Part shown: positions 1 to 64,000 of the stretch, one piece after another | Layout of the letters: each line of letters begins with the position of its first letter | Numbering within the stretch: the stretch's first letter is position 1 | IMG/VR virus record: IMGVR_UViG_3300020202_000061 | Span: 124,001-188,000 of that record | Direction: 5' to 3' (one strand) | DNA length: 64,000 nucleotides | Made by a program: the position numbers and the translations under genes | Notes under the pieces: generated by a model | What the model was told of the DNA's origin: nothing | Seen by the model: the letters and a program-made list of their open reading frames with translations, nothing else | The model's database searches: none

Positions 1-1805
1 GCCATGATCGCATCAGCCGCACCACCATTGATTCCGATATCCAAGGTTTCGATCTGATCCCAGACCGTGTTCACGTCCACGCTCGCACGCAGAACGCGGG
101 AATCCGCTGGAAGCGTTCCGACCACGACCGGACTCGAACTGTTGAAGTTCACCGTCACATACATGACTCGGACCGCAGGAACTTCAGCCCGAAGTTCAGA
201 TTTGATTGCAGCCCAGGTGGTCTTGCGGTTGTTGGTGCCGTTGAAATAGGGAAACTCGTCGGTATCCTCGATGGTGTTGTCCGAGGTCAATCCGGTGATG
301 TTCAGACCAATGGTCGGATTACCGCTGATGCCATCACCATTCGTGATGCTGACACCCTCAAGACCAGCACCACCCGCAGTGAGGGTGCGATTCGAATAGG
401 CAGCGTTACCAGTCTTCGCCACCATACCATTACCCAGCGCATCGAGCGCAGCTAACTCAGCCTGCTCCGATGCAGGGATGTCGGTGGTCGTGAGCAGACC
501 GATATCAGAGATGATATTGGCCCAGCTACGAAACTCTGGTTGATTCGAAGCACTTGCATCAAAGAACGGTACCGTATCAGTGGTGACCGTGACAGTGTCT
601 GCGAGACCCGCACGGGTGAAACTGAATGTCAGCGTGTCGGTTCCGGCCGTTCCATCGATCTGAATACCATCAGATGCGGCAAACGTCGCTGTGTCCGGTG
701 CCGCATCCGCCACAATTGATGTGCCATTGGAGTTGCCACTCGGGGTAATCGTACCGAAGGCGTTAGTCGAACCTGCCGTCGCGATCTCACTCACCAAGTA
801 GTACTCGTTGGCACCACTCGTAGCGTTGTAGACGGGGATACGGTCGTTTGGATCAACCGCATCGGAACGAGCAGCAAGACCATTGATGTTGAGACCAATA
901 GTCGGGTTACCAGAAACTCCAGTTCCATTCGACACTGATAGTCCGGCGAGGTTACCCGCGCCATTTGCGGTAATCGTACGAGCAGCATAAGCGGCATCAC
1001 CGGTCTTCGCGACCATGCCAGCAGCCAGAGCATCGAGTGCGGCCAATTCTGCCTGCTCGGTCGCGGGGATGTCTGCTGTGGTCAGGATGCCCAGATCACT
1101 GATGAAATCGGCAACCGTAGTTTTGGATTCGTTGGTCAAGCTGGCATCGTAGAACGCCAAGGTATCACCGGAGACAATCGTGTTGGTGCCCAACCCGTTG
1201 AAGTCGAGTTGGAAATCAGAACCAACCAGTGTGATACCATTGCTGGCCGTGAAATTACCGGCCGAACTGAATTGGACCCAAACGACCGGGTCGGTGCCCA
1301 GAACATCACTGGAATTGAATGTGGTAACGAATCCCTTGTCGCCGTTTACAGTGCCTTCTTCGACGAATACGAATGCCGCAGCAAGCTTACCAGCGGTATT
1401 TGCATCCGTGGCGCGGGTCGGAGCACCACTAGCGTTGACCGTGTAGATACCATTGGTTTCCGGAGCCGCCTGATTCTTGATCAGAATGCGGTCGTTCGTG
1501 GCCAATACCACACCGTCGATGGTGTCACCGTTCTCGAAGCTGCTCGCCAGGGTTCCTGCAATGGTCGTTGCAGCACGAACTGCTTCCTTCGGACTCGCTC
1601 CCTGCACAAGCCCATCGACATATGCTTTGGAGGCGGCATCGTTGGGATCGGTCGGTGCAGTTGCCACACGCAGATTCACGTAGCTCGAATCGGTCCGATC
1701 ACGCGAGTTGAAATGGTCGGTGACCCAGGTCAGACGACCACCACCCTTGCCGTACTGGACATCCGAACCGATACCGATGAGGCCGAATTTCTTGTGGTTA
1801 GACAT
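1..1805 (-). CDS. Virion structural/fibre protein, 3' end truncated by window edge (MSNHKKFGLIGIGSDVQYGKGG...)
   Basis: Not in the ORF track (no stop inside window). ATG at 1805 with GAGGA RBS; open frame to position 1; contains AASKAYVDG, NDRILIKNQ..NGIY fibre-type motifs and an internal duplication (EQAELAALDAL..GMVAKTG..AY..RT). Confidence 0.75.
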   Translation of the reverse strand, partial: MSNHKKFGLIGIGSDVQYGKGGGRLTWVTDHFNSRDRTDSSYVNLRVATAPTDPNDAASKAYVDGLVQGASPKEAVRAATTIAGTLASSFENGDTIDGVVLATNDRILIKNQAAPETNGIYTVNASGAPTRATDANTAGKLAAAFVFVEEGTVNGDKGFVTTFNSSDVLGTDPVVWVQFSSAGNFTASNGITLVGSDFQLDFNGLGTNTIVSGDTLAFYDASLTNESKTTVADFISDLGILTTADIPATEQAELAALDALAAGMVAKTGDAAYAARTITANGAGNLAGLSVSNGTGVSGNPTIGLNINGLAARSDAVDPNDRIPVYNATSGANEYYLVSEIATAGSTNAFGTITPSGNSNGTSIVADAAPDTATFAASDGIQIDGTAGTDTLTFSFTRAGLADTVTVTTDTVPFFDASASNQPEFRSWANIISDIGLLTTTDIPASEQAELAALDALGNGMVAKTGNAAYSNRTLTAGGAGLEGVSITNGDGISGNPTIGLNITGLTSDNTIEDTDEFPYFNGTNNRKTTWAAIKSELRAEVPAVRVMYVTVNFNSSSPVVVGTLPADSRVLRASVDVNTVWDQIETLDIGINGGAADAIM

Positions 1806-1817
1806 CAGCGGTTATCC

Positions 1818-2579
1818 TCAGATGAGCCCAAATTCGGCGTAGATTCGAATTTGACCTTGTGTGCCTCCGTTCCCGTTGGGATCGGCATTGAACTGGGCTC
1901 TGATCTGTCCGTTACTGACCTGTGTGGCGGGGAGTTCCCGGATGTAGACCCCAGGGGTTCCGATATCCACATCAGTCTGTGCCATCAACGTGGTGAAACC
2001 ACCCGTGGCGACAATCGTCAGATCGGTGGCGAAGGGATCGTTGAACGGGGTCACAACCTCTACTACAACGCGCTCCACACGGGTGTTAGCGACCAGCGCA
2101 GTGCCCACGTTGTAGACGTTCGAACCGACATCAGCCGGATCGCTGAAACTGATCGTGCGGGCATACTGGCCCTTGTTGGAACCCGGTGGGTTTGAATATT
2201 CCAGAGCGGTTTCGCCCGCGTTGACCTTGATGAACTGCCCGGCATGACCGGTGAAGTCACCAGGACCATCCGGGAGCCCCTCGAACGAACCCGAGCTACT
2301 CGTGGGGGTCGTGGCCAAATCCCAAGCCGCACCGTTCCAGAGAAATCCAGCAGAGTCATTTGCAGGAATTGTGATCCCGTTGATCCGCACAGGATTGGTC
2401 GAACCCGTGGCGTTCTGGACCATGAAAAATTTGCCCACGTAGGAGCTAGGCAGGACGTGCAAGGCGCTCGGAATCGTCTGAAGGACCACGACACCAGCGT
2501 TGTGGTTGACCAGGGTCGATGTGAACGTGCCCAGTGCCGGATTTGAGAGTGTGGACCAACCGATGTAGTTGTTCGTCAT
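1818..2579 (-). CDS. Virion structural protein (253 aa)
   Basis: ORF track; TAAATA late-type promoter upstream (2603-2608); C-terminal beta-rich domain resembles the end of the adjacent ORF. Confidence 0.6.
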   Translation of the reverse strand: MTNNYIGWSTLSNPALGTFTSTLVNHNAGVVVLQTIPSALHVLPSSYVGKFFMVQNATGSTNPVRINGITIPANDSAGFLWNGAAWDLATTPTSSSGSFEGLPDGPGDFTGHAGQFIKVNAGETALEYSNPPGSNKGQYARTISFSDPADVGSNVYNVGTALVANTRVERVVVEVVTPFNDPFATDLTIVATGGFTTLMAQTDVDIGTPGVYIRELPATQVSNGQIRAQFNADPNGNGGTQGQIRIYAEFGLI

Positions 2580-2602
2580 GCGGGTTTCCCAAGATTACCG
2601 GG

Positions 2603-2608
2603 TATTTA
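2603..2608 (-). promoter_or_regulatory. TAAATA late-promoter motif (representative; also at 2636+, 4807+, 5294+, 9274+, 9583+, 24641+, 29363-, 30544-, 37505-, 40242-, 43690+, 47942-)
   Basis: Recurrent (C)TAAATA(C) just upstream of structural, lysis and head-protein genes; resembles the T4 gp55 late promoter TATAAATA. Confidence 0.7.
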
Positions 2609-2646
2609 GGAAACACCGGAGGTGCCCGAGGCTCGTAAATAATTGC

Positions 2647-2898
2647 ATGCTGATCATGCCCGAGCGCCTGACCACCATCACTATCCTCTACTGGAGGCCG
2701 GACTACCGCAGCCTCCTACAGGAATTCCTCTGGCAAACCCAAGACCTTCCACCTGAATTCCCCAGGATGATGAAATTCCTTGATCACTGGCGCACTCAGA
2801 TCGACGCGGTAATCCACCGGGTTAATCTCGCCTACGAGGGAAGGGATTCTCGAATTCGCAAGGTCGATGCAACATTTCTGATTGACAAACTCCAGTAA
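2647..2898 (+). CDS. usg: Usg-family protein
   Basis: LTTITILYWRPDYRSLLQEFLWQTQDLPPEFPRMMKFLDHW matches the alphaproteobacterial Usg pattern (LTTAEILY.MPD.P.LLQ.F.WQ..DLAP.FP.L..FLDFW); start at ATG 2647, 5 nt after TAAATA. Confidence 0.8.
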   Translation: MLIMPERLTTITILYWRPDYRSLLQEFLWQTQDLPPEFPRMMKFLDHWRTQIDAVIHRVNLAYEGRDSRIRKVDATFLIDKLQ

Positions 2899-2916
2899 TT
2901 CACCTAGGCTGGATGA

Positions 2917-3198
2917 ATGTCCAGATATCTTAGCTCACTGGAAGATGCAGAGATTTTCAACAGTACGCAGAGGTCGGAAGTGAGCAAAGAGCAGTGTTAT
3001 TTGATTTGGTTTGGTGGAACCGAACATGGTGCGTTTGGGCTAACGCCACAGGAGGCTGTGGCTAATTGGAAGCGCGACTATATCGCTGATTTCCTGGCTG
3101 AACATCCAGGTTCAACGCCACCAGTACTGCCCTCTCAGGTGCTGATTCAGCCCGACACCAGAGAATGGCATGAATGGGAAAGTATTGATGTTCCGTGA
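2917..3198 (+). CDS. Hypothetical protein
   Basis: ORF track; TTGACA-N17-TAGGCT promoter (2882-2910) 6 nt upstream. Confidence 0.6.
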   Translation: MSRYLSSLEDAEIFNSTQRSEVSKEQCYLIWFGGTEHGAFGLTPQEAVANWKRDYIADFLAEHPGSTPPVLPSQVLIQPDTREWHEWESIDVP

Positions 3199-3199
3199 T

Positions 3200-3349
3200 T
3201 TGAGCAAGAAGAAGGGTCGTCCCTGCCGCGCGTGGCCTCGGTGTGCCTGCATCATGCAGGGTCGCGAAGATGTCCATTGTCCGACCGAATACACGGTGGA
3301 CGGTCAGAAGATCGTCGTCACGCAGACCCGCACAGGAAGCTCCAAATGA
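3200..3349 (+). CDS. Small Cys-rich hypothetical protein (MSKKKGRPCRAWPRCAC...)
   Basis: TTG start right after previous stop, ATGA overlap with next gene. Confidence 0.45.
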   Translation: MSKKKGRPCRAWPRCACIMQGREDVHCPTEYTVDGQKIVVTQTRTGSSK

Positions 3350-3714
3350 CCCAACAATTCCACGCCCTCTGTTACTTCCTCACCCAGTCCGATTTTGACC
3401 GCCGCTGGCTCGAACAGGACTACTCGATCCACTTCATGGCCGAAGACCCTCAGGACGCCACCAGGGCGGTCTGGCGCTGGGTACAGGGTCGGATGCGGGC
3501 GATCCCTACCAGCTTCGGGAAGCCCGCCTGCATCAAGCTGTACCACTTCAACCCGAAGCCTATCGGCCAGGATGGGCAACTTGAGTCGGCCAACTTCCTT
3601 CCGTTCTACGAATGGAAATACGACTGGGTGGGATCGAGCATACCCGAGGAATTGGAACGACTCGGTATGATCGAGAAGGATCATCCTCGGATGGATGCGG
3701 ACGCCGGAGAGTAG
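3346..3714 (+). CDS. Hypothetical protein
   Basis: ORF track frame, start reassigned to ATG 3346 (AGGA RBS). Confidence 0.6.
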   Translation: MTQQFHALCYFLTQSDFDRRWLEQDYSIHFMAEDPQDATRAVWRWVQGRMRAIPTSFGKPACIKLYHFNPKPIGQDGQLESANFLPFYEWKYDWVGSSIPEELERLGMIEKDHPRMDADAGE

Positions 3715-3740
3715 TCTGCCTGGGCTCAATGCCCTACAGA

Positions 3741-3778
3741 GGCGGTGGGACGGAAATCTCCGTTCGGCCGCCATTTTT
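3741..3778 (+). terminator. Intrinsic terminator
   Basis: GGCGGT..GACGGA / TCCGTT..GCCGCC stem followed by ATTTTT. Confidence 0.55.
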
Positions 3779-3803
3779 GCTTTCTGGAATAAAAATTAAT
3801 CAG

Positions 3804-3833
3804 TTACCCACAGAGTTATGCACGGTATCCCCA
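3804..3833 (+). promoter_or_regulatory. Cluster of DnaA-box-like 9-mers
   Basis: TTACCCACA (3804), TTATGCACG (3816), GTATCCCCA (3825) versus consensus TTATNCACA, in an AT-rich intergenic gap. Confidence 0.4.
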
Positions 3834-3912
3834 TTGCTCATAAAGAAAGAATCAAGTAAGGTCCGGGGTGGGGGTTACCTGCAACCCAAGGGGGATTTCA
3901 GGGAGGGCATTT

Positions 3913-4200
3913 ATGCCTTTAACCGTCCATCCCCTCGTGGAAAACCATCTGGGGCGTATTGAACGCGCACGTCTGATCGAGACACGCCTGCTTGCGATGA
4001 ATGTCCCACCGGACGTGGGAGAGCGCCTCGCCCAGAACAAAGCCACTCTATTGAAGCCGGTTCTGGACGAGGCATTGTCGTGGCCGGTGGAGGCCCTGGT
4101 TGATCTTGTGCGGATCATTCCAGATATCGACTTGAAGATGATCCTATATCGTCATTTGATTGTCCATAACAATGTTAGGCTTGACATCGGAGTCTGCTAA
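3913..4200 (+). CDS. Hypothetical protein
   Basis: GGAGG RBS before ATG 3913. Confidence 0.55.
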   Translation: MPLTVHPLVENHLGRIERARLIETRLLAMNVPPDVGERLAQNKATLLKPVLDEALSWPVEALVDLVRIIPDIDLKMILYRHLIVHNNVRLDIGVC

Positions 4201-4211
4201 AGTGCAACCCC

Positions 4212-4240
4212 TTGACATTCTCAAGGGTTTGCCTTAAATA
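4212..4240 (+). promoter_or_regulatory. Hybrid promoter TTGACA-N17-TAAATA for tmRNA
   Basis: Exact spacing; same design at 54045-54073 (tRNA cluster) and 5628-5656. Confidence 0.7.
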
Positions 4241-4246
4241 GGTCTT

Positions 4247-4515
4247 GTGACGTTGAAGCGTTGAAGAACGCTACTCTGGACCTGGGGGCGGTACCCAGCG
4301 GCTCCACCAAAATGCCCTCGGGCGCTATGGGGCCGAAACAGGATCGACAGGTAGTCAGTAGGCACGTGGAGTCATCCGGCGGAAGCTCGGTTAACGCAAC
4401 ACAAACAGTAATTGCCAACGATAACTTCGTTGCGGACGAGGGTTTCCGTATGGCCGCCTAAGGCGGTCCTCGGTAATCCAAATCCATCGCCCGGTGGGCG
4501 GGAAACAGAAACACC
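4247..4515 (+). ncRNA. ssrA: Circularly permuted two-piece tmRNA (alphaproteobacterial type); tag ANDNFVADEGFRMAA
   Basis: Acceptor piece first: T-arm CTGGG-GGCGGTA-CCCAG then CGGCTCC-A-CCA (ends 4309); 19-nt spacer; coding piece starts GGGGCCGAAACAGGATCGAC (4329). GGGGCCG/CGGCTCC gives the G3:U70 Ala determinant; tag 4414-4461; 3' GGAAACAGAA motif. Outer ends approximate. Confidence 0.93.
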
Positions 4516-4545
4516 AGAGAGCCGCCTTCGGGCGGCTCTCTTTTT
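4516..4545 (+). terminator. Intrinsic terminator of tmRNA
   Basis: AGAGAGCCGCC-TTCG-GGCGGCTCTCT followed by TTTT. Confidence 0.9.
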
Positions 4546-4561
4546 GTGTGGGATTACGGAA

Positions 4562-4768
4562 ATGCAAAAGTATCAACTCTGGTATAACGAAAAGACACAG
4601 ACCTATGCGATGCTCTACGGGAAGCGCCTGAATGAGCCGCTGATCGCTCGTACCTCGACCCTGTTCCATGAGTTCCAGGCCGAATCCTTGCGGCAAGCCG
4701 GACTAATCAGTTCCCGCGCCATCGCCGCCCATAAGCAGCGCTTGGCCAACCGAAAGAGGGTGGCGTAA
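4562..4768 (+). CDS. Hypothetical protein
   Basis: ATG 4562 in ORF-track frame. Confidence 0.55.
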   Translation: MQKYQLWYNEKTQTYAMLYGKRLNEPLIARTSTLFHEFQAESLRQAGLISSRAIAAHKQRLANRKRVA

Positions 4769-4836
4769 TTTTCCGCGAAATTTAACACCATTCTGGAGTT
4801 CTCCTGTAAATAGATAATATTAATAGGAGAACCCCC

Positions 4837-5139
4837 ATGGCCTCGTACGCGACCGAACGTAAGATCAGAATCATCAAGGAAAAGCTCGGACCTGACTGGG
4901 AGACCTACACCCAGGGCAAGCGGATCGACGCTGCCTACAACGAACTCGTAGGGGATTCCCGCAAGAACCTCTTCTGCAAGCTTCGCCCCGAGACCAAGGC
5001 CAAGTTGGATGAGATGGTCCGGGACAACGACACGAAGATGGCCGAATTCATTGAGAGCCTGATCGAACGCGAATACGACCGCTTCACCCAAGCCAAAACC
5101 CGCAAAACCGAAGACCTCGCCGCCCGGTTCACTCGGTAA
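4837..5139 (+). CDS. Ribbon-helix-helix (CopG/Arc-like) DNA-binding protein
   Basis: KNLFCKLRPETKAKLDEMVRDNDTKMAEFIESLIERE strand-helix-helix pattern; AGGAG RBS. Confidence 0.55.
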   Translation: MASYATERKIRIIKEKLGPDWETYTQGKRIDAAYNELVGDSRKNLFCKLRPETKAKLDEMVRDNDTKMAEFIESLIEREYDRFTQAKTRKTEDLAARFTR

Positions 5140-5145
5140 ACCACC

Positions 5146-5301
5146 CAGTATGATGGTATTGGTTTTCTAATACCATCATACTGAATCTGATTGTTAGGGA
5201 ATCTCAAGTAGTATGTGAGTTTTTCTCACACAAGCATATCAGATATGCTTGTATTACATTGATATTTCTATTGTATTAGTCAATACAAGTATCTAAATAC
5301 T
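5146..5301. repeat. AT-rich cluster of inverted repeats
   Basis: CAGTATGATGGTATT/AATACCATCATACTG (15 bp perfect), TGTGAG/CTCACA, ACAAGCATATC/GATATGCTTGT, TTGTATT/AATACAA, AGTAT/ATACT. Confidence 0.8.
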
Positions 5302-5319
5302 CTCTGTGGAAAGCAAACC

Positions 5320-5490
5320 ATGATGAACTGGCTCAAACGAGTTGGTCGTGAGTTGCTGATGACATCGAGGGAGCGCCAGGAGCAGGCATTCCTCGGGCAG
5401 GCGGTAGACCTAGCGGATTTGGAGTGGCGCATGAAAGAGATTCAATCGGGCCGCTTCATTTGCAAACCTTATGAGCGTTGCTACAGATGA
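5320..5490 (+). CDS. DUF3563-like small protein
   Basis: 56 aa, ERQEQAFLGQAVDLADLEWRMKEI resembles the DUF3563 pattern (E..EAYL..S.D..DLERRMR); below ORF-track cutoff. Confidence 0.6.
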   Translation: MMNWLKRVGRELLMTSRERQEQAFLGQAVDLADLEWRMKEIQSGRFICKPYERCYR

Positions 5491-5657
5491 TCTGGGGCAA
5501 AGCTGTGGGTCTGCTCGGGTTCATGCCGTCGCGACCGAGAGACGAGGTGGATCGCTTTTTCGACCTCGAATATCGTCGTGAATCAGCAGACTATCGTGAC
5601 GTTCTGAATCGCGAATTCCGAAAGGGGTTGAAAAACTCCTCGGAAACCGCTAAGTAA
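5487..5657 (+). CDS. Small hypothetical protein (56 aa)
   Basis: ATGA overlap with previous ORF. Confidence 0.45.
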   Translation: MIWGKAVGLLGFMPSRPRDEVDRFFDLEYRRESADYRDVLNREFRKGLKNSSETAK

Positions 5658-5662
5658 GAACC

Positions 5663-5768
5663 AAGCGACAACGACAATTTGTTCCTCCTAGCCGCGTAAG
5701 CGGCTGGATGGGTGATCCACCTGGAAACAGAACGGGTATGATGGGCGAGGAGAAATCCTCGCCTTTTT
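5663..5768 (+). ncRNA. Stand-alone tmRNA mRNA-like-domain RNA (tag-like frame DNDNLFLLAA*)
   Basis: GACAACGACAAT..GCCGCGTAA tag-like frame, stop-codon hairpin CTAGCCGC-GTAA-GCGGCTGG, ACCTGGAAACAGAA motif like the 3' end of alpha tmRNA coding pieces; promoter TTGAAA-N17-TAAGTA; terminator GGCGAGGA-GAAA-TCCTCGCC-TTTTT. Confidence 0.6.
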
Positions 5769-5811
5769 CATTTCTCTTGACATTTCCCGGAGTTTCTATG
5801 ATATTGGAGGA

Positions 5812-6225
5812 ATGAGCGAGAAAACCCCAGAGATCACCCGCACCATGGACGAGAAGGAATGGCTAGAAACCGGCCATACCCTGGGGATGCATGAGGTGCT
5901 TCACGCGGTTTCCATAGTCAGATATGTGGCGAAGCGCTACCTCCAGGAGCACCCGGCGGTGCAGGAGGTTCCCTTGATCAAGTCACACATCGACCGCATC
6001 TGCTCGGCTCTGGCTCGACTCTATCAAGACGTAGGTTCGTGGCCGGAATTCTTAGCCACCCCGGATGTTACTCTGGAGAATGCCGAGCGCATTGCCAATG
6101 CTATGCGCGATACTCTCGCCTCATCCACGTCCGAGCAGTTCCTCACCAGTCGTGAGGAACTGCTCGGTGTGCTCCGTTTGATGGAGGCGTACATTCTGGC
6201 TACGCCCCGAAAGGATCAGGCATGA
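5812..6225 (+). CDS. Hypothetical protein
   Basis: ORF track; TTGACA promoter and GGAGG RBS. Confidence 0.65.
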   Translation: MSEKTPEITRTMDEKEWLETGHTLGMHEVLHAVSIVRYVAKRYLQEHPAVQEVPLIKSHIDRICSALARLYQDVGSWPEFLATPDVTLENAERIANAMRDTLASSTSEQFLTSREELLGVLRLMEAYILATPRKDQA

Positions 6226-6545
6226 CCTGGATGGTCGAGTCCGACATCCGTATCGATCTGGTCCGACAAGACCAGCCGATGAGCGTGATGACCATGCTGA
6301 TTACCACCGGCACTGTAGTGGACGGACCCAGGGTTCCGCCGAAGCAGTTCGTCGATCTCATGGTTCGCCATTTCAAGTCTCATGCCCTGGTCAATCCCAC
6401 CGAGGACGCACTCACCGCATTCCCTGGCGATGCCATCTACGTGAACGGGGTGTTCCACGATCAGATTCGTCCCGATGACCTCAAGAAGGTCGAACAACCC
6501 AAGGTTCTCGACTACGAGGATTACCCAAGTTTCCGGGTGCACTGA
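6222..6545 (+). CDS. Hypothetical protein
   Basis: ORF track; ATGA overlap. Confidence 0.6.
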   Translation: MTWMVESDIRIDLVRQDQPMSVMTMLITTGTVVDGPRVPPKQFVDLMVRHFKSHALVNPTEDALTAFPGDAIYVNGVFHDQIRPDDLKKVEQPKVLDYEDYPSFRVH

Positions 6546-6712
6546 TGGAGAAATTCCTGATCGTCGGGAGCATCGTGCTGACCCTGGGTATTGTTGCGCT
6601 AGGCGGCATTCAAAAGGCCATACGCGAGGTCAATGCTGGACCGGTTCCAACTCTCGCTCCGCAACTCAAACCCGATGCCGGACCATTAGCGCCCGGTTGG
6701 AGCTACGAATAA
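6545..6712 (+). CDS. Small membrane-anchored protein
   Basis: MEKFLIVGSIVLTLGIVALGG hydrophobic N-terminus; TGATG and TAATG couplings. Confidence 0.5.
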   Translation: MEKFLIVGSIVLTLGIVALGGIQKAIREVNAGPVPTLAPQLKPDAGPLAPGWSYE

Positions 6713-7134
6713 TGGACAACTTCCGTATCGACGTGACCAGTAAGGGTGCACCTGCCCTGGTGCAAGTTCTCAGGCTGATCGAACTGAATGAGGGCAGGCT
6801 GCGCGTGCATGGATTCCGTCTGGAGAAGGGCGAGTTCGAGACTGGATCGAGTCGTACATATGTGCCAACCGAGCGCATCATCCTCTACAAGACCCGTCCG
6901 AGCCATCCTCATGAGGGATTCACCCCGTTGCCCGCGCCGATCAACCTGGAAATGGCGGTGGCCATGGTCATGTCCTGGTTGGAATTCGAGGACACCCAAT
7001 ACGGGCCAGAACTCGATCACGACGGCTCCAACAGCCGTGGCTGGCGTGCCTACAACGAGAACTGGGGCCACGTCCATGGGGAATGGGAAGCGTTTGTCGC
7101 AGTCGAACCCCATTGGGCGTGGCACGGCAAATGA
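6712..7134 (+). CDS. Hypothetical phage protein
   Basis: Start reassigned to ATG 6712 (MDNFRIDV...); DHDGS..GW..YNE.WGHV motif. Confidence 0.65.
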   Translation: MDNFRIDVTSKGAPALVQVLRLIELNEGRLRVHGFRLEKGEFETGSSRTYVPTERIILYKTRPSHPHEGFTPLPAPINLEMAVAMVMSWLEFEDTQYGPELDHDGSNSRGWRAYNENWGHVHGEWEAFVAVEPHWAWHGK

Positions 7135-7415
7135 CCATCCCTCGTCTCAATCCGGCCGATTTCCTCCCACTGGTTCTGCTCCAGGGTATTGCCCTGTACA
7201 TAATCCAGCCTTGGTGGAAAGCCTTATTGGTGATTCCCGCACTGTTTGCTGTGGCATTGCCTGCGATCTTATATGAGCGCGAATACGTACGTCGTCGCAT
7301 GCAAGGCGAACCCACACTTTGGATCAGTCTGGGTATCAGCTTGTATTTCGTTCTGATGTTGCTCGGACTCGCCGTTCTCCATTGGCAGCGAGCGATGGAG
7401 TCCGTCTATGGCTAG
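7131..7415 (+). CDS. Membrane protein
   Basis: Three hydrophobic segments; ATGA overlap. Confidence 0.6.
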   Translation: MTIPRLNPADFLPLVLLQGIALYIIQPWWKALLVIPALFAVALPAILYEREYVRRRMQGEPTLWISLGISLYFVLMLLGLAVLHWQRAMESVYG

Positions 7416-7905
7416 AGCCAAGAAGTATCCGCAGGTCGGGGTCAGTGTGTTTCTGTTCGGTGAGATCGAGCAGAAGTTATGCGTGCTGATGAGCCTGAAA
7501 AAGATTGGCAATCACAAGGGCTATCTGATCCTGCCCGGTGGCCATTTGGAGTTCCAGGAATCCTTGGAGGACTGCGCTCGCCGTGAGGTCCAGGAAGAAA
7601 CCGGCGTGGGTATCTGGAAAAACCACATCAAGATGGTCGCGATGTGCCAAGACATCCACCGATCGAACGAGAATCACTACCTGAATGTATTTTTCAGAAC
7701 CAGCCTGACCGATAAGCAGGTCAAACAAGTCTGCAATCCCGAGCCTCACAAGCACTCGGATTGGCAGTGGATCACCTGTGATGACCTTGTCTCTGACAAG
7801 GTCAAGAAGATCGCTCCCAGCACCCTGGAGGTGATCCGCAACAACGACCGTTACGAGATCGGAGAACCGGTTTCGCTCTACCCACTACGCTGGAGGAATG
7901 CGTGA
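7408..7905 (+). CDS. Nudix hydrolase (MutT/NUDT15-like)
   Basis: Nudix box GGHLEFQESLEDCARREVQEETGV; PQVGV and N.EP.K..W.W motifs. Confidence 0.9.
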   Translation: MARAKKYPQVGVSVFLFGEIEQKLCVLMSLKKIGNHKGYLILPGGHLEFQESLEDCARREVQEETGVGIWKNHIKMVAMCQDIHRSNENHYLNVFFRTSLTDKQVKQVCNPEPHKHSDWQWITCDDLVSDKVKKIAPSTLEVIRNNDRYEIGEPVSLYPLRWRNA

Positions 7906-8010
7906 TGTTCAACATGTGGACCTTTGCCGCTGTGGTGGCGGTCTGCATCACGGCCTACTCGATTGTTGAGTTACAGCCGTTCTGTCGTTAATCCCAGGAA
8001 AGGAATGAAT

Positions 8011-8319
8011 ATGTTCGGGAATCTTATCAGGAACACCGTGGGCGCGGTCGCCGACATCGCCGAAGCCGGTCTGAATGTGGCCACGGCCGTGGCCAAGCCC
8101 GTGGTGAATGCCACGGTCGAAACCGCCAAGGCCGGAATCGAACTCGCTACCCCGCTGGTCGAGGTCGCCGTGGATGCGACCAAGGCTGGTGTGGAAGTTG
8201 CGACCGATCTGGCCAAACCCGTGGTCGATCTCACCGTCGAGGCCGCCGATACCGTGGTCGAGGCCGGTGCGGAAGTAGCACGCGATATCCGCGATGCTAC
8301 CCGCTCGCTCAAGGACTAA
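8011..8319 (+). CDS. Ala/Val/Thr-rich amphipathic repeat protein
   Basis: AGGA RBS; repeated AG.xVAT..AKPVV..TVE units. Confidence 0.6.
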   Translation: MFGNLIRNTVGAVADIAEAGLNVATAVAKPVVNATVETAKAGIELATPLVEVAVDATKAGVEVATDLAKPVVDLTVEAADTVVEAGAEVARDIRDATRSLKD

Positions 8320-8368
8320 AGAGGCCATACTCTAATCGTCTGAGGTTCTGAAACAGGAGAAATAAGTC

Positions 8369-8671
8369 ATGGGAATGTCCTTTCACGTGATCGCCGAGCG
8401 CGAACGTGACGCCGAGTTCCAACGCATGTTCGAGGTCCTTCGTGTATGCAAGGAAAACGACGTGTCCGTGCCCCCGGAGGTCGTCAAGTTCTTCGGTGAG
8501 AAAAATATCGAGAACTACGATGATGTCGAAACCATTGCGGATGCTGCCGTGGAGGTGGACATCGACAAGCTCGTGAAGGTGGTCCAGGGCGATTATTTCG
8601 AGGATCGTACCCTCGATCTCAAGGACCTCCCCGCCTCGGTCAAGCGGTTGAAGTTTCGCGTCAGCGCATGA
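8369..8671 (+). CDS. Hypothetical protein
   Basis: ORF track; AGGAG RBS. Confidence 0.65.
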   Translation: MGMSFHVIAERERDAEFQRMFEVLRVCKENDVSVPPEVVKFFGEKNIENYDDVETIADAAVEVDIDKLVKVVQGDYFEDRTLDLKDLPASVKRLKFRVSA

Positions 8672-8889
8672 TCGATCTGATCCAGATCGTCACCTCGGTG
8701 GCGGAATATCACTACGAGGTTACCGGCATTGCTGGTGCAATCCTCGCCGGAATCCTCATGGTGTTTGCGGTGATCTGGATGATCATCATATGGTTTGCGG
8801 TGATGCTGGCTCTGATCATTGGATTCGGGTGGCCTTTCATCTTGCTGGCCCTGATCATCTACATTATTGTTTGGATGATAAAAAGATGA
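8668..8889 (+). CDS. Small membrane protein
   Basis: Long hydrophobic stretch; ATGA overlap. Confidence 0.55.
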   Translation: MIDLIQIVTSVAEYHYEVTGIAGAILAGILMVFAVIWMIIIWFAVMLALIIGFGWPFILLALIIYIIVWMIKR

Positions 8890-8964
8890 AGAAAATTTGG
8901 GAAATGATCGGTGCTGGTATCGAAGTGATTTTCAACTTCGGAAGTTTGGATTAGAGGTGTCGCG

Positions 8965-9276
8965 ATGTGGTGGATTTTGGAATTCCTGGCAAATCCCTGG
9001 TTGATCTGGATCATGGTCGGGATTCTAGCCGTCGCCTTGATCGCGATGGTGGCGGAATTCCTGCTGGAAGCCTTCTCTGATTCTCCTCTATTCCATATGC
9101 TTGGACATTCGTGGTCCGTGAACAAGTGGGAGCCTGAGACGCGCCGAGCCATGCGCTGGGTCATGCCCTTGTGGATGATCTGGACCTTCTTGACATATGT
9201 TCCGGTCGCCATCATTTTGGGTACTCTTATTGGACTCGATGCCCTAAAGGACTCGATCAAGTCCTTTACCAAGTAA
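8965..9276 (+). CDS. Membrane protein
   Basis: Two hydrophobic segments; GAGG RBS. Confidence 0.6.
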   Translation: MWWILEFLANPWLIWIMVGILAVALIAMVAEFLLEAFSDSPLFHMLGHSWSVNKWEPETRRAMRWVMPLWMIWTFLTYVPVAIILGTLIGLDALKDSIKSFTK

Positions 9277-9284
9277 ATACCATC

Positions 9285-9317
9285 ATGAACAAGAACCTGC
9301 ACCGCACCTCCATATGA
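9285..9317 (+). CDS. Putative leader peptide MNKNLHRTSI (last codon ATA) upstream of tRNA-Ile(UAU)
   Basis: ATG 5 nt after TAAATA (same spacing as other apparent leaderless genes here); ATA-TGA overlaps a small terminator hairpin. Confidence 0.5.
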   Translation: MNKNLHRTSI

Positions 9318-9336
9318 CTCCCACTCAGGAGTTTTT
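9316..9336 (+). terminator. Small attenuator-like terminator immediately before tRNA-Ile
   Basis: (G)ACTCC-CACTCA-GGAGT(T) then TTT; weak stem. Confidence 0.45.
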
Positions 9337-9426
9337 GGGCGTGTGGTGTAATGGCAGCACAGCGGTCTTATAAGCCGTTCGTTCCGGACTGGAGCATAGA
9401 GACGGGTTCGATTCCCTCCACGCCTA
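9337..9426 (+). tRNA. tRNA-Ile(UAU) with long variable arm
   Basis: Acceptor GGGCGTG/CACGCCT, A73; anticodon loop CTTATAA; V-arm GTTCCG-GAC-TGGAGC; T-loop TTCGATT with bulged T-stem; CCA not encoded (CCG). Confidence 0.8.
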
Positions 9427-9430
9427 CCGA

Positions 9431-9451
9431 GGCCCCCTAGTGGGGCCTTTT
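9431..9451 (+). terminator. Intrinsic terminator after tRNA-Ile
   Basis: GGCCCC-CTAGT-GGGGCC-TTTT. Confidence 0.75.
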
Positions 9452-9459
9452 CTGCGTCT

Positions 9460-9543
9460 AAACCTAATTTTGGTGCAGCAGAAAAACCTAATTCCAGCAC
9501 AATAAACTCGAACCCGTACAACACAATAAACGCGAAACCGTAC
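9460..9543. repeat. Direct repeats with 24-nt period
   Basis: AAACCTAATT at 9460 and 9484; CACAATAAAC(T/G)CGAA(C/A)CCGTAC at 9498 and 9522. Confidence 0.7.
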
Positions 9544-9656
9544 GAAACCCCAGGGTTCGTCCCAGAGCCTGATCGTCTGTCCTAAATATTCCTGATCTTT
9601 TTACGTGGCTTAAGCCGCGCACGGGCCTTGTGCCCGATCAGGAGGAACTGACGGTT

Positions 9657-12600
9657 ATGGCTACGTTCAATAACCTCGATGGTACTATGCGCCCAACTTT
9701 CCAGATCGGAAAGGGTGGCCCCAAGCTCAACAACAACACCGGAACCATCGAAGCCAGGAACAACGCGAACTCCGCATACGCTCCGTTCCAGTCCAGCACG
9801 ATCACCCTGAATGGGGGCTCCTCCAGCACCACAGCATTAAATTTTGCATCCGATCCCAACACCGGTCTCTACCGGAGTGGTGCGGATGTTCTGATTCTCA
9901 CCGCAGGTGGTTCCGATCTGGTCACGGTGCAGTTGCCGGGTGCGACCAATTCCTCCGTCGTATTTGGTGGTGGTGCGGCGATTACGCTGCCCAGAGGTAA
10001 CACGGCGGCTCAGCCGAGCACGCCCGTCAACGGTATGATCCGTTACAACACGCAGACTGAACGATTCGAAGGTCGTGAGAACGGTGCGTGGGTGAACGTG
10101 ATCAGCGCGGGCAATGCCGTGCGTATCGCGGATACCGATTCGGATACCGTGATCGACACAGAGAGTTCACCGGACGAAGACATTATTCGTTTTAGCACCG
10201 GAGACAGTCCGGTCGGATACGGAGCGATTGCCAACATCATGACCTTGGCGAGTTCCGGCTGGATCATCAGTCTGGGAACCGCTGATACCGCAACGACTGT
10301 TGGCGCTCCCATCAGTATGACGGCGGGTACCGGCAACACCACGGGTGTTGGTGGTACGGTCACGATCAACGCCGGACAAGGTGGTGCGACTGCTGTTGGC
10401 GGCGCTATCACCATCAGCGGTGGTAGTGGTGGAAGCACTTCCGGCGCTGGTGGCGCAGTCACGGTGCGTGGTGGTACGGCCACTGCGGGTGCAGGTGGTG
10501 CAGTCACCGTCCAGGGCCGTGATGGTGTGGGCACCAACATGGCCGGTGGTAACGTAACAATCCAGGCCGGAGCCGCGACTGGTTCTGGCACTCCCGGACA
10601 GATCAGCCTGGATGGAACTGCGAGTGCGGTTCGTGTCCCGCTGGGTGTGGCGGCGGATGAAGCCGCTCTGACCACGAACGGTCAGATCAGATACGACACC
10701 GGCATCAATCGTTTCCGTGTTCGTCAGGGTGGTGCTTGGGGAAGTCTCGTTGTGGGCAATCCCGGTGTCCTCTCGGATGCCGATGGCGACACCATGATTC
10801 AGGTCGAAGAGAGCGCGGACGATGACACGATCCGATTCGACCTCGGTGATAGTCCGGCCGGATATGGGTCCATCCAGAACGCCCTGGTCATGTCCAGTGC
10901 CGGTTTTCACATCAACATGGGTGTGGCAGATGTAGCGACCACAGTTGGCGCTCGGATTGGCATCAGTGCGGGTCAAGGAAATACTTCAGGTGCTGGTGGA
11001 GCTATCGACATCTTTGCAGGTTCTGGTGGAAGCACCGGCACTGGTGGTGTTCTCACTCTGGCTGGTGGGGCCGGAGGAAGCACGAGTGGTGCTGGCGGCA
11101 ATGTAGAGATTCACGCTGGTGATGCGACCACATTGGGTGGTGGTGGCACTCTCACTATGACCGGTGGTAACGCGGTCGGTGGTAATAATTCGGGCGGCAC
11201 TATCACGATCACCGGAGGAACCCCGACCGGAACTGGGCAAGCAGGTTCCGTCAATATTACGGGTGGTGCCCTTGCGGGTGCTGGCACGCCCGGTTCGATC
11301 AGTATCAATGCGGGCGCGGGTAACGGCTCGACCACAGGCGGTACGATCTCGATCAACGCCGGTAACGGTGGCACGACCGGTGCAGGCGCGGTGGTCACGA
11401 TCAGTGGTGGTGCGGGCGGCTCCACGAGTGGTGCTGGTGGTGCTGTAACCCTTCAGGGTGGTGCTCCGACGACTTCCGGAGCGGGTGGCGCGGTCAACAT
11501 CACCGGACGTAACGCACTTGCCTCAAACAACGCGGGTGGCGCGGTCACGATCCTGGCGGGCAATGCCACGGGCACTGGTGTGGCAGGCTCGATCAGTCTC
11601 ACCGCAGGTGCGCTGGGCGGTGCAGGTACTGCGGGCGCGATCACTATCACAGCAGGTGCTGGCAACGGCGCGACCACAGGTGGCGGTCTCACGATGTCCG
11701 CCGGTAGCGGTGGATCGACCGGGGTTGGTGCGGCCACGATCCTCAATGGCGGTCCGGGTGGCACGACCTCAGGCGCTGGTGGCACGGTCACGATTCAGGG
11801 TGGTCTGCCGGTGGCAGGCGCAGGTGGCGCAGTCACCGTCCAGGGACGTGGTGGTGTCGGCACGAACCAAGCTGGTGGTGCGCTGAGCCTGTTGGCTGGG
11901 GCTGCGACCGGTACCGGTGTGGCTGGCTCTATCACGATCACGGGTGGTGCGTTGGGCGGTGCTGGCACTGCGGGAGCCGTCAATATCACGGGCGGTGCAG
12001 GCAACACCGGAACGACTGGTGGTGCGATGACGATCACTGCCGGTAACGGCGGTACGACCGGTGCGGGTGCGATTACCACGATCTCAGGCGGGCCGGGTGG
12101 TTCTACATCGGGTGCGGGTGGTGCGATCACCGTGCAGGGTGGTCTCCCGGTGGACGGAAATGGCGGCGCTGCGACTCTGGCCGGACGCAATGGCGTCGGC
12201 ACGAACCGTACAGGTGGCGCAGTCAGTATCACCTCGGGTAACGGAACCGGTACTGGTGGTTCAGGAAACATTTCTATCACTGCTGGAGCCCTGGCGGGTG
12301 CTGGTACTCCCGGAGTGATCTCGATCACCGGAGCAGCCGGATCGGGTGCGACCACAGGCGGAGCCGTCAATATCACGGGTGGTTCGGGTGGTACGACCGG
12401 TGTGGGCGCGAACATCGTGTTCACAGCGGGTCCAGGTGGCTCCACGAGTGGTGCTGGTGGTGCTGTAACCCTTCAGGGTGGAACCGCCACAGATGGCAAT
12501 GGCGGTGCGGTCAGTGTGATCGGTCGCGATGGCGTCGGCACCAACCGTAATGGCGGCTCGATCACGATCACCGCAGGTAGTCCAACCGGATCGGGCACGG

Positions 12601-14366
12601 CCGGAACAATTCAGAATGTCGTCGCCGGAACCACACTGATCACGGTGCAGGCCCACGGCACGCAGAATTCCTCAGTCATCTTCGGTGGAACCGCCGCGAT
12701 CACTCTCCCAATTGGAACCACGGCGCAGCGTCCGCAAACCCCGGTCAATGGAATGATTCGCTACAACAGCGAGACCGGTAAGCTCGAAGGTCGCGAGGGT
12801 GGTGCATGGCAGGACCTCGTCAATCTGGGCGGTGCCGTTCAGGTTCAGATCAGAGACGCAGATTCCGATACCTCTGTGAACACCGAGTTGAACGCGGATG
12901 AAGACATCATCCGATTCAACACCGGAGATACTCCTGCCGGATACGGTGCAGTCACCAACATCATGACGCTCGCATCGAGTGGCCTCACGGTGGCCATGGG
13001 TACGGCAGATGTGGCCGCCACTGTGGGTGCCCCGATCAGCCTGACAGCGGGAACCGGAAACACCACGGGTGTTGGCGGTGCTCTGACGATCACGGCTGGA
13101 CAGGGCGGAGCCACGGGTGCGGGTGGTGTTCTGACCCTGGACGGTGGTGCGGGTGGTGTAACGAGCGGTGCTGGTGGAAACGTCCAGGTCCGTGGTGGTG
13201 TCGCAACGACATCTGGTGCGGGCGGATCGGTTACGATCTCGGGTCGCGTAGGTGTGGGAACGAACCAGAACGGTGGTGGAGTAACGATCACCGGAGGCAA
13301 CCCCACTGGTACGGGAACTCCCGGATCGGTCGCGATCACCGCAGGTGCCCTACAGGGTGCGGGAACAGCGGCTACGATCACTCTCACGGGTGGTGCTGGA
13401 AATGGTGCGACCTCGGGAGGCGCGGTCAATCTGATTGGTGGAACTGGTGGCACAACAGGCGCAGGCGCGGGTGTCTCGCTCACGGGTGGTGCTGGTGGTT
13501 CAACGAGCGGTGCCGCAGGTGGTGTCAGTCTAAGCGGTGGAGTTCCGGTCGATGGCAATGGTGGGGCAATCGCTCTAACCGGATCGGCTGGTATCGGTAC
13601 GAATCGTGCTGGTGGGTCGATCACTCTGACTGCGGGAGCCAGTACTGGATCGGGTGCGGTCGGAATCATTACACTGACCGGAACTGAATCGGCGGTTGTG
13701 GTTCCGATTGGAACCAACGCGGGTGAAGCCGCGCTCACCACGAACGGTATGCTCCGTTATGACAGCGGCACTAACCGCTTGCGTCTGCGTCAGGGTGGCA
13801 CATGGCAGAACGTCGTCGTCGGAACCGGAGGTTCGCTCTACTTCGACGATGATGGTGGTACACCCACAGATGCGCCGAGCGCGACCGGTACGGATTCCAT
13901 CGCCATTGGTGATGGTGCGGTAGCCAACAATTACGGACAGCTTGCCTTCGCCAACGGCAAATTCACCACGGCTGGTGATTTCAAGACCAGCATGTATGTG
14001 CTCCGCAACACCACGATCAATGCGACCCAGACTGAACTCTTCCGGGACGCGACCTCTCAGAGAATGGTGCTGTCCAACGATAGCACTTGGAAGTTCCGCA
14101 TCGACGTGGTGGCACGTCGTACGGATGCAGATGGGGAATCCGCTGCCTATCAGTTCGAGGGTTGTATCGACCGCAATACGAACGCGGCGAGCACGGCAAT
14201 TGTCGGAAACGTCATCAAGAATATCGTCGCCGAAGACATCACTGCCTGGGATGTGGAGGTGAATGCGGACACCACCAACGGATCACTGCGCATCCAGGTG
14301 ACGGGCGAAGCCGCGAAGACGATCCGTTGGGTTGCCTTTGTGAGCACGGTCGAGGTCATCGGATAA
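9657..14366 (+). CDS. Giant Gly-rich virion fibre protein 1
   Basis: GGAGG RBS before ATG 9657; TAAATA promoter; many GG.(V/I)T(I/L).GG repeats; LP.GTTAQRP..GMIRYN fibre motifs. Confidence 0.8.
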   Translation: MATFNNLDGTMRPTFQIGKGGPKLNNNTGTIEARNNANSAYAPFQSSTITLNGGSSSTTALNFASDPNTGLYRSGADVLILTAGGSDLVTVQLPGATNSSVVFGGGAAITLPRGNTAAQPSTPVNGMIRYNTQTERFEGRENGAWVNVISAGNAVRIADTDSDTVIDTESSPDEDIIRFSTGDSPVGYGAIANIMTLASSGWIISLGTADTATTVGAPISMTAGTGNTTGVGGTVTINAGQGGATAVGGAITISGGSGGSTSGAGGAVTVRGGTATAGAGGAVTVQGRDGVGTNMAGGNVTIQAGAATGSGTPGQISLDGTASAVRVPLGVAADEAALTTNGQIRYDTGINRFRVRQGGAWGSLVVGNPGVLSDADGDTMIQVEESADDDTIRFDLGDSPAGYGSIQNALVMSSAGFHINMGVADVATTVGARIGISAGQGNTSGAGGAIDIFAGSGGSTGTGGVLTLAGGAGGSTSGAGGNVEIHAGDATTLGGGGTLTMTGGNAVGGNNSGGTITITGGTPTGTGQAGSVNITGGALAGAGTPGSISINAGAGNGSTTGGTISINAGNGGTTGAGAVVTISGGAGGSTSGAGGAVTLQGGAPTTSGAGGAVNITGRNALASNNAGGAVTILAGNATGTGVAGSISLTAGALGGAGTAGAITITAGAGNGATTGGGLTMSAGSGGSTGVGAATILNGGPGGTTSGAGGTVTIQGGLPVAGAGGAVTVQGRGGVGTNQAGGALSLLAGAATGTGVAGSITITGGALGGAGTAGAVNITGGAGNTGTTGGAMTITAGNGGTTGAGAITTISGGPGGSTSGAGGAITVQGGLPVDGNGGAATLAGRNGVGTNRTGGAVSITSGNGTGTGGSGNISITAGALAGAGTPGVISITGAAGSGATTGGAVNITGGSGGTTGVGANIVFTAGPGGSTSGAGGAVTLQGGTATDGNGGAVSVIGRDGVGTNRNGGSITITAGSPTGSGTAGTIQNVVAGTTLITVQAHGTQNSSVIFGGTAAITLPIGTTAQRPQTPVNGMIRYNSETGKLEGREGGAWQDLVNLGGAVQVQIRDADSDTSVNTELNADEDIIRFNTGDTPAGYGAVTNIMTLASSGLTVAMGTADVAATVGAPISLTAGTGNTTGVGGALTITAGQGGATGAGGVLTLDGGAGGVTSGAGGNVQVRGGVATTSGAGGSVTISGRVGVGTNQNGGGVTITGGNPTGTGTPGSVAITAGALQGAGTAATITLTGGAGNGATSGGAVNLIGGTGGTTGAGAGVSLTGGAGGSTSGAAGGVSLSGGVPVDGNGGAIALTGSAGIGTNRAGGSITLTAGASTGSGAVGIITLTGTESAVVVPIGTNAGEAALTTNGMLRYDSGTNRLRLRQGGTWQNVVVGTGGSLYFDDDGGTPTDAPSATGTDSIAIGDGAVANNYGQLAFANGKFTTAGDFKTSMYVLRNTTINATQTELFRDATSQRMVLSNDSTWKFRIDVVARRTDADGESAAYQFEGCIDRNTNAASTAIVGNVIKNIVAEDITAWDVEVNADTTNGSLRIQVTGEAAKTIRWVAFVSTVEVIG

Positions 14367-14379
14367 GGAATGAACAGAT

Positions 14380-17300
14380 ATGACTATCAATATTAATCAT
14401 CAGACCGAAACCATCACGTCGAACACGATCATCACATTTGGTGATTCGAACGCGATCATCCTACCCACGGGTAACACGGCGGCACAGCCCAGCACGGATG
14501 GTGCGATCCGCTACAACTCACAGACCTCCAAGTTGGAAGGTCGTGAAGGTGGTGTCTGGGGCAACCTGATCAGTGCTTCGTCTACACCGATTCTGATCCG
14601 GGATGCCGACGCGGATACGCGTGTTCGAGTGGAAGCCTCTGCTGACGAGGATATCATCCGATTCGACACCGGAGATACTCCGGCTGGATACGGTGCGGTC
14701 GCCAACATCATGACGCTCGCATCGAGCGGGTGGACCGTCGCCATGGGTACGGCAGATGTGGCCGCCACCAATGGTGCTCAGATCAGCCTGACAGCGGGTC
14801 ATGGAAACACTTCTGGTGGTGGTGGTTTCCTAATCCTTCAGGCTGGTGATGGCGGCTCAACTGGTTCTGGGGGTAGTGCGTCTCTTCAAGGAGGAACTGG
14901 TGGTGCGACATCTGGTGCAGGTGGTGATGTCACGGTTCGCGGTGGTAATTCGGCAGATGGCAATGGCGGGTCGGTTCAGGTTTCCGGTCGTAATGCAGCG
15001 GGAACAAATCGCACGGGCGGTAGTGTTTCGATTTTCGGTGGTAATGCTACTGGCACTGGTGCTGGTGGTAACGTAACGATTTCAGGCGGTGCCCTAGCGG
15101 GTGTTGGATCGGGTGGATTGATTTCTATTACCGGAGGTGTTGGTTCGGGATCGACCTCAGGTGGCTCGGTCACAATTACTGCGGGCTCGGGTGGAATTTC
15201 TGGTCTGGGCGCAACAACAATCGTTCAGGGCGGACCGGGTGGCACGACCTCGGGTGCAGGTGGTGTTCTGACTCTGCGTGGTGGTTCGGCCACGGATGGT
15301 AGTGGTGGTGCCGTCTCACTGATTGGACGCGATGGCACCGGCACAAACCGTGCGGGTGGTAACGCCAGCATTTCCGCTGGTAACGCTACGGGCACCGGAA
15401 ATGCCGGACAAGTCATTATCACGGGTGGTGCGCTGGCTGGTGCTGGCACACCCGGTGATGTCAACATCACTGGTGGTGCCGGACAAGGCGCAAATGTCGG
15501 TGGCAACGTAAACATCACAGGCGGTAATGGTGGTGCGACTGCCATTGGTGCGAACGTTGTTGTTGATGCCGGTCCTGGTGGTTCTACGACGGGTAGTGGC
15601 GGAACTCTATTCTTGCGTGGCGGCTCGGCCACGGATGGTAATGGTGGCTCGATCACCGTGCAGGGTCGTGATGGGACAGGCACGAACCGCGATGGTGGTA
15701 ATGTCACTATACAGGCTGGCAACTTCACTGGTTCGGGCGCTCGCGGCATCATCACTCTGACCGGTACTGATACGGCTGTGGTGTTGCCGGTCGGAACTGC
15801 GGGTGCGGAAGCTTCTCTCACCACAAACGGTATGCTCCGTTACGACAGCGGCACTGGAAAGTTTCGTGCCCGTCAGGCCGGAACCTGGGTGGACGTGATC
15901 AGTGCGGGTTCGACCCCGGCATTCATCGTGGACACCGATGGCGACACTCGTGTGCACACCGAGGCCAGTGCCGACGAGGATATCATCCGCTTCAACGTGG
16001 GTGATTCGCCTGTCGGATATGGTGCGGTCGCCAACATCATGACGCTCGCATCGAGCGGGTGGACCGTCGCCATGGGTACGGCTGATACGGCTGCGACTGC
16101 TGGTGCCCCTATCTCGATTACTGGTGGAACCGGAAACACGTCGGGAGCGGGTGGTAATACCTCACTACGTGCTGGTCAAGGTGGAGCGTCGGGAATTGGA
16201 GGAAGCCTTTTCCTAACTGGTGGTGCTGGTGGTGCTACCGGAGCCGGTGGTGAAATCATTGTTGAGGCCGGACCTGGGGGTACGACCAGCGGTAACGGTG
16301 GTGTTCTTACCTTGCGTGGAGGAAATCCCACCGATGGCAACGGTGGTGGCGTCACCATCTCCGGTCGTACCGGACAAGGCACCAATCGTGCGGGTGGTGG
16401 AATAACCCTTACCGGTGGAACCTCATCAGGTTCGGGTACTGCTGGTGCAATCAGTATCACTGCTGGTTTCGGTGGTACTGGTGCTGGTGGCACAGTCACG
16501 ATCACTGGTGGTACGGCTGGTACAGGAAACGTTGGTGGTGCGGTCACGATCAGTGGTGGCACTGGACAAGGTGCTGGTGCTGGTGGTGCAACCATCATTC
16601 AGGGTGGTGCAGCCGGAGCTACTGGTGCTGGTGGTTTGATCACCGTGCGTGGTGGAACCGCGACCGATGGTAATGGAGGTGGCGTTGTAGTTGAAGGACG
16701 CCCTGGGGTGGGTACCAACCGCAATGGCGGTCAGGTCAATATCACTGGAGGCAACCCGACCGGAACCGGAAATGCTGGAATCATCAGCATCGTTGGTGGC
16801 GCTCTTCAGGGTGTAGGTGCACCGGGAACCGTGTCGATCACGGGTGGTGCAGGCAATGGCTCCACGGGCGGTGGATCGGTCGATATCATTGGTGGTTCTG
16901 GAGGCACAACCGGCATTGGTGCAAATGTCACGATCACTGCTGGCCCTGGTGGTTCCACATCGGGTGCTGGTGGTATCGCATCACTTCGTGGTGGTCTGCC
17001 CGTGGATGGCAACGGTGGCGATGTACAGGTGCTTGGCCGTAACGCTGTTGGAACGAATCGCAATGGCGGCAACGTCACAATCACCTCAGGCAACGCTACG
17101 GGTACAGGCTCGGGCGGTGCGATCAGTATTACTGGCGGTGCGCTGGCTGGTGCTGGAATAGCGAATGACGTGTCGATCACAGGTGGTGCAGGTTCAGGTG
17201 CGACCACTGGGGGCGGAATTACGATTACGGCTGGCTCGGGTGGTTCGACCGGAGCCGGAGCAGATATCACCATTCAAGGTGGTCCGGGAGGCTCTACGTC

Positions 17301-19770
17301 AGGTCAGGGTGGTGCGGTTACGGTTCGTGGTGGTTCACCTACGAGCGGTGCTGGTGGTGGCGTCAATATCCTTGGAAGAAATGCAGTCACTTCTGGTGAT
17401 GGTGGACACATCGTTATTACGGGTGGTGCTGGAGCCGGAGCCCGGAACTCAGGAAATGTTTTCATTACGGGTGGTGTAGGATTTGGCTCTACGACGGGCG
17501 GTCTTATTACGATCACGGCGGGTTCAGGTGGCGCGACCGGAACCGGTGCGACCACAATCTTGCAAGGTGGTCCTGGTGGATCAACATCAGGTTCTGGTGG
17601 CGCGGTTACGGTTCGTGGTGGTTCATCCACGAGTGGTGCGGCGGGTTCTGTCACGGTTATCGGTGGAACTCCTGTTGCGGGTGCTGGTGGTGCAGTCAAC
17701 ATCACCGGCTCGGCCGGTGTAGGTACGAACCAGAACGGTGGCAACATCGTCATCACAGCGGGTGCTGCTACTGGCTCTGGCACTAACGGTATCATCACCC
17801 TGACAGGTACTGAGTCCGCAGTTGTGGTTCCAATCGGAACCAACTCTGCTGAGGCTGTTCTGACCACGAACGGCTCCATCCGTTACGACTCGGGCACAAA
17901 CAAGTTCCGTGGTCGTCAAGCTGGTGCATGGGTCGATATCATTACCGCAGGCGGTGGTGGCAACAACATCTCCGATGCTGATGGCGATACTCGTATCCGC
18001 ACGGAAGCCTCTGCTGACGAAGACATCATCCGATTCGACACCGGAGATACTCCGGCCGGATATGGCTCTGTCACCAATATCATGACTCTTGCGAGTTCAG
18101 GTTGGACCGTCGCCATGGGTACGGCAGACGTGGCCGCCACTGTGGGTGCTCCAATCCGGATCACTGCTGGTACCGGAAACACTTCGGGAGCAGGTGGCGC
18201 GATCTCTTTGATTGCCGGAACCGGTGGTGTCACGGGTGTGGGTGGTAATTTGAATCTGGATGCTGGCGCAGGCGGCACTACGAGCGGTGCTGGTGGCTCA
18301 GTGATCGTACGCGGTGGCACGGTCACCGATGGTAATGGTGGTGGTATTCAAATTCTCGGTCGTGCAGGCATTGGCACAAACCGTAATGGCGGTACAGTTC
18401 TGATTCAGGCTGGTGATTCTACCGGTTCTGGAACCGCAGGTTCGATTACGATTCAGTCTGGAACTAGTGCGGGCTCTGCCGCAGGTGGTTCGTTGACTCT
18501 GAACGCTGGTATTGGTGGTGCGACAGGAACCGGTGGTCAGACCGTCGTTGAAGGTGGCTCTGGTGGAGGCACTTCCGGTAACGGTGGCACGGTTACCGTT
18601 CGTGGTGGAACTGCGTCGGATGGCGATGGTGGTGCGGTTACCGTTCAGGGTCGTAATGGTGTGGGCACAAATCGTGCGGGTGGAAATCTATCGTTGTTCG
18701 GTGGAAATCCAACAGGTACGGGCGCTGCCGGATCAATAACAATCACCGCTGGTAGCTTACAGGGTGCGGGCACAGCAGGCACTGTGTCCATCGCAGGTGG
18801 TGCAGGTAACTCAGGCACGACTGGTGGTGTTGTCACGCTGACCGGTGGTAGTGGTGGCTCGACCGGTACAGGTGCAGCGGTTACTCTTCGGGGTGGTCCT
18901 GGTGGATCGACCACAGGCGCTGGTGGGGTGATCACCGTTCAAGGTGGTCTTCCGGTGGATGGAAATGGTGGTGGTGTCAGCATCACCGGTCGCAATGGTG
19001 TGGGCACGAACCGCAACGGTGGATCGGTTACGATCACCGCTGGAAGCCCAACCGGATCAGGCACAACCGGCATCATCACTCTGTCTGGTTCTGAATCCAC
19101 CGTTGTAGTTCCGATTGGAACGAACGGTGCAGAAGCCTCTCTGACTACAAACGGTTCGATTCGCTACGACAGCGGTACGAACAAGTTCCGTGTCCGCGAG
19201 GGCGGTACCTGGAAGGACATGGTGTCCGGTGGTGGTGCGGGAACTCCGTACATCGATGATGATGGAACGAGTCCGGTTGATCTACCGAGCGCAACTGGAT
19301 CGAAAGCCTTGGCTATCGGTGATGGTGCGGTAGCCGGGACAGCCGGACAGTTTGCATTCGCCAACGGCAAATTCACTACAGCAGGTGATTGCAAGGTCAG
19401 CATGTACATTTTGCGTGCTCAGACGACCAATGCAACACAAACCGAAATGACCGCTCCTGCACGCCTCGTTTTGGCGAACGATTCGACATGGGCATTCGAA
19501 GCGAAGATCGTTGGTCGTCGCACGGATGTGGATGGTGAATACTACATGGAAGAATTCATTGGAGTAATCTTACGTAATACAAACGCCGCTTCTACAAGTA
19601 TTCCGCAGGCACTTTCAGCAAATAAATACGCCGATAGTAGCAGTGCTGCTTGGAGTGTCGCCGTGGATGCAGATACGACCAACGGATCACTGCGCATCCA
19701 AGTCACCGGACAGGCTGCAAAGACCATCAACTGGGTTGCGTTTGTTCAAGCAATTGAAGTGATCGGATAA
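14380..19770 (+). CDS. Giant Gly-rich virion fibre protein 2 (paralog of 1)
   Basis: 1796 aa; same repeat modules and shared C-terminal DTTNGSLRIQVTG..EVIG domain. Confidence 0.8.
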   Translation: MTININHQTETITSNTIITFGDSNAIILPTGNTAAQPSTDGAIRYNSQTSKLEGREGGVWGNLISASSTPILIRDADADTRVRVEASADEDIIRFDTGDTPAGYGAVANIMTLASSGWTVAMGTADVAATNGAQISLTAGHGNTSGGGGFLILQAGDGGSTGSGGSASLQGGTGGATSGAGGDVTVRGGNSADGNGGSVQVSGRNAAGTNRTGGSVSIFGGNATGTGAGGNVTISGGALAGVGSGGLISITGGVGSGSTSGGSVTITAGSGGISGLGATTIVQGGPGGTTSGAGGVLTLRGGSATDGSGGAVSLIGRDGTGTNRAGGNASISAGNATGTGNAGQVIITGGALAGAGTPGDVNITGGAGQGANVGGNVNITGGNGGATAIGANVVVDAGPGGSTTGSGGTLFLRGGSATDGNGGSITVQGRDGTGTNRDGGNVTIQAGNFTGSGARGIITLTGTDTAVVLPVGTAGAEASLTTNGMLRYDSGTGKFRARQAGTWVDVISAGSTPAFIVDTDGDTRVHTEASADEDIIRFNVGDSPVGYGAVANIMTLASSGWTVAMGTADTAATAGAPISITGGTGNTSGAGGNTSLRAGQGGASGIGGSLFLTGGAGGATGAGGEIIVEAGPGGTTSGNGGVLTLRGGNPTDGNGGGVTISGRTGQGTNRAGGGITLTGGTSSGSGTAGAISITAGFGGTGAGGTVTITGGTAGTGNVGGAVTISGGTGQGAGAGGATIIQGGAAGATGAGGLITVRGGTATDGNGGGVVVEGRPGVGTNRNGGQVNITGGNPTGTGNAGIISIVGGALQGVGAPGTVSITGGAGNGSTGGGSVDIIGGSGGTTGIGANVTITAGPGGSTSGAGGIASLRGGLPVDGNGGDVQVLGRNAVGTNRNGGNVTITSGNATGTGSGGAISITGGALAGAGIANDVSITGGAGSGATTGGGITITAGSGGSTGAGADITIQGGPGGSTSGQGGAVTVRGGSPTSGAGGGVNILGRNAVTSGDGGHIVITGGAGAGARNSGNVFITGGVGFGSTTGGLITITAGSGGATGTGATTILQGGPGGSTSGSGGAVTVRGGSSTSGAAGSVTVIGGTPVAGAGGAVNITGSAGVGTNQNGGNIVITAGAATGSGTNGIITLTGTESAVVVPIGTNSAEAVLTTNGSIRYDSGTNKFRGRQAGAWVDIITAGGGGNNISDADGDTRIRTEASADEDIIRFDTGDTPAGYGSVTNIMTLASSGWTVAMGTADVAATVGAPIRITAGTGNTSGAGGAISLIAGTGGVTGVGGNLNLDAGAGGTTSGAGGSVIVRGGTVTDGNGGGIQILGRAGIGTNRNGGTVLIQAGDSTGSGTAGSITIQSGTSAGSAAGGSLTLNAGIGGATGTGGQTVVEGGSGGGTSGNGGTVTVRGGTASDGDGGAVTVQGRNGVGTNRAGGNLSLFGGNPTGTGAAGSITITAGSLQGAGTAGTVSIAGGAGNSGTTGGVVTLTGGSGGSTGTGAAVTLRGGPGGSTTGAGGVITVQGGLPVDGNGGGVSITGRNGVGTNRNGGSVTITAGSPTGSGTTGIITLSGSESTVVVPIGTNGAEASLTTNGSIRYDSGTNKFRVREGGTWKDMVSGGGAGTPYIDDDGTSPVDLPSATGSKALAIGDGAVAGTAGQFAFANGKFTTAGDCKVSMYILRAQTTNATQTEMTAPARLVLANDSTWAFEAKIVGRRTDVDGEYYMEEFIGVILRNTNAASTSIPQALSANKYADSSSAAWSVAVDADTTNGSLRIQVTGQAAKTINWVAFVQAIEVIG

Positions 19771-19790
19771 TAATAGAGGGTATTTGATAG

Positions 19791-21923
19791 ATGTCTATCA
19801 GAGTAGATTCAGTCACTAATACGTTAACTGCGGTTAACCAGACTATTGGCAGCATTAATGGAGGAAACATCACTCTGCGTGGTGGAAACGCTACTAGCAC
19901 AGGCACTCCCGGAGCACTCACACTTACTGCGGGTACGGCTGTGGACGCAAATGGTGGCGTGGTTAGCATCACCGCGTCGGCAGGTGTAGGCACCAATCGA
20001 AACGGTGGAGCAATCTCGTTCACCGCTGGTGCTGCTACGGGTTCGGGCACTGGTGGCAATATCACCTTCACTGCGGGAAATGTCGGATCGAGTGGTGTTG
20101 GTGGTGTTATCACCGTGACTGGTGGTGCAGGAAATGGCGCGATCAGTGGGGGTGCTGTCACATTTATTGGTGGCTCGGGTACGGGAACCGGTGCTGGTGG
20201 TCCTGTTGAGATTCGTGGAGGTCCAGGAGGAGCAACCAGTGGTGATGGTGGTAGTGTTCTACTATTCGGTGGCATTCCTGTGAATGGTGCTGGTGGCTCA
20301 ATCTTTCTCACTGGAGAAGATGGTGTTGGAACAAATCAGGGTGGTGGTGGAGTCACCATCCAGGGTGGCTCGGGTACGGGAAGCGGTGCTGGTGGTAGTA
20401 TTAACTTCATTTTGGGTGGGGGGGGTACTTCTGGTGCTCCTGGTACGTTCCAAATTCTTGGCGGTACTGGTGGGCGGACTGGTGGTGCGGTCAACATCAG
20501 TGCGGGTCCGGGTTCTACTACTGGTGCTGGTGGGTCGATCACAATCACATCGGGTGCTGGTGGGTCAACCTCGGGCAACGCAGGCAGTGTAAGTGTTCTG
20601 GGTGGAACAGCCACCAATGGCAATGGTGGTGCAGTCACCATTCAAGGTCGTGCTGGTACAGGAACGAATCGTGCTGGTGGCAATGTTTCGATTACAGCAG
20701 GTAATGCCACAGGTACAGGAGCGGCCGGATCGATCACCATTCAAGGCGGTGCACTTGGAGGTGCAGGTACTACTGAGGGTGATGTGATCATCACTGCTGG
20801 TGCAGGAAACGGGTCTACGCAGGGTGGTATTGTCGAGATTATCGGTGGTTCGGGTGGATCAACGGGTGTTGGCGCATCTGTGACGGTTCGAGGTGGCCCA
20901 GGTGGTTTGTCCTCTGGTGCTGGTGGAGGGGTCAGTATTATCGGTGGTACACCAGTTTCGGGCGTGGGTGGTAACGTCAGTATTGTTGGGTCGAATGGAG
21001 TCGGAACCAATCAAAACGGTGGAAATGTGGTTCTTACAACTGGTGTAGGAACTGGAACCGGTGTTGGTACTGGAATCATTGATTGTAATAGTCTTACGGC
21101 ATTAACGCTCCCATCAGGGACGAGTGCTCAACGTCCATCTTCACCAGTAGATGGCATGATTCGTTACAACACCAGTTCAAGTGTTGTGGAAGTGTACGAG
21201 GAGAATAATTGGGTATCAGTAGCCGCTCCTTTTAACCTCATGCGCGGACGGGCTCTTTTGTTTGATGACTTCATCGGAACTCCAACAGGAACCGGTGGTG
21301 TCGTATTTCCAGGAAGTTCATTTGGTGGAAGCGTAACTGGAACCGGTGCCGCGTTTACTGCGGTTGCGGCAAACGCGACCAATCAGTGTGGTCTTCTTCA
21401 GATGTCCACTGGCACGACTACCACGGGTCGCGCTTCATTCATGGCTTCGCCAAATATTATCGCTTTCGGTGGTGGTAAGTGGGTGCTGGAAGCGAGGATA
21501 TCGATTTCGAACCTCTCGGATGCGACCAACGAGTATGATTTTCACATTGGATTCATCGATAGTTTGACGGTGGCTCCGAGCGGTGCGGCGCAGGATGTGA
21601 TCTGCTTCACCTACGACCGCAATGTTTCGACGAACTGGATTAGACGTACCGCGAGCAACGGCACAAACACGGCCACCGCGAGCGGTACGGCTGTTGCCAC
21701 CGGATTTCAGACGCTTCGTATTGAAGTAAATGTAGGTGGTACTATCGCTGAATTCTTTGTGAACGGGGTTTCTATCGGTTCTAATAATACGAACGTCCCC
21801 ACCGGAACAGCGCGAGCGACCAGTGTTGGTGCTTTCCTGATCAAGTCAGCCAGTACCACCGCCAGAACTGTTCTAATCGATTATATGAACGTGTCTTCAG
21901 ATTTTACTACAGCCAGGGGCTAA
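19791..21923 (+). CDS. Gly-rich fibre protein 3 with C-terminal beta-sandwich (lectin-like) domain
   Basis: Same repeats; C-terminal FDDF...F.VNG...IDY pattern. Confidence 0.7.
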   Translation: MSIRVDSVTNTLTAVNQTIGSINGGNITLRGGNATSTGTPGALTLTAGTAVDANGGVVSITASAGVGTNRNGGAISFTAGAATGSGTGGNITFTAGNVGSSGVGGVITVTGGAGNGAISGGAVTFIGGSGTGTGAGGPVEIRGGPGGATSGDGGSVLLFGGIPVNGAGGSIFLTGEDGVGTNQGGGGVTIQGGSGTGSGAGGSINFILGGGGTSGAPGTFQILGGTGGRTGGAVNISAGPGSTTGAGGSITITSGAGGSTSGNAGSVSVLGGTATNGNGGAVTIQGRAGTGTNRAGGNVSITAGNATGTGAAGSITIQGGALGGAGTTEGDVIITAGAGNGSTQGGIVEIIGGSGGSTGVGASVTVRGGPGGLSSGAGGGVSIIGGTPVSGVGGNVSIVGSNGVGTNQNGGNVVLTTGVGTGTGVGTGIIDCNSLTALTLPSGTSAQRPSSPVDGMIRYNTSSSVVEVYEENNWVSVAAPFNLMRGRALLFDDFIGTPTGTGGVVFPGSSFGGSVTGTGAAFTAVAANATNQCGLLQMSTGTTTTGRASFMASPNIIAFGGGKWVLEARISISNLSDATNEYDFHIGFIDSLTVAPSGAAQDVICFTYDRNVSTNWIRRTASNGTNTATASGTAVATGFQTLRIEVNVGGTIAEFFVNGVSIGSNNTNVPTGTARATSVGAFLIKSASTTARTVLIDYMNVSSDFTTARG

Positions 21924-21937
21924 GGATAAACTGATAA

Positions 21938-24052
21938 ATGGCGATTAAGTTTGATCATATTCAGGGGATAGTTCAGGGACTCGATGGTCACGCCGGGTCC
22001 ACTTCTGGTGCGAATTTGACCCTCAAGGGTGGGAATGCGACGAGCACTGGAACAGTCGGAACTTTGACGTTGGAGTCCGGAACTCCCAATGATGAAAACG
22101 GTGGGTCCATCGCGGTAAGCTCAACCTCTGGTGTTGGAACGAATCGTTCCGGTGGTAACCTCACGATCACCGCTGGTAATCCCACCGGGTCTGGTACGGG
22201 TGGTACAATCTCGATTACCGCCGGTCAGGCCGGGTCATCCGGGACCGCAGGTAATATCACATTTCAGGTTGGGACCCTCGTTGATTCCGCACAGGTTCCG
22301 AAGGCATTCATCAGGGGTGGCTCGGGAGGAACTACGGGAATCGGAGCAGATACAATTCTCCGAGGTGGTCCTGGAGGAGCAACCAGTGGTGCTGGTGGAA
22401 ATGTCACCTTGATAGGTGGAATTCCTGTGAGTGGTTTTGGTGGTTCGGTTCAAGCTAACGCAGCTAATGGTGTTTCCAATAGTGCCGGAGGTAACATCAC
22501 CATTGAAACAGGAAATTCAACCGGGACCGGAGTTGCCGGAGGAGTCCTTTTAGTTGGCGGAGACTCTCCTACCGGTACGGGTGGGGGCGTTACTTTGCAA
22601 GCGATTTTCACAAACTCAGGTGGCACATTTACGATTACAGCGGGAACTCCCGCATCGACGACTGGAACCGGTGGAAATATTTTCATCTCGGGTGGTGAAG
22701 GCGGATCGACCTCAGGTAATGGTGGTGCGATTACTGTCCAAGGTGGTACGGCGACCAATGGTAATGGTGGTGATGTTTCTGTTACTGGAGGAAATGGAAT
22801 CGGGACTAATCGTTCAGGTGGTGAAATCACTATAGATGCAGGTGATGCTACCGGAACCGGTGCTGCTGGGCGCGTCCTTATTACCGCTGGAAACAAGGGA
22901 GGTGCCGGAACTGGTGGCTCTGTGACTATCAATGGTGGGGCAGGCAATGGCGCGACAAACGGAGGCGTTGTTACGATTACTGGAGGTACGAATACCTCCA
23001 GTACTTCTACTGCTACCGTGATCATCAGAGGAGGTCCTGGTGGCACGTCCTCGGGTGCCGCAGGTAGTGTTACCATTACTGGTGGAACTCCAGTCTCTGG
23101 TGCAGGTGGTAATGTCAATCTCACAGCCTCTGATGGGGTTGGAACTAATCAGTTTGGTGGTAATATTTTTATAGCCAATGGTAGCGCAACCGGTACAGGA
23201 ATCTCTGGTGTGATTACCTGTAATAGCCTTACCGCGATTAAGATGCCATCTGGGACATCTGCTCAACGTCCGAATACTGTAGTCTTGGAGGATGCTCAAG
23301 TTCGATATAATACGACTCCAAACTCGCTCCAGTATTATGACAGTACAAACAGAGAATTTTGGTACACGGTTGGTCATCCTGCCCGGAGTATGCGTGTAAC
23401 ATCGTGGATTGCGGAAGAGTTTAACGGACTGATCGTAACCGCGAACACTGCTCCATCAGATTCACAACTCACACCAGCTATCACCGGTAATGGAACAATT
23501 ACAAATCTCGCTTCGGATGGGACTAACCAATGCGGGGTAGTTAGATTTGCTGGAATCGCAGGTGCAGGAACAGGAGGATCGGCCCGACTCTCAACACCCA
23601 TTAATTTACTTATGTTTGGGGATGGTATTTGGATACTGGAAGCATCTCTAAGAATGGATACTGGTGGAGATAATGAGACTAATTTTGCCTTTGGTTTTTC
23701 TGATAACACTAATCCTTTTGGTGCTAATAATGGAGCGTATTTCGTTAAATCGGTTTCAAGTCCCAATCTTTTTGCTCAAAATGAAAGTGGTGGTGTGACA
23801 CGGAGCACTAATGTAGGTGTGGTGGGCGATATTGCTTCCTTTACGAGATTAACGATTATTGTTAATGTTGATGCATCATCCGTTTCATACTATCGTAACG
23901 GCATATTATTGACCTCTATTGCTACGAATATTCCGACCGATCCTGTTGGAGTTACTGTACATTTTACTGCTAACAATACGGGTCTGGCAACAGAGCGTAC
24001 TTTTGACATTGATTATCTCTCTTTGACCTCGTATTTCACTACTCTCAGGTAA
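21938..24052 (+). CDS. Gly-rich fibre protein 4 (paralog of 3)
   Basis: Same architecture; divergent, more AT-rich C-terminal domain. Confidence 0.7.
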   Translation: MAIKFDHIQGIVQGLDGHAGSTSGANLTLKGGNATSTGTVGTLTLESGTPNDENGGSIAVSSTSGVGTNRSGGNLTITAGNPTGSGTGGTISITAGQAGSSGTAGNITFQVGTLVDSAQVPKAFIRGGSGGTTGIGADTILRGGPGGATSGAGGNVTLIGGIPVSGFGGSVQANAANGVSNSAGGNITIETGNSTGTGVAGGVLLVGGDSPTGTGGGVTLQAIFTNSGGTFTITAGTPASTTGTGGNIFISGGEGGSTSGNGGAITVQGGTATNGNGGDVSVTGGNGIGTNRSGGEITIDAGDATGTGAAGRVLITAGNKGGAGTGGSVTINGGAGNGATNGGVVTITGGTNTSSTSTATVIIRGGPGGTSSGAAGSVTITGGTPVSGAGGNVNLTASDGVGTNQFGGNIFIANGSATGTGISGVITCNSLTAIKMPSGTSAQRPNTVVLEDAQVRYNTTPNSLQYYDSTNREFWYTVGHPARSMRVTSWIAEEFNGLIVTANTAPSDSQLTPAITGNGTITNLASDGTNQCGVVRFAGIAGAGTGGSARLSTPINLLMFGDGIWILEASLRMDTGGDNETNFAFGFSDNTNPFGANNGAYFVKSVSSPNLFAQNESGGVTRSTNVGVVGDIASFTRLTIIVNVDASSVSYYRNGILLTSIATNIPTDPVGVTVHFTANNTGLATERTFDIDYLSLTSYFTTLR

Positions 24053-24127
24053 AACTTGAAACCCCAAAGATTCCCCACCATATGAGAGACGCTCGGGATT
24101 CCGGGCGTTTTTCAGTTGGGGGAATAG

Positions 24128-24643
24128 TTGTTGAAATGGTGGCGAGGGCTCGCCGCGATCCTGCGATTTTTGGATCAGGTGACACCGTGGGAGTTCGTCC
24201 GTGTCATTAAGGATCGCGAGACGAACGATGATTATCTGGTTCGACATTATGTGTTCAACACGAGATGGCTGGCGGAGCATTTGGCTCGCCATATCCACCC
24301 GTGGTTCCATAAACTCTCCTACAGGGTGACCCTACATCGTACGTTGCGCTCGGATTTTGACGCCGCCCTCCATGATCATCCATGGAATTGGGGTTCGCGA
24401 ATCCTTGAAGGCGGCTATCTCGAACATACTCCGGAGGGAGTGTTCTGGCGTGATCCCCAACAGGGCTGGCGCTGGCGTAAGGCTGAGGATTTCCATCGAT
24501 TGGAACTCGCGCCCGACATCAACCCGGATCAGACCTGGAGCCTGTTCGTGATGGGTCCGCGCCGCAAGGACTGGGGATTTTTGAGTCCGACTGGGTGGGT
24601 TCAGTGGGAAACCTACTTGAATTCTCGGAAACTCCCTGGCTAA
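24128..24643 (+). CDS. Cupin-fold protein
   Basis: LHDHPW...IL.GGY.E...FHRLEL...W.LFVMGP...WGF motif. Confidence 0.65.
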   Translation: MLKWWRGLAAILRFLDQVTPWEFVRVIKDRETNDDYLVRHYVFNTRWLAEHLARHIHPWFHKLSYRVTLHRTLRSDFDAALHDHPWNWGSRILEGGYLEHTPEGVFWRDPQQGWRWRKAEDFHRLELAPDINPDQTWSLFVMGPRRKDWGFLSPTGWVQWETYLNSRKLPG

Positions 24644-24651
24644 ATATCTGA

Positions 24652-25023
24652 ATGAACCAGACTTTACTTCGAGACCTATTGGACCTGCGTATGGCGATGC
24701 TGGCTGCGGCCCAACCAGATACGGCATACGACCTCAATCAATATGAGCAGCGCAAGGAGAAATCGAACCTTGCAGGGCATTGTGCAGCCGTAGCTCATGT
24801 GGTACAGCAGCAGTTTGGTGGAGATATTATTGCGGGACAAGTTCAGGGCGAACTTCACTATTGGAATCGTCTTCCGGATGGATTAGAGGTGGATTTGAGT
24901 TCGGACCAGTTTGGTGGGGATGGATTGAATCCGTTGGTCACCGGTCGCCGTGTACCAACCAGAAAGACCGTGAATCCACGATTCGTCAAGTTTGCCCATC
25001 GAGTTGGCGAACATAAAGGTTGA
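24652..25023 (+). CDS. YunG-like protein
   Basis: GHC..VA.VVQ..FGG.I...HYWNRL.DG.EVDL..QF. Confidence 0.65.
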   Translation: MNQTLLRDLLDLRMAMLAAAQPDTAYDLNQYEQRKEKSNLAGHCAAVAHVVQQQFGGDIIAGQVQGELHYWNRLPDGLEVDLSSDQFGGDGLNPLVTGRRVPTRKTVNPRFVKFAHRVGEHKG

Positions 25024-25077
25024 CAACCTCGTAAAATTCTTGATATCCTTGGGTATTACCAACGAAGGGGGTACCCG

Positions 25078-26523
25078 GTGTCAAAGACCCAGGATATCGA
25101 CGAGAAAACCAAGAAAGAGCGGGAAAAGTTTACCGGGCTGGATTGGGCCTGCATTCCTAGCACCTTGGTACCGCTGCTCGAATATCTGCTCGGTGAACAG
25201 AAGCGGGATGGGAGTTGGAAGCCCGCAGCGAACGTGATGATTTGGGGCGCTCCTGGCATCGGCAAGACCGACATCGTTCGACAGACCGCTCGCTCCTGGG
25301 GCTATTCTACGGTGGCTCTCCATCTGCCCCAGTACGATCCCACTGACATCAAGGGTATCGCCGTCCGTATGGAGGATGGCTCGGTTCGGTGGATGAACAC
25401 CAGTTACCTGCCACAGCAGGTGGTGAAGCGGGTCATCGAGGATACCAAGTCGGTCGGTGTGGATTTCAAGGTGGTCAATCCGGACCGCGATCTGTGGGTG
25501 CGTCTGGTCGATGCCAAGGGGCGCACGGTCCACGCCTGGAACAACGACAAGCGATATCCCGGACTCCGTATGGATGGGGTCCAGATGACCATGACTGAGC
25601 GCACCACCGACGAACACGACCATTTCAAGCTGTTCACGGTGACCTCGAAGTCCTCTCTCAAAGGCTATCGGATCGAAGTGATCGAGAAGGTCATTCTGTT
25701 CCTGGATGAGTTGTCGGCGGCCGATCCGGGCACACAGAACGCTGCACTCCAACTTGTCTTGGATCGCCGTGTCAACGAGTATGACGTGCCCGAGGGTGTG
25801 CCCATCGTGGCCGCAGGCAATCGTGAGAGCGACGGCGCGTTTGTCCAGCAGATGAGCTTGCCCTTGGCGAACCGCTTCTGCCATATCAAGCTGATGCCCT
25901 CGGTGGACGATTTCGTCTCTTACGCGCTCAAGATTGGTTGCCATCCGGATATCGTCTCCCATCTGTATGACTCCGGTAGCAACTCCCTGCTCAAGGTGGA
26001 CGCTGACGCTCTGGCTGACGGCAACATGGGGTTCCCAAGCCCGCGCATCTGGATCAAGTTCTCTGAGCAGTATGACGATGCGCTCCCCGATGATATGATC
26101 AATCGGATGGCTGTGGGGTTCGTCGGCGTCCTGGAAGCGGCGAATTTCTCGATCTTCCGGAAAGTCAGCACGAAGCTGCCCAGCACCGAGGCGATCCTTC
26201 GGGGTCAGGACGTGTCCGACAAGATGCACGGCTTGGATCGGGTCGCTTACAACAACTTGGTCATGCGCTTGCTGTCCAAGCTCAAGGACTACCACACCAA
26301 TTACTACAAACCGGGTGTCCATGAGAATGATCAGGTCCAGGAGTGGCAGACCGCCGTCAACTCGGCGTTCACATTTATTCCGAAATTCCTCGGAGCCGAG
26401 ATCAGCGCATTCGTGGCGTTCCTCATTCCCGGCCTTATCCCGATGGAACATCTGCGCAGCGATGCGTTCGAGAAGTTCTGCAATAAGTACGTGGACATGT
26501 ATCAGAGGGTGAACCGGTTTTGA
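25078..26523 (+). CDS. MoxR-type AAA+ ATPase
   Basis: Walker A GAPGIGKT, Walker B ILFLDE, AAGNR sensor, LANRF arginine finger, SPR.W. Confidence 0.9.
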   Translation: MSKTQDIDEKTKKEREKFTGLDWACIPSTLVPLLEYLLGEQKRDGSWKPAANVMIWGAPGIGKTDIVRQTARSWGYSTVALHLPQYDPTDIKGIAVRMEDGSVRWMNTSYLPQQVVKRVIEDTKSVGVDFKVVNPDRDLWVRLVDAKGRTVHAWNNDKRYPGLRMDGVQMTMTERTTDEHDHFKLFTVTSKSSLKGYRIEVIEKVILFLDELSAADPGTQNAALQLVLDRRVNEYDVPEGVPIVAAGNRESDGAFVQQMSLPLANRFCHIKLMPSVDDFVSYALKIGCHPDIVSHLYDSGSNSLLKVDADALADGNMGFPSPRIWIKFSEQYDDALPDDMINRMAVGFVGVLEAANFSIFRKVSTKLPSTEAILRGQDVSDKMHGLDRVAYNNLVMRLLSKLKDYHTNYYKPGVHENDQVQEWQTAVNSAFTFIPKFLGAEISAFVAFLIPGLIPMEHLRSDAFEKFCNKYVDMYQRVNRF

Positions 26524-27980
26524 GCAATCCACTGAGTCCGAGCGAGCAAACGGTCATCGCCGATCAGGTTAAACAGGCGATGACCCTGCTCACCAAATGC
26601 CCATTGGGCAAGACGTTCAAGGACAACACCTACTATGATGAGGATGCTTATCAGAGGATGGTGGCGGCCAAGACCAGCCTGCTCTATCGTCATCCTCTGT
26701 TCGGGGTGTTGTCCATCGCACTGGTTCTGGTCGAGGATACGACCGGGATCATCGGCACGATGGCGACCGATGGGAAGCATATCTTCTACAGTGCGAAATT
26801 CGTCAATTCGCTGAGCGATGCAAGCTGCGAGTTTGCCGTTGCCCATGAAATCTACCACTGTATTTTCCGCCACTGTGGTCATGTCACGGAGTCGCGTGCC
26901 TTCGACAAGGATATGCGAATTTGGGGCTATGCCACGGACTATGTGATCAACGCGGACCTGAAAGAGGCGAACGTCGGTAAGTTCATCACCGAGATCAAAA
27001 TTCTCTATCGTGCCGAATATCTCGGATGGTCGAGCGAGGAGGTCTATGAGGACCTCAAGAAGAACCCGGAGAAGATGAATTCCAACCAGGGTGATAGTTC
27101 TGATAAGAACGGTACACCTCAGGCTGGTCAAGGTGGATCGGGTGATGCCCCGGATGGTCCCCACGACAAGCATATCCAGGTCGAGGTCATCCCGGACGAG
27201 GACGAGGGCAAGCAGCCCAAGGTCGAGCAGGATGGGTCTGAGATCAAGGTCAGGATGACCCAATCCGAATATGACAAGCTGCGTCAGTCCTGGAACGAGC
27301 AGCTACAGCAGGCGGCCGTGGCCCATCGTGAGGCTCAGCAAAGTCGTGGTGTGGGCTCGATCCCGGCCGGTATGGAGCGCATGCTCGATCACCTGCGTAC
27401 GCCACAGGTGAATTGGAAGGACGTGCTTCGTCGGTTTGTCCGACAGGTCAAACGCCGTGGCTACTCCTACATGAAGCTGAACAAGAACATGTTCCCGCTC
27501 GGCATCAGCATTCCCGGTTATCGCAGGATGATCAACGAACTGGATATTGTGGTCGGGATCGATGCCTCGGGTAGCGTCAGCGAGGAACAGCTTCGCGATT
27601 TTGCAACAGAGCTTCTCGGTATGCTCCAGGCATTCGACAGTTATCATGTCCTGGCCATGTGCTGGGAGTTCCTGGTTATGGAGGAGTCTGTCACCTGGAT
27701 CACACGCCAGAACATTGCGAAGAAACCCATGGATAGTCTGATCCCGTTCTTGAAGGTGATGGCGGGCGGTGGTGGGACTGATCCCAACTCGTGCTTCGAG
27801 TGGCTCAAGCGCAACAAGATGAAACCCAAGCTGCTCGTGATGTTCACGGATGGCGAAATTGGCTCGAACTGGGGCGATCCTAAATACTGTCCGACGCTGT
27901 GGATCATCCACAACTCGAACAAAAAGATCAAAGCCCCATTCGGACACACCGTGCATTATGAGCCAAAACAAACAGCCTAG
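26520..27980 (+). CDS. HExxH metallopeptidase-like + vWA domain protein (DUF2201-type MoxR partner)
   Basis: TMATDG, HEIYH, DYVIN; MIDAS DASGS, GGGT, FTDG. Confidence 0.85.
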   Translation: MSNPLSPSEQTVIADQVKQAMTLLTKCPLGKTFKDNTYYDEDAYQRMVAAKTSLLYRHPLFGVLSIALVLVEDTTGIIGTMATDGKHIFYSAKFVNSLSDASCEFAVAHEIYHCIFRHCGHVTESRAFDKDMRIWGYATDYVINADLKEANVGKFITEIKILYRAEYLGWSSEEVYEDLKKNPEKMNSNQGDSSDKNGTPQAGQGGSGDAPDGPHDKHIQVEVIPDEDEGKQPKVEQDGSEIKVRMTQSEYDKLRQSWNEQLQQAAVAHREAQQSRGVGSIPAGMERMLDHLRTPQVNWKDVLRRFVRQVKRRGYSYMKLNKNMFPLGISIPGYRRMINELDIVVGIDASGSVSEEQLRDFATELLGMLQAFDSYHVLAMCWEFLVMEESVTWITRQNIAKKPMDSLIPFLKVMAGGGGTDPNSCFEWLKRNKMKPKLLVMFTDGEIGSNWGDPKYCPTLWIIHNSNKKIKAPFGHTVHYEPKQTA

Positions 27981-28947
27981 CGTCTCCTGGCGCACTCCGT
28001 TCCTCGATCTCGAATATGAGATCGCGCAGAAGGTCGGGCACTATGTGGTGACCTGCGAGGAGTATGCGTATTCGGATGATCATGGTCATTTGTTTGAGGA
28101 AATCTCCAAGGGTTATCATCTTCCCATCAAGTTGATCACGAACGACGGCAATGAGATCAGTTGGTGGACGAATGGAGTCAATCACAATCCGGATGGACCG
28201 GCGATTAATTTCCGGTACGGAGATCGGAAGATTGATATCATCTACAAGACTCCGGACGGAACCATCCACAATCCTGGTGGTCCGGCATGGATTCATCGTG
28301 ATGAAAACATCTACGAGGAAATCTGGACCAATCATTTGGGTCGGAAACATCGTGAAGAAGGACCCGCCTATACCCACATCACCTACAAGCGTGATGGTCG
28401 GGAGATCGTTCCGTTTTTCCCCGATCTTAAGGGCACCTACGGGATGGAGTTTTTTCGACCTGATGAGACGTTCGAACAGGTCCATGAAGAACTTTATGAG
28501 TGGGTTGAGCACGGCGCAACGACAAAGCGTATGACTCAGAAGCTGACTCTCTCACAGAAGTTCCTGGTTGCGGATGATGACCAGAATTTGGATTTTGAGG
28601 AGCGTAGCCATATCGAATCCATCACCTGGGAGTTCTTCGAACCGGTTCAGCGCACCGAAGAGAGTGATCCTCTTCTGCATCGTGTGAATGGTCCCGCCAT
28701 GATCGTGTTTCGGGATATCTTCATGGTCAATCGTGGGGGCCAGACCAAGATAATCCATCAGCATCGGCCAGACTATCGTTGGTACGTGGGTGGTGAACCC
28801 CTAGCAGGGGTGGAGAAGTTCCTCAAGCAGGCTCGGATCGATCTGAAAACGAATGATCCTGAGAAGTCCTTTTTCAGGTCTGCCCAGGATCACATGATCT
28901 TCATGAGTCGGATCAACGATCTGAAAACGTCGATTCGGTTTGCTTAA
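27958..28947 (+). CDS. Hypothetical protein with H(R/N)xxGPA repeats
   Basis: HNPDGPA, HNPGGPA, HREEGPA, HRVNGPA. Confidence 0.65.
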   Translation: MSQNKQPSVSWRTPFLDLEYEIAQKVGHYVVTCEEYAYSDDHGHLFEEISKGYHLPIKLITNDGNEISWWTNGVNHNPDGPAINFRYGDRKIDIIYKTPDGTIHNPGGPAWIHRDENIYEEIWTNHLGRKHREEGPAYTHITYKRDGREIVPFFPDLKGTYGMEFFRPDETFEQVHEELYEWVEHGATTKRMTQKLTLSQKFLVADDDQNLDFEERSHIESITWEFFEPVQRTEESDPLLHRVNGPAMIVFRDIFMVNRGGQTKIIHQHRPDYRWYVGGEPLAGVEKFLKQARIDLKTNDPEKSFFRSAQDHMIFMSRINDLKTSIRFA

Positions 28948-29318
28948 CCGAGATAGCGCTGAACCAGCCAGTATCCAAATACACCTAGGCCGGAGCCCAG
29001 GACGAGACCAATCATACCAGCCCATACCACAAACATACTCAACACCTTGTAACCGCGCTGGGCGTCCAGACGGACCCACTCGGAACCAAGGTTCTTGCGC
29101 TCGTGGAAAATCGGACTCGCTTCGTAGTCCTGGAAGTGCTGATCCATTGCTGGATCGAACCATCCGAACAGATTCTCGGTGCGTGCCCTGTCCTGCTGGC
29201 TTGCCGGGGCATCACTGAATCCATCGGTCATGGCCTTCCACACCCAGGACCAAGCCCGTTTAGCACCGTCCCAGACAACACGTGGAATCAACCACTTCTT
29301 GCGTGCGTTCGACATCAT
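28944..29318 (-). CDS. Membrane protein
   Basis: C-terminal TM segment; GGAGG RBS; TAAATA upstream. Confidence 0.55.
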   Translation of the reverse strand: MMSNARKKWLIPRVVWDGAKRAWSWVWKAMTDGFSDAPASQQDRARTENLFGWFDPAMDQHFQDYEASPIFHERKNLGSEWVRLDAQRGYKVLSMFVVWAGMIGLVLGSGLGVFGYWLVQRYLG

Positions 29319-29365
29319 TTGTGAATCCCTCCTTCCTCGGTTCCTGATGGAACTCTTGGAGGTAT

Positions 29366-30004
29366 TTAGGACCCAAACTGACGCTTAAACTCCGCAGCAA
29401 TGTCGCCGCTATGGAAAGGAAGCACACGAAGCACTCGATTCAGATGCTTGCAGACAACACCACGTTGCGTGGGATTGCGCTCACCAGGGTAGCGTTCTTC
29501 CGGGAAGATAGCCGCATCCAATTGCGCGAGAATTTGCTGGTAGCCCCAGTAGAGAAAGCTGGGATCGGTGCAGTGTAGGCGAAGGTTCCCGACCCACAGA
29601 ATCATGCGGGCCTTCTCGTTGGCCTTGAGGTCGGCATCCTGACCGACTTGTTCCCACTCATCGAACTTGATCAGGCATTTGTAGACGATACCATTCTCGT
29701 CGTATTCCCGCGAGTTCACGTCGAATATCATGGTGTCTCCATCGAATCCGGCCAACCTGATTCCTTTGAGTTCGTTCGCACGAACATTCTGGTTCAGGAA
29801 GTTGCCGTCGATGAACATGGCGATCTCTTTGTAGGTGGCCTCGTAGAGCGGACGTAGCTCTTTCAGGTCCACCAATAAACCGGGTTGAGCAAGCTTGTTG
29901 ATCTCACTCGGAATGTCCTTGTGCTCGATCAGCAAGTCGTGACGACACTGATTGTGGCAAAACATTCCGTGAATATGACTTGGACGAATCGTGTCTACTT
30001 TCAT
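29366..30004 (-). CDS. Hypothetical protein with SWIM-like Zn motif
   Basis: HCTDPSFLYWG...NP..RG.VCKHL..VL. Confidence 0.6.
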   Translation of the reverse strand: MKVDTIRPSHIHGMFCHNQCRHDLLIEHKDIPSEINKLAQPGLLVDLKELRPLYEATYKEIAMFIDGNFLNQNVRANELKGIRLAGFDGDTMIFDVNSREYDENGIVYKCLIKFDEWEQVGQDADLKANEKARMILWVGNLRLHCTDPSFLYWGYQQILAQLDAAIFPEERYPGERNPTQRGVVCKHLNRVLRVLPFHSGDIAAEFKRQFGS

Positions 30005-30534
30005 GGGAGTTGGTTCTTCCAGGCTTCGATCCGGTCGTTGTGGGAATCGGTCGTGTCGTGAATGGTTGGGTCCGGGTTCGCAGCATTGCCTAACGCTCCG
30101 TATGCCCGATAATCATCATTCCCGTACATCCGACCATATCCGGATTCCTGACCGGTCCCGATCCGCAGCCCCTTCCGGGTCTTTCCACGGAAGTCGCGCA
30201 TGGCCTTGGTCGTGGCCCAGCTACCGACCACCATGAAGATCAACAGCCAGACATTCTCCGGGGTCAAGTCAATGGCCTTTGCCCAGGCCGTAAAACCCTC
30301 CACGTCGAAGATTGGCCAAGCCATGATCGCCATGGCCCCGAACAGCATAAGCAGCCTTGGCAGGCGGGAAATCCCGCTTATGGCACGATCAAAACGAGTC
30401 TGCGGCTGAGCGACCTCATCCGGACGCTCCCCAGCGGTCATTCCACCCATGATATTCCCACCCATGGACTGAACTATCTGCCAGCCCTGACTAAGCATGC
30501 CCATACCTGGAAACGGCACATCGATTACCCTCAC
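30001..30534 (-). CDS. Holin, GTA 3TM type
   Basis: FDRAI.G..RLPR.L..FG...W..FD..F..A..L.PE.VWLL..VVG.W resembles the GTA holin family; TAAATA upstream. Confidence 0.65.
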   Translation of the reverse strand: MRVIDVPFPGMGMLSQGWQIVQSMGGNIMGGMTAGERPDEVAQPQTRFDRAISGISRLPRLLMLFGAMAIMAWPIFDVEGFTAWAKAIDLTPENVWLLIFMVVGSWATTKAMRDFRGKTRKGLRIGTGQESGYGRMYGNDDYRAYGALGNAANPDPTIHDTTDSHNDRIEAWKNQLP

Positions 30535-30567
30535 CTGTCCGGGTATTTAGGCGAAAATATTCTTGAA

Positions 30568-32868
30568 CTATTTGCCCTGGATGAACTTCTTCCGGAGAGT
30601 CCGGATGGTGTGGGCGGATTTCGGGTCCTTGAGGAGAGCCGCCAATCCGAAATGCAACGGCTGGGGCCACTCACCCGGATAAACCCAGGTTGAAGTTTCC
30701 GTTTCCCAATCCAGGACGGGTTCGAATTCGTTCTGGACCACAGCTAGGAAATTGTAGTAATGGAATTCACCCCGCTTGAACACATAGAGTGGGATCATCT
30801 GTACCGGACCACGATATCCAGCTTCTTCCTGGACCTCGCGCTGAGCGGCCTCGATGGGGTTTTCACCCCGGTCGATAGCGCCACCCCAGGTCCCCCAAGT
30901 GTGAGGTTGTTCGACATGACCCGTGGTGCGGCCGGGTGGTGGTCGTTTGGAGCGAAACGGCAGTAGGATGCGACCCGTGTCTTTGGCTATTATGATGCAA
31001 CCAGCACCACGGCGACCCCAAAATCCGGTTTGACGGAGTGCTTCACCGTGGTCCTGATCGTCTCTCACAACCTCGCGGAGATTTTGGATGGTCCGTGGAA
31101 TACGTCCGGTCTTCATGAACTGCTGGACACCTACACCCTTGATGTCGTGCCATTTCCCATCTACTACCAAACCGATTTGGGTGATCGGTTGTTCATGGTG
31201 CTTAGCAATCCATTGTGCGGTCAAGGCACCATCTCGGGGACTCGCTGCATCTATGGACAATTGTCCACGGTTATTGAATCCGACACGCACCCATCCCTGA
31301 CTGTTTGCGTATTCCACGACATCATCAGTCCGGGTGAATCCTGGACCTGCTTTCCAGTTAGCACCAAACAATGAGAGATTTTTCAGGAACACGTCGTAAT
31401 GGTGTGAGGCGTCTGGGTCCGCCTCGGGATCACTTAGACCCCAATCCACTGTGAGATGTTGTCCAGTGCTGGGTTTGAACCAGTAGCCTATAGTGTGGAA
31501 TTCGGTGGTTTTGCCCTTGTCGATGATCGGATAGAGTTTACCTATGGGATTGGCGGTTTCCGCAGCCATTCTACGGCCGATGGGTTCACTAGGTTGGATC
31601 ACCCATTCACCCTTGGGAGTCATTACTCCGGGGAAATGACTCGATGAGATGCGCTCGTAATACTGATCCATGAAGTCATCCGGAACCTTGCCGTAGTGCA
31701 GGATCAGAGGGCGGTCAAACGGACCAGCCTTGGACTCCTCGTCCCAGAGTTGGAGGATGCAGATAATCTTTTGAGCCCCACGGAATCCGATAACGTATTC
31801 GGTGCGTAGAGTATGAGCACCTGCTCCACCCTCGGGCTTGTAGGCGGAGGCTTTATAGCGACGGGTGAGCAAATCAATTGCTCTGGCGTAGTTGTCCTCG
31901 GCTACATTCGTTGGCGGTATTTCTGGTTGGTTTTTGATCTTTCTCAGATGATAAGCGATCCCGTAGAGACTTCCGCGAGCAGATTTTTCCATGGCGTGCG
32001 AAATGATACGCATGAGGAAAGCTTCAAACACCATATCGGTGAGCTTTCGATTGAGTGGTCCGGTCCCTTCTAGTAGATCGTGAAGCGATTTGGCGAACAC
32101 CTCTAACATCTGTTCACGATATTGCGGATCATCATAGTAGTACATCGCAGCCACACCATAAGCATCTCTGGCCAAACCAGGATGCACTTTGTGAATCATC
32201 TCGGCGAAAGCACGTGGAATTACATTGGTCTGACTATCCTCATCGGCTAGACCGGCTTGTTCCCGGATCATCGCACACACGATCATCGGGTAGGAGTTGA
32301 ACTTACGCATGGCGCTGGTTGAACTACTCCAGGCGGTCATCATGTTGGTGGACCAATACGATCCGCCAATACTAGCACGGCTTGGAAAGGCTTCACTACC
32401 GGGGTCCTTATCGCGATCCCAATACTTGGCAGGCGGATTCGGCACCACACCATGTGTCATGATCGAACGCAAGGCGTGTGTGGTGGTACCGTGGTACATG
32501 ATGATGGGCTTGCGAAACTGAGCCTCTTTGATCTCGGTGCGACCATGAAATACGTCTTCACTATCGTAGTAGTTCGTATCGACCATGTGGTCTTTGTCTT
32601 TGAAATAGTCCGCGAGCCTAACGGCTTTTGCAGCTTCTTCACGATCCAAGAATTCTCCGGTATCCGTGTAAAATCCCTCGATCACATCATCCCCTAGCAT
32701 GAATTCAAACTCGTCGTAGTCGGTTTCGGGATTCATTCCAAGGTCCTTCATGGCCTGGATCATGGCATCCCGATGAACCGTCTTGGCTTTTCCGATGATG
32801 CGATCCTCTGGTGTGTAAAGGAATGCCACACCTTCGATCTTGGCCTCTAACAGATCGGTCAGCTTCAT
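30568..32868 (-). CDS. Multi-domain putative head-packaged polyprotein: ART-like domain, repeated unknown domain, C-terminal Nudix hydrolase
   Basis: MKLTDLLE start; IMYHGTT; Nudix box GGAIDRGENPIEAAQREVQEEAGY; IKE and LRE at domain boundaries. Confidence 0.7.
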   Translation of the reverse strand: MKLTDLLEAKIEGVAFLYTPEDRIIGKAKTVHRDAMIQAMKDLGMNPETDYDEFEFMLGDDVIEGFYTDTGEFLDREEAAKAVRLADYFKDKDHMVDTNYYDSEDVFHGRTEIKEAQFRKPIIMYHGTTTHALRSIMTHGVVPNPPAKYWDRDKDPGSEAFPSRASIGGSYWSTNMMTAWSSSTSAMRKFNSYPMIVCAMIREQAGLADEDSQTNVIPRAFAEMIHKVHPGLARDAYGVAAMYYYDDPQYREQMLEVFAKSLHDLLEGTGPLNRKLTDMVFEAFLMRIISHAMEKSARGSLYGIAYHLRKIKNQPEIPPTNVAEDNYARAIDLLTRRYKASAYKPEGGAGAHTLRTEYVIGFRGAQKIICILQLWDEESKAGPFDRPLILHYGKVPDDFMDQYYERISSSHFPGVMTPKGEWVIQPSEPIGRRMAAETANPIGKLYPIIDKGKTTEFHTIGYWFKPSTGQHLTVDWGLSDPEADPDASHHYDVFLKNLSLFGANWKAGPGFTRTDDVVEYANSQGWVRVGFNNRGQLSIDAASPRDGALTAQWIAKHHEQPITQIGLVVDGKWHDIKGVGVQQFMKTGRIPRTIQNLREVVRDDQDHGEALRQTGFWGRRGAGCIIIAKDTGRILLPFRSKRPPPGRTTGHVEQPHTWGTWGGAIDRGENPIEAAQREVQEEAGYRGPVQMIPLYVFKRGEFHYYNFLAVVQNEFEPVLDWETETSTWVYPGEWPQPLHFGLAALLKDPKSAHTIRTLRKKFIQGK

Positions 32869-33758
32869 GCCTGATGATCCTCGGCCGCGCCACGAGTTCT
32901 CTGAGTCCTACCCTGGCCTCGGTTCAGAACTTCCTTGGCTCTGATCTTGTCGAGCAGACCCGGTAGGCTGCGCATGAACTGCTGATCATTCCGGGCATTC
33001 TGATTGAATGAGTCATGGGTGAGTTTGACCGGGTCCTTTGAGAGATCAATACCCTCAGGCGTCCGGTTGGAAACCCAAATCAGATAGAGGTCCTTGCCCC
33101 GACGCGGACTCACGAATACAGCCTCACAACGATAGGGATTACCACCCTTGGTCTGCCACACGCGCATAGCCTCGGCCATGTCCTTGAAGATGGAGGAGGC
33201 ACCATACACGGTCAGAGTGTTGCGGAAAAACGCCCCATCGTAGCCCTGAATGGTCCATTCCTCGTTGGTGTGTTTCCCGGCTTTCTCCCACATGGTCTTC
33301 TTGATGAAGTTCATGTCAGTGTAGTCCTGACGGTAGATGTGGGAGGAGTTTGGCATGCCTCCGGAATGTCCAGCCTGAGCCCACCCGGCATTTTGCTCTT
33401 GCCGCTCACGCTCACGGTTCTGCTGCTCACGACGGGCATCCGCAGCACGCCAAAAATCATCCCAGGCTTTCTTCTTGCCGGGATCGGATGGACGACCACC
33501 CGGATAGTTCCAATATTCGGAATTCGGTGTAGTCTCGTTGTGGACTCCATCCTTGATCAATCCGTATGCCTGATTGATTTGTTTGGCCAGAGCCTCGTTG
33601 CCACCGCGATCCGGATGGTTATGGAAGATGATTCTGCGGTAGGCCCGTTTGATATCGGCCGGGGTCTTGCCCTGGGGATCGAAACCCGCGTTGGTGAAAA
33701 CCTCCACGGCTTGAGCCACGGTCATCTCTTTGAGGATACGGAGTTCGTTCAGTTTCAT
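32865..33758 (-). CDS. J-domain (DnaJ-like) protein
   Basis: IKRAYRR..HNHPDRGG....KQINQAY (HPD motif); MKLNEL start. Confidence 0.8.
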   Translation of the reverse strand: MKLNELRILKEMTVAQAVEVFTNAGFDPQGKTPADIKRAYRRIIFHNHPDRGGNEALAKQINQAYGLIKDGVHNETTPNSEYWNYPGGRPSDPGKKKAWDDFWRAADARREQQNRERERQEQNAGWAQAGHSGGMPNSSHIYRQDYTDMNFIKKTMWEKAGKHTNEEWTIQGYDGAFFRNTLTVYGASSIFKDMAEAMRVWQTKGGNPYRCEAVFVSPRRGKDLYLIWVSNRTPEGIDLSKDPVKLTHDSFNQNARNDQQFMRSLPGLLDKIRAKEVLNRGQGRTQRTRGAAEDHQA

Positions 33759-36700
33759 GATAGTGATTTCCTCAGAGCGGTCCCCTCTGGTGTGGTATTG
33801 GTCCAGACCAGCTTCTCCTGGGGAAACTCCTTCTGCAATTCCTTGACCAATGCGGTGCCGATTCCACGACGCTGGAACTCCGGTTCCACCTGTATATAGT
33901 TGATGAAAATTTTCCCCTGATACTGTGTCCAGTTCAGACGACCCGCAACCCGCCTGGGTGGCCAGAGGTCCCCGGCGGTGGAGCGGTCGTAGAAATAGAT
34001 GGTCCCATCGGTCTGACCATGGTGGTGACCGGTCACATCGTTATGGAAGCTATACTGCTGGGGTAGGTCTGCACTTTCCACTACCTGCTTGAGGCTTTCG
34101 TGCTCGGCTTCCTGTTGGGCGATGAACTGCTTCAGTGGCATCTTGGGTAGACCCTGAACCTGTTGGTTCATATTGTGGGACTTCCAGAGTTCTTTCCAAT
34201 GCAACATTCTGGCTTTGGTGAATGGAATCCCATACACGTTGAGACCCTGCTGCTCCATCGCCTTCATTTCGGCATACCGAATCGGAGGCATATCGTGTTC
34301 GGCACGCATGCGATTTCCGATGGCCTCGTGCTGCTCCTCCGCACGTTTCTTCAGGAACATGGCGCGATCTTCAGGAGACCAATAGGTCTGTTTCTGCTCT
34401 CCCTTGAGACGCTCGAAACGACGAACGATGTCCGAGACGATCTGATCCAGACGAGCCGAACCACTGTACTCTTTCACCTCAATATCACCAACTTCCGTAC
34501 GGACATTCACCTCAATCACGTGATTGGTGTGTTTGCGGTCGTACTTGTGAGGCTTCTCCATGGCGGGACGTTGATTATAGTAGTTGTTGGGGCGTTCGAT
34601 CTGGATTTCGATACGACGACCCGCTTTGGTCCAGAGATAGGCCCAGCCCATAAGATTCGAGGTTTCGGTTTTGTCGGTGAGTTTGTCATCCAGGGCGTTC
34701 GCGATCTTCCGGGCAAACTTCCTAATAAACTCCCTGTTATGACCGGGCTGGTTGATGGTCATGTGATCGGCCTCACCACGACCCGGACGTAAATCATAGG
34801 TCTCAATCACTTTGAAGCTGGCGCGGGTCAAGAAGATGATCTGCTCGGGCTCTCGCTCATTGATCGCGCCGGTCCCCTCATCGATTACCGCATCATATCC
34901 AGCCTTCAGCAAGAGTTGAGTTTGTTCCTTGGCCGAGCGCATGGGCCACTTCTTGGTGCCCCAGCCGTCCTCGGTGGTTTCACCCTCGTGGTTGATCTGG
35001 AATGCCCGCATGAACGTGTTTACTGGGGCATACTTGCCGGTCCACTGATAGTTACGCTTGATCCAGCGCAGGTCTTTATCGGATACGTTGAGACCCATCC
35101 GCCACAGCATGTTGCGGACACGACCCCAACCGAGATTGTTCAACTCTTTTAGACGAAGTGGATTCCTCGCAGTGTTCTGGAGCACACGCACGTAGCGGGC
35201 CGCAGCCCCATACCAGATGTCGGCGGGATGCCGCAGCACATACTTCAGAGGGTAACCATAGACTCCCATGGGGTCAGTGTGATTGGGCTTGTCATAGGCG
35301 GAGCGATCCAGCTTGTCGTTCCGGAAATTCCGGAACTGCACGTAGTAGTGCTCCGGATTGATTTCCTTCTTGCGGACCATGTTGCGATACTTGCGATGGA
35401 ACGCCTCGAAGCGCTCCGGGAACATGTCCTGGTAATGGACCTCGTTGAGTTGTCCCTCATTGATGCCGGACCGGAGAAACTTGGTGAGTGCGGCATACCC
35501 GTCCAGGGTGATACCCTTGTGGAACTCTCCTTGTATACCGATGTTGACACGCTCGGTTTCGCGAGGATCGATCATACGCTTGTTCATCAGAGCACGAATC
35601 GTAGCCTGGGCATCCAACATCGTGGGGGCATCGATCATCAGTTTCGAGCCCACGATGGAACCGCGCGTCCAACCATTCTCGTAAGCCTGACGATAACGTT
35701 CCTCATCCATGAGGTCGCCCAGGTCTACCCCTTCAGGGGCTTTGATCCCATACTTGTCAGGTTCCGCAAAGAGCTTCTGCTCGTGATGTGGTTCCGCATA
35801 GATGTCGGCAGTATCATTCAGGAATGGGTGCCACTGTTCGAGCTTACCACTCCTGGCGTGATACCAGAACTTGGTGATATTCGGATTGATGTCGCTTTCA
35901 CTGAGGAACTGACTGATCTCTCCTGGCGACCGATAAAGCATGCTACCTACATCCGCCATATCCACGAGAAGATTATCGATGGTTCTGCGATCAATCAGTT
36001 TTCGACTGATAAGGTAGCGTAAAGTAGCCTGAGCTTCGACTTTGTTGTTGGAATCCAGATAAAGATCACCCCGACTCTTGATAACTCCACGAACCCAACC
36101 ATCCTCGGCGGCCTCCACGGAATAGTCGGCTCCGGTTTTACCTTCCCGATAATCCAGTCCGAACTTGGCGGGATCAGCCATTAAAGCTTCATCATGGTGG
36201 GGTCCGCCTGAATCGACATTACTGAAACGAACGGTCCATGGTACGAACTGCTTGGTTCGAACGTTGAACCAAAACTTGGTCGCAACACGAACCTCCTCAG
36301 TGAGTGATTCGGCCACCTTGCGCTTGAACGGGACGAACAAGGGATTCTCGGATGCGACGGGAGCGACCTTCTTGAACTTGGTGTGACCACCATGTCGAGG
36401 GTTTGGGAATCCCTCATCGTGAACCTGCTCGGGCCAATCGATCTGACCATGCGAGTAGGGCCACAATCCGAGACGCTCCAGGACACGCTTTAGTTTAGAC
36501 CCGGTCAGGATGAAATCACCCTGTTGACGACGATCCGTATAGTAGTCTCCCGACTCGACGCCACCGCCGCCATCCTCATTATCATAATCGTCGGGATCAC
36601 GATGTTTGAAATCGTCCTCGGCATGCTTTAGAACGACTAATGCGCCGTGATTCAGGAATTCTTGCGGGGTGATCGTGCGCTTTCCGAGTTTCGTCGCAAC

Positions 36701-36940
36701 GTGATGGACAATCGCATTCAGGGCTTTGCCAAGCTCGGGCTTATCGGCGGCGAACACCAACGGGTAATAGCCCATCTCTCGGGCATCCGCTTCTCCACCC
36801 AATCCGTACGCGTCCTGGACGAAATCACCCACACGCGGCTCCAATCCCCATCGCTGCACACTGGGATCACGCGCCACATCCAGTGTGGTGCCATGGTAGA
36901 GGGTGCGTGGCATACTCTCGTGCAGGTCGGTCAGCTTCAT
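33755..36940 (-). CDS. Multi-domain putative head-packaged polyprotein: ART-like N-terminus, two copies of an unknown domain, C-terminal GNAT
   Basis: MKLTDLHE start; TLYHGTT; IQVEPEFQRRGIGTALV...TPEG GNAT motif A; LTE, LSE, INE/LNE, VVE at domain boundaries. Confidence 0.7.
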   Translation of the reverse strand: MKLTDLHESMPRTLYHGTTLDVARDPSVQRWGLEPRVGDFVQDAYGLGGEADAREMGYYPLVFAADKPELGKALNAIVHHVATKLGKRTITPQEFLNHGALVVLKHAEDDFKHRDPDDYDNEDGGGGVESGDYYTDRRQQGDFILTGSKLKRVLERLGLWPYSHGQIDWPEQVHDEGFPNPRHGGHTKFKKVAPVASENPLFVPFKRKVAESLTEEVRVATKFWFNVRTKQFVPWTVRFSNVDSGGPHHDEALMADPAKFGLDYREGKTGADYSVEAAEDGWVRGVIKSRGDLYLDSNNKVEAQATLRYLISRKLIDRRTIDNLLVDMADVGSMLYRSPGEISQFLSESDINPNITKFWYHARSGKLEQWHPFLNDTADIYAEPHHEQKLFAEPDKYGIKAPEGVDLGDLMDEERYRQAYENGWTRGSIVGSKLMIDAPTMLDAQATIRALMNKRMIDPRETERVNIGIQGEFHKGITLDGYAALTKFLRSGINEGQLNEVHYQDMFPERFEAFHRKYRNMVRKKEINPEHYYVQFRNFRNDKLDRSAYDKPNHTDPMGVYGYPLKYVLRHPADIWYGAAARYVRVLQNTARNPLRLKELNNLGWGRVRNMLWRMGLNVSDKDLRWIKRNYQWTGKYAPVNTFMRAFQINHEGETTEDGWGTKKWPMRSAKEQTQLLLKAGYDAVIDEGTGAINEREPEQIIFLTRASFKVIETYDLRPGRGEADHMTINQPGHNREFIRKFARKIANALDDKLTDKTETSNLMGWAYLWTKAGRRIEIQIERPNNYYNQRPAMEKPHKYDRKHTNHVIEVNVRTEVGDIEVKEYSGSARLDQIVSDIVRRFERLKGEQKQTYWSPEDRAMFLKKRAEEQHEAIGNRMRAEHDMPPIRYAEMKAMEQQGLNVYGIPFTKARMLHWKELWKSHNMNQQVQGLPKMPLKQFIAQQEAEHESLKQVVESADLPQQYSFHNDVTGHHHGQTDGTIYFYDRSTAGDLWPPRRVAGRLNWTQYQGKIFINYIQVEPEFQRRGIGTALVKELQKEFPQEKLVWTNTTPEGTALRKSLS

Positions 36941-36942
36941 CC

Positions 36943-37479
36943 TTAGCCCCTCGGCGGTACCGGTAGGCGGAACCGCTCCGCACGACGCAGCCAGCCCTTC
37001 AGAAACACCTGCTGTTTCGGATCATTCGCGGCGATCTGCTGGAAGAACTTGATGCGCTCGTCCACGATGGCGTTCTGGAAGTATGGACCCATCGCCTGCT
37101 GGGCGGCAATCGCACGGTCACGGCTTTGCGGACCTAGGATGCCGTCCTGATCGACCGGACCAAACCCTGCGAGGTTGATCACCCTCTGCATGATCCGGAT
37201 CGCCTTACGTGGCCCGTGGTTGATCCGCATGTCCAGGATCAGGGTCATCGGGGGATTCGGCAGGGTGTGGATGCGTGGGTCCGTCAGGTATCGCTTCTCA
37301 TAGATTTCACGAGCCTCACCCTCGGTGAGCTTCTTTACGTCGTCAATCCGGGCCGGACGATGCAACCATTCCCGCAGGGTTTTCTGGGTGATTCCGAAAT
37401 TTGTCGGCCCACCTCTGTCATTGGGATGATTGACATACCCACCCTCATGCCTCAAAACCTCACTGATTGGATCGACCAT
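36943..37479 (-). CDS. Endolysin, glycoside hydrolase family 108 with peptidoglycan-binding domain
   Basis: HEGGYVNHPNDRGGPTNFGIT; DGILGP; Q..FLKGW.RR; TAAATA upstream. Confidence 0.92.
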   Translation of the reverse strand: MVDPISEVLRHEGGYVNHPNDRGGPTNFGITQKTLREWLHRPARIDDVKKLTEGEAREIYEKRYLTDPRIHTLPNPPMTLILDMRINHGPRKAIRIMQRVINLAGFGPVDQDGILGPQSRDRAIAAQQAMGPYFQNAIVDERIKFFQQIAANDPKQQVFLKGWLRRAERFRLPVPPRG

Positions 37480-37668
37480 AGCTGTTTTCTCCCAGATTCC
37501 CAGGTATTTAGGACTCCGGGAGGTTAAAATGAAAACCCGAATACTGTGTGATATGTGTCACGAAAAAAGTATGGTAAACCCCTGATTTGTTTGTTGACAG
37601 GAGAAAAACCCTGGGGTATTCTCTGCTGGCCCACGCTGTGTGGGTAACCGAATGGAGAGCGCAAGCAA

Positions 37669-38538
37669 ATGAAGCGTATTCTTTTCTCGGCCATGTTGGT
37701 CCTGGGTGCCCTCGCGGTTACCCCGGCAATGGCCTCAGGCAACCATCACAACAATGGTTGTGACGGCGGAAACAACTCCTGCAATACTACGACCAACACC
37801 ACGAACAACACCACCAATAACCAGGGCGGCCAAGGCGGCGCTGGTGGTCAGGGTGGTGCGGGCGGCCAGGGCGGCACTGGTGTCGGTGTCGGCGTGGGCG
37901 TGGGAATCGGTGTGGGTCAGGGCGGAAACGCCACGAACTCCAACACCAACAACGCCAACAACACCAACACGAACACCCAGGGCCAGGGTCAAACCCAGGG
38001 CCAGGGTCAGTCCCAGTCGAACTCGAACGTCGTCACCAACGTGAACGGCCAGAACCAGAACCAGTCCAACTCCAACAACAACTCCGACACCAACAACAAC
38101 GACGTGTCGGTGAACGTCGAAGGGGCCGACGTGGAGGCCGCCGCCAACGCGGTGCCGGTCTACAACAGTCCCATCGTCGCCAGCGAGGACACCTGCATGG
38201 GCTCGATCAGTGGCGGCGCGGGCTTCGGCGCGATGTCGTTCACGGTCGGCGTCACCATCGGTTCGACCTACACCGATGAGAACTGCCAGAACCTCAAGTG
38301 GTATCGCGAGTTCGCCAAGTCCGGTCTGGACAAGGCCGCGATGAGCATCGCCTGTCAGGCGAACGATGGTCGCAACGTGGTCGCCCTGGAAGCGCAGGGT
38401 TTCGACTGCGGCGATCTGACCGGCGGCACGGTTCAGGTGTCGGCGGTTTCCGTGAAGGATGCCGTGCAGACGGCGTCGGCGGCTCCGGCTGAGGACAAGG
38501 TCATCAATCCGACTCACAAGCGCGGCAACAACAAGTAA
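37669..38538 (+). CDS. Secreted Asn/Gln/Gly-rich low-complexity protein
   Basis: Signal peptide (AMA site), N/T/Q/G tracts, Cys-containing C-terminal domain; own promoter and terminator. Confidence 0.75.
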   Translation: MKRILFSAMLVLGALAVTPAMASGNHHNNGCDGGNNSCNTTTNTTNNTTNNQGGQGGAGGQGGAGGQGGTGVGVGVGVGIGVGQGGNATNSNTNNANNTNTNTQGQGQTQGQGQSQSNSNVVTNVNGQNQNQSNSNNNSDTNNNDVSVNVEGADVEAAANAVPVYNSPIVASEDTCMGSISGGAGFGAMSFTVGVTIGSTYTDENCQNLKWYREFAKSGLDKAAMSIACQANDGRNVVALEAQGFDCGDLTGGTVQVSAVSVKDAVQTASAAPAEDKVINPTHKRGNNK

Positions 38539-38565
38539 GCAGCGCCTCGGCGTCGGGAAAAGGGT

Positions 38566-38591
38566 GAAAGGGCGGCTTCGGCCGCCCTTTC
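38566..38591 (+). terminator. Hairpin/terminator
   Basis: GAAAGGGCGGC-TTCG-GCCGCCCTTTC. Confidence 0.7.
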
Positions 38592-38633
38592 CATTTGTCT
38601 CCCAGCAGCCTATATAGGTTGGGGGATTTTTGT

Positions 38634-39512
38634 ATGAAATTCGATCTTATCAGTGATTTCCACGTCGAAATGAATGATCCGTTCTCGACCCAATCCACGT
38701 GGCGTGACGGTGATCCGACCTTCTATAATTGGCCGAGACAGAAGAAGTCCGATGTCCTGGTGATCGCGGGGGATTCCTCGAACCGTCCAGAATTCACTAT
38801 AGAAGTGGTGAAAGAGGCCCGAGCCTATTACGAGTCGGTGCTGTTCGTTGATGGCAACCACGAGCACTACGTGGGCTATCAGAACCATTCTCGCACGGTC
38901 GGCCGCAACATGAACGAGTTGAGGAAGTTCGCCACGGAAACCCCTGGGGTAACCTATTTGGATGGTGAGATCACGGCTCGTTTCGGCTCGACCCTGGTGA
39001 TCGGAGCGAATGGTTGGTACGACTGGAAAGGCAATCAGATTCTGTCTCGTGAAATGCAGCACATGTACTGGAAGTCGGATTCCAACGATGCTACCTGCAT
39101 CCGTTTCGATCCGGATGGGTATGCGGACAAACTCGCTCGGTCGCATGCGGATCAGCTTGTGGCTCATGTCACAGCAGCCCAATCTGATGAGGCGGTGGAT
39201 AAAATCCTCGTCATTACCCATACCATCCCCAACCTCAAAGGAATCGTTCCTGATTCACACCGTTGGGGGTATTTGAACGGGTCCTATGCGAATACCGAAA
39301 TGCAACGCGTGGTCAAGGCGGATACGGCGAAGAAAATCAAGATTTGGGTTTACGGGCACACCCATTTCCTGTATGATTTCGTCGATCAGGGGGTGCGTTA
39401 TGTGACGAATCCCCGTGGTTATCGCGGTGAGAAGCGCAGCCCGGATTTCACCGGGATCAAGCAGATCGATCTCGATGACATCGGTTCAGCATTTGGGGGA
39501 ATTGATGTGTGA
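38634..39512 (+). CDS. Calcineurin-like metallophosphoesterase
   Basis: SDFH, AGD, GNHE, TH, GHTH, NPRGY motifs. Confidence 0.9.
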   Translation: MKFDLISDFHVEMNDPFSTQSTWRDGDPTFYNWPRQKKSDVLVIAGDSSNRPEFTIEVVKEARAYYESVLFVDGNHEHYVGYQNHSRTVGRNMNELRKFATETPGVTYLDGEITARFGSTLVIGANGWYDWKGNQILSREMQHMYWKSDSNDATCIRFDPDGYADKLARSHADQLVAHVTAAQSDEAVDKILVITHTIPNLKGIVPDSHRWGYLNGSYANTEMQRVVKADTAKKIKIWVYGHTHFLYDFVDQGVRYVTNPRGYRGEKRSPDFTGIKQIDLDDIGSAFGGIDV

Positions 39513-39711
39513 TTATGCCGAACGCCCGTTGAACCCGTCTGAGGCTGAATTGGTTCGTGCCGGAGCCATCATCAGCCGCTATCAAGAGGGAGACCTGTTC
39601 TCCCGAATCAAGGCGATCCACGCGGGTATCTCGATGGCTTTCGGCACTCCTATGCCCACGGATGAGGAGCTTCGAGCCCTCATGGACGTGATCACGCCAG
39701 AGGATCAGTAA
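39505..39711 (+). CDS. Hypothetical protein
   Basis: Start at ATG 39505 overlapping previous gene. Confidence 0.5.
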   Translation: MCDYAERPLNPSEAELVRAGAIISRYQEGDLFSRIKAIHAGISMAFGTPMPTDEELRALMDVITPEDQ

Positions 39712-40234
39712 ACACCGGGGTTTCGCCTCGGAATAGGATGTTGGCGTCCTTGAAATCATCCATGCATCCGCGTGCGCGAGGCGCTTGTTTGGTCGAATAG
39801 ATCAGGTTAAGCGCCTCGACCATTTTGGGGAATTTCTGAGTCCACTCTGCGTGGTGCTCAATTATGAATTCCGCACGATCTGGTCGTTTCCGTTCGAGCG
39901 CGTCATAGTAGGACGTGATGAAGTTGTAGAGAGGAAACGGAATCTCCCTTATTTTTAGCGGCTCTAGGCGTTGAGCCACGTAGGCATCACTGAGCCAAAC
40001 CAGCTTCCCGATGATGCGGGGCATATGTGGGTTGTCCGCGTTGGCGCGTGCCACCTTGAGGAACTCGAAGTAGCAGTTGTCATAGGTCGCGAACACCTTG
40101 AGCACATACTTCGCGCCGGGTTTTTGCCAAACCGCACCATGGAATCCCTGGCCCAACCCCTGGTATCCGGCGTCAATCAAACGCTGGTCGATCTGGTTGA
40201 ACCGCTGAGGACGGGTGAGTTCGAATAACTTCAT
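39692..40234 (-). CDS. Minimal protein kinase-like protein
   Basis: LGQGFHGAVW, VLKVF, DFKDANIL, TDP; MKLFEL start 7 nt after TAAATA. Confidence 0.75.
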   Translation of the reverse strand: MKLFELTRPQRFNQIDQRLIDAGYQGLGQGFHGAVWQKPGAKYVLKVFATYDNCYFEFLKVARANADNPHMPRIIGKLVWLSDAYVAQRLEPLKIREIPFPLYNFITSYYDALERKRPDRAEFIIEHHAEWTQKFPKMVEALNLIYSTKQAPRARGCMDDFKDANILFRGETPVFTDPLA

Positions 40235-40301
40235 GGTATTCTATTTATTTCCTTGACGTTTTTCACAATATCTGGTATAAACGGCCATCAGGAGGACACC
40301 G

Positions 40302-40844
40302 ATGGCCACAGGCACCCGTTACGTTCCGATCCAGATCAGCCAGATGCAGGCGGTCCTGGAGCATGACATGGGTTTCGTCCGTGCCGACGAGAGCACGTCC
40401 TGGGAGGCTATCTGGACCCGTCAGGTCGCCACCAAGGGTGGTCGCACGTTTCCCTATTCGGTCAAGGTCTATTCCAGCGTGGACCTGCGCACCAACGTGA
40501 GCCGCGACTCCGGCGAGGACGCGATCCGTCTGGTTCTCAAGGACGACATTACTGGCTACGCCGTGAAGGCGGCTGAGAAGCGGGTGTTCCGCACGAAGTC
40601 CGCCCTGATCAATCTGCGCGAGCGTGCGCGTGAACTCTTCCAGGAAGTCGTTGACGGTCCTCATTGCCCGAAGTGCGGAGCCCTGATGAAGGCCCGCCAG
40701 GGCGGGCCGGGCAAGCATTGGTTCCTCGGTTGCACCCATTACAACCCAGACAAGTCCTGGCACTGCACGGGCACGCGCCGGGTCAGTGATATCACCCCGG
40801 AGCAGAAGGTCGCCATGGGTATCCCCACCGATACCACGTCATGA
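40302..40844 (+). CDS. Protein with topoisomerase-type C4 zinc ribbon
   Basis: CPKCGALM..R......FLGC..Y....C; sigma70 promoter and GGAGG RBS. Confidence 0.7.
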   Translation: MATGTRYVPIQISQMQAVLEHDMGFVRADESTSWEAIWTRQVATKGGRTFPYSVKVYSSVDLRTNVSRDSGEDAIRLVLKDDITGYAVKAAEKRVFRTKSALINLRERARELFQEVVDGPHCPKCGALMKARQGGPGKHWFLGCTHYNPDKSWHCTGTRRVSDITPEQKVAMGIPTDTTS

Positions 40845-41047
40845 GCCGATTGCGGGGGATGTTCGCGGCCGTCAACGGGTGCAAGATCGAGGCACTGAAC
40901 CGGACGGCCACACTGGTGCGGAAGGAAATGGGCTCCTACTATCAGGAGAACCCGTTCAGTTTGGCCGATGATGAGAATCGCGCCGGATGGAAACGCGCCC
41001 GAAAGGACGGTTGGCGAGTCCGGCCGGTGATGGTGACGGTGAAATGA
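40841..41047 (+). CDS. Hypothetical protein
   Basis: ATGA coupling. Confidence 0.55.
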   Translation: MSRLRGMFAAVNGCKIEALNRTATLVRKEMGSYYQENPFSLADDENRAGWKRARKDGWRVRPVMVTVK

Positions 41048-41316
41048 GCCAATGGCGGAATATCGCGTCCGCGCCTAAGGATCGCCGCATTCTGTGTTGG
41101 GCTCCGGACTGGGCCGAGGGTATCGAGGGAAAGCTCGACGCCGCCATGTTTCTGGTCTGGAAAACCAACCCCCGCATCACCAGATGGCATAACGAGGGGA
41201 AATACCTGGAATACTCCGAGAGCTATTACGGGGTTCCCGACGAGCTAGACGATTACGAGTTGGCGTTACCCGGTGGGGGTCCGACTCTGTGGTTCGACAT
41301 ACCCGCGCCGGAATGA
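41044..41316 (+). CDS. Small phage protein (W..I..APKD type)
   Basis: MSQWRNIASAPKD...PT.W..P. Confidence 0.6.
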   Translation: MSQWRNIASAPKDRRILCWAPDWAEGIEGKLDAAMFLVWKTNPRITRWHNEGKYLEYSESYYGVPDELDDYELALPGGGPTLWFDIPAPE

Positions 41317-41325
41317 GAGGGATTT

Positions 41326-41589
41326 ATGCCGTTCAGTTTGCCCAAGGATGATGGGCGCTTCAAAGTCGGGGATACAGCGTGGATTCACCTGGGCAACCCG
41401 GATGTCGAAAATGCCCGTGGCTTGCACGAGGCCAAGATCATCCACATGTTCGAACACCAAGGCCAGAGCCTGTATGTGCTGGAAGTGGACACTCCGATGG
41501 ACCCCTATCATGAGTGCCGCGAGTTCGGCACCATGTCGGATTCCCCGGACGAACCGATCATGTTCTATCGCGGATTCGCGAGCGCCTGA
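41326..41589 (+). CDS. Hypothetical protein
   Basis: ORF track; GAGG RBS. Confidence 0.6.
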   Translation: MPFSLPKDDGRFKVGDTAWIHLGNPDVENARGLHEAKIIHMFEHQGQSLYVLEVDTPMDPYHECREFGTMSDSPDEPIMFYRGFASA

Positions 41590-41978
41590 TGTTTCAGCGT
41601 CCTGATGATCGACATTTTGTTCGTGATGGCGATGACAACTCGGTCCAGAAGATCAACGATCTGACCGACAAGGCACTGCTCGATCTCATCACGAAGGTCG
41701 AACGTAATGCGGCTGTGCAGCACGACTACCAGATCGGTGAGGTTGAGCGGAATCTGAGCCGGGTTCAGGGAGAGGATGCTACCCGAATTCTCGAATCCGA
41801 CCTGCATCGGCTCCAGGACATGAGCGATCAGGAGTTTCTCCTGTCGTTCCCTCTCTACAACGCGCTCTTGGGTGAGGCTGTATTCCGTAAACTGATCAAT
41901 CCCGACGATTACGAGGACGACACGTGGTGGTACGAATCCGAGGACGACCGACCGATCCTTTACCGGTATCCGCTGTGA
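41589..41978 (+). CDS. Hypothetical protein
   Basis: TGATG coupling. Confidence 0.6.
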   Translation: MFQRPDDRHFVRDGDDNSVQKINDLTDKALLDLITKVERNAAVQHDYQIGEVERNLSRVQGEDATRILESDLHRLQDMSDQEFLLSFPLYNALLGEAVFRKLINPDDYEDDTWWYESEDDRPILYRYPL

Positions 41979-42331
41979 TGCCCCACCACTCTATGTGGCC
42001 CTATTGGGTGATTATTCCGGCCTGGGCCTTCACCATGGCGTTCTGCGGGTATGCTGTGGTCATGCCCCCGGCCGAGGCCGCCAGCACCCAGGCCCTAGAG
42101 GAAGTCCTTCCAGACCCACCGGGCGGGCTTTACGGGCTCCAACCGGAGCGAACCGATATCTCGGCCCAAGAATTCAAGCACGACTCCCTCTACATCCTGG
42201 GCAAGGCATTCGTGAAGCTCGGGGAGCAGGGTGTTAAATTTAATCCCGAGGACCGGGATTTCCGTCAGTGGGTGGAGGAGCGACTCTATCGGTATTATCG
42301 GAGTATCGGAGTGACTCCGCACGCCTACTAA
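41978..42331 (+). CDS. Hypothetical membrane-anchored protein
   Basis: TGATG coupling; N-terminal hydrophobic segment. Confidence 0.55.
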   Translation: MPHHSMWPYWVIIPAWAFTMAFCGYAVVMPPAEAASTQALEEVLPDPPGGLYGLQPERTDISAQEFKHDSLYILGKAFVKLGEQGVKFNPEDRDFRQWVEERLYRYYRSIGVTPHAY

Positions 42332-42334
42332 TTC

Positions 42335-42363
42335 TTGACAAATCCTTGAGTTTCTGGTAGACT
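42335..42363 (+). promoter_or_regulatory. Early sigma70-like promoter with conserved quasi-palindromic spacer (representative; also 4212, 5777, 42924, 54045, 60647, 61463)
   Basis: TTGACA-AATCCTTGAGTTTCTGG-TAGACT; spacer consensus approx AAACCCTRGGGTTT. Confidence 0.75.
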
Positions 42364-42389
42364 CCTCATTGAAATCAGGAGGCTGCGTA

Positions 42390-42647
42390 ATGGCGAACAA
42401 GGTCAAGCGCATCGGTGCGGGCGAATACACCGTCAGCAACGGCCAGTATGTGGTCGAGGTCACCAAGGTTGGACCCCGGAAGTGGTCGGCTCAGGCCCAG
42501 TGGGACCGCACCAAGGTTGGCTCCGAGCAGAAGTTCATCCGGGCCAAGCGAGTGGCAGTCCGGTTCCTGGACGCCGCTATCAACGACGAAATCCGCCGGA
42601 CACAGGCCGCCATCGCGGTGAGTCGCCGGGCGCTCGGCTTAGAGTAG
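42390..42647 (+). CDS. Hypothetical early protein
   Basis: GGAGG RBS; paralog of next ORF (KVKR.G.G.Y.V..G..VV.V.K...W.A.A.WDRT). Confidence 0.65.
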   Translation: MANKVKRIGAGEYTVSNGQYVVEVTKVGPRKWSAQAQWDRTKVGSEQKFIRAKRVAVRFLDAAINDEIRRTQAAIAVSRRALGLE

Positions 42648-42657
42648 AGCGCGGTCT

Positions 42658-42927
42658 ATGAAGCTCAAAGTCAAACATCAGATCGATGGGCGTTGGATTT
42701 GGGGTACTATGGTCATGAAGAATCTCAAGGTCAAACGTCATGGACCGGGTGATTATCATGTGACTGATGGGACCAACGTGGTCCAGGTCTACAAGCATGA
42801 GCAACGTTGGACGGCGGCGGCTCTATGGGACCGAACCCTCCAGAGCCCCTATGGGCGATTTCGGTTCTCCGAGGCCAAACGGGATGCCGTCAAGATGCTG
42901 GAGTCGAAAACTCCTGAATTTGCTTGA
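42658..42927 (+). CDS. Hypothetical early protein (paralog of 42390)
   Basis: Shared motif; true start may be 42709 or 42715. Confidence 0.6.
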   Translation: MKLKVKHQIDGRWIWGTMVMKNLKVKRHGPGDYHVTDGTNVVQVYKHEQRWTAAALWDRTLQSPYGRFRFSEAKRDAVKMLESKTPEFA

Positions 42928-42972
42928 CAATTCCTGGGGTTTCTGCTAGACTTCGCATCATCAGGAGGACCC

Positions 42973-43185
42973 ATGCCCTATTACACCGTTCGTGAATACA
43001 CTCTGGTCACTGGCTGGACCCACGACGAGCGTCCCAGTGGTCGGGCCGAGTTCGAAGGTCATATTGACCTGCAAGAGGCCATCAAAATGGCGGCCGACCG
43101 GATCAAGGTTGGTGATGGCGCTTATGTCGATGCCAAACATGTGGTCGAGGCCCAGGGCCTCCAATCCTGGTCCGGCAACACCTAG
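42973..43185 (+). CDS. Hypothetical early protein
   Basis: Promoter and AGGAGG RBS. Confidence 0.65.
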   Translation: MPYYTVREYTLVTGWTHDERPSGRAEFEGHIDLQEAIKMAADRIKVGDGAYVDAKHVVEAQGLQSWSGNT

Positions 43186-43196
43186 GAGCGCCCCGC

Positions 43197-43403
43197 ATGA
43201 GCGAATCTTGCAAACATTGTGGTGTGGTTTCCCGCAATCCATGCAGCCAATATACCGGGAGCAACCGTTTCGATGGTTGCTACAACCTATCTGAGGAACA
43301 ACAACTTTTGGCACTCTCGGCCGAGGGTGATGAACGCGCAACGAAAATGCTCGAATTGATGCGGGAAAACGCCGAATTGCGGGAGAGGAACCGACATGCG
43401 TGA
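43197..43403 (+). CDS. Small Cys-containing protein
   Basis: AGGAG RBS; CxxC. Confidence 0.55.
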   Translation: MSESCKHCGVVSRNPCSQYTGSNRFDGCYNLSEEQQLLALSAEGDERATKMLELMRENAELRERNRHA

Positions 43404-43662
43404 ATTCCCCCGTTGGAACCCCGAGGGTCGTGGCTGCAAGGGCGGCACCGGCCCGACTAAGGGCAAAAAGTCCTGCCTCTATCGGGTTCCATTCCCGAAT
43501 GGCACCGACGTGGACGTGCGCTCGTTCAAGGCTCAGGGCCAACTCGCGCACGCCGTGATCTACCTGCATGACGGCCAGTGGCACGCAAACGGTGTGTTCG
43601 ACGAACTTCCGGAGTGGGTCAAGGACGGCAATCGCACCGTCGTTCAAGCCTGTCGCCTCTAG
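43396..43662 (+). CDS. Hypothetical protein
   Basis: GAGG RBS. Confidence 0.55.
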   Translation: MREFPRWNPEGRGCKGGTGPTKGKKSCLYRVPFPNGTDVDVRSFKAQGQLAHAVIYLHDGQWHANGVFDELPEWVKDGNRTVVQACRL

Positions 43663-43719
43663 CCCGGCCTGACCCAGGCGTATCTTCCGTAAATACGTGT
43701 GATTTACGGGAGATACACC

Positions 43720-45321
43720 ATGGTAAAAGCTGTCGATATTCTTCGTCTGGTTCTGGAGAACTCCAAGGGGCGGGCTCACGCTCCGGGCGAGGTCAAGACC
43801 CCCAGCTACGACAACATCCACACCCCGGACAACCACAAGCGGAAATCCCGCGAGGTTCGGGCCAAGGGCCTGGGTGATCGTCCCGCACGGAAGAACGTCA
43901 AGCAGACCGAGAAGCCCAAGGGCATGGTCGATAACGGCGGCCCAGCCGCACCGGTCAAGATGAAGGAATCAGACGAGTACGCTTTGCGTGGTATGCCTGG
44001 AAGCACAAGAGAATTTTCTCATAATTTCAATCAAGGAAATTCAAATACTAAATTCTCAGGACCTTCCAAAATCACATACGAGCAGTGGAAGAACACGGTT
44101 AAGAAATTGTGGCCTGCTGCTCAGTTTCGCAAAGATTCCGTTCACGGCGATAGTTTCATTCATGAAGGTAAGCCTATTGCCAACTACAATAGTGGTGGTG
44201 TTTGGGTGAAAAAGCCCGGTTTCGTTGAGGCTCGGACCGCAGGCGCAAAGCGCCGCTACGGTCAGGGTAACAACGAGAATCAGGATGAGAACGCCATCGA
44301 CGATGGTAACGATGATCCGCGTGCGGTCCAGGAGACTCGGGGGAAGGTCGGGAAGCCCTCTACGAAGAAGCACAACCAGACCCAGGATCGGCCGAAGAAG
44401 CCTGCTGTGAAGGTCCAGGAAGGCGTCACCGATGCGGTGGCCGAGTTCCTCATGAAGATGTCCGGCCCCAAGGTGGGTCAGAAGCTCTACGCCGATCTCA
44501 AGACGGAGCGCCCTGATCTCTACCAGCAACTGGTGCAGACGTTCAAGCGCATGGCCGTGGGCACGGGTGGAGTCGGTGTGGTCCACGACGCCACGGCGTT
44601 CAAGAACATGATGAACGATCCCGAAGCGGTACAACTTGCCCGGCAACTGCGTCGGTGGGCAGCGGGTAAGCTCCGCAACAGTCCGGAGATTGTCGCTTGG
44701 CTCCAGCAGAAAGCTGAGAAGCTCAATGCCAAGGGTCTGAGCACGGTCGATCCATTGGGTGGTGACGACGAGGAAGAACTTAGGGATGCTGTGGGTAGCC
44801 CGAGTCAGTACCGTCCCGGCCTGGGTGAGAGCGCTCTGATGGGTCGTGAGACGATCCGTATTGTTTTGAAACTGCTCAATGCGGGTCTGATGAACGCGAT
44901 CTATGATCGGAAGCTCGGCATGGCTGCGCGTCAGATCATGAAGAACCCGAACGATCTCAGCCGGATCGAACCGGCCATGCAGATCATGCAGTTCGTCCGT
45001 AACAACGCCAAGACCCTGTCTCCGGAACTCCAGGCGGTTCTCAATCAGAACGTCATGCCCAAGGTTGCGGAGTCCAGCAAGACCTCCAAGAGCGCACCGG
45101 GCGAGATGCGGAAGCCTGCGGTCAAAACCGATGCCCCGGCCAAGTCCGCGAGCATGCGTTCGGGAAGTCTGACTCCGGAGAAGAAGGTTCCGGTTCGGGA
45201 CAAGAAGCCCGCCCTCAACAAGGATGCGGCCGAATTCGTCCGGGTCAGCGTGAAGAAGGTCGAGGAGGGCGTGAAGGCGCTCGCCGCAATGGGATTTCAG
45301 GTTCAAGGTTTGAAAAAGTAA
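43720..45321 (+). CDS. Late, charged low-complexity protein; putative prohead core/internal head protein
   Basis: TAAATA promoter; many hydrophobic-x-E sites (VLE, MKE, FVE, VQE x2, LGE, VAE, VEE). Confidence 0.55.
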   Translation: MVKAVDILRLVLENSKGRAHAPGEVKTPSYDNIHTPDNHKRKSREVRAKGLGDRPARKNVKQTEKPKGMVDNGGPAAPVKMKESDEYALRGMPGSTREFSHNFNQGNSNTKFSGPSKITYEQWKNTVKKLWPAAQFRKDSVHGDSFIHEGKPIANYNSGGVWVKKPGFVEARTAGAKRRYGQGNNENQDENAIDDGNDDPRAVQETRGKVGKPSTKKHNQTQDRPKKPAVKVQEGVTDAVAEFLMKMSGPKVGQKLYADLKTERPDLYQQLVQTFKRMAVGTGGVGVVHDATAFKNMMNDPEAVQLARQLRRWAAGKLRNSPEIVAWLQQKAEKLNAKGLSTVDPLGGDDEEELRDAVGSPSQYRPGLGESALMGRETIRIVLKLLNAGLMNAIYDRKLGMAARQIMKNPNDLSRIEPAMQIMQFVRNNAKTLSPELQAVLNQNVMPKVAESSKTSKSAPGEMRKPAVKTDAPAKSASMRSGSLTPEKKVPVRDKKPALNKDAAEFVRVSVKKVEEGVKALAAMGFQVQGLKK

Positions 45322-45373
45322 CGCTTGCCTCAGAACCAAATCCCCACCATATTTGGGGTTGGAAAGAAGAATA

Positions 45374-46960
45374 ATGGGGAATGCAGGTACTTTTGTCGGA
45401 GCCAAACTCACAGAGGATTGCGCAGATCGCCTGATTGAGTGGATGACCCAGCAGGGTATCCCGAATCCGACTCCCAAAGAGGAGCTTCACTGTACGGTCG
45501 TCTACTCGGAAGAGCGTGAGATCAAGATCACACCGCTCGCCTATGAGCCGCCGCTGGAGATCGATCCGCGATTGTTCAAGTTCAAGCACTTCGGCGAGAA
45601 CCGCGAAGTTCTGGTCCTGGCATTCGACCGGCCTGAACTCGCTTACCGACATAAGCTGCTTCGCGAGAAGTATAAGCTGGGCTGGAAGTTTCCCAGCTAC
45701 ATCCCGCACGTCACTCTGAGTTACAACGCTCCGGAGCACATCGAGGTGTTGCCGGATTTTCCGCTGGTGTTCCAGGGAGAAGAGGTTGGTGGGTTCAATC
45801 CACCGGAGGAGTCTGCTGCGGCCGAGCATCTGGAGAAGAACGAACTCAGTGAGTATTACGAGATCGTCAACGATGAGCCCGTGCGCAAGAAGAAGCGCCC
45901 AGAACCGCCGAAGAAGTTGATCGCGCAGAATCTCATAAAGTTGGGCCTGAAAGAGGATCGTCATCATGAGGACCATCCTCGTGTGCAGGAGCCGGGTCCA
46001 CAACAACTCTCGTATACGAGTTCGATGCGACAGAACGCTGTGGGACAGAAGTGTCAGGTCATCGTGCAGATGCCGGTGCAGGACTTCCTCCGTCTGACCA
46101 CGACGAATGACGCGGATATCGAGACGGTCTTCCGCAAGCAGGCTCATCCGCTGGATTCCTACAATCACTGGAACCGCATGGGCGATGAGCGTGAATACGC
46201 GTCCCAGGTCAATCAGGGCAAGACCTCACAGGATAAAGATTATCAGTGGGGACGGATCGTCGGTCCGTTCTTGCGCATCGACATTGAGCCGCCAGCGGGC
46301 ACCTTCGGTAAGGTCTCCGGCCACGAAGGTCGTCATCGAGCAGCAGCCGTGTGGAACGCCGGAGGTAAAGTGATCCCGGTCGCGTTGTGTCTGCGTCCCT
46401 TCAAGGGAATGTTCCCGAAGAGCTATGGACCCGAATACGAGGCACATCGGGAGCACATCCCGATGGCCGTGCACGGCCAGTTTCGTTCGATCAGTGTGAG
46501 CACGAGGAATTGGAAGGTGATCGAACCAGACCTGCTCAAGCCGTATCGTCGCACGAACGAATCAGTGCTGATGGAGGTCGCAGGCTCGTTCTCGTGGTTT
46601 CATCCTAAGACCGAGCAAGAGGTCACTGCGGAATTCGGAAAGAACGAACACTGGGACCTCGTCAAGGCGAATCCGACGAGGTTTGGCATGACTCGTGCGG
46701 AAGTGAATCAGCCTAATGCGCGGATCGATGATGTCTTCAAACATGGCTGGGTTCGAGTCAACTATTACAGAGGTGTCTGGTACTTTCATGGACAAACCGC
46801 TGCATTGGTGCAGGCCGCAGCCAAGCACTACGCGTGGGCACATGAAGGACTACACGAGGTGATTCTGGATATCGTCGAACCCAACTACAAGTCCTACACC
46901 CTGATGGGTCCGGCCATCGAAAAGTTTCTCAAGCACGGAGTGCTGCCGGAGTGGCGCTAA
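45374..46960 (+). CDS. acb1: Acb1/T4 gp57B-like 2H phosphodiesterase fused to a ParB/Srx-like domain and the repeated unknown domain
   Basis: GTFVGAK...IPNPTPKEELHCTVVYS...LVL.FD..EL..RH...YIPHVTLSY aligns by eye with T4 57B; GHEGRHRAAA ParB-like motif. Confidence 0.8.
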   Translation: MGNAGTFVGAKLTEDCADRLIEWMTQQGIPNPTPKEELHCTVVYSEEREIKITPLAYEPPLEIDPRLFKFKHFGENREVLVLAFDRPELAYRHKLLREKYKLGWKFPSYIPHVTLSYNAPEHIEVLPDFPLVFQGEEVGGFNPPEESAAAEHLEKNELSEYYEIVNDEPVRKKKRPEPPKKLIAQNLIKLGLKEDRHHEDHPRVQEPGPQQLSYTSSMRQNAVGQKCQVIVQMPVQDFLRLTTTNDADIETVFRKQAHPLDSYNHWNRMGDEREYASQVNQGKTSQDKDYQWGRIVGPFLRIDIEPPAGTFGKVSGHEGRHRAAAVWNAGGKVIPVALCLRPFKGMFPKSYGPEYEAHREHIPMAVHGQFRSISVSTRNWKVIEPDLLKPYRRTNESVLMEVAGSFSWFHPKTEQEVTAEFGKNEHWDLVKANPTRFGMTRAEVNQPNARIDDVFKHGWVRVNYYRGVWYFHGQTAALVQAAAKHYAWAHEGLHEVILDIVEPNYKSYTLMGPAIEKFLKHGVLPEWR

Positions 46961-47649
46961 CTATCGAGAATCGCAATAAGCGCGGGTGTGGCAACTGCAC
47001 CAAGTGCAAGTGCGGCACAGGCGTTTCTGGGCAGGTTCAACCGCGACAGGAACCGGGCCAATCCGAAGTTGATCTGCTTAGCGATCCACTCCAAGAACGT
47101 GGCGATCTCGTTCGCGATCAGATTTAGTATCTGACTGGCTAAACTTGATATCTGTCCAAGCACCGCTGTGAGTGCATTGGTGAGGTCTCCGACCAGATTG
47201 AGGATTGGCTGCAACAGGGATTGGATAGCCCGGAGAAGGGCTGCACCTGCACCGAGAATCCGACCGAGGAAATCCCGGATCAGAGCACAGGGATCGACGG
47301 TCCGCACCGTCGCAGATGCGGTTTGGATATTCAGGGTGTCATTGAGGTCAATCGCGGCTAGTGCCTGACCGATGTTCCGGGTTAATCCACCCCGAGTGGG
47401 ACTCGCACTGGCATCCCCGAAGACGAGTCGATTCGTGTGGGTTTGCAGACTACCGATCTGCGCCTGTAACGAAGTCAGTGCATCGGTGACGGTGGGATCG
47501 GTTGTTCTCGCCAGAGCCGAATTCACCATGCTTCCGGTTGATGCCGTACTCACGGGGTTCTTGATCATGGTCACGCCATCATTCAGACCCTTTGTGATCT
47601 CCACGGCTTTGCGAAGGAGTGGGGATTGATCTATTGGAAGTGCGGTCAT
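46957..47649 (-). CDS. Hypothetical helical protein, probably baseplate-associated
   Basis: Coupled to PAAR gene. Confidence 0.55.
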   Translation of the reverse strand: MTALPIDQSPLLRKAVEITKGLNDGVTMIKNPVSTASTGSMVNSALARTTDPTVTDALTSLQAQIGSLQTHTNRLVFGDASASPTRGGLTRNIGQALAAIDLNDTLNIQTASATVRTVDPCALIRDFLGRILGAGAALLRAIQSLLQPILNLVGDLTNALTAVLGQISSLASQILNLIANEIATFLEWIAKQINFGLARFLSRLNLPRNACAALALGAVATPALIAILDS

Positions 47650-47936
47650 GTCACGAATACATTCGGAGACCCGGCCGCTCTGGCGTGACCACAGGTATCA
47701 GGGTCTCCCTGGCGGTTTACCGGGATGTTGTTGATCAGCACCGTGAATGCGCCATTCGCGGTCTTCGGCAGACAAGTCGGAGCATGGGGTGGTATGAAAG
47801 GTGGGTGCGCGGTCACACACGAACCATTCACCCGGACCAGGAGATTGTTCGCGAATACGGTCTGTTGGAGCACGGCCTGGGTGACAGCACCTCCGGCAGT
47901 GTTCGGATCGGTTAGACGATGAACCATACGGGCCAT
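47646..47936 (-). CDS. PAAR spike-tip protein (T4 gp5.4-like)
   Basis: TVFANN...H...H....V.INN.PV.RQGD..CGH...GSPNVF. Confidence 0.88.
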   Translation of the reverse strand: MARMVHRLTDPNTAGGAVTQAVLQQTVFANNLLVRVNGSCVTAHPPFIPPHAPTCLPKTANGAFTVLINNIPVNRQGDPDTCGHARAAGSPNVFVT

Positions 47937-47944
47937 ACCCGTAT

Positions 47945-49231
47945 TTAGGGTCTAATCCAGCCCCTTGCTAGGGAGTTGACGGTCTGCTTAGCCCCAGCCC
48001 GAACCATAACCTCGCGCAGACGTTCCTTGAACGCGATGTTTTCCCAGCGGTCGGGATAGGTCAGGGTGAACTCACAGAGGGCCTGGATGTAGTCGTTCAG
48101 ACCATCCGGGTTCTTCTGATAATCCTTACCCCCACCAGAGCGATGTTCCAGGTAGCAGTAGGTGTTTATCTTCTCGTACTCGATGCTGCGATTGACGTGG
48201 CGATCCGCATTGGAATCGATCATATCGCAGACAAAACGGAATCCCCTATCGGTGTCGAGATCGTCCAGACAGATGTAATCGTAATTGCACAGACGCTTGA
48301 TCGTGTTCTCAACCTGACTGCGATTGTCCTTGTTGTGCTCATCCAGGCGACCGAACTGCTTCATGAACGAGAGATCATCGAACATCAGACCGATGTAGCA
48401 GGGGGAGTAATCATCACGGGTATAGTCGGGATGAGAGATGTTCACATGAATACCGCAATCATCCTGGGTCAGGAAACTGAATTCCTCCGTGGGCTCATCC
48501 AGAGCACGTAGGATCATCTTCGAATAGACCTGAGAGATCAGAGGATGACACGGAGGAGTGACCAGTTCCAGGCCATTGGCGGTGTGCCAGTTGAGTCCGT
48601 CCAGATCGAGCGATTCCTCTTTCATGTACCAGCCAGGATTTTTCTTGCCTGCCTCCCAATTGATACGGCGGCGACGATTTCCGGTGATGCAACGAGTGAT
48701 TCTCTGACCGATGACCTTTTCGAATTTGTCGGCCGCCGCATTGATCGCGTAGTTCCCGAACAGATGATACTGTTTGTGATCCTCTGCCATGTTGAAAGGG
48801 ATTTTCATGAAGAGCGGGTTCAGCTTCTTCGCGATGTAATCGAGGTCCTGGTTGTTCGCGAGCAGCGCATGAATCTCTTCGGTTCGATCCAGGAACTCCC
48901 CGTTGCGGTAGCGATAGAATTGCGCCCAATCGGGAACTCCTGCCATGGCCATATAACGGCCTGGAGTATTTTGACGGACGGCGGTTTTTTCGTTCACATC
49001 CAGGAAGCGTTTGCCCGAACGATACGAGTCAAACAAGGATAACGCGGACAGACGCGATTTGTACTGATCGTCATCCGAGTTCTTGTCCAGGCCCTGATAG
49101 AGTTTGCTCAATTCATAGGCAGTAAAACTACGCACGCGATGATACCGGCAAATATCCTCAGGGATATTGTCCAGGTTCAAAACCGCGATGAATTCGTATT
49201 CCAGACCTACGCGAAGATCATCGAACGCCAT
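47945..49231 (-). CDS. Putative amidoligase (COOH-NH2 ligase type 2)
   Basis: VGLEYE, LELVTP, CGIHVNIS, LEHRSGGG..Y. Confidence 0.7.
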   Translation of the reverse strand: MAFDDLRVGLEYEFIAVLNLDNIPEDICRYHRVRSFTAYELSKLYQGLDKNSDDDQYKSRLSALSLFDSYRSGKRFLDVNEKTAVRQNTPGRYMAMAGVPDWAQFYRYRNGEFLDRTEEIHALLANNQDLDYIAKKLNPLFMKIPFNMAEDHKQYHLFGNYAINAAADKFEKVIGQRITRCITGNRRRRINWEAGKKNPGWYMKEESLDLDGLNWHTANGLELVTPPCHPLISQVYSKMILRALDEPTEEFSFLTQDDCGIHVNISHPDYTRDDYSPCYIGLMFDDLSFMKQFGRLDEHNKDNRSQVENTIKRLCNYDYICLDDLDTDRGFRFVCDMIDSNADRHVNRSIEYEKINTYCYLEHRSGGGKDYQKNPDGLNDYIQALCEFTLTYPDRWENIAFKERLREVMVRAGAKQTVNSLARGWIRP

Positions 49232-49276
49232 ATCCCTCAGGTATGGCTGATTCCTCGTAGTTTCAAGGGATTTCGA

Positions 49277-49633
49277 TTATAATGGGGCGTACGGATAACG
49301 GAGAGAGGGAGACATTGATTCAGCAATCGCGACGATTTCGATCTGACGTTTTCTGCCAGCCTCGGCCATCCACATCAGATTGAAGTTTTCATCCCACGTC
49401 CACACCTCATGGGTTTCCAGAACGAGAAGTTCCTTGAGAAAGAGCCCCCTCGGGTCCACCCACTCCAATATGCGGAGTTGGAAATCCGAAATAGGTTTGC
49501 GGTAGGGAATCACCTTGCGTCCGACTTCCAGATCGACGAGGAGTTCGGGATGCTGATTCAGGATGTTTTTGATTCGATCCTGGACGAGATATGGAGCCCT
49601 ATAGAGTTCCAATAGATAATTGACTGTGCTCAT
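49277..49633 (-). CDS. Hypothetical protein
   Basis: ORF track. Confidence 0.5.
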   Translation of the reverse strand: MSTVNYLLELYRAPYLVQDRIKNILNQHPELLVDLEVGRKVIPYRKPISDFQLRILEWVDPRGLFLKELLVLETHEVWTWDENFNLMWMAEAGRKRQIEIVAIAESMSPSLRYPYAPL

Positions 49634-49675
49634 GTTCTAAAATCCTGGAGGCCGTTAAGGACCTCCAGGATTTCC

Positions 49676-50410
49676 CTACCTTTCGAGTTCGGTATCCCAG
49701 TAGAGGTAGTCGCGCCAGGAGTCATGGAGAAACCTGGGCGGATACTTCTTTCCCTTCTCGCGCAGTTCATACGCGGAAGGCTGGTAGGGCGGGCGGATCA
49801 GCCTGAGCGTCACCGGGTTGCCCTTCACATTGACCTTGAGCGTCCCATCCTTATTCAGGACACGGTCGCCTTTGGCCTCGTTCACGTCCTGGTCGGCCAT
49901 GACGATGTTGTCCCAGGAGGTCTTACCCCCACGAGAAGCCGGGTGGACGTGGTCGAACGTCAGTTTGTTCGCCGGGAGTTTCTTCCCGGTGTACTGGCAG
50001 GTGAAGTCGTCACGAAGCAGAATGTTGAACCTCGTGAACGGCACCATCACCGGCAGCGGCACCATTTCGGTGAACGCGACCACACTGGGCAGCGGATACT
50101 TTCCGTTGACCTTGATGTCCTCGTACACGTCCAGGACCGTGATGATGGACTTACCACCGTCTTTCACACGAGAATCACCCTTGGCGATCCAGAAGAAAAT
50201 CTGCGTCCACGGTGCGGTGCTCAGCGGGCAATAGCTCAGAGGCTGATAGTCCGCGTTCAGCAGCAGCGTACGATGCTTGTTCAGCATCGGATTCGCACGA
50301 GCCGCCTCTTCGAAGAATTTGTCTGTCTTGGCGTTCGCGACGAGATCGCCGACTTCCAGGAGTTCCTGGTCGGTGGGCATCTCGAACACGGGTTTCGGCT
50401 TCTCAGACAT
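49676..50410 (-). CDS. HNH endonuclease (alphaproteobacterial McrA-like type)
   Basis: LLLNADYQPLSY, FTRFNILLRD.F.CQY, LTFDHV.P.SRGG..W.N....N..KG, WRDYLYW. Confidence 0.88.
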   Translation of the reverse strand: MSEKPKPVFEMPTDQELLEVGDLVANAKTDKFFEEAARANPMLNKHRTLLLNADYQPLSYCPLSTAPWTQIFFWIAKGDSRVKDGGKSIITVLDVYEDIKVNGKYPLPSVVAFTEMVPLPVMVPFTRFNILLRDDFTCQYTGKKLPANKLTFDHVHPASRGGKTSWDNIVMADQDVNEAKGDRVLNKDGTLKVNVKGNPVTLRLIRPPYQPSAYELREKGKKYPPRFLHDSWRDYLYWDTELER

Positions 50411-50533
50411 TGTGGTTTCTCCTCAAGCGGTTATAAACGCTGGAGAACCACAAGTCAAGAAACTTGTGGATTCCCTAGTTGCTTGGTTTTCTCCAGAGTT
50501 TATTCATGGTTAGGGTATTCCTCCAGCAAATAT

Positions 50534-51070
50534 TTACTGATTGGGATACAGATTTTCCAATGATTTCTGTAGTTCTTCCAGTTGGAAGATCATTAGATCG
50601 GTCACATTCTGGAATGATGCCCAGAACAGCACATAATCGACCCAGAACCAGATCAGGCAGATGTAGGTCATGTAGTGGACCCATTGGTCGAAGCCGGTGA
50701 CGGTCCAGAACATCGCGGTAGTTTTGGGATCGAGCTTGTTCTTCTGACAGTGGTTCATCTTCCACCAATCACAATGATAGTGGATGAGGAACTCGAACAC
50801 GGCTGACCCTATCAATGCCCAGGCAACAAGACTTGGATATTGTTGGATTGGAGAGAGTCCGATCAGGACCAAATAGAAAAGGAACGATCCCAACACGTGC
50901 AGAGCGGAGTGAAGCAGACCTCCTGGATGTCCGTAGATGTGCTTGTTACGCCATTGATAAGGGGTCTGTGCGGGGAAGTCCAGAATGAAATGCTTGAGAC
51001 AGAGATACGCAAATCCTAGGATCGCAACCATATGGAAGCTGATCTGGTGTTCGATTAGGAAGTTCGACAT
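50534..51070 (-). CDS. DUF3307-like membrane protein
   Basis: KHFILDF..Q, HS..H, HYH.DW.K, G.DQW.H. Confidence 0.75.
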   Translation of the reverse strand: MSNFLIEHQISFHMVAILGFAYLCLKHFILDFPAQTPYQWRNKHIYGHPGGLLHSALHVLGSFLFYLVLIGLSPIQQYPSLVAWALIGSAVFEFLIHYHCDWWKMNHCQKNKLDPKTTAMFWTVTGFDQWVHYMTYICLIWFWVDYVLFWASFQNVTDLMIFQLEELQKSLENLYPNQ

Positions 51071-51077
51071 GGATCAC

Positions 51078-51368
51078 CTACTGGGGATCGACCGTGGCTG
51101 ACTGTGGTTCGTTGGTGTCGGTAGCAACCTCACCACGGCGTAATCTGCGTGTGGGCTCGGGACGTGGTGTGGTGGGCTGACGGGGATCGATCTTTTCCTG
51201 ATCGGTTTCGATCTCGACGATCAGTGCAGTATCCTCGTTGAACACGTCCTTCAGACTGGACTGGAAACTCTCACGCACATCGCTGGTGAGTGCGGTCGTG
51301 GTAGTGTCATCGCTGCGCACGATGCGGCTAAAGCGAACGGTCATGGTTTCGGTGACAAGCTTGGCCAT
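51078..51368 (-). CDS. Hypothetical protein
   Basis: ORF track; GGGG RBS. Confidence 0.55.
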   Translation of the reverse strand: MAKLVTETMTVRFSRIVRSDDTTTTALTSDVRESFQSSLKDVFNEDTALIVEIETDQEKIDPRQPTTPRPEPTRRLRRGEVATDTNEPQSATVDPQ

Positions 51369-51461
51369 AGAAATCCCCTGGTTTTACTCTTAAAGATTGG
51401 GCATCTTTGGAGTTTTTCAAGAAGTCTTGACGCGATCTGTGAGATTTGCTATATATTCGCC

Positions 51462-51830
51462 ACGACCGTGATGCCGGTGTGAGTCCGGTTCGCCCGAGGG
51501 CATCGCGCCCGGAGGCGGTAGCTCAAAAGGCCCATCTGCTACCACAGAGGGGCGAATAAACCCTGGTAGGGGAGAGCGCGGTCCCTTCTGCTGTTTGGTT
51601 CAGGTCATCGCGTTCACGTCGAAGCGGATACACCGGGCGAGCCTGCAATCCGTACGGGGCCTGCCAAGGGTCGCTAGACCAGTGGTGATCTGAACCAAGC
51701 AGCAATCGGCTAGTAGTCCTGGATCAGAATGCCAGGGCGAATACCGATACTCGTGTGGGTGCCCATCAATTCGTCACCTGAGGACGGAAGGCCGATGGGT
51801 AAACGGGAGCGTGTGTCAACGGCCCACACA
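51462..51830 (+). ncRNA. Unidentified ~370-nt structured RNA
   Basis: TTGACG-N17-TATATA promoter (51427-51455); no credible ORF; long helix TGCTGTTTGGTTCAGGTCATCGC / GTGGTGATCTGAACCAAGCAGCA and several other stems; ends approximate. Confidence 0.65.
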
Positions 51831-51884
51831 CCTTGATTCTCCAGGAATACGCACCATCTGATCCCCACGATTATGGGGGATTTC

Positions 51885-52247
51885 ATGCTGATTCGGATTC
51901 CAGAATTCAAGAACAAGGTCTATTGTCCGCTTCACGTCGTGAGCGTGTCCTGGTCCAAGACCGACCGTCATGGGTGGTGGGTAAATCACTGGTTTGTCAA
52001 TTTCTTTCGCCCCCTGATCGGACTCAAACCGAAGGAAAAGACTTGGATTCCAGATGAGTGGCACCAGTATCCGCCGACCGTCTATGTGAGGTATTCCTCG
52101 GAGGATCGGGACTACATAGAGTTCGAAATGGGACCCGATGGCGATGCCCAGGCCGAAGCCTGCTATCAGAGGATTATCTCCGAGGTCAACGAATTTTATC
52201 GCACGACTGGAATCAAAAAACCCCTTGACGGTTTGAGTTTGCTCTGA
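51885..52247 (+). CDS. Hypothetical protein
   Basis: GGGGG RBS before ATG 51885. Confidence 0.55.
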   Translation: MLIRIPEFKNKVYCPLHVVSVSWSKTDRHGWWVNHWFVNFFRPLIGLKPKEKTWIPDEWHQYPPTVYVRYSSEDRDYIEFEMGPDGDAQAEACYQRIISEVNEFYRTTGIKKPLDGLSLL

Positions 52248-52259
52248 TATAAGCCCGCC

Positions 52260-52396
52260 TCCCGACATGTCGGGAATGGTGATGAACGCACGTAGTAATC
52301 GTGTCGGAGGCCCCTAGGGGTCCGCCCTGAATGCCCTCGGTTCATAGCCTTGGGACTAAACTGGGAGTCGGGGTTACGGCCGACACATCGCTACCA
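52260..52396 (+). ncRNA. Unidentified ~140-nt structured RNA
   Basis: TTGACG-N17-TATAAG promoter (52225-52253); stems TCCCGAC/GTCGGGA, TGGTGATG/CATCGCTA, GTGTCGG/CCGACAC, GCCCTGA/TCGGGGT. Confidence 0.55.
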
Positions 52397-52469
52397 AGTT
52401 ATCCACAAGAAATTCTAAAATCGGTCACAAATCCCTTGGCCTTTTTTAGCGAACCGCATATATAGGGAT

Positions 52470-53281
52470 CGGCAGCGTGATGCCGTCAGCACAACCGGGG
52501 TGACCCGGCCAAAGCGGAGAAGGTCCCCACCAACCCCGCGCCTCGCAAGAGGAGCACTCACGCGACAACCCAGGTCTGCCCCAAAAGGGTGCATCGTGAG
52601 AGCGGTGCGAAACAGGACAAGGTGAGGTAGTCAAGCGGCCCTCAAAAGGGGTCGTCAGGTAGAGGTCGCACTCTACCGCTTCCTGCGAAACACCACCTGT
52701 GAGGACTCAAGGGAAGGGGTCGGGTTGACCGTTAGCGCGGGAAGGCTCGATTCCAGTCTGATGGGAGAGGTTCGGCTGTTCAAGGCTCGCCAGAAATGGA
52801 GGGTCACGTAGCCGGGCTAAGCTTCCAGAAAGACCGTTAGTAGGCCCGCAAGGTCGAAAGCAAAGCACGGGTGTATTCTGGCCGGGCAACCGGTTGGATC
52901 ACAGTCAGTGGCTCGTGTTTGGTGGTTCCGGTAGGCAATGGCTTTTGAACGGCCAATCCTATTGATGGAAACGGAAAAGGAAAGACCGCTGACAGCGTGG
53001 GCTGAAAGAGGCCAACGTCCCTCAGGGACACCACCGGGACCCCAAGTCCAGGTGGCATCTAGGGAAAGGGTCTATCGGGATTTTCGCGAGTCCAGGTAGG
53101 TTCAGGAACTGGAGAAGATGCCTACGTTAAGCGCAAATGCCAGCGCTCTATAAATGGGCGGCCTTGCTTGGCTACCAACGAAAGTTGGTGGATGAGGTTC
53201 GAAACCCGGTGTGCTTACCCATCGGGGAATAATGGATCGAAGGCCGAGTATGCCTCACCTTAGTCTAGGGTGGGGCTTTTT
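52470..53281 (+). ncRNA. GOLLD-like giant structured RNA (~810 nt)
   Basis: Size, phage/tRNA context, purine-rich with many GNRA and CAAAAG-capped hairpins; TAGTAGGCCCGCAAGGTCGAAAG and CTACCAAC-GAAA-GTTGGTGGAT..GGGGAATAAT elements resemble GOLLD as I recall it; terminal hairpin plus U-tract. Confidence 0.6.
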
Positions 53282-53319
53282 CTTTTGCAGAACTCTGAAA
53301 ATTCTGATATATCCTGGGG

Positions 53320-54048
53320 ATGTCCGACGAGAATCCCTTCGAGCACCTATCTGACTCGGAATTGATGGACCGTCTTGGTGTGTCCTGGAATTCCGTGCTG
53401 AACCTGCGTGCGCAGATCAAGAAGGCCAAGGAAGCTCTTCCGGCCGCGTCCGAGGAATTGGAACAGCTTGAACGGGAGGCGAGCAAGCGCAAACGCCGCG
53501 ATGAATGGCTGGCGAAGCAGCCCGAGTTCGAACGAGCCCGTCAGGACCCGGAGTGGCAGGCGTGGCGCGTGGCATTCCTAGCGCGGGCTCGGGCGGCCGA
53601 AATCAACACACTGAACCTTCCAACGCCGGGTTTGAATTTCGTCCATGAGGACGTGTCTCTGACAGACCTCAACCTGTTCATGGCTCCGATCCATCCCGAG
53701 GAAGAGTTCGTTCGGTTCGACAATTCCTGGACCATGGCCCAGGTTGTGGTGCACGTCGGTCTATTCCAGAGCCTGACTCAGGCCAGAAAGAACGGTTTCA
53801 ACAAGCCGATTCCCAGTGGTTTCTCCCAGCATGTGATGGGGAAGAAGAAAACCACGGTGTTCATTCTGAACCGCTTACCCAAAGAGCCTAAGCCCACGCG
53901 TAGCATGTCTTGGGTCTACCAGGGTGTCAGCTATACCTACGGAAATGGCTTTTACACCTGCACCTATCCCGATGGTATTTGGTCGGTCTCGTTCAATGGA
54001 GTGCATTTCGTAAATGGAAAAGTTGTGCGTTCGAAAAGAAACTCTTGA
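53320..54048 (+). CDS. Hypothetical protein with possible S4-like RNA-binding motif
   Basis: Coiled-coil N-terminus; MAQVVVHVGLFQSLTQARKNG resembles the S4 motif. Confidence 0.55.
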   Translation: MSDENPFEHLSDSELMDRLGVSWNSVLNLRAQIKKAKEALPAASEELEQLEREASKRKRRDEWLAKQPEFERARQDPEWQAWRVAFLARARAAEINTLNLPTPGLNFVHEDVSLTDLNLFMAPIHPEEEFVRFDNSWTMAQVVVHVGLFQSLTQARKNGFNKPIPSGFSQHVMGKKKTTVFILNRLPKEPKPTRSMSWVYQGVSYTYGNGFYTCTYPDGIWSVSFNGVHFVNGKVVRSKRNS

Positions 54049-54094
54049 CACACCCTGGGGTTTCGACTAAATACGTCCTGATCGCGAGATCAAC

Positions 54095-54207
54095 CCGATC
54101 ATAAGTTAACAAGCCGAGGGTTCGCTGTCCCATGACGATGGGAATGCACCTTAGCTAGACGACCAGCTTTTAACTGGTTAGTATGGGTCCGAGTCCCATT
54201 GGTCGGT
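54095..54207 (+). tRNA. tRNA-Lys(UUU)-like RNA with a ~40-nt hairpin inserted in the D-loop
   Basis: Acceptor CCGATCA/TGGTCGG; ACCAG-CTTTTAA-CTGGT; T-arm ATGGG-TCCGAGT-CCCAT; no CCA. Confidence 0.6.
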
Positions 54208-54210
54208 TAC

Positions 54211-54286
54211 GCCCCTGTAGCTCAGTGAATAGAGCGGCCGGTTTCTACCCGGTAGGTCGGGAGTTTGAATCTCTCCAGGGGTGCCA
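54211..54286 (+). tRNA. tRNA-Arg(UCU)
   Basis: GCCCCTG/CAGGGGT acceptor, loop TTTCTAC, encoded CCA. Confidence 0.9.
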
Positions 54287-54287
54287 A

Positions 54288-54364
54288 CCAGCGGTAGCTC
54301 AGAGACAGTAGAGCGCCGGAGTTAAATCTGGAGGTCGGGGGTTCAATTCCTTCCCGCTGGGCCA
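54288..54364 (+). tRNA. Atypical tRNA with 6-nt anticodon loop (GTTAAA); possibly Asn-derived
   Basis: CCAGCGG/CCGCTGG, G73, CCA; stem CCGGA/TCTGG closes only 6 nt. Confidence 0.65.
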
Positions 54365-54385
54365 TTTTGTAGAGGAAACACGACT

Positions 54386-54424
54386 ATGTTGTTGCGTGAA
54401 GAGGAATCGATGAAGGCTGTGTAA
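54386..54424 (+). CDS. Leader peptide MLLREEESMKAV (GAA-GAG-GAA) of the tRNA-Glu operon
   Basis: AGAGGA RBS 9 nt upstream; 3' end overlaps the antiterminator strand. Confidence 0.7.
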   Translation: MLLREEESMKAV

Positions 54425-54482
54425 TGTGACCAACATTGTTGGTGCACACGCAGCCGCCTGGAGAAATCCCGGCGGCTTTTTT
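54415..54482 (+). promoter_or_regulatory. Transcription attenuator: antiterminator 54415-54455 versus terminator 54452-54482
   Basis: GGCTGTGT pairs with ACGCAGCC around the GTG-ACCAAC/GTTGGT-G-CAC hairpin; terminator AGCCGCC-TGGA-GAAA-TCCC-GGCGGCT-TTTTT shares AGCC. Confidence 0.75.
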
Positions 54483-54490
54483 GTTGCTCT

Positions 54491-54567
54491 GTCCCTGTCG
54501 TCTAGCGGTCAAGGATGCCACCCTCTCAAGGTGGAGATCACGGGTTCGAATCCCGTCAGGGACGCCA
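54491..54567 (+). tRNA. tRNA-Glu(CUC)
   Basis: GTCCCTG/CAGGGAC, CCACC-CTCTCAA-GGTGG, TTCGAAT, CCA. Confidence 0.95.
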
Positions 54568-54581
54568 AGAATACGAACGAT

Positions 54582-54657
54582 GGCTCGTTCATCTAGTGGC
54601 CTAGGATACCGGACTTTCACTCCGGGTACACGGGTTCGACTCCCGTACGAGCTACCA
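54582..54657 (+). tRNA. tRNA-Glu(UUC)
   Basis: GGCTCGT/ACGAGCT, CCGGA-CTTTCAC-TCCGG, TTCGACT, CCA. Confidence 0.92.
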
Positions 54658-54659
54658 GA

Positions 54660-54734
54660 CGCCCATTCGTCTACTGCCTAGGACACTGGCCTTTCAAGCC
54701 AGGGGAAGGGGATGGATACCCCTATGGGCGACCA
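54660..54734 (+). tRNA. tRNA-Glu(UUC) with non-canonical T-loop
   Basis: CGCCCAT/ATGGGCG, CTGGC-CTTTCAA-GCCAG, T-loop ATGGATA, CCA. Confidence 0.85.
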
Positions 54735-54760
54735 GTTTCAGTTCCCGAACGGTAGTAGGG

Positions 54761-54837
54761 TGCTGGGGTGAAGCGGGGTTCGAGTCCCCAAGCGGATCGG
54801 TTCGACTCCGACTCGCGCAGGTGCAATATCCCCAGCG
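54761..54837 (+). ncRNA. tRNA-like element with two T-loop hairpins
   Basis: GCTGGGG/CCCCAGC closing stem; GGGG-TTCGAGT-CCCC and TCGG-TTCGACT-CCGA. Confidence 0.5.
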
Positions 54838-54841
54838 TTTT

Positions 54842-54922
54842 CCCCCGTGGGATTGCGGTTGGTGTGATCGCCGGTTTCTCAAATCGGAGCACAGATGGGT
54901 TCGACGCCCATACGGGGGACCA
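54842..54922 (+). tRNA. tRNA-Glu(CUC), divergent
   Basis: CCCCCGT/ACGGGGG, D-stem GATT/GATC, CCGGT-TTCTCAA-ATCGG, ATGGG-TTCGACG-CCCAT, CCA. Confidence 0.8.
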
Positions 54923-54965
54923 AAACTCCTAGACAAGATCGGGAAATCCTGGTATTACCGATCTC

Positions 54966-55319
54966 ATGCCGGTTCTCAAACATAAAATTCCCTGCAACCA
55001 GTGTCCGTTCCGACGCAAATCCGCGCCGGGCTATTTGGGTGCGGACACGCCGGAGCATTTCATTCAAACCACCCTGGCCGAGGCTCACATGCCCTGTCAT
55101 TGCGCCATCGACTACGAGCGCAAGGATTGGAAAACCCGACAGTATCCCAAGGCTGCTTTGTGCGCCGGGGCACTGACGTTCTTGAAAAACACCTGCAAAC
55201 TCCCACGTGATGAAGTGCTGCGTGAGGCCATGAAGGAAATTCCGGCAAATCATGCCGAGGTATTCTCGTTCGCTCCGCAGTTTCTGGAACACCACAACTC
55301 CCTGAAAGGACGCCGCTGA
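54966..55319 (+). CDS. Cys-rich hypothetical protein
   Basis: PCNQCPFR...CH...CAG. Confidence 0.65.
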   Translation: MPVLKHKIPCNQCPFRRKSAPGYLGADTPEHFIQTTLAEAHMPCHCAIDYERKDWKTRQYPKAALCAGALTFLKNTCKLPRDEVLREAMKEIPANHAEVFSFAPQFLEHHNSLKGRR

Positions 55320-55930
55320 TGTTCACGTTGATCGGACGCCTCGAATTCACCGGTTGGTTTAACCGGCCGTGGGCGCTGCACCCTCGTGATGGCGGTAAGG
55401 TATTCGATCTGTACTCTCTCATCAATGAGTCCCTCAAGGGTCTCAACGGCAAGCGGGTGACCATGGATTACAGTTTGTCCTCGCTTCACCTGAAACGGGA
55501 TGAGGAGTCGGAATTCGTTGTGGAGTATCGCGAGGATGAGATCGCCAGTCTGACCAAAGTCGAGGGCTTCGGTTTCACCAATCTTGGTGCGTATATCCCT
55601 CGTGCGTTCCAGACGTTCAACGGTCGCACGGTCTATTTCACCGCGCACGACGACGGTGGGTTTCAGATCACGCCGGATGACACCGAGGTCCTCAACGAGG
55701 TCTGGTTCGGCGGCGAGGGAAATCTGTGCCCGGTCGGCGACGATACGGTGAAGAACGTGTGCCGTCCTGGCACCACCGATACCTGTATCTTTCTGGTCGC
55801 GGGCGGTAATGGGTTCGAGTGTGCCAAATTCTGTTCCGCCACGGCGCGAACAATCCTTGACCGTCACCACAATCAAACGATGCGGGCGTCCCGTATCGGC
55901 AACTGCAAACTCATGGGAAGGAAGAAATAA
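55319..55930 (+). CDS. Hypothetical protein with C-terminal Cys cluster
   Basis: TGATG coupling. Confidence 0.65.
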   Translation: MFTLIGRLEFTGWFNRPWALHPRDGGKVFDLYSLINESLKGLNGKRVTMDYSLSSLHLKRDEESEFVVEYREDEIASLTKVEGFGFTNLGAYIPRAFQTFNGRTVYFTAHDDGGFQITPDDTEVLNEVWFGGEGNLCPVGDDTVKNVCRPGTTDTCIFLVAGGNGFECAKFCSATARTILDRHHNQTMRASRIGNCKLMGRKK

Positions 55931-56088
55931 TGGCCGCCAAGAACATGCCCTACCGCAAGCAGGCTCGTCGCCTGGGCGCGTTGAAGCGCTTCAAGATGAA
56001 AGAGTCCCGCAAGGGCGTGCAGTCCCTAGAGAACCGCAAGATCGAACTGGATCGGTTGACGGTCCTGGTCGGTAAGGGTTCTCACTAA
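55930..56088 (+). CDS. Small basic protein (52 aa)
   Basis: TAATG coupling; MAAKNMPYRKQARR... Confidence 0.5.
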   Translation: MAAKNMPYRKQARRLGALKRFKMKESRKGVQSLENRKIELDRLTVLVGKGSH

Positions 56089-56118
56089 ACCACCACGATC
56101 CATTGCCGGGAGACTGAC

Positions 56119-56361
56119 ATGCTGCTGACTGTGAACAACGACTCCACCAGTCGCCCTGGTCCAGACTTCGTGAAGAAGCTTCGGGAGTGCGATGACGTGC
56201 TCGAATACTCCGAGTGCGGCTGGTTCTGCGTGACGGGTTGGCGCACCGTCAATGGCGAACGGCGTCGGCACCTGCATGTCCATTTCAACTCGCGCGAGGA
56301 ATACCGGAACATGGTGGAGCCTCGGATCGACGAGTTCTTCACAGGACGGAGATATGGGTAA
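56119..56361 (+). CDS. Hypothetical protein
   Basis: GGAG RBS. Confidence 0.55.
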   Translation: MLLTVNNDSTSRPGPDFVKKLRECDDVLEYSECGWFCVTGWRTVNGERRRHLHVHFNSREEYRNMVEPRIDEFFTGRRYG

Positions 56362-56596
56362 ACTGATCGAGAAGGACGGCAAACACTACCGTCAACGTCG
56401 AGGCAAGCTCGTGGAGATTCCAGCCGAATGGGTCGGACAGGTTCCGCATCCACAAACCATTAACAAGCGTCCGAGCAAGCAAATCCACAAGCTGAGGAAG
56501 ATCGGCAAGCGCAGGAAGATCGGCAAGCGCAGGAAGAACGGTACCGTTCGGGATTCGAATGGACCGCGTCCTGGCACGGTGCCTCTGCAAGACTGA
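56354..56596 (+). CDS. Small very basic protein with RKIGKR tandem repeat
   Basis: GGAG RBS before ATG 56354; 18-nt repeat 56495-56537. Confidence 0.6.
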   Translation: MGKLIEKDGKHYRQRRGKLVEIPAEWVGQVPHPQTINKRPSKQIHKLRKIGKRRKIGKRRKNGTVRDSNGPRPGTVPLQD

Positions 56597-56608
56597 GGGG
56601 AAACAAGT

Positions 56609-57820
56609 ATGGCGAAGTTTGAAGTGCCCGTGGTTCGCGTTCGTGCGGTCGAGAAGCATCCGAACGCTGATCGACTCGATATCGTCCGTATCGGCGACTA
56701 CAACTGCATCAGCAACAAGAAAGAGGACGGCACGTCCAGGTATGCGCCGGGCGATCTCGTCGTCTACGTCCCGGAGGGTGCCATCGTTCCAGAGTGGTTG
56801 CTCCGCATGGGCTTCTGGAATGAAAAGACCAACATGGGTCTGCTCGCCGGACCTCAGGGCAATCGCGTGAAGGCGGTGACCCTGCGTGGGGTCATCAGCC
56901 AGGGCATTATGTTTCCGGTCAGCACTGGTGACGTGCAGGGCTTTCCCCTGGGTGATCCCAACATGAACGCGCCCTGGATCAGCGTTGAAGAGGGTCAGAA
57001 CCTCGCGACCGATCTCAACATCATCAAGTATGAGCCGGAGATTCCCGATTGCCTCAAAGGTTCGGTTGCGTCCTGCCACGGATGGACTCTCAAGGGCGAT
57101 CTGGAGAACGTCAAGAAGTTCCCCGACATCCTCCAAGAGGGTGAGGAAGTCGTGATGACCGAGAAGGTTCACGGCGTCTACATGCAGATCGGTTATGTAC
57201 CGAATTTGGAGTTCGAGATCGATGCCGACGAGAGCAATGGGCTCTACAAGGATGGCGATTGGTTCGTCACGTCCAAGGGTCTGGCCGAGGTCGGCATGGT
57301 ATTTCAGTTGAACGAGGAGAACGCTGAGAACCTCTACGTGAAGATGTTTCGCAAGATGAAGGAACGTCTGGAGTGGCTCTACAACGACATGTACGAGAAG
57401 TGGCAACAGACTCAGGATCGTTACTACCCGGAGAATCGCCCGTTCTACCTGATCGGTGAACTTTACGGGCCGGGCGTCCAGGACCTCCACTACAGTTTCC
57501 AGCAGGAGTTCGTCGCCCACGACATCTACATGGGTCAGCCCGGCAACGGTTGGTATCTGGATGAGGATCAGTTCGCCTATCATACCGAAAGGGCTCACAT
57601 CGACCGTGCGCCGGTCCTCTATAAGGGTCCGTTCTCGAAGGGGGTGATGCTCCAGCACACGAGTGGGCCAAGCGTCTTGGCTCTCGGAAAGCACATTCGT
57701 GAGGGACTGGTGGTGAAGCCCATGCAGAACCGCCGAGACGACCGGATCGGTCGCGTCATGCTGAAATCGGTCAGCGACGAATACTTGCTCCGTAAGGGAG
57801 ACGCTACGGAGTACGCATGA
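56609..57820 (+). CDS. RNA ligase, DRB0094/Rnl2-like family with N-terminal OB domain
   Basis: HPNADRL, YVPEG, LRG.ISQG, motif I EKVHG, GELYGPGVQ, REGLVVK, LKSVSDEYL. Confidence 0.9.
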   Translation: MAKFEVPVVRVRAVEKHPNADRLDIVRIGDYNCISNKKEDGTSRYAPGDLVVYVPEGAIVPEWLLRMGFWNEKTNMGLLAGPQGNRVKAVTLRGVISQGIMFPVSTGDVQGFPLGDPNMNAPWISVEEGQNLATDLNIIKYEPEIPDCLKGSVASCHGWTLKGDLENVKKFPDILQEGEEVVMTEKVHGVYMQIGYVPNLEFEIDADESNGLYKDGDWFVTSKGLAEVGMVFQLNEENAENLYVKMFRKMKERLEWLYNDMYEKWQQTQDRYYPENRPFYLIGELYGPGVQDLHYSFQQEFVAHDIYMGQPGNGWYLDEDQFAYHTERAHIDRAPVLYKGPFSKGVMLQHTSGPSVLALGKHIREGLVVKPMQNRRDDRIGRVMLKSVSDEYLLRKGDATEYA

Positions 57821-58332
57821 CGAACTGGGGCAAGATTTACCACCGGAAGGCTCGATTCACTAGGGATGAGGTTTATGGACGGTTTGGCTGTCCTCCGGCG
57901 AATCGTTCGAAGATCGTCGTCGATCTGCATGGTGAATGCACGTCAGTAAATCAACTTCGCCTGCGGGTGTTCTGGAACACCGGGTTTAGGTGTGTGGCGT
58001 GTTCAGCCGAACTGACCCATTTCTTCCAGGAGGCCCATGCCAACGACCCCAAGGTGAAATATCTGTTGGAGTTTCCTCCTGCCGGGGGTGGAAGTGGGAT
58101 TAAGTTTCATCTGAACGCTTATGGTCTGAACGAGTATGGTCATGAGGTCATGATGACCATCGACCATATTAAACCCCGGTGTCATGGCGGTAATAATCGC
58201 CTACACAACCTCACCACTCTTTGTTCGACCTGCAATGGAAAGAAGGGCGCAGACTTGAATTGGCTCAAAGACCTCCCACGTAATTCCCAGGGGTTTTTGG
58301 TGCCTCGCCCACATTTGCAGAATATTGAGTGA
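57817..58332 (+). CDS. HNH-motif protein
   Basis: CVAC; MTIDHIKP...GG.N...N...LC..CN..KG. Confidence 0.8.
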   Translation: MTNWGKIYHRKARFTRDEVYGRFGCPPANRSKIVVDLHGECTSVNQLRLRVFWNTGFRCVACSAELTHFFQEAHANDPKVKYLLEFPPAGGGSGIKFHLNAYGLNEYGHEVMMTIDHIKPRCHGGNNRLHNLTTLCSTCNGKKGADLNWLKDLPRNSQGFLVPRPHLQNIE

Positions 58333-59231
58333 TGTTCGATTCCATTGAAAAACCACCCGTGTGCGGAATCGCGTGCGGGGAAGCTGTCAATCTGCTCCGA
58401 GAGTATCCAGATGATTCGCTGGGTCTCGCCGTGACCAGTCCACCCTACAACATCAAGATGCCTTACGCGGATGGCGTCAGTGATAACCGCAGGGATTATG
58501 ACGAGTGGACTCTGGAATGGATCAGGGAAACCCTGCGCGTCTGCAAGGATGGGTTGATGATGAATCTCGCCCCATCGCCGAGCACGTCAACAAAGTTCTT
58601 CCGTGTGATGGGGCTGATCGCCCAACACTTTCATATCCAGAATTCTTGGGTTTGGGTGAAGTCGATCACCATTAATGAGACGACTTATGGGCATTTCAAG
58701 CCGGTGAATAGTGAATCTCATACGCATGTCTCGCACGAGCATGTCGTGTTGATTCAGAAGGACAAGAAGCACGAGGTCAAACTCGCTCGCAAGGCCATCG
58801 GCGTGCCCTACATGGATAAGTCCAACATCAAGCGTTTCAACCACGATTCCGATTTGCGTTGCCGTGGATCGACATGGTTTCTCCCCTACAAGACCCGACA
58901 GAAAAGCCTCGATCATCCTGCAACATATCCAGAGGATTTTGCTCGCATGATGATCCAGGTCGTGGACACCACGGGGATTGTGCTCGATCCCTTCGTCGGG
59001 TCAGGCACGACCATGGTTGCGGCTCACCAACTTGGGCTGCGCTCTATCGGATTCGACAAATCCCTAACCTATTGTGAAATGACTCGCGATAGGCTTGAGA
59101 AACTCCCGAATCCACCTAGATTGGCACTGCAAGGATTCGAGGATTCTCATGGAATTGATTGTCAAACCAACCCTCTACAAAAAGACTGCAACGGGGGCGA
59201 CTCAGATTTGGTATCAGGAGATCGAGGGTAA
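58332..59231 (+). CDS. DNA methyltransferase, N4C/N6A beta class
   Basis: TSPPYN, HPA.YP, VLDPFVGSGTT. Confidence 0.9.
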   Translation: MFDSIEKPPVCGIACGEAVNLLREYPDDSLGLAVTSPPYNIKMPYADGVSDNRRDYDEWTLEWIRETLRVCKDGLMMNLAPSPSTSTKFFRVMGLIAQHFHIQNSWVWVKSITINETTYGHFKPVNSESHTHVSHEHVVLIQKDKKHEVKLARKAIGVPYMDKSNIKRFNHDSDLRCRGSTWFLPYKTRQKSLDHPATYPEDFARMMIQVVDTTGIVLDPFVGSGTTMVAAHQLGLRSIGFDKSLTYCEMTRDRLEKLPNPPRLALQGFEDSHGIDCQTNPLQKDCNGGDSDLVSGDRG

Positions 59232-60291
59232 CAAATACCGCACCGTCTCCGGCCAACTCGATGGGCAGAAAGTCACCGCTGAATGGACCGTATGTGAGGG
59301 TAAGAACCTCGGTCGCGCCAACGCGACTACTCCAGAGCAGCAGGCCGGTCTGGAAGTGGAATCCAACTACAAGAAGAAGCTCGCCCAGGGCGGTTACTCG
59401 AACAGTGTCAACGAGATCGACACTCCGAACTACTTCAAGCCGATGCTGGCCAAGGACTATGATGACTATCCGGTCACGGAGGAAATGTGCCAGAAGGGAT
59501 TGGTCTATTCCCAGGCCAAGTATGACGGGGTTCGCTGCATCGCCACGGTCGATGGGTTGTGGTCGCGACAGGGCAAACCGATTCTATCGGTTCCCCACAT
59601 CAGCGAAGCACTGACTGAGTTCTTCCAGCACTTCCCGGACATGATCCTGGATGGTGAACTCTACGCGGATAAGTTCGCGAACGACTTCAATAAGATCATC
59701 AGCCTCGTGCGCAAGGCCAAACCCGGTTACGAGGATTTCAAAGCCAGTCGTGAGCACATCAAATATTTCAACTATGATCTGCCCGGTCACGGTGACATGA
59801 CGTTTGGCGAGCGCATCGCCCTGCGTGATGTCTACTACGAGAGTTTCCTCGGTCGCCAATCAGTTCTGCATCCGGTCGAGACCCACAAGGTCGAGAGCAT
59901 GCAGCATCTGGACAACCTCAATGATCTCTACCTCCAGGCCGGAATGGAAGGCCAGATGGTTCGCATTGATGGTTATCCCTACGAGAACAAGCGCGTCAAG
60001 CATCTGCTCAAGCGCAAGGTTTTCATGGAAAAGGAATTCCCCATTGACGATGTTGTTGAGGGTATCGGTAATCGAGCGGGTATGGCCGGGAACCTCACAT
60101 ATCGTCTGGAAGATGGTAGAACGTTTGACTCCGGAATTCGTGGAGGGGTTGACTTCTACAAGGAACTCCTCAAGAATAAGGCCAAATACATTGGCGGTCA
60201 GGGCACTGTCAGGTATTTCAATCTTACGCCGGACGGAATCCCAAGATTTCCCGTCACGGTCGCTGTGTTTGAGGGAGAGAGGGACACCTAA
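59149..60291 (+). CDS. ATP-dependent DNA ligase
   Basis: KPMLA, KYDGVR, LDGELY, EG.M.R, LLK.K, PRFP; GAGG RBS. Confidence 0.92.
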   Translation: MELIVKPTLYKKTATGATQIWYQEIEGNKYRTVSGQLDGQKVTAEWTVCEGKNLGRANATTPEQQAGLEVESNYKKKLAQGGYSNSVNEIDTPNYFKPMLAKDYDDYPVTEEMCQKGLVYSQAKYDGVRCIATVDGLWSRQGKPILSVPHISEALTEFFQHFPDMILDGELYADKFANDFNKIISLVRKAKPGYEDFKASREHIKYFNYDLPGHGDMTFGERIALRDVYYESFLGRQSVLHPVETHKVESMQHLDNLNDLYLQAGMEGQMVRIDGYPYENKRVKHLLKRKVFMEKEFPIDDVVEGIGNRAGMAGNLTYRLEDGRTFDSGIRGGVDFYKELLKNKAKYIGGQGTVRYFNLTPDGIPRFPVTVAVFEGERDT

Positions 60292-60650
60292 TGGACGACG
60301 AGAAGTCGAGTGCATTGTTCAAGCGATTTCCCGCACTCAAGGGAATCGAACATTATGGGATGGCTATCGGTGTTGGCTGGTATGCTCTTCTGGAACAATT
60401 GCTCACCGACATCGAGCGTCTGAACCCCACGGGGTTTGAGGTGCTCCAGATCAAAGAGAAGTTCGGTGGTCTCCGTTTCTATTTCCGCGTGGATGAGGAA
60501 TTCCAAGAACCTCTGAACAAGCTGGTTGCTGAGGCTGAACGTGTGGCTGATTGCACCTGTGAGGTTTGTGGTGAGGTCGGTAAGATTCGCACGGATCGTT
60601 CCTGGCTGAAAACCCTCTGCGATACCCACGCGGTCAAGAAGAACTCTTGA
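60291..60650 (+). CDS. Conserved phage hypothetical protein
   Basis: GW..L, QIKEKFGGLRFY, CE.CG..G, W.KTLC. Confidence 0.7.
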   Translation: MDDEKSSALFKRFPALKGIEHYGMAIGVGWYALLEQLLTDIERLNPTGFEVLQIKEKFGGLRFYFRVDEEFQEPLNKLVAEAERVADCTCEVCGEVGKIRTDRSWLKTLCDTHAVKKNS

Positions 60651-60705
60651 CAAACCCTGGGGTTTCCCCCACTGTAGAATTGTTCAACTCTAACTGGGGA
60701 ATCTC

Positions 60706-61185
60706 ATGACTTCGAGACAACTGACGGCTATCTGGGTTGCTGCGATAGCCTTGATCGTAGGGTTTGCATATTCGGCCCACTCTCAGGATCGCGTCGGCGA
60801 GGTCAGCACCACGTGGCGGATCGTTGGTCCCAACGACAAGGTGGTGATCGACCGCTACGACGATCCCAAGGTCGAGAACGCCTCCTGCTACGTCAGTCAC
60901 GCCGAGACGGGTGGTATCGGGGGCGCGATGGGTCTGGCCGAGGACCCCAGCCGATTCTCCATCGCCTGCCGCGCCACCGGCCCGGTCAAGATCACCGGGG
61001 ATATCGACCGAACCGCCGAGGGCGAGGTCATCTTCTCCGAGGATACGTCGGTCCTGTTCAAGGAAATGCGTGTGAGCCGCTTCTACGACGCCAGCAAGAA
61101 CGTGTTGGTCTATCTGGTCTGGTCCACCGAACTGATCGACGGTTCGCCCTTCAACAGCGTGACCGCGATCCCACTCACCGAATGA
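60706..61185 (+). CDS. creA: CreA-family periplasmic protein
   Basis: Signal peptide; DDPKV....CYVS.A.TGG..G..GLAED.S..SIACR..GP; S..FK...V.R.YD. Confidence 0.88.
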   Translation: MTSRQLTAIWVAAIALIVGFAYSAHSQDRVGEVSTTWRIVGPNDKVVIDRYDDPKVENASCYVSHAETGGIGGAMGLAEDPSRFSIACRATGPVKITGDIDRTAEGEVIFSEDTSVLFKEMRVSRFYDASKNVLVYLVWSTELIDGSPFNSVTAIPLTE

Positions 61186-61466
61186 TCAAGCCCGGCGATT
61201 GGGTGGTCTGGATCAAGGATCGCCACTACTTCGGAATTGTCCGTGATGTGTTCATGGATTCGAACGGGGAGTGGCGTATCAATCTTTATTGCTATGATTT
61301 CTATGGGATTTGTTTCGGGCGCTTTACCGATGCTGGCCCTGGGGATTGCATCGCATACGAGCCGGGTTTGGCCATGTCTGGCTTTGAACGAATTCAGGAG
61401 CCAAAATTCCCAATTCCTGATGAAAATTGGGAGACTTACCTGATTCCACCACCAATGTTTCCTTGA
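61182..61466 (+). CDS. Hypothetical protein
   Basis: ATGA coupling. Confidence 0.55.
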   Translation: MIKPGDWVVWIKDRHYFGIVRDVFMDSNGEWRINLYCYDFYGICFGRFTDAGPGDCIAYEPGLAMSGFERIQEPKFPIPDENWETYLIPPPMFP

Positions 61467-61514
61467 CAAACCCTAGGGTTCCTGGTATACTCCTCTTGTC
61501 AATCAGGAGGACTC

Positions 61515-62369
61515 ATGGCCCGTTATACCTACGACCAGTTGCTCCAGCAGATTACCGCCCATAAGGCCGCTGGCATGATCTGGAACCAGGAGCACGAGGC
61601 TCTCAAGTATAACATCGCATCGGTGTTCGAAGCCGAGCGTAACCAGTTCAAGAGCGGTGATTTCATGGATCGCGTCCGTAACTCGGACGACCGTGAGTCC
61701 ATTCCGAACCAACTCTACTGGGCCTACCCGTTCGAGGCTCGCCATGCTGGCGCTGGCCTCAAGAAGGCCGCCAAGCTGGACCAGACCAACTCAGACGTGA
61801 TCTCGTTCACCACGCTGATGAACCGTTGGAAGGTGCTGGCCGATGCCCAGGCCGAGTTGAAGCCGCTCATCGTGAAGGGCCGCAAGCCCTCGACCGAGCC
61901 TCGCCTGACCCCGGCCCGTACTCTGGACCACACCGGCACCTGCGCGATCTGCGGTCGGAACGTGAAGCTGAACGAGGGCGGTAAGATCGTCGCTCACGGC
62001 TACACCATCCGCTACGGTTTCCAACAGGGCAACTGCTTCGGTGTGGGCTTCGATCCCATCGAAGTCAGCCCGGAAGGTCTGCATGGCGCGTTGAAGGTGC
62101 TGACCGGCATCATCGAGCGCACCAAGATCGCGATCACCGAGGCCGAGCAGGACAAGCGCGAGGAATACCCGGATTACAGCGCCGGAACCAACATGTATGG
62201 TGGTGCGCTCAAGCAGGCCAAGCGTGGCGAGCCTAACTTTGAGCGGGCTCGCGAGCGGGCCATCCGCACCATGCAGGCCAACCTCAAGCAGGCTCTGCGC
62301 GACGAGGTTCACTGGAATGAGCGCATCGTCGAGTGGAAGCCCGGAACCCTTCCTGGAGAACGGAAATGA
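61515..62369 (+). CDS. Early hypothetical protein with Zn-binding motif
   Basis: GTCAICGR...AHGY....C; strong promoter and AGGAGG RBS. Confidence 0.7.
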   Translation: MARYTYDQLLQQITAHKAAGMIWNQEHEALKYNIASVFEAERNQFKSGDFMDRVRNSDDRESIPNQLYWAYPFEARHAGAGLKKAAKLDQTNSDVISFTTLMNRWKVLADAQAELKPLIVKGRKPSTEPRLTPARTLDHTGTCAICGRNVKLNEGGKIVAHGYTIRYGFQQGNCFGVGFDPIEVSPEGLHGALKVLTGIIERTKIAITEAEQDKREEYPDYSAGTNMYGGALKQAKRGEPNFERARERAIRTMQANLKQALRDEVHWNERIVEWKPGTLPGERK

Positions 62370-62656
62370 GCACCAAGAACGATCTCGCCCTCCCCTCGAT
62401 CCACGTGAACGGGACCAGTAAGGATGAACTGGTTCGTCAACTCTCTGAGGCGCATCTGCGCCTGCAACAGGCTCGTGAAGCGCTGATGCAGGCTGCGCCT
62501 CACCAGCGAGATTACTACGTGCAGAAGGATCAGGGTAACTATTACCGTGCCCGGAAACAGTACGAGGCCCGACTCCTCAAGATCGAGGAAGTGATGAGCG
62601 AACTGCTCGATCTCGGCATCCTCATTCAAGATGGTGGCCACAAGGCGGAGGAATAG
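62366..62656 (+). CDS. Hypothetical protein
   Basis: P.IH.NGTS..EL...P..RDYY. Confidence 0.65.
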   Translation: MSTKNDLALPSIHVNGTSKDELVRQLSEAHLRLQQAREALMQAAPHQRDYYVQKDQGNYYRARKQYEARLLKIEEVMSELLDLGILIQDGGHKAEE

Positions 62657-62798
62657 ATGACTCTGGCTGGCCTGATCAAACTGACCTACGTGGCCCAGGG
62701 CATGGCTGTGCTATTTGCGCTGCTTGCCGCATTCTCCCTCGGTATGGCCGTCAATGGTCGGAGTCGTGCTCGGCTCCGAACCCAACAGGAGCCCTAAC

Positions 62799-63065
62799 AT
62801 GGATCAGGCAACTCGCGACAAACACAACCTGGACCTCATGTTTGAGGCAACCAGAGCGCTGCGTCATGCGATTGCGCCCAACACACCGATCATCAAGATC
62901 GATGAGGCGTGCTTCGTATCGGCTCTTCATATGGCCGTGGTCCAACAGGACGTGGCGACCTTGGAGAAGATCGCCTACGACTGTCGCAAGAACCAGCAGC
63001 GTCTGGACAAGCTTCGGCTGTTGGTGAAGCGAATGGAGATCAACACGCGGGGGTATGCGATATGA
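62799..63065 (+). CDS. Hypothetical protein
   Basis: AGGAG RBS. Confidence 0.55.
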   Translation: MDQATRDKHNLDLMFEATRALRHAIAPNTPIIKIDEACFVSALHMAVVQQDVATLEKIAYDCRKNQQRLDKLRLLVKRMEINTRGYAI

Positions 63066-63313
63066 CCCCGGCCGAAGCCCGTTGGGAGCGCATAGCCAGG
63101 GTGACGTTCTTCGTCCTGGAAAAGACCGGCTCCGTGTTCGGGACGTGGCGCGGTCGGATGTCCGCGAAGGATCAACGCGCCCTGTTCGGCCAGTTCCTCG
63201 GCAAGGGTCTGATCGCGATCAACGGTGAGAAAGAGACAATCAAGCACACCCGTAAGGTCTGTTTCGGCTTGGACTTCGACACCACCCACGACATCGCCTG
63301 GAGGGACCTGTGA
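63062..63313 (+). CDS. Hypothetical protein
   Basis: ATGA coupling. Confidence 0.55.
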   Translation: MTPAEARWERIARVTFFVLEKTGSVFGTWRGRMSAKDQRALFGQFLGKGLIAINGEKETIKHTRKVCFGLDFDTTHDIAWRDL

Positions 63314-63390
63314 CCGCAATGCTTCGCTCGACTCTGGCCGCCGCTATTGGCTGGGCCGACCCCACTCAGCGTCATCTGGTGGAACCGCCG

Positions 63391-64000
63391 ATGAAGGATG
63401 GTGACTGGATGAAGCCGCTAGAGCGGGCCATCTTCATGGTGTTCGCCATGAACAAGACTGGTCCCAACGCAGACCTGCTGCGCCGAGCCGCCACCCAGTA
63501 TCTCCAAGGTGGTCGGATCGAATTCGACGATCCTGATCATCCTTCGGAGCATCTGGCCGAACAACCCTATCTGGAGTGTCTGGACTGGTACCGGAAGGAA
63601 CAGGAGCGCAAACAGCAGGTTCGGAACAAGCACGAACTGAGCCTCCAGCCTCTGGTTCTGACGCCAGAGCAGCAGGCCGAGATCATGAAGCCGGACTACG
63701 ATTTCCCTCGGTTGAAGAAAAACTCCAGCCGAGTCGTGGCCATGCTCTCGCATGTCATTCCGGAGATCGTGCACACCCACAGCAGTTGGGGTGCGATCTG
63801 GTCGAACAGCGCCAACACCAGCCACATCATGAATTCGATGGTTCGCCACGGAATTCTGGTGGTTGTCGAGGCCGTTCCCGACCGAAGCATCATGGCGGCC
63901 AAGGTCCGCAGCGGTCCGCAGTACGAGCGTGCCCTGGCTAAGTTCGGGATCAAGCCGGATTGGCGACCAACCGGAGTCAAAAAGGGTGTGAACTACGACT
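63391..64000 (+). CDS. Hypothetical protein, truncated at window edge
   Basis: Open frame from ATG 63391 to the end of the window. Confidence 0.5.
   Translation, partial: MKDGDWMKPLERAIFMVFAMNKTGPNADLLRRAATQYLQGGRIEFDDPDHPSEHLAEQPYLECLDWYRKEQERKQQVRNKHELSLQPLVLTPEQQAEIMKPDYDFPRLKKNSSRVVAMLSHVIPEIVHTHSSWGAIWSNSANTSHIMNSMVRHGILVVVEAVPDRSIMAAKVRSGPQYERALAKFGIKPDWRPTGVKKGVNYD

Follow-up and report, generated by a model that had tools for sequence, protein, structure and literature searches.

The question raised by this locus is what three adjacent genes (ORFs A, B and C), lying between an endolysin and a holin-like gene, are made for, since the preliminary description had taken their products for polyproteins that are packaged in the phage head, cut there by a protease and injected with the DNA. 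The analysed window is a 64,000-nucleotide stretch of the 347.5 kb genome of an uncultured soil-metagenome jumbo phage of the T4 superfamily (IMG/VR record IMGVR_UViG_3300020202_000061). All genes of the operon are encoded on the minus strand, in the following order:

37504..37512, minus: late-promoter-like motif CCTAAATAC, with the endolysin start codon 25 nt downstream
36943..37479, minus: endolysin, first gene of the operon, GH108 and PG_binding_3 (Pfam E 8e-25 and 2e-12; PHROG endolysin E 7.5e-39)
33755..36940, minus: ORF A, 1061 aa; leader, ADP-ribosyltransferase (ART)-like module, two repeat modules, large ART-like 'V' domain, GNAT
32865..33758, minus: ORF B, 297 aa; leader, J-domain, C-terminal domain
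30568..32868, minus: ORF C, 766 aa; leader, small 'Cn' domain, ADP-ribosyltransferase, repeat module, Nudix
30001..30534, minus: holin-like protein, GTA_holin_3TM (PF11351, E 7e-6, 26.9 bits against a cut-off of 24.8)

The described location between endolysin and holin was thereby confirmed. The holin-like gene, next in the operon after ORF C, is syntenic in a relative. The gap between endolysin and ORF A is 2 nt, stop and start codons share 4 nt at both A/B and B/C, and ORFs A, B and C are translationally coupled. The motif [CG]TAAATA[CT] is enriched 9-11x upstream of genes in this genome and precedes, besides the endolysin, the operon of the head protease, the genes for the tail sheath and the gp23-like capsid protein, and several of those with a leader; the endolysin-to-holin operon is a late transcription unit, as the claim of a late promoter upstream of A-C had implied. 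No RNA run containing the region was among the runs listed by a search that was not specific to RNA.

The similar starts reported for ORF A (MKLTDLHE), ORF B (MKLNELRILKE), ORF C (MKLTDLLE) and a kinase-like ORF outside the operon (MKLFEL) are not due to chance. M[KR][LIV]x[DEQ][LF] is the start of 10 of the 439 genes called, where 0.42 would be expected (about 24-fold, P 3e-11), and three leader-bearing genes outside the gene call bring the family to at least 13 proteins in this genome. The leader takes the form M-(K/R)-L-x-(D/E/Q)-(L/F)...(L/I/V)-x-E, and all leaders terminate in [LIVF]xE within 14 residues, vs 21% across all genes. Synonymous codons differ among the leaders, so that it is the peptide, not the nucleotide sequence, which is conserved; the leader is a real family. 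All leader-bearing units that were checked lie at or downstream of a late-promoter-like motif. A second cluster holds five of the leader genes and lies among structural genes, a few kb away from the tail sheath; ART-PolyVal (PF18760, E 2.5e-37) is present in one of the five, and [LIVF]xE-type motifs also stand ahead of tandem repeat modules within the proteins of this cluster.

The genome also encodes a prohead protease of the T4 gp21 type (Peptidase_S77, E 1e-23) and a gp23-type capsid protein (Gp23, E 3e-81) with an N-terminal extension of roughly 52-63 residues (52 if cut at the proposed LME/N, where here and below the slash follows the motif Glu; the match to Pfam Gp23 starts at about residue 64). 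The neighbouring scaffold-like protein, a coiled coil, shows the highest [LI]xE density of the genome (18 vs 5.3 expected), and the protease itself has 7 vs 2.8 expected. In ORFs A, B and C the overall density is close to that predicted from composition, and hence no strong depletion signal is seen. The candidate cut motif, (L/I/V)xE, differs from the (S/A/G)xE at which the protease homologues of phiKZ and SPN3US cleave (PMC5694885).

ORF A consists of the following parts:

36917..36940, minus: leader, residues 1-8, terminal LHE (pLDDT low across residues 1-20)
36425..36916, minus: YHGT module 'Ay', residues 9-172, YHGT at A15 (local HMM family of 7 proteins)
36296..36304, minus: junction LTE213-215, in linker 173-220 before repeat module 1 (linker pLDDT <50)
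35903..36280, minus: repeat module 1 ('HH' module, W..HH..GWxR), residues 221-346 (local HMM iE 3e-33)
35897..35905, minus: junction LSE346-348 between repeat modules 1 and 2 (pLDDT <50 at 348-354)
35465..35875, minus: repeat module 2, residues 356-492 (local HMM iE 1e-26)
35441..35449, minus: junction LNE498-500, directly before the V domain (VHY...; linker 472-498 pLDDT <50)
34085..35440, minus: V domain, residues 501-952 (pLDDT >90)
34076..34084, minus: junction VVE953-955 before GNAT (VAE at the same place in orthologue P0002)
33758..34063, minus: GNAT acetyltransferase, residues 960-1061 (PF00583, E 2.2e-5, 25.1 bits against a cut-off of 20.7)

The Ay module probably has an ADP-ribosyltransferase fold in which H-F-acidic replaces H-Y-E. 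Using ESM features, residues 9-175 matched the ART clan, with Arr-ms making up 63 of 100 matches (score 0.92), as well as PARP/DarT, Tox-ART-HYD1, ART-PolyVal, AcrIF11 and exotoxin A; as the AF2 model of this region is of moderate quality only, the fold is left at probable. The V domain is built of an ART-like core (about 503-730) followed by an HPF/RaiA-like alpha/beta subdomain (730-850), and also contains helices. Its best match in both the VIA structure search (Z 7.6) and Foldseek (E 1.9e-3) is 9k3a_B from the cyanophage A4 pre-ejectosome, so that its closest structural neighbour is a capsid-internal ejection protein. About 11 ART folds were also matched by VIA at Z about 5; residues 501-730 are a probable ART-type domain, and H554, D556, Y561, Y563, R696, E697 and Q700 are near-invariant in the family. 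The GNAT domain carries a QRRGIG motif. The HH module is new, of ~100 aa, with two copies in ORF A, one in ORF C and at least 11 genome-wide (local HMM); fold searches yielded no more than weak matches, of gelsolin-like or PD-(D/E)XK-like type. Abundant and devoid of a recognisable catalytic signature, the module often lies N-terminal to an enzyme.

In the AF2 models and HMM envelopes, the hydrophobic-x-E motifs that had been placed at domain junctions do lie just upstream of domain starts (LTE, LSE, LNE and VVE in ORF A; IKE and LRE in ORF C), within low-confidence linkers. In ORF A, 5 of 8 [LI]xE are in or adjoin segments with pLDDT <50, which make up 17% of the residues (binomial P about 0.006), while those at 599, 688 and 695 are within folded domains. 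The orthologue P0002 keeps the LTE junction as SLTE/EV, has an internal IQE ahead of SMPRTLYHGTT, the domain start that follows the leader in ORF A, and is without repeat module 2, the gap falling exactly between the junction motifs FLSE and INE/VHY. Where an LxE immediately precedes a conserved domain start, it could belong to the fold, or be the relic of a former leader, instead of being a used site.

ORF C is organised in a similar manner:

32845..32868, minus: leader MKLTDLLE, residues 1-8 (an orthologue begins MRLTEIIRE/AKI)
32551..32844, minus: 'Cn' domain, residues 9-106 (local HMM family; pLDDT >90)
32524..32532, minus: junction IKE113-115 before the ART (block pLDDT 59)
31579..32523, minus: ADP-ribosyltransferase fold 'Cy', residues 116-430, helical insert about 210-344, YHGT at C125
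31558..31566, minus: possible junction AAE435-437, in linker 430-439 (pLDDT <50; AAE kept in orthologue)
31084..31506, minus: repeat ('HH') module, residues 455-595 (local HMM iE 6e-31; pLDDT 85-95)
31072..31080, minus: junction LRE597-599 before Nudix (VAE in orthologue)
30619..31035, minus: Nudix hydrolase, residues 612-750, intact Nudix box (PF00293 E 3.4e-14; PHROG 1198 E 8e-22)

The model of residues 116-430 clearly adopts an ADP-ribosyltransferase fold, with H126, Y171 and E210 as the candidate triad. Residues 119-408 matched 9ld3_A (Z 10.5), Arr (8.0) and pertussis toxin S1 (7.4) in VIA, followed by TreX, PltA, PARP13, Tpt1 and DarT, with ARTs accounting for >30 of 50 matches, and a viral DarT/PARP cluster of the ESM Atlas was matched at TM 0.60. 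Of the two YHGT modules originally called ART-like, the one in ORF C is clear at the level of fold and the one in ORF A is probable. The Nudix and GNAT assignments both held. The Nudix belongs to a subfamily habitually fused to ARTs, its close homologues being joined to those of PF03496 or PF18760; in homologues, whether stand-alone or fused, a leader or an internal IKE/LKE/LRE/VSE/ISE/IHE/IRE directly precedes the same domain start. The IKE junction, as EIKE/AQFRKP, is identical in a 61%-identical orthologue, whereas AAE435-437 is the weakest site, having Ala instead of L/I/V at P3. Within folded domains, [LI]xE occurs at positions 203 and 267. No structural match was found for the model of Cn, a small new domain of which up to three copies occur in P0012 and P0038; in P0004, the domain start that follows the ORF C leader comes after an internal LLE/AK.

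ORF B has a simpler layout:

33726-33758, minus: leader MKLNELRILKE (an orthologue begins MKVNQFRTVLKE/MT)
33534-33686, minus: J-domain, HPD motif at residue 48

The J-domain had been recognised correctly: the DnaJ match (E 1e-5) is slightly below the family cut-off, and J-domains make up 38 of 39 PDB sequence matches. A motif scan of the protein found no internal [LI]xE, and ORF B is not a polyprotein; the polyprotein reading, proposed for all three genes, is plausible for ORFs A and C.

At E<1e-3, 824 homologues of the V domain were found. Among 150 of them, 120 are stand-alone with a leader of 4-25 aa, and ahead of the domain start P1 is Glu in 127 (85%), P3 is L/I/V/F in 137 (91%) and P2 is variable. 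Leaders such as MKTFQTFLIE and MKSFKNYISE are close to the T4 capsid-targeting sequence (CTS) MKTYQEFIAE, with its terminal (L/I)xE (PMC8442874). A Peptidase_S77 match is present in 8 of 9 large IMG/VR records with a V-domain gene, including all five that are >=90% complete; neither the V family nor the leader had a match in 50,697 isolated phage genomes. In contig L009, GNAT, V and Nudix are separate genes, the latter two each with a leader, and in P0004, P0012, P0011 and P0055 the same modules are reordered with [LIVF]xE ahead of each. The junction Glu is retained by orthologues of 61-65% identity; in orthologues the hydrophobic residue at P3 is likewise kept, in linkers whose surrounding residues have diverged. 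Judged from these arrangements, the modules behave as evolutionary units bounded by the motif.

The prerequisites of packaging that can be tested in silico were all found. Packaging with leader removal is the best reading and is well supported indirectly, by the protease, the capsid protein, the LxE-rich scaffold, the shared leader, the T4-like leaders of homologues and the co-occurrence of the protease. By analogy with the T4 CTS, the leader would dock the newly made protein onto the prohead scaffolding core, a gp21-type protease would cut after the leader Glu, and the mature protein would be kept in the head and ejected with the DNA. Since an (L/I/V)-x-E stands in a flexible linker before almost every module of ORFs A and C, some or all of these modules are probably also cut apart by the protease, which would thus act like a polyprotein-processing enzyme; such internal cleavage is plausible, the evidence being motif positions, orthologue conservation and the occurrence of the same modules as separate leader-bearing genes. 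We infer packaging, cleavage and injection, as well as all substrates, and give the full sequence of loading, trimming, probable separation and injection a probability of roughly 0.55. The cargo (three ART-type domains, GNAT, Nudix, a J-domain protein with the potential to recruit DnaK of the host, and repeat modules) would then be a host-takeover or anti-defence set. The proteins are akin to known kinds, namely T4 internal proteins and Alt, whose CTS and processing are known (PMC9026906), polyvalent proteins, and giant-phage ejection proteins, among which the paralogues gp53 and gp54 of SPN3US have identical N-terminal propeptides (PMC5694885).

The proteins might instead be packaged and injected with leader removal only, ORFs A and C acting as intact multi-domain 'polyvalent' proteins, comparable to T4 Alt or the virion RNA polymerase of N4. 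Fusion of the separate leader-bearing genes seen in relatives would by itself place an LxE at each joint, T4 Alt is trimmed at its ends only and retains many uncut internal LxE (PMC9026906), and polyvalent proteins are often delivered without cleavage (PMC5512222). Nevertheless, the junction Glu and P3 residue are kept despite diverging linkers, the motif before the tandem repeats of the second cluster is harder to explain as a relic, and the sites lie in disordered, protease-reachable linkers; we consider this possible but rather unlikely. It is highly improbable that the N-terminal modules are long propeptides or assembly chaperones, cut off and expelled as in phiKZ, 201phi2-1 and SPN3US leaving only GNAT and Nudix inside the head: among the upstream modules are a well-conserved ART with a plausible H-Y-E triad and the V domain with its near-invariant polar residues, and these look like enzymes and not like disposable spacers, even though giant phages clear N-terminal fragments of processed ejection proteins from the head, using several sites per propeptide (PMC9026906, PMC5694885), and the repeat module would suit such a role in its abundance, lack of catalytic signature and position.

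Late cytoplasmic enzymes that are never packaged would require the LxE positions to be coincidental and the common N-terminus to serve translation initiation, to form a common helix or to act as another localisation signal. Proteins beginning with MK- are frequent in both bacteria and phages, and the operon includes lysis genes, which are not virion proteins. Against this stand the enrichment of the leader with varying synonymous sites, the P3/P1 pattern with free P2, the resemblance to an experimentally defined T4 CTS and the co-occurrence with a T4-type protease; furthermore, enzymes directed at host transcription, translation or defence would be of little use at lysis unless carried into the next cell. 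This account is accordingly improbable, and packaging followed by processing is preferred.

The leader-bearing kinase-like gene lies apart from the operon:

39692..40234, minus: minimal kinase-like protein, 180 aa, start MKLFE/L, separate transcription unit (PHROG 15752, T7 gp0.7 kinase, E 5e-4)

The start attributed to it was found, while its identity as a kinase, read from the PHROG match and the motifs GxGxxG..VLK and DFKDAN, is weak. Its leader, like those of some V homologues, has merely 4-5 residues, which is short for a targeting signal. A relative encodes two kinase-like paralogues, beginning MRIDE/I and MKLFE/L.

The region under study lies in a single viral contig of 347,504 bp (54.5% GC) from a soil metagenome, of which the window forms bases 124001-188000. 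Three genes (ORFs A, B and C), each opening with a short leader peptide, are placed between a GH108 endolysin gene and a holin-like gene (window coordinates):

36943-37479, minus strand: endolysin (GH108/PG_binding_3), first in gene order
33755-36940, minus strand: ORF A, 1061 aa
32865-33758, minus strand: ORF B, 297 aa
30568-32868, minus strand: ORF C, 766 aa
30001-30534, minus strand: GTA_holin_3TM protein, followed by a 212-aa and a 124-aa gene

As starts and stops overlap or nearly touch, the genes from the endolysin to the holin are regarded as one operon. The region is without broken genes and needs no alternative genetic code, and its translation reproduces the N-termini given for the three ORFs in the preliminary description. 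The same gene order is kept in a 409-kb relative, with orthologues 61-81% identical and one extra leader-bearing gene; an inserted GIY-YIG homing-endonuclease-like gene (L002:9342-9998) separates the endolysin gene there from the orthologue of ORF A, which has an additional YHG module at its N-terminus and no second repeat module. Divergent from the endolysin, a 289-aa protein (window 37669-38538, plus strand) combines a signal-peptide-like start with long N/T/G/Q-rich repeats of low complexity and has no family match. At the DNA level, no isolated phage proved similar when the region was compared by Megablast with 50,697 phage genomes, and tblastn against isolated phage genomes with ORF A, ORF C and a stand-alone protein of the V family (the large module of ORF A) returned Nudix or GNAT pieces, or nothing; no characterised relative was found. 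A word-indexed search with ORF C residues 1-610 matched nothing but the query itself, and an IMG/VR scan using the ORF C alignment gave no match.

ORFs A, B and C are most probably late-made, leader-targeted and trimmed head-internal proteins that would be co-ejected with the DNA, an account to which, summed over the variants sharing it, a probability of roughly 0.8 is assigned. The proteins would be made late as internal components of the head; the leader would direct them to the scaffold core; a gp21-type protease would cut it off after Glu; and the proteins would leave the head with the DNA at ejection.

Local HMM iteration over the fetched proteins delineated five unannotated module families:

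ORF A 11-172: Ay, a YHGT-containing module
ORF A 221-324 and 356-465, ORF C 460-565: repeat module of ~100 aa, with at least eight more copies in the genome
ORF A 501-~900: V
ORF C 10-106: Cn
ORF C 123-408: Cy

No Pfam family was found for Ay, Cy, Cn, the repeat module, V or the C-terminus of ORF B when eight isolated segments were searched at E up to 10. AlphaFold2 models built with alignments (mean pLDDT 77 for ORF A 1-960 and 78 for ORF C 1-615) display confident domains separated by low-confidence linkers in both proteins. The enzymatic domains named in the preliminary description are borne out for Nudix (ORF C 619-736; PF00293, 53 bits against a cut-off of 21), whose box GX5EX7REUXEEXGU is read intact in the translation at ~663-686, and for GNAT (ORF A 1005-1052; PF00583, 25.1 bits against 20.7), with the acetyl-CoA motif present as QRRGIG. 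The J-domain of ORF B scores just below the Pfam DnaJ cut-off (25.6 against 27.8 bits); its identity as a J-domain protein, also proposed earlier, is accepted because of the HPD tripeptide at residue 48 and because 38 of its 39 PDB sequence matches are J-domains (best E 7e-5). The C-terminal domain of ORF B gives, from a poor model, a TM of 0.40 to a viral DUF3293/SAM-lyase cluster, which is a lead at most.

Cy is an ADP-ribosyltransferase (ART) fold according to its model: VIA matches for ORF C 116-430 are headed by a Tpt1-like enzyme (Z 10.5), Arr (8.0) and pertussis toxin S1 (7.4), followed by TreX, PltA, PARPs and DarT, with more than 30 of the top 50 being ARTs, and in the ESM Atlas it matches a viral DarT/PARP cluster (TM 0.60). 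Candidate catalytic residues are H126 (YHGT), Y171 (GSYW) and E210 (ADED), conserved in the family members read by eye. Two YHGT modules had been described as ART-like, and this holds structurally for the ORF C module; for Ay (ORF A 9-172) the language-model neighbours all belong to ART-clan families, and the fold is not confirmed structurally since the AlphaFold2 model is of mid to low confidence here. Among the YHGT modules, hhalign aligned just the YHGT strand (probabilities of at most 14%), so Ay, Cy and the N-terminal module of a second leader-gene group (cluster 2) are not claimed as one family. The V domain is modelled with pLDDT above 90, and its core (~503-730) is best matched by a capsid-internal ejection protein of cyanophage A4 (9k3a chain B; Z 7.6, Foldseek E 1.9e-3). 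About 11 ART matches at Z ~5 (NatR, diphtheria-toxin homologues, PARP1/2/3, ParT and AcrIF11) fall below the reliability level of the tool, for which reason the V core is termed ART-like provisionally. The near-invariant residues H554, D556, Y561, Y563, R696, E697 and Q700 point to V being an enzyme; the V-family profile gave nothing significant against PDB sequences, and ORF A 9-172 and 501-730 gave no Pfam or PDB sequence match. For the repeat module nothing better than weak gelsolin-like (Z ~5) or PD-(D/E)XK-like (TM 0.46) matches was obtained, and nothing informative came from searching the ESM Atlas by shape with the 960-residue model (TM <0.3). One further copy of the repeat module is fused to an N-terminal Acb1 anti-CBASS phosphodiesterase (PF23474, E 3e-22) in a 535-aa protein at window 45353-46960 (plus strand).

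The leader, 8-12 aa long and of the pattern MKLxDL...LxE, is borne by several otherwise unrelated proteins of this one phage. In a crude gene call of our own (439 genes), M[KR][LIV]x[DEQ][LF] opens 10 genes against 0.42 expected from position-wise frequencies (P 3e-11), and [LIVF]xE falls inside the first 14 residues of all 10, against 21% of all genes. Three extra leader genes found by hand, encoding 400 aa (MRLLDLLIE), 337 aa (MRLKDLTNPLFE) and 101 aa (MKLTDLKE), bring the total to 13. The codons of the conserved leader residues vary freely from gene to gene, which argues that selection acts on the peptide. Cluster 2, outside the window, consists of five consecutive leader genes (genome 7448-15033, minus strand; L003:7448-15033) lying among structural genes, with the tail sheath gene (PF17482) a few kb away:

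708 aa, MRLLDLLE
438 aa, MRLLDFLTE
400 aa, MRLLDLLIE
433 aa, MRLLQLLE
549 aa, MKLIDLLLE

The first of these proteins joins its leader to a YHGT stretch and ART-PolyVal (PF18760, E 2.5e-37). Two of the five comprise three repeat modules each, every module standing after V/I-x-E and YGYW, and look like polyproteins of an internal-protein-like module. The 101-aa leader gene (genome 4390-4695, L003, minus strand) is start-coupled to its upstream gene just upstream of the tail sheath gene, and its product, of a size near that of T4 internal proteins, continues from the leader into a YHYT...GGVYMA mini-module. A longer leader ending in PL(Y/F)E is found in three proteins (genome 34600-36537, 51374-52387 and 344975-345838; L004, L005 and L006), one with an Amidoligase_2 domain and two being paralogues that share an MTPW..AHR..H motif. 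The kinase proposed earlier at window 39692 stands as a weak candidate: the T7 gp0.7-like assignment (39692-40234) comes from PHROG (E 5e-4) with no Pfam match, and its Gly-loop, VLK and DxKxxN-like motifs are a reading by eye. This gene is duplicated in the 409-kb relative, and its flanks encode a calcineurin-like metallophosphoesterase (38595-39512, plus strand) and a small protein bearing a zinc ribbon of the topoisomerase type (40302-40844, plus strand).

The head genes of the phage are of the T4 type (genome coordinates):

64790-66013: Gp23-family capsid protein (PF07068, E 3e-81)
66096-67106 (L001:273-1337), minus strand: coiled-coil scaffold-like protein, between the capsid and protease genes
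67165-67794: prohead protease, a Peptidase_S77 (gp21) homologue (PF03420, E 1e-23)

The capsid protein has an N-terminal extension of ~52-63 residues: a cut at the proposed LME|N would make it 52, and the Pfam match runs from about residue 64. No gene product of the genome is denser in [LI]xE than the scaffold-like protein, whose 336 aa contain 18 such motifs where composition predicts 5.3; the protease has 7 where 2.8 are predicted. The closest isolated relatives of this protease, at ~41-45% identity, are those of the T4-superfamily jumbo phages RsoM2USA, PA5oct, Atu_ph07 and RaK2-like phages, and ~5% of isolated phage genomes have a match to it.

The preliminary description had placed the operon downstream of a late promoter. 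A matching motif does lie at window 37504-37512 (minus strand), 25 nt upstream of the endolysin, and its identity as a promoter is graded probable. In the 80 nt upstream of genes, the 7-mers around [CG]TAAATA[CT] show a 9-11-fold enrichment; the motif, with 44 instances genome-wide, precedes among others the sheath, capsid, protease-operon and large structural-looking genes as well as several leader genes. The late promoter of T4 is TATAAATA, which this motif resembles; from the genes that it precedes, it is taken as a probable late promoter related to that of T4. A sequencing-run search, not itself a search of RNA, listed two soil DNA runs kept as contigs and no RNA run. A scan of the operon for sigma-70 promoters and terminators gave no more sites than shuffled sequence. 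CTTGACA(A) is also enriched upstream of genes and looks like a host-type early promoter.

Homologues place the leader and the cleavage-type motif at the edges of the same domains. An exhaustive HMMER search with ORF A collected 824 proteins at E<1e-3, nearly all via the V domain, which starts 4-25 residues from the N-terminus in 120 of 150 homologues. The residue preceding it is Glu in 127/150 (85%) and Ala in 14/150, position -3 is L/I/V/F in 137/150 (91%), and position -2 is free. Many leaders of these homologues (MKTFQTFLIE, MKSFKNYISE, MKRFKTYLKE, MRLRELLSE) are patterned like MKTYQEFIAE, the capsid-targeting sequence (CTS) that experiments have defined in T4 (PMC8442874), in which residues 4 and 7 count in targeting and 8 and 10 in cleavage (PMC9026906). 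Internal V domains again follow LNE, INE, LKE or LLE, and a WG(N/D)L(K/A)E linker recurs between modules of one homologue (P0005). In another contig (L009), a GH108 endolysin gene and a GTA-type holin gene enclose individual genes for GNAT, V and Nudix; the V protein begins MKLSELIQKPAQLDE|VHY, and the 172-aa Nudix protein begins MKLIDLFSIIRE, directly ahead of the stretch that comes after LRE599 in ORF C. Other Nudix homologues have the leaders MRLLELKE or MKYLDFYSPIKE, while internal ones are preceded by LRE, VSE, ISE or IHE and are fused to PF03496, PF18760 or Cy-type ARTs. The modules are shuffled further in P0004, P0011, P0012, P0038 and P0055. A Peptidase_S77 match is present in 8/9 large IMG/VR records with a V-domain gene, including 5/5 records at least 90% complete; the sole record without one is 56% complete.

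Hydrophobic-x-E motifs had been placed at the domain junctions of the three ORFs, and mapping upholds this for ORFs A and C. In ORF A the Glu residues of [LI]xE stand at positions 8, 215, 348, 495, 500, 599, 688 and 695 (n=8), the first five being in or beside segments of pLDDT<50 that make up 17% of the model (binomial P ~0.006), and VVE955 precedes GNAT. In ORF C, LLE8, IKE115 and LRE599 stand before Cn, Cy and Nudix, AAE437 lies in the linker between Cy and the repeat module, and IRE203 and LLE267 are internal; ORF B has two motifs, both in the leader. Between orthologues the junctions read IKE/IKE, AAE/AAE, LRE/VAE, LTE/LTE, LSE/LSE, LNE/INE and VVE/VAE, the Glu being retained where adjacent residues differ. 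Linker location, conservation and module shuffling fit the further step of the preliminary description, in which the packaged proteins would also be cleaved at the joints into separate enzymes; this variant is judged the most likely, at slightly better than even odds.

Two other variants retain packaging and explain the joint motifs differently. The motifs may be relics of leaders that became fused when genes joined, a reading to which the occurrence of V and Nudix both behind N-terminal leaders and behind internal motifs is relevant; it is considered rather unlikely. The proposal that they mark disposable propeptides is regarded as very improbable. Depletion of [LI]xE inside ORFs A, B and C was not found; its density there is near the composition-based prediction, so an argument from depletion has been dropped, and a complex prediction of the protease with ORF A 1-30 scored 0.00, which is evidence in neither direction. 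That the proteins are not packaged at all is regarded as improbable.

The closest parallel is offered by the internal proteins IPI/II/III and Alt of T4, where a short leader ending in hydrophobic-x-Glu is likewise shared by unrelated proteins. As in T4, the genome encodes a protease of the gp21 family, a capsid protein of the gp23 type and a scaffold rich in LxE (the scaffold-like protein and protease mirroring gp22 and gp21), the cargo includes ARTs, the A/B/C genes appear late by the promoter-like motif, and the leaders of V homologues are nearly identical in pattern to MKTYQEFIAE. In contrast to T4, the leader of this phage is MKLxDL...LxE, the proteins, with 2-5 modules each, are much larger and also have cleavage-type motifs between modules, and the ARTs are putatively of the H-Y-E type (Arr/DarT/PARP-like) instead of the R-S-E Alt/VIP2 clade; packaging and processing by gp21, established for the T4 proteins, are predicted here. 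The polyvalent proteins of phages and conjugative elements (Iyer et al. 2017, PMC5512222) share with ORFs A, B and C the presence of many effector domains (ART, GNAT, kinase) per polypeptide with Nudix fused or neighbouring, the late/virion gene context, extensive domain shuffling between relatives and ART as the commonest domain. At least two unrelated effector domains are joined in ORF A (ART-like modules and GNAT) and in ORF C (ART and Nudix), and ART-PolyVal PF18760 itself occurs both in the first cluster-2 protein and in Nudix homologues that are fusions. For polyvalent proteins, delivery by MuF or portal fusions and processing by an embedded metallopeptidase or assemblin-like domain have been proposed (PMC5512222); no MuF, portal-fusion, MPTase or assemblin-like Pfam domain was found in ORFs A, B and C, whose predicted route differs in using a CTS-like leader and a T4-type prohead protease acting at linker motifs, and whose V, Ay, Cy, Cn and repeat modules have no Pfam match. 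In phiKZ, 201phi2-1 and SPN3US, many head-internal proteins are cut after Glu by a gp21-related protease and ejected with the DNA, and paralogues share N-terminal propeptides ending in x-E, with several sites per protein. However, these phages belong to another lineage with a virion RNA polymerase, their proteases use (S/A/G)xE whereas (L/I/V)xE motifs and T4-type (gp23) head genes are found here, and their cargo is mostly of non-enzymatic paralogue families. The pre-ejectosome protein of cyanopodophage A4 (9k3a chain B), the best, though modest, structural match of the V core, is very large, resides inside the capsid and is ejected; it has no detectable sequence similarity to V and comes from a podovirus with another head-assembly system. 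What differs here from the known systems is the leader sequence, the combination of (L/I/V)xE linkers with a T4-type prohead protease, the ARTs putatively of the H-Y-E type and several unannotated module families.

More broadly, T4-superfamily jumbo phages may possess a "cleavable-linker grammar", in which a CTS-like leader and (L/I/V)xE linkers would let enzyme modules fuse, split and reorder and still load into the head; this generalisation, together with its predicted consequences, is tentative and held to be doubtful. The prohead protease would then free modules inside the head, functioning as a genuine polyprotein-processing enzyme like those of RNA viruses, and the leader would be a sequence signature predicting the whole injected proteome of uncultured phages. 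Two new ART-like families (V and Ay) would belong to the injected set, along with the repeat module, in the role of a functional analogue of T4 internal proteins, and a J-protein that would recruit host DnaK for the refolding of ejected cargo. Proteins co-injected with the DNA act before phage gene expression and hence form the first line of counter-defence and host takeover; to our knowledge, outside a few model phages such proteins are discoverable by virion proteomics alone. If leader and LxE constitute a working targeting and processing code, the injected arsenal of uncultured T4-superfamily phages could be listed from sequence, the one predicted here comprising at least 13 proteins with several ART-type domains, GNAT, Nudix, amidoligase, a J-domain and a kinase-like protein. 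Such a code would also yield candidate new enzyme families (V alone has more than 800 homologues without annotation) and alternative leader tags with which foreign proteins could be loaded into phage heads, and would join two separate literatures, those on T4 CTS/gp21 processing and on "polyvalent" effector proteins.

Elsewhere in the window, positions 9630-24052 (plus strand) are taken up by four very large ORFs of 1578, 1796, 710 and 704 aa, none of which matches Pfam; GC in this stretch is raised to as much as 62%, with strong positive GC skew. A late-promoter-like motif lies upstream of the first, and the four may be fibre or baseplate proteins. At 25078-27980 (plus strand), an AAA_5/MoxR-like ATPase is followed by a DUF2201 (VWA-type) protein, a pair that is kept in the relative.

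What the first reader, a model, noticed from the sequence alone, without database searches (positions are those of the whole stretch)
35460..36290. Uncharacterised ~130-aa domain present four times in three proteins
Seen: pattern W(F/Y)...(T/S)....H(H/W)......P..(F/Y)G.....GW(V/T)R at about 35900-36290 and 35460-35880 (tandem), about 31075-31500, and about 46580-46957 (fused to Acb1). Conserved His and Arg suggest ligand binding or catalysis. Fusion to an anti-CBASS enzyme hints at an anti-defence role such as a nucleotide sponge (inference).
Basis: partly seen in the sequence, partly recalled or inferred. Interest (0 to 1): 0.65.

Follow-up and report, generated by a model that had tools for sequence, protein, structure and literature searches.

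The report
Unannotated repeat domain of injected phage proteins
A soil jumbo phage carries at least 16 copies of a roughly 130-residue protein domain that is in no database searched here, and it sits in large multi-enzyme proteins that probably travel inside the phage head into the host; its job is unknown, most likely binding some ligand during the first minutes of infection.

Summary
The four copies align significantly: BLASTP E 1e-18 and 1e-8, and a leave-one-out HMM finds the weakest copy at 2.4e-7. They share invariant Trp, His and Gly-Trp-x-Arg.

The window lies in a 347.5-kb jumbo phage from soil. Genome-wide there are at least 16 copies in 11 proteins. A profile search finds 884 protein clusters elsewhere, with up to 10 detected stretches per protein (up to 9 at stricter domain thresholds).

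The domain matches nothing in Pfam, PHROGs, NCBIfam or PDB sequences. Two confident AlphaFold models (pLDDT 88 and 87) have no significant fold match; the best is gelsolin-like at Z about 5.

Partner domains are those typical of "polyvalent" injected phage proteins: ART-PolyVal, Acb1/2H, NUDIX, GNAT, Zeta toxin, SAM lyase. Many carriers begin with a short leader, M-K/R-L-x-D-L-L-E, that resembles the T4 capsid-targeting sequence. The genome also encodes T4-type gp21 protease and gp23 capsid protein.

My best reading is a head-packaged, injected, non-catalytic ligand-binding module. The ligand is unknown. It is a new domain family inside a known kind of system.

The parts
35885..36298 (-). Domain copy 1 (P0001 aa 215-352)
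   Evidence: Alignments A1 and A2. HMM envelope aa 220-354. AF2 model pLDDT 88.2, pTM 0.84.
35456..35893 (-). Domain copy 2, in tandem with copy 1 (P0001 aa 350-495)
   Evidence: BLASTP against copy 1: E 1e-18, 34% identity. HMM envelope aa 355-497.
31069..31509 (-). Domain copy in P0002 (aa 454-600), directly upstream of the NUDIX domain
   Evidence: BLASTP against copy 1: E 1e-8. Profile search E 2.9e-16.
46565..46957 (+). C-terminal domain copy in P0003 (aa 405-535)
   Evidence: Leave-one-out HMM E 2.4e-7. Conserved at 76% identity in the orthologue P0128.
33755..36940 (-). Gene P0001, 1061 aa. Order of parts: leader, N-terminal region with a YHGT motif, two domain copies, about 500 aa with no match, C-terminal GNAT.
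   Evidence: ORF. GNAT Acetyltransf_1 E 2.2e-5, 25.1 bits against cut-off 20.7, aa 1005-1052.
30568..32868 (-). Gene P0002, 766 aa. Order of parts: leader, unknown N-terminal half, domain copy, NUDIX.
   Evidence: ORF. NUDIX E 3.4e-14, aa 619-736 = window 30661-31014. PHROG 1198 MutT/NUDIX hydrolase.
45374..46960 (+). Gene P0003. Order of parts: Acb1-like 2H phosphodiesterase, middle region, domain copy. The likely true start is the ATG at 45374; the ORF opens at a TTG at 45353.
   Evidence: Acb1 PF23474 E 2.6e-22, aa 12-141 = window 45386-45775. The orthologue P0128 starts at the corresponding Met and also carries DUF5661.
36914..36940 (-). N-terminal leader of P0001 (MKLTDLHES), a candidate capsid-targeting and cleavage signal
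   Evidence: The leader motif recurs on about 16 ORF starts in the genome. It is enriched in database homologues, 45% against 12% in a control.
32842..32868 (-). N-terminal leader of P0002 (MKLTDLLEA)
   Evidence: Same evidence as for the P0001 leader.
32865..33758 (-). Gene between P0001 and P0002: 297 aa, same leader (MKLNELRILKE) plus a J-domain. It belongs to the same operon of leader-bearing proteins and has no copy of the domain.
   Evidence: DnaJ PF00226 E 1.3e-5, 25.6 bits, just under the 27.8 cut-off. Leader.
39692..40234 (-). 180-aa gene with the same leader (MKLFELTRPQ). No Pfam match and no copy of the domain.

Best explanation
The roughly 125-135-aa alpha/beta unit is a self-contained domain family not present in any database searched here. 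Its signature is W...G...H...G-W-(I/V)-R. It is specific to proteins that T4-type-head jumbo phages most likely pack into the capsid and eject into the host with the DNA.

**Proposed sequence of events (inferred unless marked).**
1. A short N-terminal leader, M-K/R-L-x-D/E-L-(L/F)-x-E, acts like the 10-aa T4 capsid-targeting sequence. It docks the protein on the scaffolding core.
2. The gp21-type prohead protease removes the leader after the Glu.
3. The mature proteins are ejected with the genome.
4. Inside the host, each copy acts as a non-catalytic binding module. Its near-invariant Trp, His, Trp and Arg would form the binding site, most plausibly for a phosphate-bearing aromatic ligand. That could be a nucleotide-derived signal, an NAD/ADP-ribose-type molecule or a nucleic acid.
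5. In proteins made only of the leader plus 1-5 copies, the module would act by itself, by sequestering or masking the ligand.
6. In polyvalent proteins it would sit beside nucleotide-processing or protein-modifying enzymes (Acb1-like 2H, NUDIX, ART, GNAT) as a targeting or substrate-capture module.

**Shown:** homology of the copies, the conservation pattern, the domain architectures, the leader motif, and the T4-type head genes.
**Inferred:** packaging, cleavage, ejection, ligand binding and the identity of the ligand.
For: **A real family.** There are 16 copies in the genome with W, H and GWxR invariant. Outside it there are 884 representative clusters at E<=1e-3 and 162 at E<=1e-10. Over 174 near-full-length copies, conservation is W 98%, H 97%, G 96%, W 88%, R 94% against a background of about 13-26% identity.

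**Independently folding unit.** Two AF2 models have pLDDT 88.2 and 86.6 and the same order of elements, three beta-hairpins each followed by helix. The domain also occurs alone as 137-161-aa proteins, including four tandem single-domain genes on L011.

**Binding module rather than enzyme.**
- Up to 10 detected stretches per polypeptide (up to 9 at stricter domain thresholds), and some proteins consist only of leader plus copies.
- Only one further polar position is conserved, and only at 68% (Asp/Glu).
- No catalytic fold was matched.

**Polyvalent, injected context.** Partner domains are ART-PolyVal, 2H/Acb1, NUDIX, GNAT, Zeta toxin, LMWPc, Peptidase_C39, Tpt1, SAM lyase and the LigD phosphoesterase. 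This is the repertoire described for injected polyvalent proteins (PMC5512222).

**Packaging.**
- About 16 ORFs in the genome start with the leader, including 7 of the 11 domain-bearing proteins and a double ART-PolyVal protein.
- 63 of 140 database homologues have hydrophobic-x-Glu with the Glu at residue 7-12, against 12% of internal-Met control windows.
- Standalone members start M-x-T-F-K-Q-F-L-x-E.
- T4 uses a 10-residue N-terminal targeting sequence that gp21 cleaves, and T-even internal proteins are diverse anti-defence proteins that share only that sequence (PMC3012670, PMC9026906, PMC10229621).
- The genome has a T4-type head module: Gp23 E 2.7e-81, Peptidase_S77 E 1.1e-23, and a coiled-coil scaffold-like gene between them.
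Against: - No experiment or proteome shows packaging or cleavage. The leader is inferred only from resemblance and enrichment.
- P0003 and two other carriers lack the leader.
- I could not inspect model coordinates, so I do not know whether W, H, W and R cluster on the surface. They could be structural, for example a buried Trp core with His/Arg hydrogen bonds.
- Losses of His and Arg are independent: only 1 of 442 copies lacks both. That gives no sign of a coupled functional site.
- The pI of copies ranges from 4.5 to 9.2, so there is no uniform nucleic-acid-binding charge.
- There is no similarity to any known nucleotide-binding or sponge fold.
- The only pairing test gave no verdict.
Confidence: 0.4

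Rival explanations
1. **Structural internal-head or ejection-protein module.** The domain would be the building block of this phage lineage's internal head proteins, analogous to T4 IPI-III or the phiKZ/SPN3US inner-body and ejection-protein paralogue families. It would help pack or organise DNA. It could also serve as a small, tail-channel-compatible "bead" that carries fused enzymes through the tail. The conserved residues would be structural or would contact DNA.
For: - Leader plus T4-type head module.
- Many paralogues per genome, and some proteins made only of repeats.
- The beads-on-a-string architecture.
- Independent loss of His and Arg is compatible with structural roles.
- Giant phages do pack large masses of paralogous ejection proteins (abstracts of PMC5694885 and PMC7411985).
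Against: - Conservation of His at 97% and Arg at 94% on a background of about 15-25% identity is unusual for a pure spacer.
- The domain also occurs in proteins without a leader (P0003, and the genes on L005 and L006).
- The pI is not consistently basic.
- The domain is kept next to specific enzymes, as in the copy-then-NUDIX pair in P0002 and P0073.
Confidence: 0.25
2. **Injected nucleotide sponge.** Each copy, or a pair of copies, would sequester cyclic oligonucleotide or ADP-ribose-derived immune signals from CBASS, Thoeris, Pycsar or type III CRISPR. Tandem arrays would multiply capacity. Divergent paralogues would cover different signals.
For: - Recurrent fusion with Acb1/2H (7 of 54 large homologues) and with NUDIX.
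- Aromatic plus Arg/His signature.
- Multiplicity and divergence of copies.
- Known sponges are similarly small proteins, for example Acb2 (PMC10312549).
Against: - No sequence or fold similarity to any known sponge.
- Equally frequent fusion to ART-PolyVal and to other enzymes not tied to signalling nucleotides.
- The number of molecules a capsid can deliver limits stoichiometric sequestration (my inference).
- No oligomer evidence (one search gave no verdict).
Confidence: 0.17
3. **New small enzyme.** The domain would be, for example, a metal-independent phosphoesterase, RNase or nucleotide-modifying enzyme. The invariant His and Arg, with the partly conserved Asp/Glu, would be the catalytic residues.
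For: - His and Arg are conserved at 97% and 94%, with Asp/Glu at 68% on strand 5.
- Polyvalent proteins are rich in novel enzymes, and several LPDs were predicted to be enzymatic from such patterns alone (PMC5512222).
Against: - Up to 10 detected stretches in tandem in one polypeptide is atypical for an enzyme.
- The third polar residue is too poorly conserved.
- No catalytic fold was matched.
Confidence: 0.1
4. **Gelsolin-like protein binder.** The repeats would bind a host filament or other host protein such as MreB, FtsA or ParM-type actins, as eukaryotic gelsolin repeats bind actin.
For: - Gelsolin, villin, adseverin and archaeal gelsolin domains are the top VIA-align rows for both independent models: Z 4.9-5.0, 83-93 residues aligned, rmsd 3.0-3.7 A.
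- Villin is also the first Foldseek row for the second model, at E 0.19.
- Both families occur as tandem repeats of about 120 aa.
Against: - Z about 5 is below the tool's own stated noise level, where the typical best Z for an unmatched model is 7-8.
- The secondary-structure order differs from gelsolin (from my own knowledge of the gelsolin fold).
- Sequence identity is 6-14%.
- The calcium and actin-binding motifs were not examined.
Confidence: 0.05

Closest known systems
LPD domains (large polyvalent-protein-associated domains 1-40) of Iyer et al. 2017, PMC5512222
   Same: - An uncharacterised domain embedded in large phage proteins that combine ART, 2H, NUDIX, GNAT and other activities.
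- It also occurs in solo form near structural genes.
- Its function is inferred only from conservation and context.
   Different: - It matches none of the LPD families held in Pfam: 115 copies were scanned and no family recurred.
- It is far more repetitive, with up to 10 detected stretches per protein and 16 copies per genome.
- It was not found by tblastn in 50,697 GenBank phage records or 72,556 plasmids.
- I could not check the LPDs that never entered Pfam, because the supplement is not held.
T4 internal proteins IPI, IPII, IPIII and Alt, with their capsid-targeting sequence
   Same: - A short N-terminal leader ending in hydrophobic-x-Glu.
- A gp21-type protease and gp23-type capsid protein in the same genome.
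- Diverse cargo sharing only the leader.
- Tandem loci of small leader-bearing genes (L011).
   Different: - The cargo here shares a conserved fold and signature, whereas T-even internal proteins are unrelated to one another.
- The cargo can be polyvalent proteins of 1,000-4,000 aa.
- Packaging and cleavage are not shown for this leader.
Phage nucleotide sponges (Acb2, Tad1, Tad2)
   Same: - Small, non-enzymatic phage proteins.
- A plausible aromatic plus basic ligand-contact signature.
- Genomic and architectural association with anti-CBASS functions.
   Different: - No detectable sequence or fold relationship.
- Arranged as tandem repeats within a polypeptide, rather than the homo-oligomers formed by known sponges such as hexameric Acb2.
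- No binding evidence.
Inner-body and ejection-protein paralogue families of phiKZ-like and SPN3US-like giant phages
   Same: - Many paralogous head-internal proteins.
- Processed after Glu by a gp21-related protease.
- Ejected into the host.
   Different: - No sequence match: no PHROG hit for 115 copies.
- The host genome here has a canonical T4-type Gp23 capsid protein.
- The family is fused to known counter-defence enzymes.
Gelsolin/ADF-H repeats
   Same: Alpha/beta units of about 120 aa that occur in tandem. They are the best, though weak, structural neighbours of both models.
   Different: Z is only about 5, the element order differs (from my own knowledge of the gelsolin fold), and no shared motifs were seen. 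I treat it as a common arrangement, not homology.

Membership tests
Polyvalent proteins (Iyer et al. 2017) | Several domains of disparate biochemical activity in one phage or plasmid polypeptide | tested here: met
   - P0001: two copies plus GNAT.
- P0002: copy plus NUDIX.
- P0003: Acb1 plus copy.
- Homologues carry ART-PolyVal, 2H, Zeta toxin, Peptidase_C39, SAM lyase and others.
Polyvalent proteins (Iyer et al. 2017) | Delivered into the host with the DNA, as shown by virion association | not testable with these tools
   Indirect evidence only: the CTS-like leader, the T4-type head genes, and neighbours that include lysozyme, PAAR and tail genes.
Pfam LPD families and any other Pfam, PHROG or NCBIfam family | Profile match of the domain itself | tested here: not met
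   - The four window copies at E<=10 give only one 13-bit chance hit.
- 115 copies against Pfam: no family hit more than once.
- 115 copies against PHROGs: none.
- 16 copies against NCBIfam: one chance hit.
T4-type CTS-targeted internal proteins | N-terminal leader of about 10 aa with hydrophobic-x-Glu at its end | tested here: met
   - About 16 ORF starts in the genome.
- 32 of 149 homologues match a strict motif.
- 63 of 140 match hydrophobic-x-Glu, against 12% of controls.
T4-type CTS-targeted internal proteins | gp21-type prohead protease and gp23-type capsid protein in the same genome | tested here: met
   Peptidase_S77 E 1.1e-23 and Gp23 E 2.7e-81, both above their cut-offs and adjacent, with a scaffold-like gene between them.
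T4-type CTS-targeted internal proteins | Demonstrated packaging into heads and removal of the leader | not testable with these tools
   Needs virion proteomics or a leader-reporter fusion.
Nucleotide sponges (Acb2, Tad1, Tad2) | Sequence or fold membership in a known sponge family | tested here: not met
   No Pfam hit. No PDB sequence hit below E 0.01. No sponge structure among the listed Foldseek, VIA or BFVD rows.
Nucleotide sponges (Acb2, Tad1, Tad2) | High-affinity binding of an immune signalling nucleotide | not testable with these tools
   A biochemical assay is required.
Nucleotide sponges (Acb2, Tad1, Tad2) | Oligomeric or paired arrangement that creates the binding sites | tested here: inconclusive
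   Complex prediction of copy 1 against copy 2 gave no verdict (score 0.00). The tool states this is no evidence either way.
Gelsolin/ADF-H fold | Structural match clearly above background | tested here: not met
   Best Z is 4.9 and 5.0, below the tool's typical background of 7-8. Foldseek E 0.19.
Acb1 (the N-terminal domain of P0003 only) | Pfam PF23474 match above the gathering score | tested here: met
   79.5 bits against a cut-off of 27, aa 12-141. Also PHROG 755, annotated RNA ligase, consistent with the weak 2_5_RNA_ligase2 (2H-superfamily) Pfam hit. Enzymatic activity was not tested.

The most novel reading that the evidence does not exclude
The family would be a new fold of capsid-preloaded immune-signal binders. 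These would be the first anti-defence "sponges" delivered ready-made with the genome. They are arrayed in tandem, up to 10 detected stretches per polypeptide, and have diversified into many paralogues so that one phage can neutralise several nucleotide-based defence systems before any of its genes are expressed. The short M-K/R-L-x-D-L-L-E leader would be a portable capsid-targeting tag for jumbo phages with T4-type heads.
Probability: 0.15. Interest if true: 0.85.

Novelty: new variant of a known kind. Interest (0 to 1): 0.6.

Why it matters
- **An unannotated family of some size.** At least 884 clusters of phage proteins, some nearly 4,000 aa long, contain a domain that the databases searched here do not describe. 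A model of it would annotate a sizeable block of "dark" sequence in soil and other environmental jumbo phages.
- **A likely early-infection role.** The domain is tied to Acb1, NUDIX, ART and similar enzymes, and to a leader that looks like a capsid-targeting signal. It therefore probably acts in the first minutes of infection, when counter-defence is decided.
- **If it binds a ligand,** it could be a new class of counter-defence module and a new fold for nucleotide or nucleic-acid recognition.
- **If the leader works as in T4,** it offers a way to load cargo into large phage heads.
- **It is testable.** Standalone proteins of 137-161 aa exist and can be expressed as they are.

Tried and rejected
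**Searches that found nothing for the domain**
- megablast of window 30000-47000 against GenBank phages.
- tblastn of four different queries against 50,697 phage records, and of one query against plasmids.
- The word-index protein search found only the phage's own fragment and one relative.
- Pfam, PHROGs and NCBIfam.
- PDB sequences: best E 0.011, over a 54-residue stretch of an unrelated protein.
- Fold searches for two models against PDB by Foldseek, PDB by VIA-align wide, BFVD and the ESM Atlas. There was nothing significant. The best BFVD rows are uncharacterised phage proteins.
- Two protein-atlas feature searches gave no usable lead.

**Calls that could not run**
- The search for related loci found no close relatives for P0001. 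Presence in bacterial genomes is therefore untested.
Contigs of homologues are not held as handles.
- One large alignment failed.

**Tests with no useful outcome**
- Complex prediction of the two tandem copies gave no verdict.

**Ideas rejected**
- The C-terminal repeats of the double ART-PolyVal protein are not distant copies of this domain: hhalign probability is below 1%.
- The N-terminal YHGT regions of P0001 and P0002 are not demonstrably ART-PolyVal: the only BLAST similarity is the leader and that motif.
- Co-loss of His and Arg as a sign of a coupled site is not seen.
- A uniformly basic, histone-like character is not seen.

Full report
The region contains three long genes.
- P0001 is window 33755-36940(-), 1061 aa.
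- P0002 is 30568-32868(-), 766 aa.
- P0003 is 45353-46960(+). Its true start is probably the ATG at 45374, because the orthologue P0128 begins there.

The invariant residues are W10, H35, G47, G67, W68, R70, G126 and F131. Pairwise BLASTP gives E 1e-18 for the tandem pair and E 1e-8 for copy 1 against the P0002 copy. It gives only E 0.024 for copy 2 against the P0003 copy. A profile built from the other three copies recovers the P0003 copy at E 2.4e-7 among all 883 six-frame ORFs of the window, with no other hit. The same leave-one-out test did not recover the P0002 copy. That copy rests on the BLASTP result and on E 2.9e-16 in the database profile search. In window coordinates the copies are 35885-36298, 35456-35893, 31069-31509 and 46565-46957.

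**2. The window belongs to a soil jumbo phage, and the family is much larger than four.**
- The window is bases 124001-188000 of a 347,504-bp IMG/VR virus record estimated 90% complete. The same DNA is held by two soil-metagenome runs.
- A profile made only from the four window copies finds further copies elsewhere in the genome. One is at the N-terminus of a 345-aa protein (E 3e-7). One is a 146-aa stand-alone protein (E 3e-4). One is a protein in a paralogue cluster at genome 5.5-13 kb (E 9e-5).
- Iteration and inspection show that this cluster encodes five proteins with one to three copies each, carrying the motif YGYWIT..G....V....H ... GWIRV.
- All 16 copies align, with W, H and G-W-x-R invariant.

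**3. Distribution elsewhere.**
- The word-index search found almost nothing. The family scans were blank. I therefore ran the exhaustive profile search.
- That search gave 884 representative clusters at E<=1e-3, 162 at E<=1e-10 and 28 at E<=1e-30.
- Hits range from 134-161-aa single-domain proteins to proteins of 2,000-3,974 aa. The search reports up to 10 matched stretches per protein.
- A stricter re-scan found 463 copies in the 151 session proteins, which include the 3 window proteins, with up to 9 in one protein.
- Over 174 near-full-length copies the conserved positions are W 98%, G 83% (hairpin turn), H 97%, G 96%, W 88% and R 94%. An Asp/Glu on the fifth strand is conserved at 68%. Everything else is variable.
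- All members looked up are unnamed metagenomic proteins.
- The contexts retrieved are phage-like: terminase next door on L013, and a 114-kb phage contig for L014.
- On L011, four consecutive genes of 139-149 aa each encode one copy.

**4. It is not a described domain, and its fold is not recognisably a known one.**
- No Pfam family matches the four copies even at E<=10, apart from one 13-bit chance hit.
- 115 diverse copies scanned one by one gave only scattered single hits in Pfam and none in PHROGs. NCBIfam gave one chance hit.
- A 115-sequence profile finds nothing credible among PDB sequences.
- tblastn of four queries finds nothing in 50,697 GenBank phage records, and one query finds nothing in plasmids.
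- AlphaFold2 gives confident models for P0001 copy 1 (pLDDT 88.2, pTM 0.84) and for the stand-alone P0117 (pLDDT 86.6). Both have the same element order, three beta-hairpins each followed by helix.
- Foldseek against the PDB has no hit at E<=0.001.
- The exhaustive VIA-align search gives gelsolin, villin and archaeal gelsolin domains at the top for both models. The values are only Z 4.9-5.0 with 83-93 residues aligned, below the tool's stated background.
- BFVD's best rows are uncharacterised phage proteins. The Atlas gives nothing above TM 0.51.

**5. What travels with the domain.**
- In the window the partners are GNAT (P0001), NUDIX (P0002) and an Acb1-type 2H phosphodiesterase (P0003, 79.5 bits against a cut-off of 27).
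- In 54 large homologues the partners are ART-PolyVal (6), 2H phosphoesterase (7, of which 5 also hit Acb1) and NUDIX (2). Single cases carry Zeta toxin, low-molecular-weight phosphatase, Peptidase_C39, nucleoside deoxyribosyltransferase-like, Tpt1, GNAT, SAM lyase, LigD phosphoesterase and cytidylyltransferase-like domains.
- This is the repertoire that Iyer et al. described for "polyvalent proteins". Those authors predicted that such proteins are injected with the DNA, and they contain 40 uncharacterised LPD domains (PMC5512222).
- The copy-then-NUDIX arrangement of P0002 recurs in P0073. There the NUDIX parts are 56% identical but the copies only about 25%.
- The Acb1 + middle + copy protein recurs at 69-76% identity on another contig, with the same DUF7217 and PAAR neighbours.

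**6. A conserved N-terminal leader.**
- P0001 and P0002 start MKLTDL(H/L)E. The J-domain protein between them starts MKLNELRILKE. A 180-aa gene at 39692-40234 starts MKLFELT.
- Genome-wide, about 16 ORFs start M-(K/R)-L-x-(D/E/Q)-L. These include all five proteins of the 5.5-13-kb cluster and the adjacent protein with two ART-PolyVal domains.
- Among database homologues, 32 of 149 match a strict version of the motif.
- 63 of 140 have hydrophobic-x-Glu with the Glu at residues 7-12, against 12% of internal-Met control windows.
- The stand-alone genes on L011 start M-x-T-F-K-Q-F-L-x-E.
- In T4, a 10-residue N-terminal capsid-targeting sequence brings the internal proteins into the scaffolding core. 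The prohead protease gp21 then cuts it off. Residues 4 and 7 matter for targeting, and residues 8 and 10 for processing. T-even internal proteins are otherwise diverse anti-restriction proteins (PMC9026906, PMC3012670, PMC10229621).
- This genome has a T4-type head module: Gp23 capsid protein (E 2.7e-81), a coiled-coil scaffold-like gene, and a Peptidase_S77 protease (E 1.1e-23), all adjacent.
- I therefore infer that the leader is a capsid-targeting and cleavage signal. This step is not shown.

**7. Mechanism.** My preferred reading (confidence 0.4) is a head-packaged, injected, non-catalytic binding module whose near-invariant Trp/His/Trp/Arg forms the ligand site.
- Tandem multiplicity, proteins made only of copies, the lack of a well-conserved third polar residue and the absence of any catalytic fold all argue for binding rather than catalysis.
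- The partner enzymes point to nucleotide, NAD/ADP-ribose or nucleic-acid ligands.
Nothing contradicts it and nothing tests it.
- The main rival (0.25) is a structural internal-head or ejection module whose conserved residues are structural.
- Three results leave that rival open. His and Arg are lost independently. The pI of copies is variable. I could not inspect coordinates.
- A new enzyme (0.1) and a gelsolin-like protein binder (0.05) are less likely.
- The only pairing test, copy 1 against copy 2, returned no verdict.

**8. Novelty and verdict.**
- The kind of system is known: polyvalent injected proteins and T4-type targeted internal proteins.
- The domain itself is absent from every database I could search. 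It is abundant in uncultivated phages and unusually repetitive.
- The coupling of polyvalent proteins to a T4-like leader was not described in the papers I read.
- I could not exclude identity with one of the LPDs that never entered Pfam, because the supplement is not held.
- I rate it a new variant of a known kind, with interest 0.6.

Noticed in passing
window 36914-36940(-), 32842-32868(-), 33732-33758(-), 40208-40234(-); genome-wide list: About 16 ORFs of the phage begin with the same leader, M-(K/R)-L-x-(D/E/Q)-L-(L/F)-x-E, and four of them lie in this window. The leader resembles the T4 capsid-targeting sequence. It is enriched in homologues from other phages, and the genome has gp21-type and gp23-type head genes.
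   Followed up: yes
window 32865-33758(-): A 297-aa protein with the same leader carries a J-domain with the HPD motif (DnaJ E 1.3e-5, just under the Pfam cut-off). It may be an injected co-chaperone that recruits host DnaK.
   Followed up: partly
window 36899-36910(-) (P0001 aa 11-14) and about 32488-32499(-) (P0002 aa 124-127): Both proteins have a (L/M)-Y-H-G-T-T motif at the start of an unassigned region. The genome's double ART-PolyVal protein has G-Y-H-G-T at the same place after its leader. These regions may be divergent ADP-ribosyltransferase-like domains, but BLAST similarity is limited to the motif.
   Followed up: partly
window 37669-38538(+): A 289-aa ORF with a signal-peptide-like N-terminus is followed by long Asn/Thr/Gly/Gln-rich low-complexity runs (NTTN, GGQGGAGG, GVGV, QGQ). 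This is unusual for a phage gene. A 260-aa antisense ORF overlaps it.
   Followed up: no
window 36943-37479(-), 46957-47649(-), 47646-47936(-), 38595-39512(+): The neighbours of the polyvalent genes are a GH108 lysozyme with PG_binding_3, a DUF7217 protein, a PAAR spike-tip protein and a calcineurin-like metallophosphoesterase. The DUF7217-PAAR pair is also next to the Acb1 + copy gene on a related contig (L017).
   Followed up: partly
window 9630-24052(+): Four very large consecutive ORFs (1578, 1796, 710 and 704 aa) lie in a stretch with raised GC (0.58-0.62 over roughly 10-18 kb) and strong positive GC skew across the whole block. They are probably tail fibre or surface proteins. They were not analysed.
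   Followed up: no
L011 4494-6202(+): Another phage contig (JGI sample 3300010413) has four consecutive 139-149-aa genes. Each has a T4-CTS-like leader (M.TFKQFL.E) plus one copy of the domain. The layout is reminiscent of the hypervariable internal-protein loci of T-even phages.
   Followed up: yes
L007 (genome 7451-10428, minus strand): Two paralogous proteins (549 and 433 aa from the leader Met) share a C-terminal region of about 300 aa downstream of their domain copies. That region has the conserved motif S-P-W-M-x-A-H-R-x-A-H-V-L and no database match was sought. It could be a further uncharacterised module of the leader-bearing set.
   Followed up: no
window about 46350-46390(+) (P0003 aa about 335-345): The middle region of P0003 has a G-H-E-G-R-H-R-A-A motif. 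The orthologue P0128 scores for DUF5661 in this region. The function is unknown.
   Followed up: no
P0073 against P0002: In the conserved copy-then-NUDIX pair, the NUDIX halves are 56% identical but the preceding copies only about 25%. Either the copies evolve much faster than the enzyme or they are not orthologous.
   Followed up: partly

What the first reader, a model, noticed from the sequence alone, without database searches (positions are those of the whole stretch)
45374..46960. Acb1-like anti-CBASS nuclease as the N-terminal module of a three-domain fusion
Seen: both 2H motifs (HCT, HVT) with gp57B-like flanks, then a linker with LSE and LKE sites, a ParB/Srx-like GHEGRHR domain, an LME site and the repeated domain; downstream of a late-promoter gene. 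Established: T4 Acb1 is a small stand-alone enzyme that degrades cyclic nucleotide signals. Inference: here it may be virion-delivered or co-processed with other counter-defence modules.
Basis: partly seen in the sequence, partly recalled or inferred. Interest (0 to 1): 0.65.

Follow-up and report, generated by a model that had tools for sequence, protein, structure and literature searches.

The report
Acb1 fused into a jumbo-phage polyvalent protein
A soil jumbo phage related to T4 fuses an Acb1-type enzyme, which destroys bacterial cyclic-nucleotide alarm signals, to two unannotated domains in one late-promoter gene, a new variant of the known phage "polyvalent protein" theme, and it may be cut up and carried in the phage head.

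Summary
Window 45374..46960 (+) is one 528-aa ORF.

- **Residues 1-~146: Acb1.** Pfam PF23474, 79.6 bits against a cut-off of 27. Both HxT motifs are present, and it matches the Acb1 crystal sequence at E 1e-12.
- **Residues 206-394: an unannotated family.** The confident model matches only ParB/Srx-fold structures, weakly (Z up to 4.2). It carries an invariant HEGRHR-AAA arginine motif.
- **Residues 395-528: a second unannotated domain ("GWVR").** It has no fold match. It recurs in NUDIX- and GNAT-bearing multidomain proteins of the same genome.

Only three full-length relatives exist, all metagenomic. The two C-terminal domains have no match in 50,697 deposited phage genomes. In metagenomes they are shuffled with Acb1, GNAT, ART-PolyVal and other domains, which is the polyvalent-protein pattern of Iyer et al. 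2017.

The genome is a 347-kb T4-like jumbo phage with a gp21-type prohead protease. A T4-like late-promoter motif precedes the two-gene operon. An [LIVM]-x-E motif, the gp21 cleavage motif, sits just before both C-terminal domains across their families.

Enzyme activity, head packaging and cleavage are inferred, not shown. Verdict: a real feature and a new variant of a known kind.

The parts
43687..43696 (+). Late-promoter-like motif CCGTAAATAC, inside a palindrome (43687-43709), 23 nt upstream of the ATG of the first gene of the operon.
   Evidence: [CG]TAAATA[CT] 7-mers are 15-18 times enriched within 80 nt upstream of starts. There are 70 copies against 37 expected; copies lie before the PAAR gene and upstream of the head operon.
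43720..45321 (+). Upstream gene, 533 aa, rich in K/A/G/V, no family match. Its N-terminus MVKAVDILRLVLE|NSK resembles a capsid-targeting leader. It is syntenic in a related phage, where it starts MKVSHFLSLVME|NSK.
45374..46960 (+). The 528-aa fusion ORF (P0001) including its stop. No promoter-like motif and no plus-strand terminator lies in the 52-nt gap before it, so it is probably co-transcribed with the upstream gene.
45374..45811 (+). Acb1-type 2H phosphodiesterase domain, residues 1 to about 146. It carries H39-C-T41 and H112-V-T114, F7 aligned to the base-stacking Tyr, and invariant E136. The C-terminal lid is divergent.
   Evidence: Pfam PF23474 at 79.6 bits; PHROG 755; PDB 7t26 at E 9.8e-13; alignment A4.
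45854..45949 (+). Conserved basic linker module, residues 161-192 (YYEIVNDEPVRKKKRPEPPKKLIAQNLIKLGL), followed by LKE (192-194) and VQE (204-206). The same module sits at the extreme C-terminus of the syntenic ortholog P0005.
45989..46555 (+). Middle domain, residues 206-394. A divergent ParB/Srx-like fold with invariant HEGRHR (317-322, 46322-46339) at a strand-to-helix junction. It is an unannotated family.
   Evidence: No Pfam hit. More than 100 homologs. Model pLDDT 93. Every structural match with Z of 2 or more is ParB/Srx fold, best Osa 4ovb at Z 4.2, rmsd 5.9, 122 aligned.
46568..46576 (+). LME (residues 399-401) within VLME|VAG, at the junction between the middle and C-terminal domains. 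It is a family-wide [LIVM]-x-E-[AV]-x-G motif and lies in the low-confidence N-terminal tail of the model.
   Evidence: The major capsid protein has VLME|NAS at the expected propeptide position.
46556..46957 (+). C-terminal 'GWVR' alpha/beta domain, residues 395-528 (GWVR at 458-461). No Pfam family and no convincing fold match. It is repeated in paralogous multidomain proteins.
33758..36940 (-). Paralogous polyvalent protein, 1061 aa. It has the leader MKLTDLHE|S, two GWVR-domain copies (35465-35851 and 35900-36205) and a C-terminal GNAT domain. It lies in a late-promoter operon that starts at 37511.
30571..32868 (-). Paralogous polyvalent protein, 766 aa. It has the leader MKLTDLLE|A, a weak GWVR-like copy (31090-31407) and a C-terminal NUDIX domain (30661-31014).

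Best explanation
This is a polyvalent counter-defence protein behind a late-type promoter in a T4-like jumbo phage from soil.

Shown:
- The N-terminal module is a member of the Acb1 family of 2H phosphodiesterases, with the full HxT/HxT catalytic tetrad.
- The middle module is a new family with a ParB/Srx-like fold and an invariant arginine motif.
- The C-terminal module is a new domain that the phage re-uses in other multidomain proteins carrying NUDIX and GNAT enzymes.
- A gp21-type protease gene is in the genome.
- A late-type promoter motif precedes the operon.
- [LIVM]-x-E motifs are conserved at the domain junctions.

Inferred mechanism:
- The Acb1 module cleaves the 3'-5' bonds of CBASS-type cyclic di- and trinucleotide signals, so the host effector is never switched on.
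- The ParB/Srx-like module binds or hydrolyses a nucleotide, or nicks DNA, as a second independent activity against the host.
- The protein is made late together with the upstream leader-bearing protein.
- I consider it moderately likely (about 0.4) that it enters the prohead, is cut by the S77 prohead protease at LKE194 and/or LME401, and is injected with the DNA in the next infection.
For: Acb1 identity:
- PF23474 at E 2.6e-22 and 79.6 bits, against 17 bits for the generic 2H family; no LigT hit.
- Acb1 structure 7t26 at E 9.8e-13; no other 2H enzyme at E up to 1 except an Acb1-like domain on the Pam3 portal and another Acb1.
- H39, T41, H112, T114 and E136 are invariant in alignment A4. They match the tetrad and the adenine-contacting Glu described in PMC9117128.

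The fusion is real:
- Three homologs from other metagenomes have the same architecture.
- The DNA is held by two soil studies.

Polyvalent nature:
- The middle and C-terminal domains occur alone or inside proteins of 500 to 3650 aa.
- They are fused there to Acb1 (5 of 35), GNAT (5), DUF5661 (4), ART-PolyVal (3), PcfJ, TopoI and LigT.
- Acb1 plus the middle domain recurs in P0005, P0010 and P0031, the last in reversed order. Acb1 plus the C-terminal domain recurs in P0039.
- The syntenic ortholog P0005 carries different modules.
- In another jumbo phage, Acb1 and a protein carrying the middle domain are separate ORFs of one gene row.
- PMC5512222 section 20 already predicted that 2H domains of polyvalent proteins degrade nucleotide signals.

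ParB/Srx.

Packaging and processing:
- Peptidase_S77 and a gp23-type capsid protein are in the genome.
- All 5 large viral records that carry the middle domain have S77.
- Late-type promoter motif.
- [LIVM]xE[AVIGS] lies just before the middle domain in 43 of 92 homologs and before the C-terminal domain in 14 of 20, against 10-13 % expected.
- Stand-alone members start with leaders such as MKLWE|ITG and MRLKQILRE|VAG. These are like the T4-type internal-protein leader MKTYQEFITE|A.
- At least 10 proteins of this genome start M[KR]L..[DE]L..E.
- The capsid protein has VLME|NAS.
- The gp21 preference for I/LxE is stated in PMC12991175.
Against: - No activity, expression or virion data exist; no RNA run holds the stretch.
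- The protein lacks an N-terminal targeting leader; it starts directly in the Acb1 core.
- The in-genome paralog at 216922-218010 starts its GWVR domain without the motif.
- [LI]xE is not enriched in the protein overall, and LSE is not conserved.
- The Acb1 C-terminal lid with its Trp is not clearly present; the Pfam match ends at model position 130 of 144. Substrate range may therefore differ from T4 Acb1.
- The ParB/Srx assignment rests on low Z scores (4.2 or less) and no sequence-family hit.
- The stand-alone Acb1 of phage G was not found in that phage's proteomic data (PMC12484599).
Confidence: 0.6

Rival explanations
1. The same enzyme works as an unprocessed cytoplasmic protein and is never packaged. 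Late expression simply matches the moment when CBASS is triggered: T4-type prohead proteases activate CD-NTases late in infection. The [LIVM]-x-E elements are structural caps of the domains, or leftovers of the leaders of once-separate genes.
For: - A 2026 preprint (PMC12991175) shows that gp21 activates CBASS from about 14 min, and that T4 needs Acb1 and Acb2 to mask this.
- The protein has no N-terminal leader.
- The motif travels with both domains even in stand-alone proteins, as expected for part of a fold.
- One paralog lacks it.
- Phage G Acb1 is absent from that phage's proteomic data.
Against: - The seven residues up to and including LME have pLDDT under 50 in the model, yet they are conserved in sequence.
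- The same LMEAGAG motif recurs in the paralog at a junction that is not followed by a GWVR domain.
- Stand-alone members carry 8-20 residue leaders that resemble the T4 targeting sequence.
- The upstream gene of the operon has such a leader.
Confidence: 0.3
2. The N-terminal 2H domain is an RNA-end-healing or 2',3'-cyclic phosphodiesterase of the LigT type. It works in RNA repair with the phage RNA ligase, not against cyclic-nucleotide immunity.
For: - PHROG 755 is labelled 'RNA ligase'.
- There is a weak hit to 2_5_RNA_ligase2 (E 0.006).
- An RNA ligase gene lies in the window at 56609-57817.
Against: - The Acb1 model scores 79.6 bits against 17 bits for the generic 2H family; there is no LigT_PEase hit.
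- The best solved relative is Acb1 itself.
- The RNA ligase is 10 kb away, behind other genes.
- The PHROG label is the old automatic name of T4 gp57B, which was later shown to be Acb1.
- Iyer et al. never saw polyvalent-type 2H domains next to RNA ligases.
Confidence: 0.06
3. The fusion is an assembly or gene-calling artefact that joins separate genes.
For: The sequence comes from a metagenome. In one related phage, Acb1 and the protein with the middle domain are separate ORFs.
Against: - The frame is uninterrupted.
- Three independent metagenomic homologs at 76-78 % identity keep the same continuous architecture, two of them with an extra DUF5661 insert.
- A second soil study holds 83 % of the words.
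- Other architectures with Acb1 and the middle domain exist.
Confidence: 0.02

Closest known systems
T4 Acb1 (gp57B) and Erwinia phage FBB1 Acb1 (PDB 7T26/7T27)
   Same: - Same Pfam family.
- HxT/HxT catalytic tetrad, aromatic residue at the position of the base-stacking Tyr, and conserved Glu after the second motif.
- Encoded by a T4-related phage.
- In a T4-like phage the Acb1 gene lies directly upstream of internal-head-protein genes.
   Different: - Known Acb1 proteins are stand-alone enzymes of about 150 aa. This one is the first quarter of a 528-aa protein.
- About 30-35 % identity.
- The C-terminal lid region is divergent (F141-N-P-P instead of the lid Trp context).
- It sits behind a late-type promoter.
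Polyvalent proteins of phages and conjugative elements (Iyer, Burroughs, Anand, de Souza, Aravind 2017, PMC5512222)
   Same: - Several effector-type domains in one polypeptide of a phage.
- Domains are shuffled in many orders.
- 2H domains and ParB/Srx domains are both listed components.
- The 2H domains were predicted to destroy nucleotide signals, and the proteins to be injected.
- Relatives here carry ART-PolyVal, GNAT and PcfJ.
   Different: - The ParB/Srx-like and GWVR domains here match none of the Pfam families built from that work (no ddrB-ParB and no LPD hit).
- There is no MuF, portal or metallopeptidase domain.
- The junctions carry a T4-protease-type motif, which that paper does not describe.
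T4 internal proteins (IPI-III) and Alt: head-packaged, gp21-processed, injected counter-defence proteins
   Same: - T4-type prohead protease and capsid protein are present.
- Late promoter motif.
- I/LxE motifs.
- Paralogs and the operon partner have leaders like MKTYQEFITE|A.
- The cargo is counter-defence enzymes.
   Different: - The target has no N-terminal leader.
- The candidate sites are internal, so the protein would behave as a small polyprotein.
- Nothing is known about its presence in virions.
Osa / PFIN, sulfiredoxin, SerK and ParB N-terminal domains (ParB/Srx fold)
   Same: - The only structural neighbours of the middle domain.
- Strand, Arg-rich motif, then helix, as in the ParB GERRxRAA box.
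- One family member hits PFIN weakly (E 0.085).
   Different: - Z of only 2-4.2, and no sequence-profile match to PF02195 or to any solved ParB.
- Extra beta elements after residue 345.
- No HTH domain and no ParA partner.
Cyanophage Pam3 portal protein (PDB 8HDS) with a C-terminal Acb1-like domain
   Same: An Acb1-like 2H domain with both HxT/S motifs, fused to another phage protein, in that case a virion protein.
   Different: The match is weak (E 1.3e-3). The domain is at the C-terminus of a portal protein, and no ParB/Srx or GWVR domain is present.

Membership tests
Acb1 (PF23474, anti-CBASS 2H phosphodiesterase) | Sequence match above the curated family threshold, and better than to other 2H families | tested here: met
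   79.6 bits against a cut-off of 27. 2_5_RNA_ligase2 scores 17 bits, below its cut-off. No LigT_PEase hit. Best PDB match is Acb1 7t26 at E 9.8e-13.
Acb1 (PF23474, anti-CBASS 2H phosphodiesterase) | HxT/HxT catalytic tetrad (H44, T46, H113, T115 in the numbering of PMC9117128) | tested here: met
   H39-C-T41 and H112-V-T114, invariant in alignment A4.
Acb1 (PF23474, anti-CBASS 2H phosphodiesterase) | Base-contacting residues: stacking aromatics and the adenine-specific Glu | tested here: inconclusive
   F7 aligns with the N-terminal Tyr. F107 and Y110 (KFPSY) align with aromatic residues ahead of the second motif. E136 is invariant. Exact equivalence to W74 and F107 could not be fixed without a structure.
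Acb1 (PF23474, anti-CBASS 2H phosphodiesterase) | C-terminal lid with a Trp that closes over the ligand | tested here: inconclusive
   The Pfam match stops at model position 130 of 144. The sequence continues GEEVGGFNPPEE. MAFFT pairs LSEYY with the lid, but that segment belongs to a separate mobile linker module.
Acb1 (PF23474, anti-CBASS 2H phosphodiesterase) | Cleavage of 3'3'-cGAMP, cA3 and related signals, and rescue of the phage from CBASS | not testable with these tools
   Needs biochemistry and phage genetics.
ParB/Srx superfamily | ParB/Srx alpha+beta core fold | tested here: inconclusive
   Model pLDDT 93. All 7 matches (wide search) and all 26 entries (second look) with Z of 2 or more are ParB/Srx proteins. 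The best Z is only 4.2 (4ovb, rmsd 5.9, 122 aligned) and Foldseek E is 0.3 or worse.
ParB/Srx superfamily | Conserved Arg motif in the nucleotide pocket (ParB box II GERRxRAA type; from established knowledge) | tested here: met
   H-E-G-R-H-R-A-A-A at residues 317-325, at the junction of strand 112-119 and helix 121-129 of the model. H, G, R and R are invariant in 57 sequences.
ParB/Srx superfamily | Match to an annotated ParB family (PF02195, ddrB-ParB, Parb-CE) | tested here: not met
   No hit for the domain or for 57 family members at E up to 0.1; one PFIN hit at 0.085. No PDB sequence-profile hit. Only language-model neighbours are labelled ParB.
Polyvalent proteins (Iyer et al. 2017) | Two or more conflict-type domains in one polypeptide of a phage or plasmid, drawn from a shared shuffled domain network | tested here: met
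   Three domains here. Relatives combine them with Acb1, GNAT, ART-PolyVal, DUF5661, PcfJ, TopoI and LigT in varying order.
Polyvalent proteins (Iyer et al. 2017) | Delivered into the host with the DNA (packaged in the capsid) | not testable with these tools
   Only circumstantial: late-type promoter motif, S77 protease, I/LxE junctions.
T4-type head internal proteins (capsid-targeting leader plus gp21 site) | N-terminal leader of about 10 residues ending in I/L-x-E | tested here: not met
   The target starts MGNAGTFVGAK inside the Acb1 core. The operon partner and at least 10 other proteins of the genome do have such leaders.
T4-type head internal proteins (capsid-targeting leader plus gp21 site) | A gp21-family protease encoded by the phage, and I/LxE sites in exposed segments | tested here: met
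   PF03420 at 81 bits at genome 67324-67755. LKE194 and VQE206 lie in the linker. LME401 lies in a stretch of low pLDDT.

The most novel reading that the evidence does not exclude
T4-like jumbo phages package a modular arsenal of injected counter-defence enzymes. Each module (Acb1, ParB/Srx-like, GWVR, NUDIX, GNAT, amidoligase) would be preceded by a short leader or junction ending in [LIVM]-x-E. This 528-aa protein would then be a small polyprotein that the prohead protease cuts inside the head into separate effectors. The cyclic-nucleotide-degrading enzyme would be in the cell from the first second of the next infection. The same protease that trips CBASS would thus also arm the phage's anti-CBASS cargo.
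Probability: 0.3. Interest if true: 0.8.

Novelty: new variant of a known kind. Interest (0 to 1): 0.55.

Why it matters
Acb1 is known only as a small free enzyme. Here it is hard-wired to two domain families that no database names, in phages that no one has cultured.

If the protein is packaged and cut at its I/LxE junctions, a phage could inject an anti-CBASS enzyme instead of waiting to express it. The prohead protease, recently reported as a trigger of CBASS, would also mature the countermeasure.

Independently of that, the work defines two new domain families with clear conserved motifs:
- a ParB/Srx-like family with HEGRHR, with more than 100 cluster representatives at 50 % identity;
- a "GWVR" domain.

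It also gives a sequence signature, a leader or junction ending in [LIVM]-x-E-[AV]. This could be used to predict head-cargo proteins in T4-like jumbo phages.

Tried and rejected
- **Exact T4 late promoter.** TATAAATA is absent from the window. It was replaced by the enriched variant found by k-mer analysis.
- **LSE as a processing site.** Rejected: it is not conserved in the closest homologs.
- **Alignment of LSEYY to the Acb1 lid.** Rejected as unreliable, because YYEIVNDxPV belongs to a mobile linker module that sits at the C-terminus of P0005.
- **Overall enrichment of [LI]xE in the protein.** Not significant.
- **Pfam and PHROG scans of residues 141-528 and of stand-alone homologs.** Nothing.
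- **PDB sequence-profile search with the middle-domain alignment.** Only chance-level CdaA hits.
- **Fold searches for the C-terminal domain.** PDB by Foldseek, the wide VIA search and BFVD gave no convincing match. Scattered weak PD-(D/E)XK and gelsolin-like hits (Z up to 4.4, E 5e-3 or worse) were judged non-specific.
- **Atlas.** The structure library was unavailable. The feature search for the C-terminal domain gave nothing.
- **Deposited phage genomes.** No DNA match for the locus and no protein match for residues 200-528.
- **RNA evidence.** No RNA run holds the stretch.
- **Frameshift fusion with the upstream gene.** There is an A-run GAAAAAG before its stop, and the target is in the +1 frame here and in L006. 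A -1 shift ends after 17 codons, and no evidence supports a +1 shift. Not pursued.
- **Papers on fused or packaged Acb1.** Searches found none in the library.
Full report
**1. What is in the sequence**

The window is bases 124001-188000 of a 347,504-bp viral record. It comes from soil metagenomes, and two studies hold the stretch.

At 45374..46960 (+) there is a single ORF of 528 codons. Its ATG is confirmed by three metagenomic homologs of 76-78 % identity that all start MGNAGTF. The ORF follows a 533-aa gene (43720..45321) after a 52-nt gap. The gap has no promoter-like motif and no plus-strand terminator. The ORF ends head-to-head with a DUF7217 gene and a PAAR gene on the other strand.

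**2. N-terminal module: Acb1**

- Residues 5-134 match Pfam Acb1 (PF23474) at E 2.6e-22 and 79.6 bits, against a cut-off of 27.
- The generic 2H family scores only 17 bits, and LigT does not appear.
- tblastn finds the gp57B genes of 569 deposited phages, always with the N-terminal quarter only.
- The best solved relative is Acb1 itself (7t26, E 9.8e-13).
- H39-C-T41 and H112-V-T114 correspond to the HxT/HxT tetrad that PMC9117128 shows to be catalytic.
- F7 aligns with the N-terminal base-stacking Tyr, and E136 is invariant.

The C-terminal lid is not clearly recognisable: the Pfam match ends at position 130 of 144. I therefore file the module as a member of the Acb1 family, with the caveat that its substrate range may differ.

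**3. Middle module: a new family with a ParB/Srx-like fold**

- Residues 141-528 have no Pfam or PHROG match.
- An exhaustive profile-free search found 156 cluster representatives.
- Residues about 206-394 form one mobile domain. It occurs alone in proteins of 150-200 aa, or inside proteins of 500-2300 aa.
- In an alignment of 57 members, P, H, G, R and R are invariant around HEGRHR-AAA.
- AlphaFold gives a confident model (pLDDT 93).
- Foldseek's top rows are ParB, Noc, Osa and sulfiredoxin, but with E of 0.3 or worse.
- In a search of 48,161 representative chains, the only seven matches with Z of 2 or more are Osa, two sulfiredoxins, SerK, KorB, SbnI and Atu1540.
- In the second look, all 26 entries with Z of 2 or more belong to the same superfamily.
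- The best match is Osa 4ovb, at Z 4.2, rmsd 5.9 and 122 residues aligned.
- The arginine motif sits at a strand-to-helix junction. From established knowledge, ParB box II (GERRxRAA) sits in the same kind of position.

The Z values are low, and no member hits an annotated ParB family. The honest statement is therefore "ParB/Srx-like fold and motif, new sequence family". It works like a nucleotide-binding ParB/Srx domain, but membership in any named family is not shown.

**4. C-terminal module: a repeated domain of unknown fold**

- Residues 395-528 form a second mobile domain. It occurs alone in proteins of 130-160 aa, or inside giants of up to 3650 aa.
- Conserved positions include AG, DH, FG, GWVRxN, Y and D.
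- The model is confident (pLDDT 90.8) but has no convincing neighbour in the PDB or BFVD.

With a family profile against all 2695 ORFs of the genome, the domain is found in:

| Location | E-value | Note |
|---|---|---|
| genome 216922-218010 | 1.8e-13 | paralog outside the window |
| window 33758-36940 (1061-aa GNAT protein) | 5.2e-9 | two copies |
| genome 11597-12976 | 3.4e-4 | |
| window 30571-32868 (766-aa NUDIX protein) | 2.7e-3 | |

**5. It is a polyvalent protein**

- Of 35 long proteins that carry either C-terminal domain, 5 also carry Acb1, 5 GNAT, 4 DUF5661, 4 DUF6934 and 3 ART-PolyVal. Single ones carry PcfJ, topoisomerase I or LigT.
- Acb1 plus the middle domain recurs in P0005, P0010 and P0031, the last with the order reversed. 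Acb1 plus the C-terminal domain recurs in P0039.
- P0005 is the positional ortholog in a related phage. It has the same upstream gene, DUF7217 and a 428-aa neighbour, but different internal and C-terminal modules.
- The basic linker module of our protein (residues 161-192) sits at the very end of P0005.
- In another jumbo phage, Acb1 is a separate ORF at the head of a gene row whose fourth ORF ends in the middle domain.

This shuffling is what Iyer et al. 2017 defined as polyvalent proteins. That paper already lists 2H and ParB/Srx domains among the components. It proposes that such 2H domains degrade the nucleotides of nucleotide-activated defence systems (PMC5512222).

None of the 50,697 deposited phage genomes has a match to residues 200-528.

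**6. Timing and possible packaging**

*T4-type head machinery.* The genome encodes a gp23-type capsid protein and a Peptidase_S77 (gp21-type) prohead protease. All five large viral records that carry the middle domain also have S77.

*Promoter.* Exact TATAAATA is absent. The 7-mers CCTAAAT, CTAAATA, GTAAATA and TAAATAC are 14-18 times enriched within 80 nt upstream of starts. Copies lie:
- 23 nt before the upstream gene's ATG (43687-43696);
- directly before the PAAR gene (47948, -);
- about 0.8 kb upstream of the prohead-protease ORF, as a TTAAATAT variant (genome 68649, -), which I take as the head operon's promoter by analogy with the T4 gene order;
- before the operon that holds a GH108 lysozyme, the GNAT protein, a DnaJ-like protein and the NUDIX protein (37511, -);
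- before the GWVR paralog (genome 217968, -).

I read this motif as the phage's late promoter, by analogy with T4.

*The Glu motif.*
- A motif [LIVM]-x-E-[AVIGS] lies immediately N-terminal to the middle domain in 43 of 92 homologs. It lies N-terminal to the C-terminal domain in 14 of 20.
- The background expectation is 10-13 %, giving binomial P of about 1e-19 and 1e-8. The sequences are under 50 % identical but are not phylogenetically independent.
- In stand-alone proteins it forms a short N-terminal leader, for example MKLWE|ITGRLRTT, MRIDE|ITG, MRLKQILRE|VAGTY and MRERAPLFE|VAGTF.
- In fusions it sits at the junction. In our protein this is VLME|VAG at residues 398-404, in the part of the model with pLDDT under 50.
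- T4 gp21 cleaves after Glu in I/LxE motifs (PMC12991175; PMC5694885).
- T4-type internal head proteins start MKTYQEFITE|A.
- At least ten proteins of this genome start M[KR]L..[DE]L..E followed by A, S or G. They include the NUDIX and GNAT proteins and an amidoligase protein.
- The upstream gene of our operon starts MVKAVDILRLVLE|NSK, and its ortholog starts MKVSHFLSLVME|NSK.
- The capsid protein has VLME|NAS about 24 residues before the conserved IIRRVLPN...GVQPM block, which is where T4 gp23 is cut according to my own knowledge.

*What speaks against packaging.*
- The target has no N-terminal leader.
- One paralog lacks the motif.
- The motif might be part of the fold.
- [LI]xE is not enriched in the protein as a whole.
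- LSE is not conserved.

*An alternative reason for late expression.* A 2026 preprint shows that the T4 prohead protease itself activates CBASS late in infection. A late cytoplasmic Acb1 would be useful without any packaging.

**7. Verdict**

| Claim | Confidence |
|---|---|
| Observation | confirmed |
| Three-domain interpretation | supported |
| The protein is an Acb1-family enzyme embedded in a polyvalent protein | about 0.85 |
| It is head-packaged and cut at LKE194, VQE206 or LME401 | about 0.4 |
| The composite best explanation (Acb1-family polyvalent counter-defence protein made late, packaging left open) | 0.6 |

This is a new variant of a known kind. The kind (polyvalent proteins with 2H and ParB/Srx domains) was described in 2017, and Acb1 in 2022. 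What I did not find described:
- this architecture;
- the two unannotated domain families;
- the protease-type junction motif;
- the link to a leader-bearing protein set in T4-like jumbo phages.

This rests on the papers I could search.

Noticed in passing
G000 genome-wide; in the window 30568-32868 (-) and 33755-36940 (-): At least ten proteins start with a shared leader M[KR]L..[DE]L..E followed by A, S or G (MKLTDLLE|A, MKLIDLLLE|S, MRLLDFLTE|S and others). This resembles the T4 internal-protein capsid-targeting sequence. Several continue with a WI..G....H hairpin like the start of the GWVR domain. One of them (genome 34600-36537) carries an Amidoligase_2 domain.
   Followed up: partly
window 29366-37511 (-): A gene row behind a late-promoter motif. 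In order: GH108 lysozyme with PG_binding_3 (36946-37479), the 1061-aa GNAT polyvalent protein, a DnaJ-like 297-aa protein, and the 766-aa NUDIX polyvalent protein. A second motif at 30550 precedes a holin-like protein (30004-30534). A third motif at 29369 sits at the 3' end of a tail-protein-like ORF (29369-30004).
   Followed up: partly
G000 genome-wide, e.g. window 2609, 5293, 9582, 24640, 37511, 43689, 47948: The motif [CGT]TAAATA[CT] occurs 70 times against 37 expected, mostly 10-35 nt before a start codon. Several copies directly precede tRNA genes (genome 201459, 251184, 268684, 271211). TTGACA-containing words are also about 6 times enriched upstream of genes and may be early promoters.
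   Followed up: partly
window 43687-43709: The promoter motif of the operon lies inside a perfect 8-bp inverted repeat, CCGTAAAT-ACGTGTG-ATTTACGG. This could be a regulatory hairpin or a binding site.
   Followed up: no
window 45310-45321 and L006 6364-6376: The upstream gene ends in an A-run (GAAAAAG) just before its stop, and the Acb1 fusion is in the +1 frame in both phages. A -1 shift would end after 17 codons. There is no evidence for recoding, but the arrangement is conserved.
   Followed up: partly
window 9630-19770 (+): Two very large ORFs (1578 and 1796 aa) lie in a stretch of raised GC (0.58-0.62 against about 0.55) and strong GC skew. They carry repeated matches to PHROGs 2803 and 25721 of unknown function. 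The next two ORFs (710 and 704 aa) carry the same repeat.
   Followed up: no
window 47945-49231 (-): A 428-aa protein next to the PAAR gene has no Pfam or PHROG match. It is conserved as a neighbour of the Acb1 fusion in the related phage (L006 10687-11973).
   Followed up: no
window 49679-50410 (-), 56609-59228 (+): HNH endonuclease genes lie at 49679-50410 and 57817-58329. The second sits between an RNA ligase gene (56609-57817) and a DNA methyltransferase gene (58329-59228).
   Followed up: no
L016 386-6576 (IMG/VR record of 375,937 bp): In this related jumbo phage a stand-alone Acb1 ORF (155 aa) heads a row of four ORFs. The last one (834 aa) ends in the ParB/Srx-like domain. The pair that is fused in the window is linked by neighbourhood here.
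   Followed up: partly
P0002 and P0004 (metagenomic homologs), residues about 155-220: Two of the three close homologs have a DUF5661 domain (PF18905) inserted between the Acb1 core and the basic linker module. This marks that point as a tolerated insertion site.
   Followed up: partly
PDB 8hds (Pam3 portal protein), residues 482-595: The portal protein of cyanophage Pam3 carries a C-terminal domain that aligns with the Acb1 module, including both HxT/S motifs (E 1.3e-3). This is an independent case of an Acb1-like domain attached to a virion protein.
   Followed up: no
L012 (Logan contig, 17.5 kb): A stand-alone GWVR-domain gene (P0034) lies 4.7 kb upstream of a Gp23-family gene and about 7 kb upstream of a Tad2-like (anti-Thoeris sponge family) gene.
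   Followed up: no
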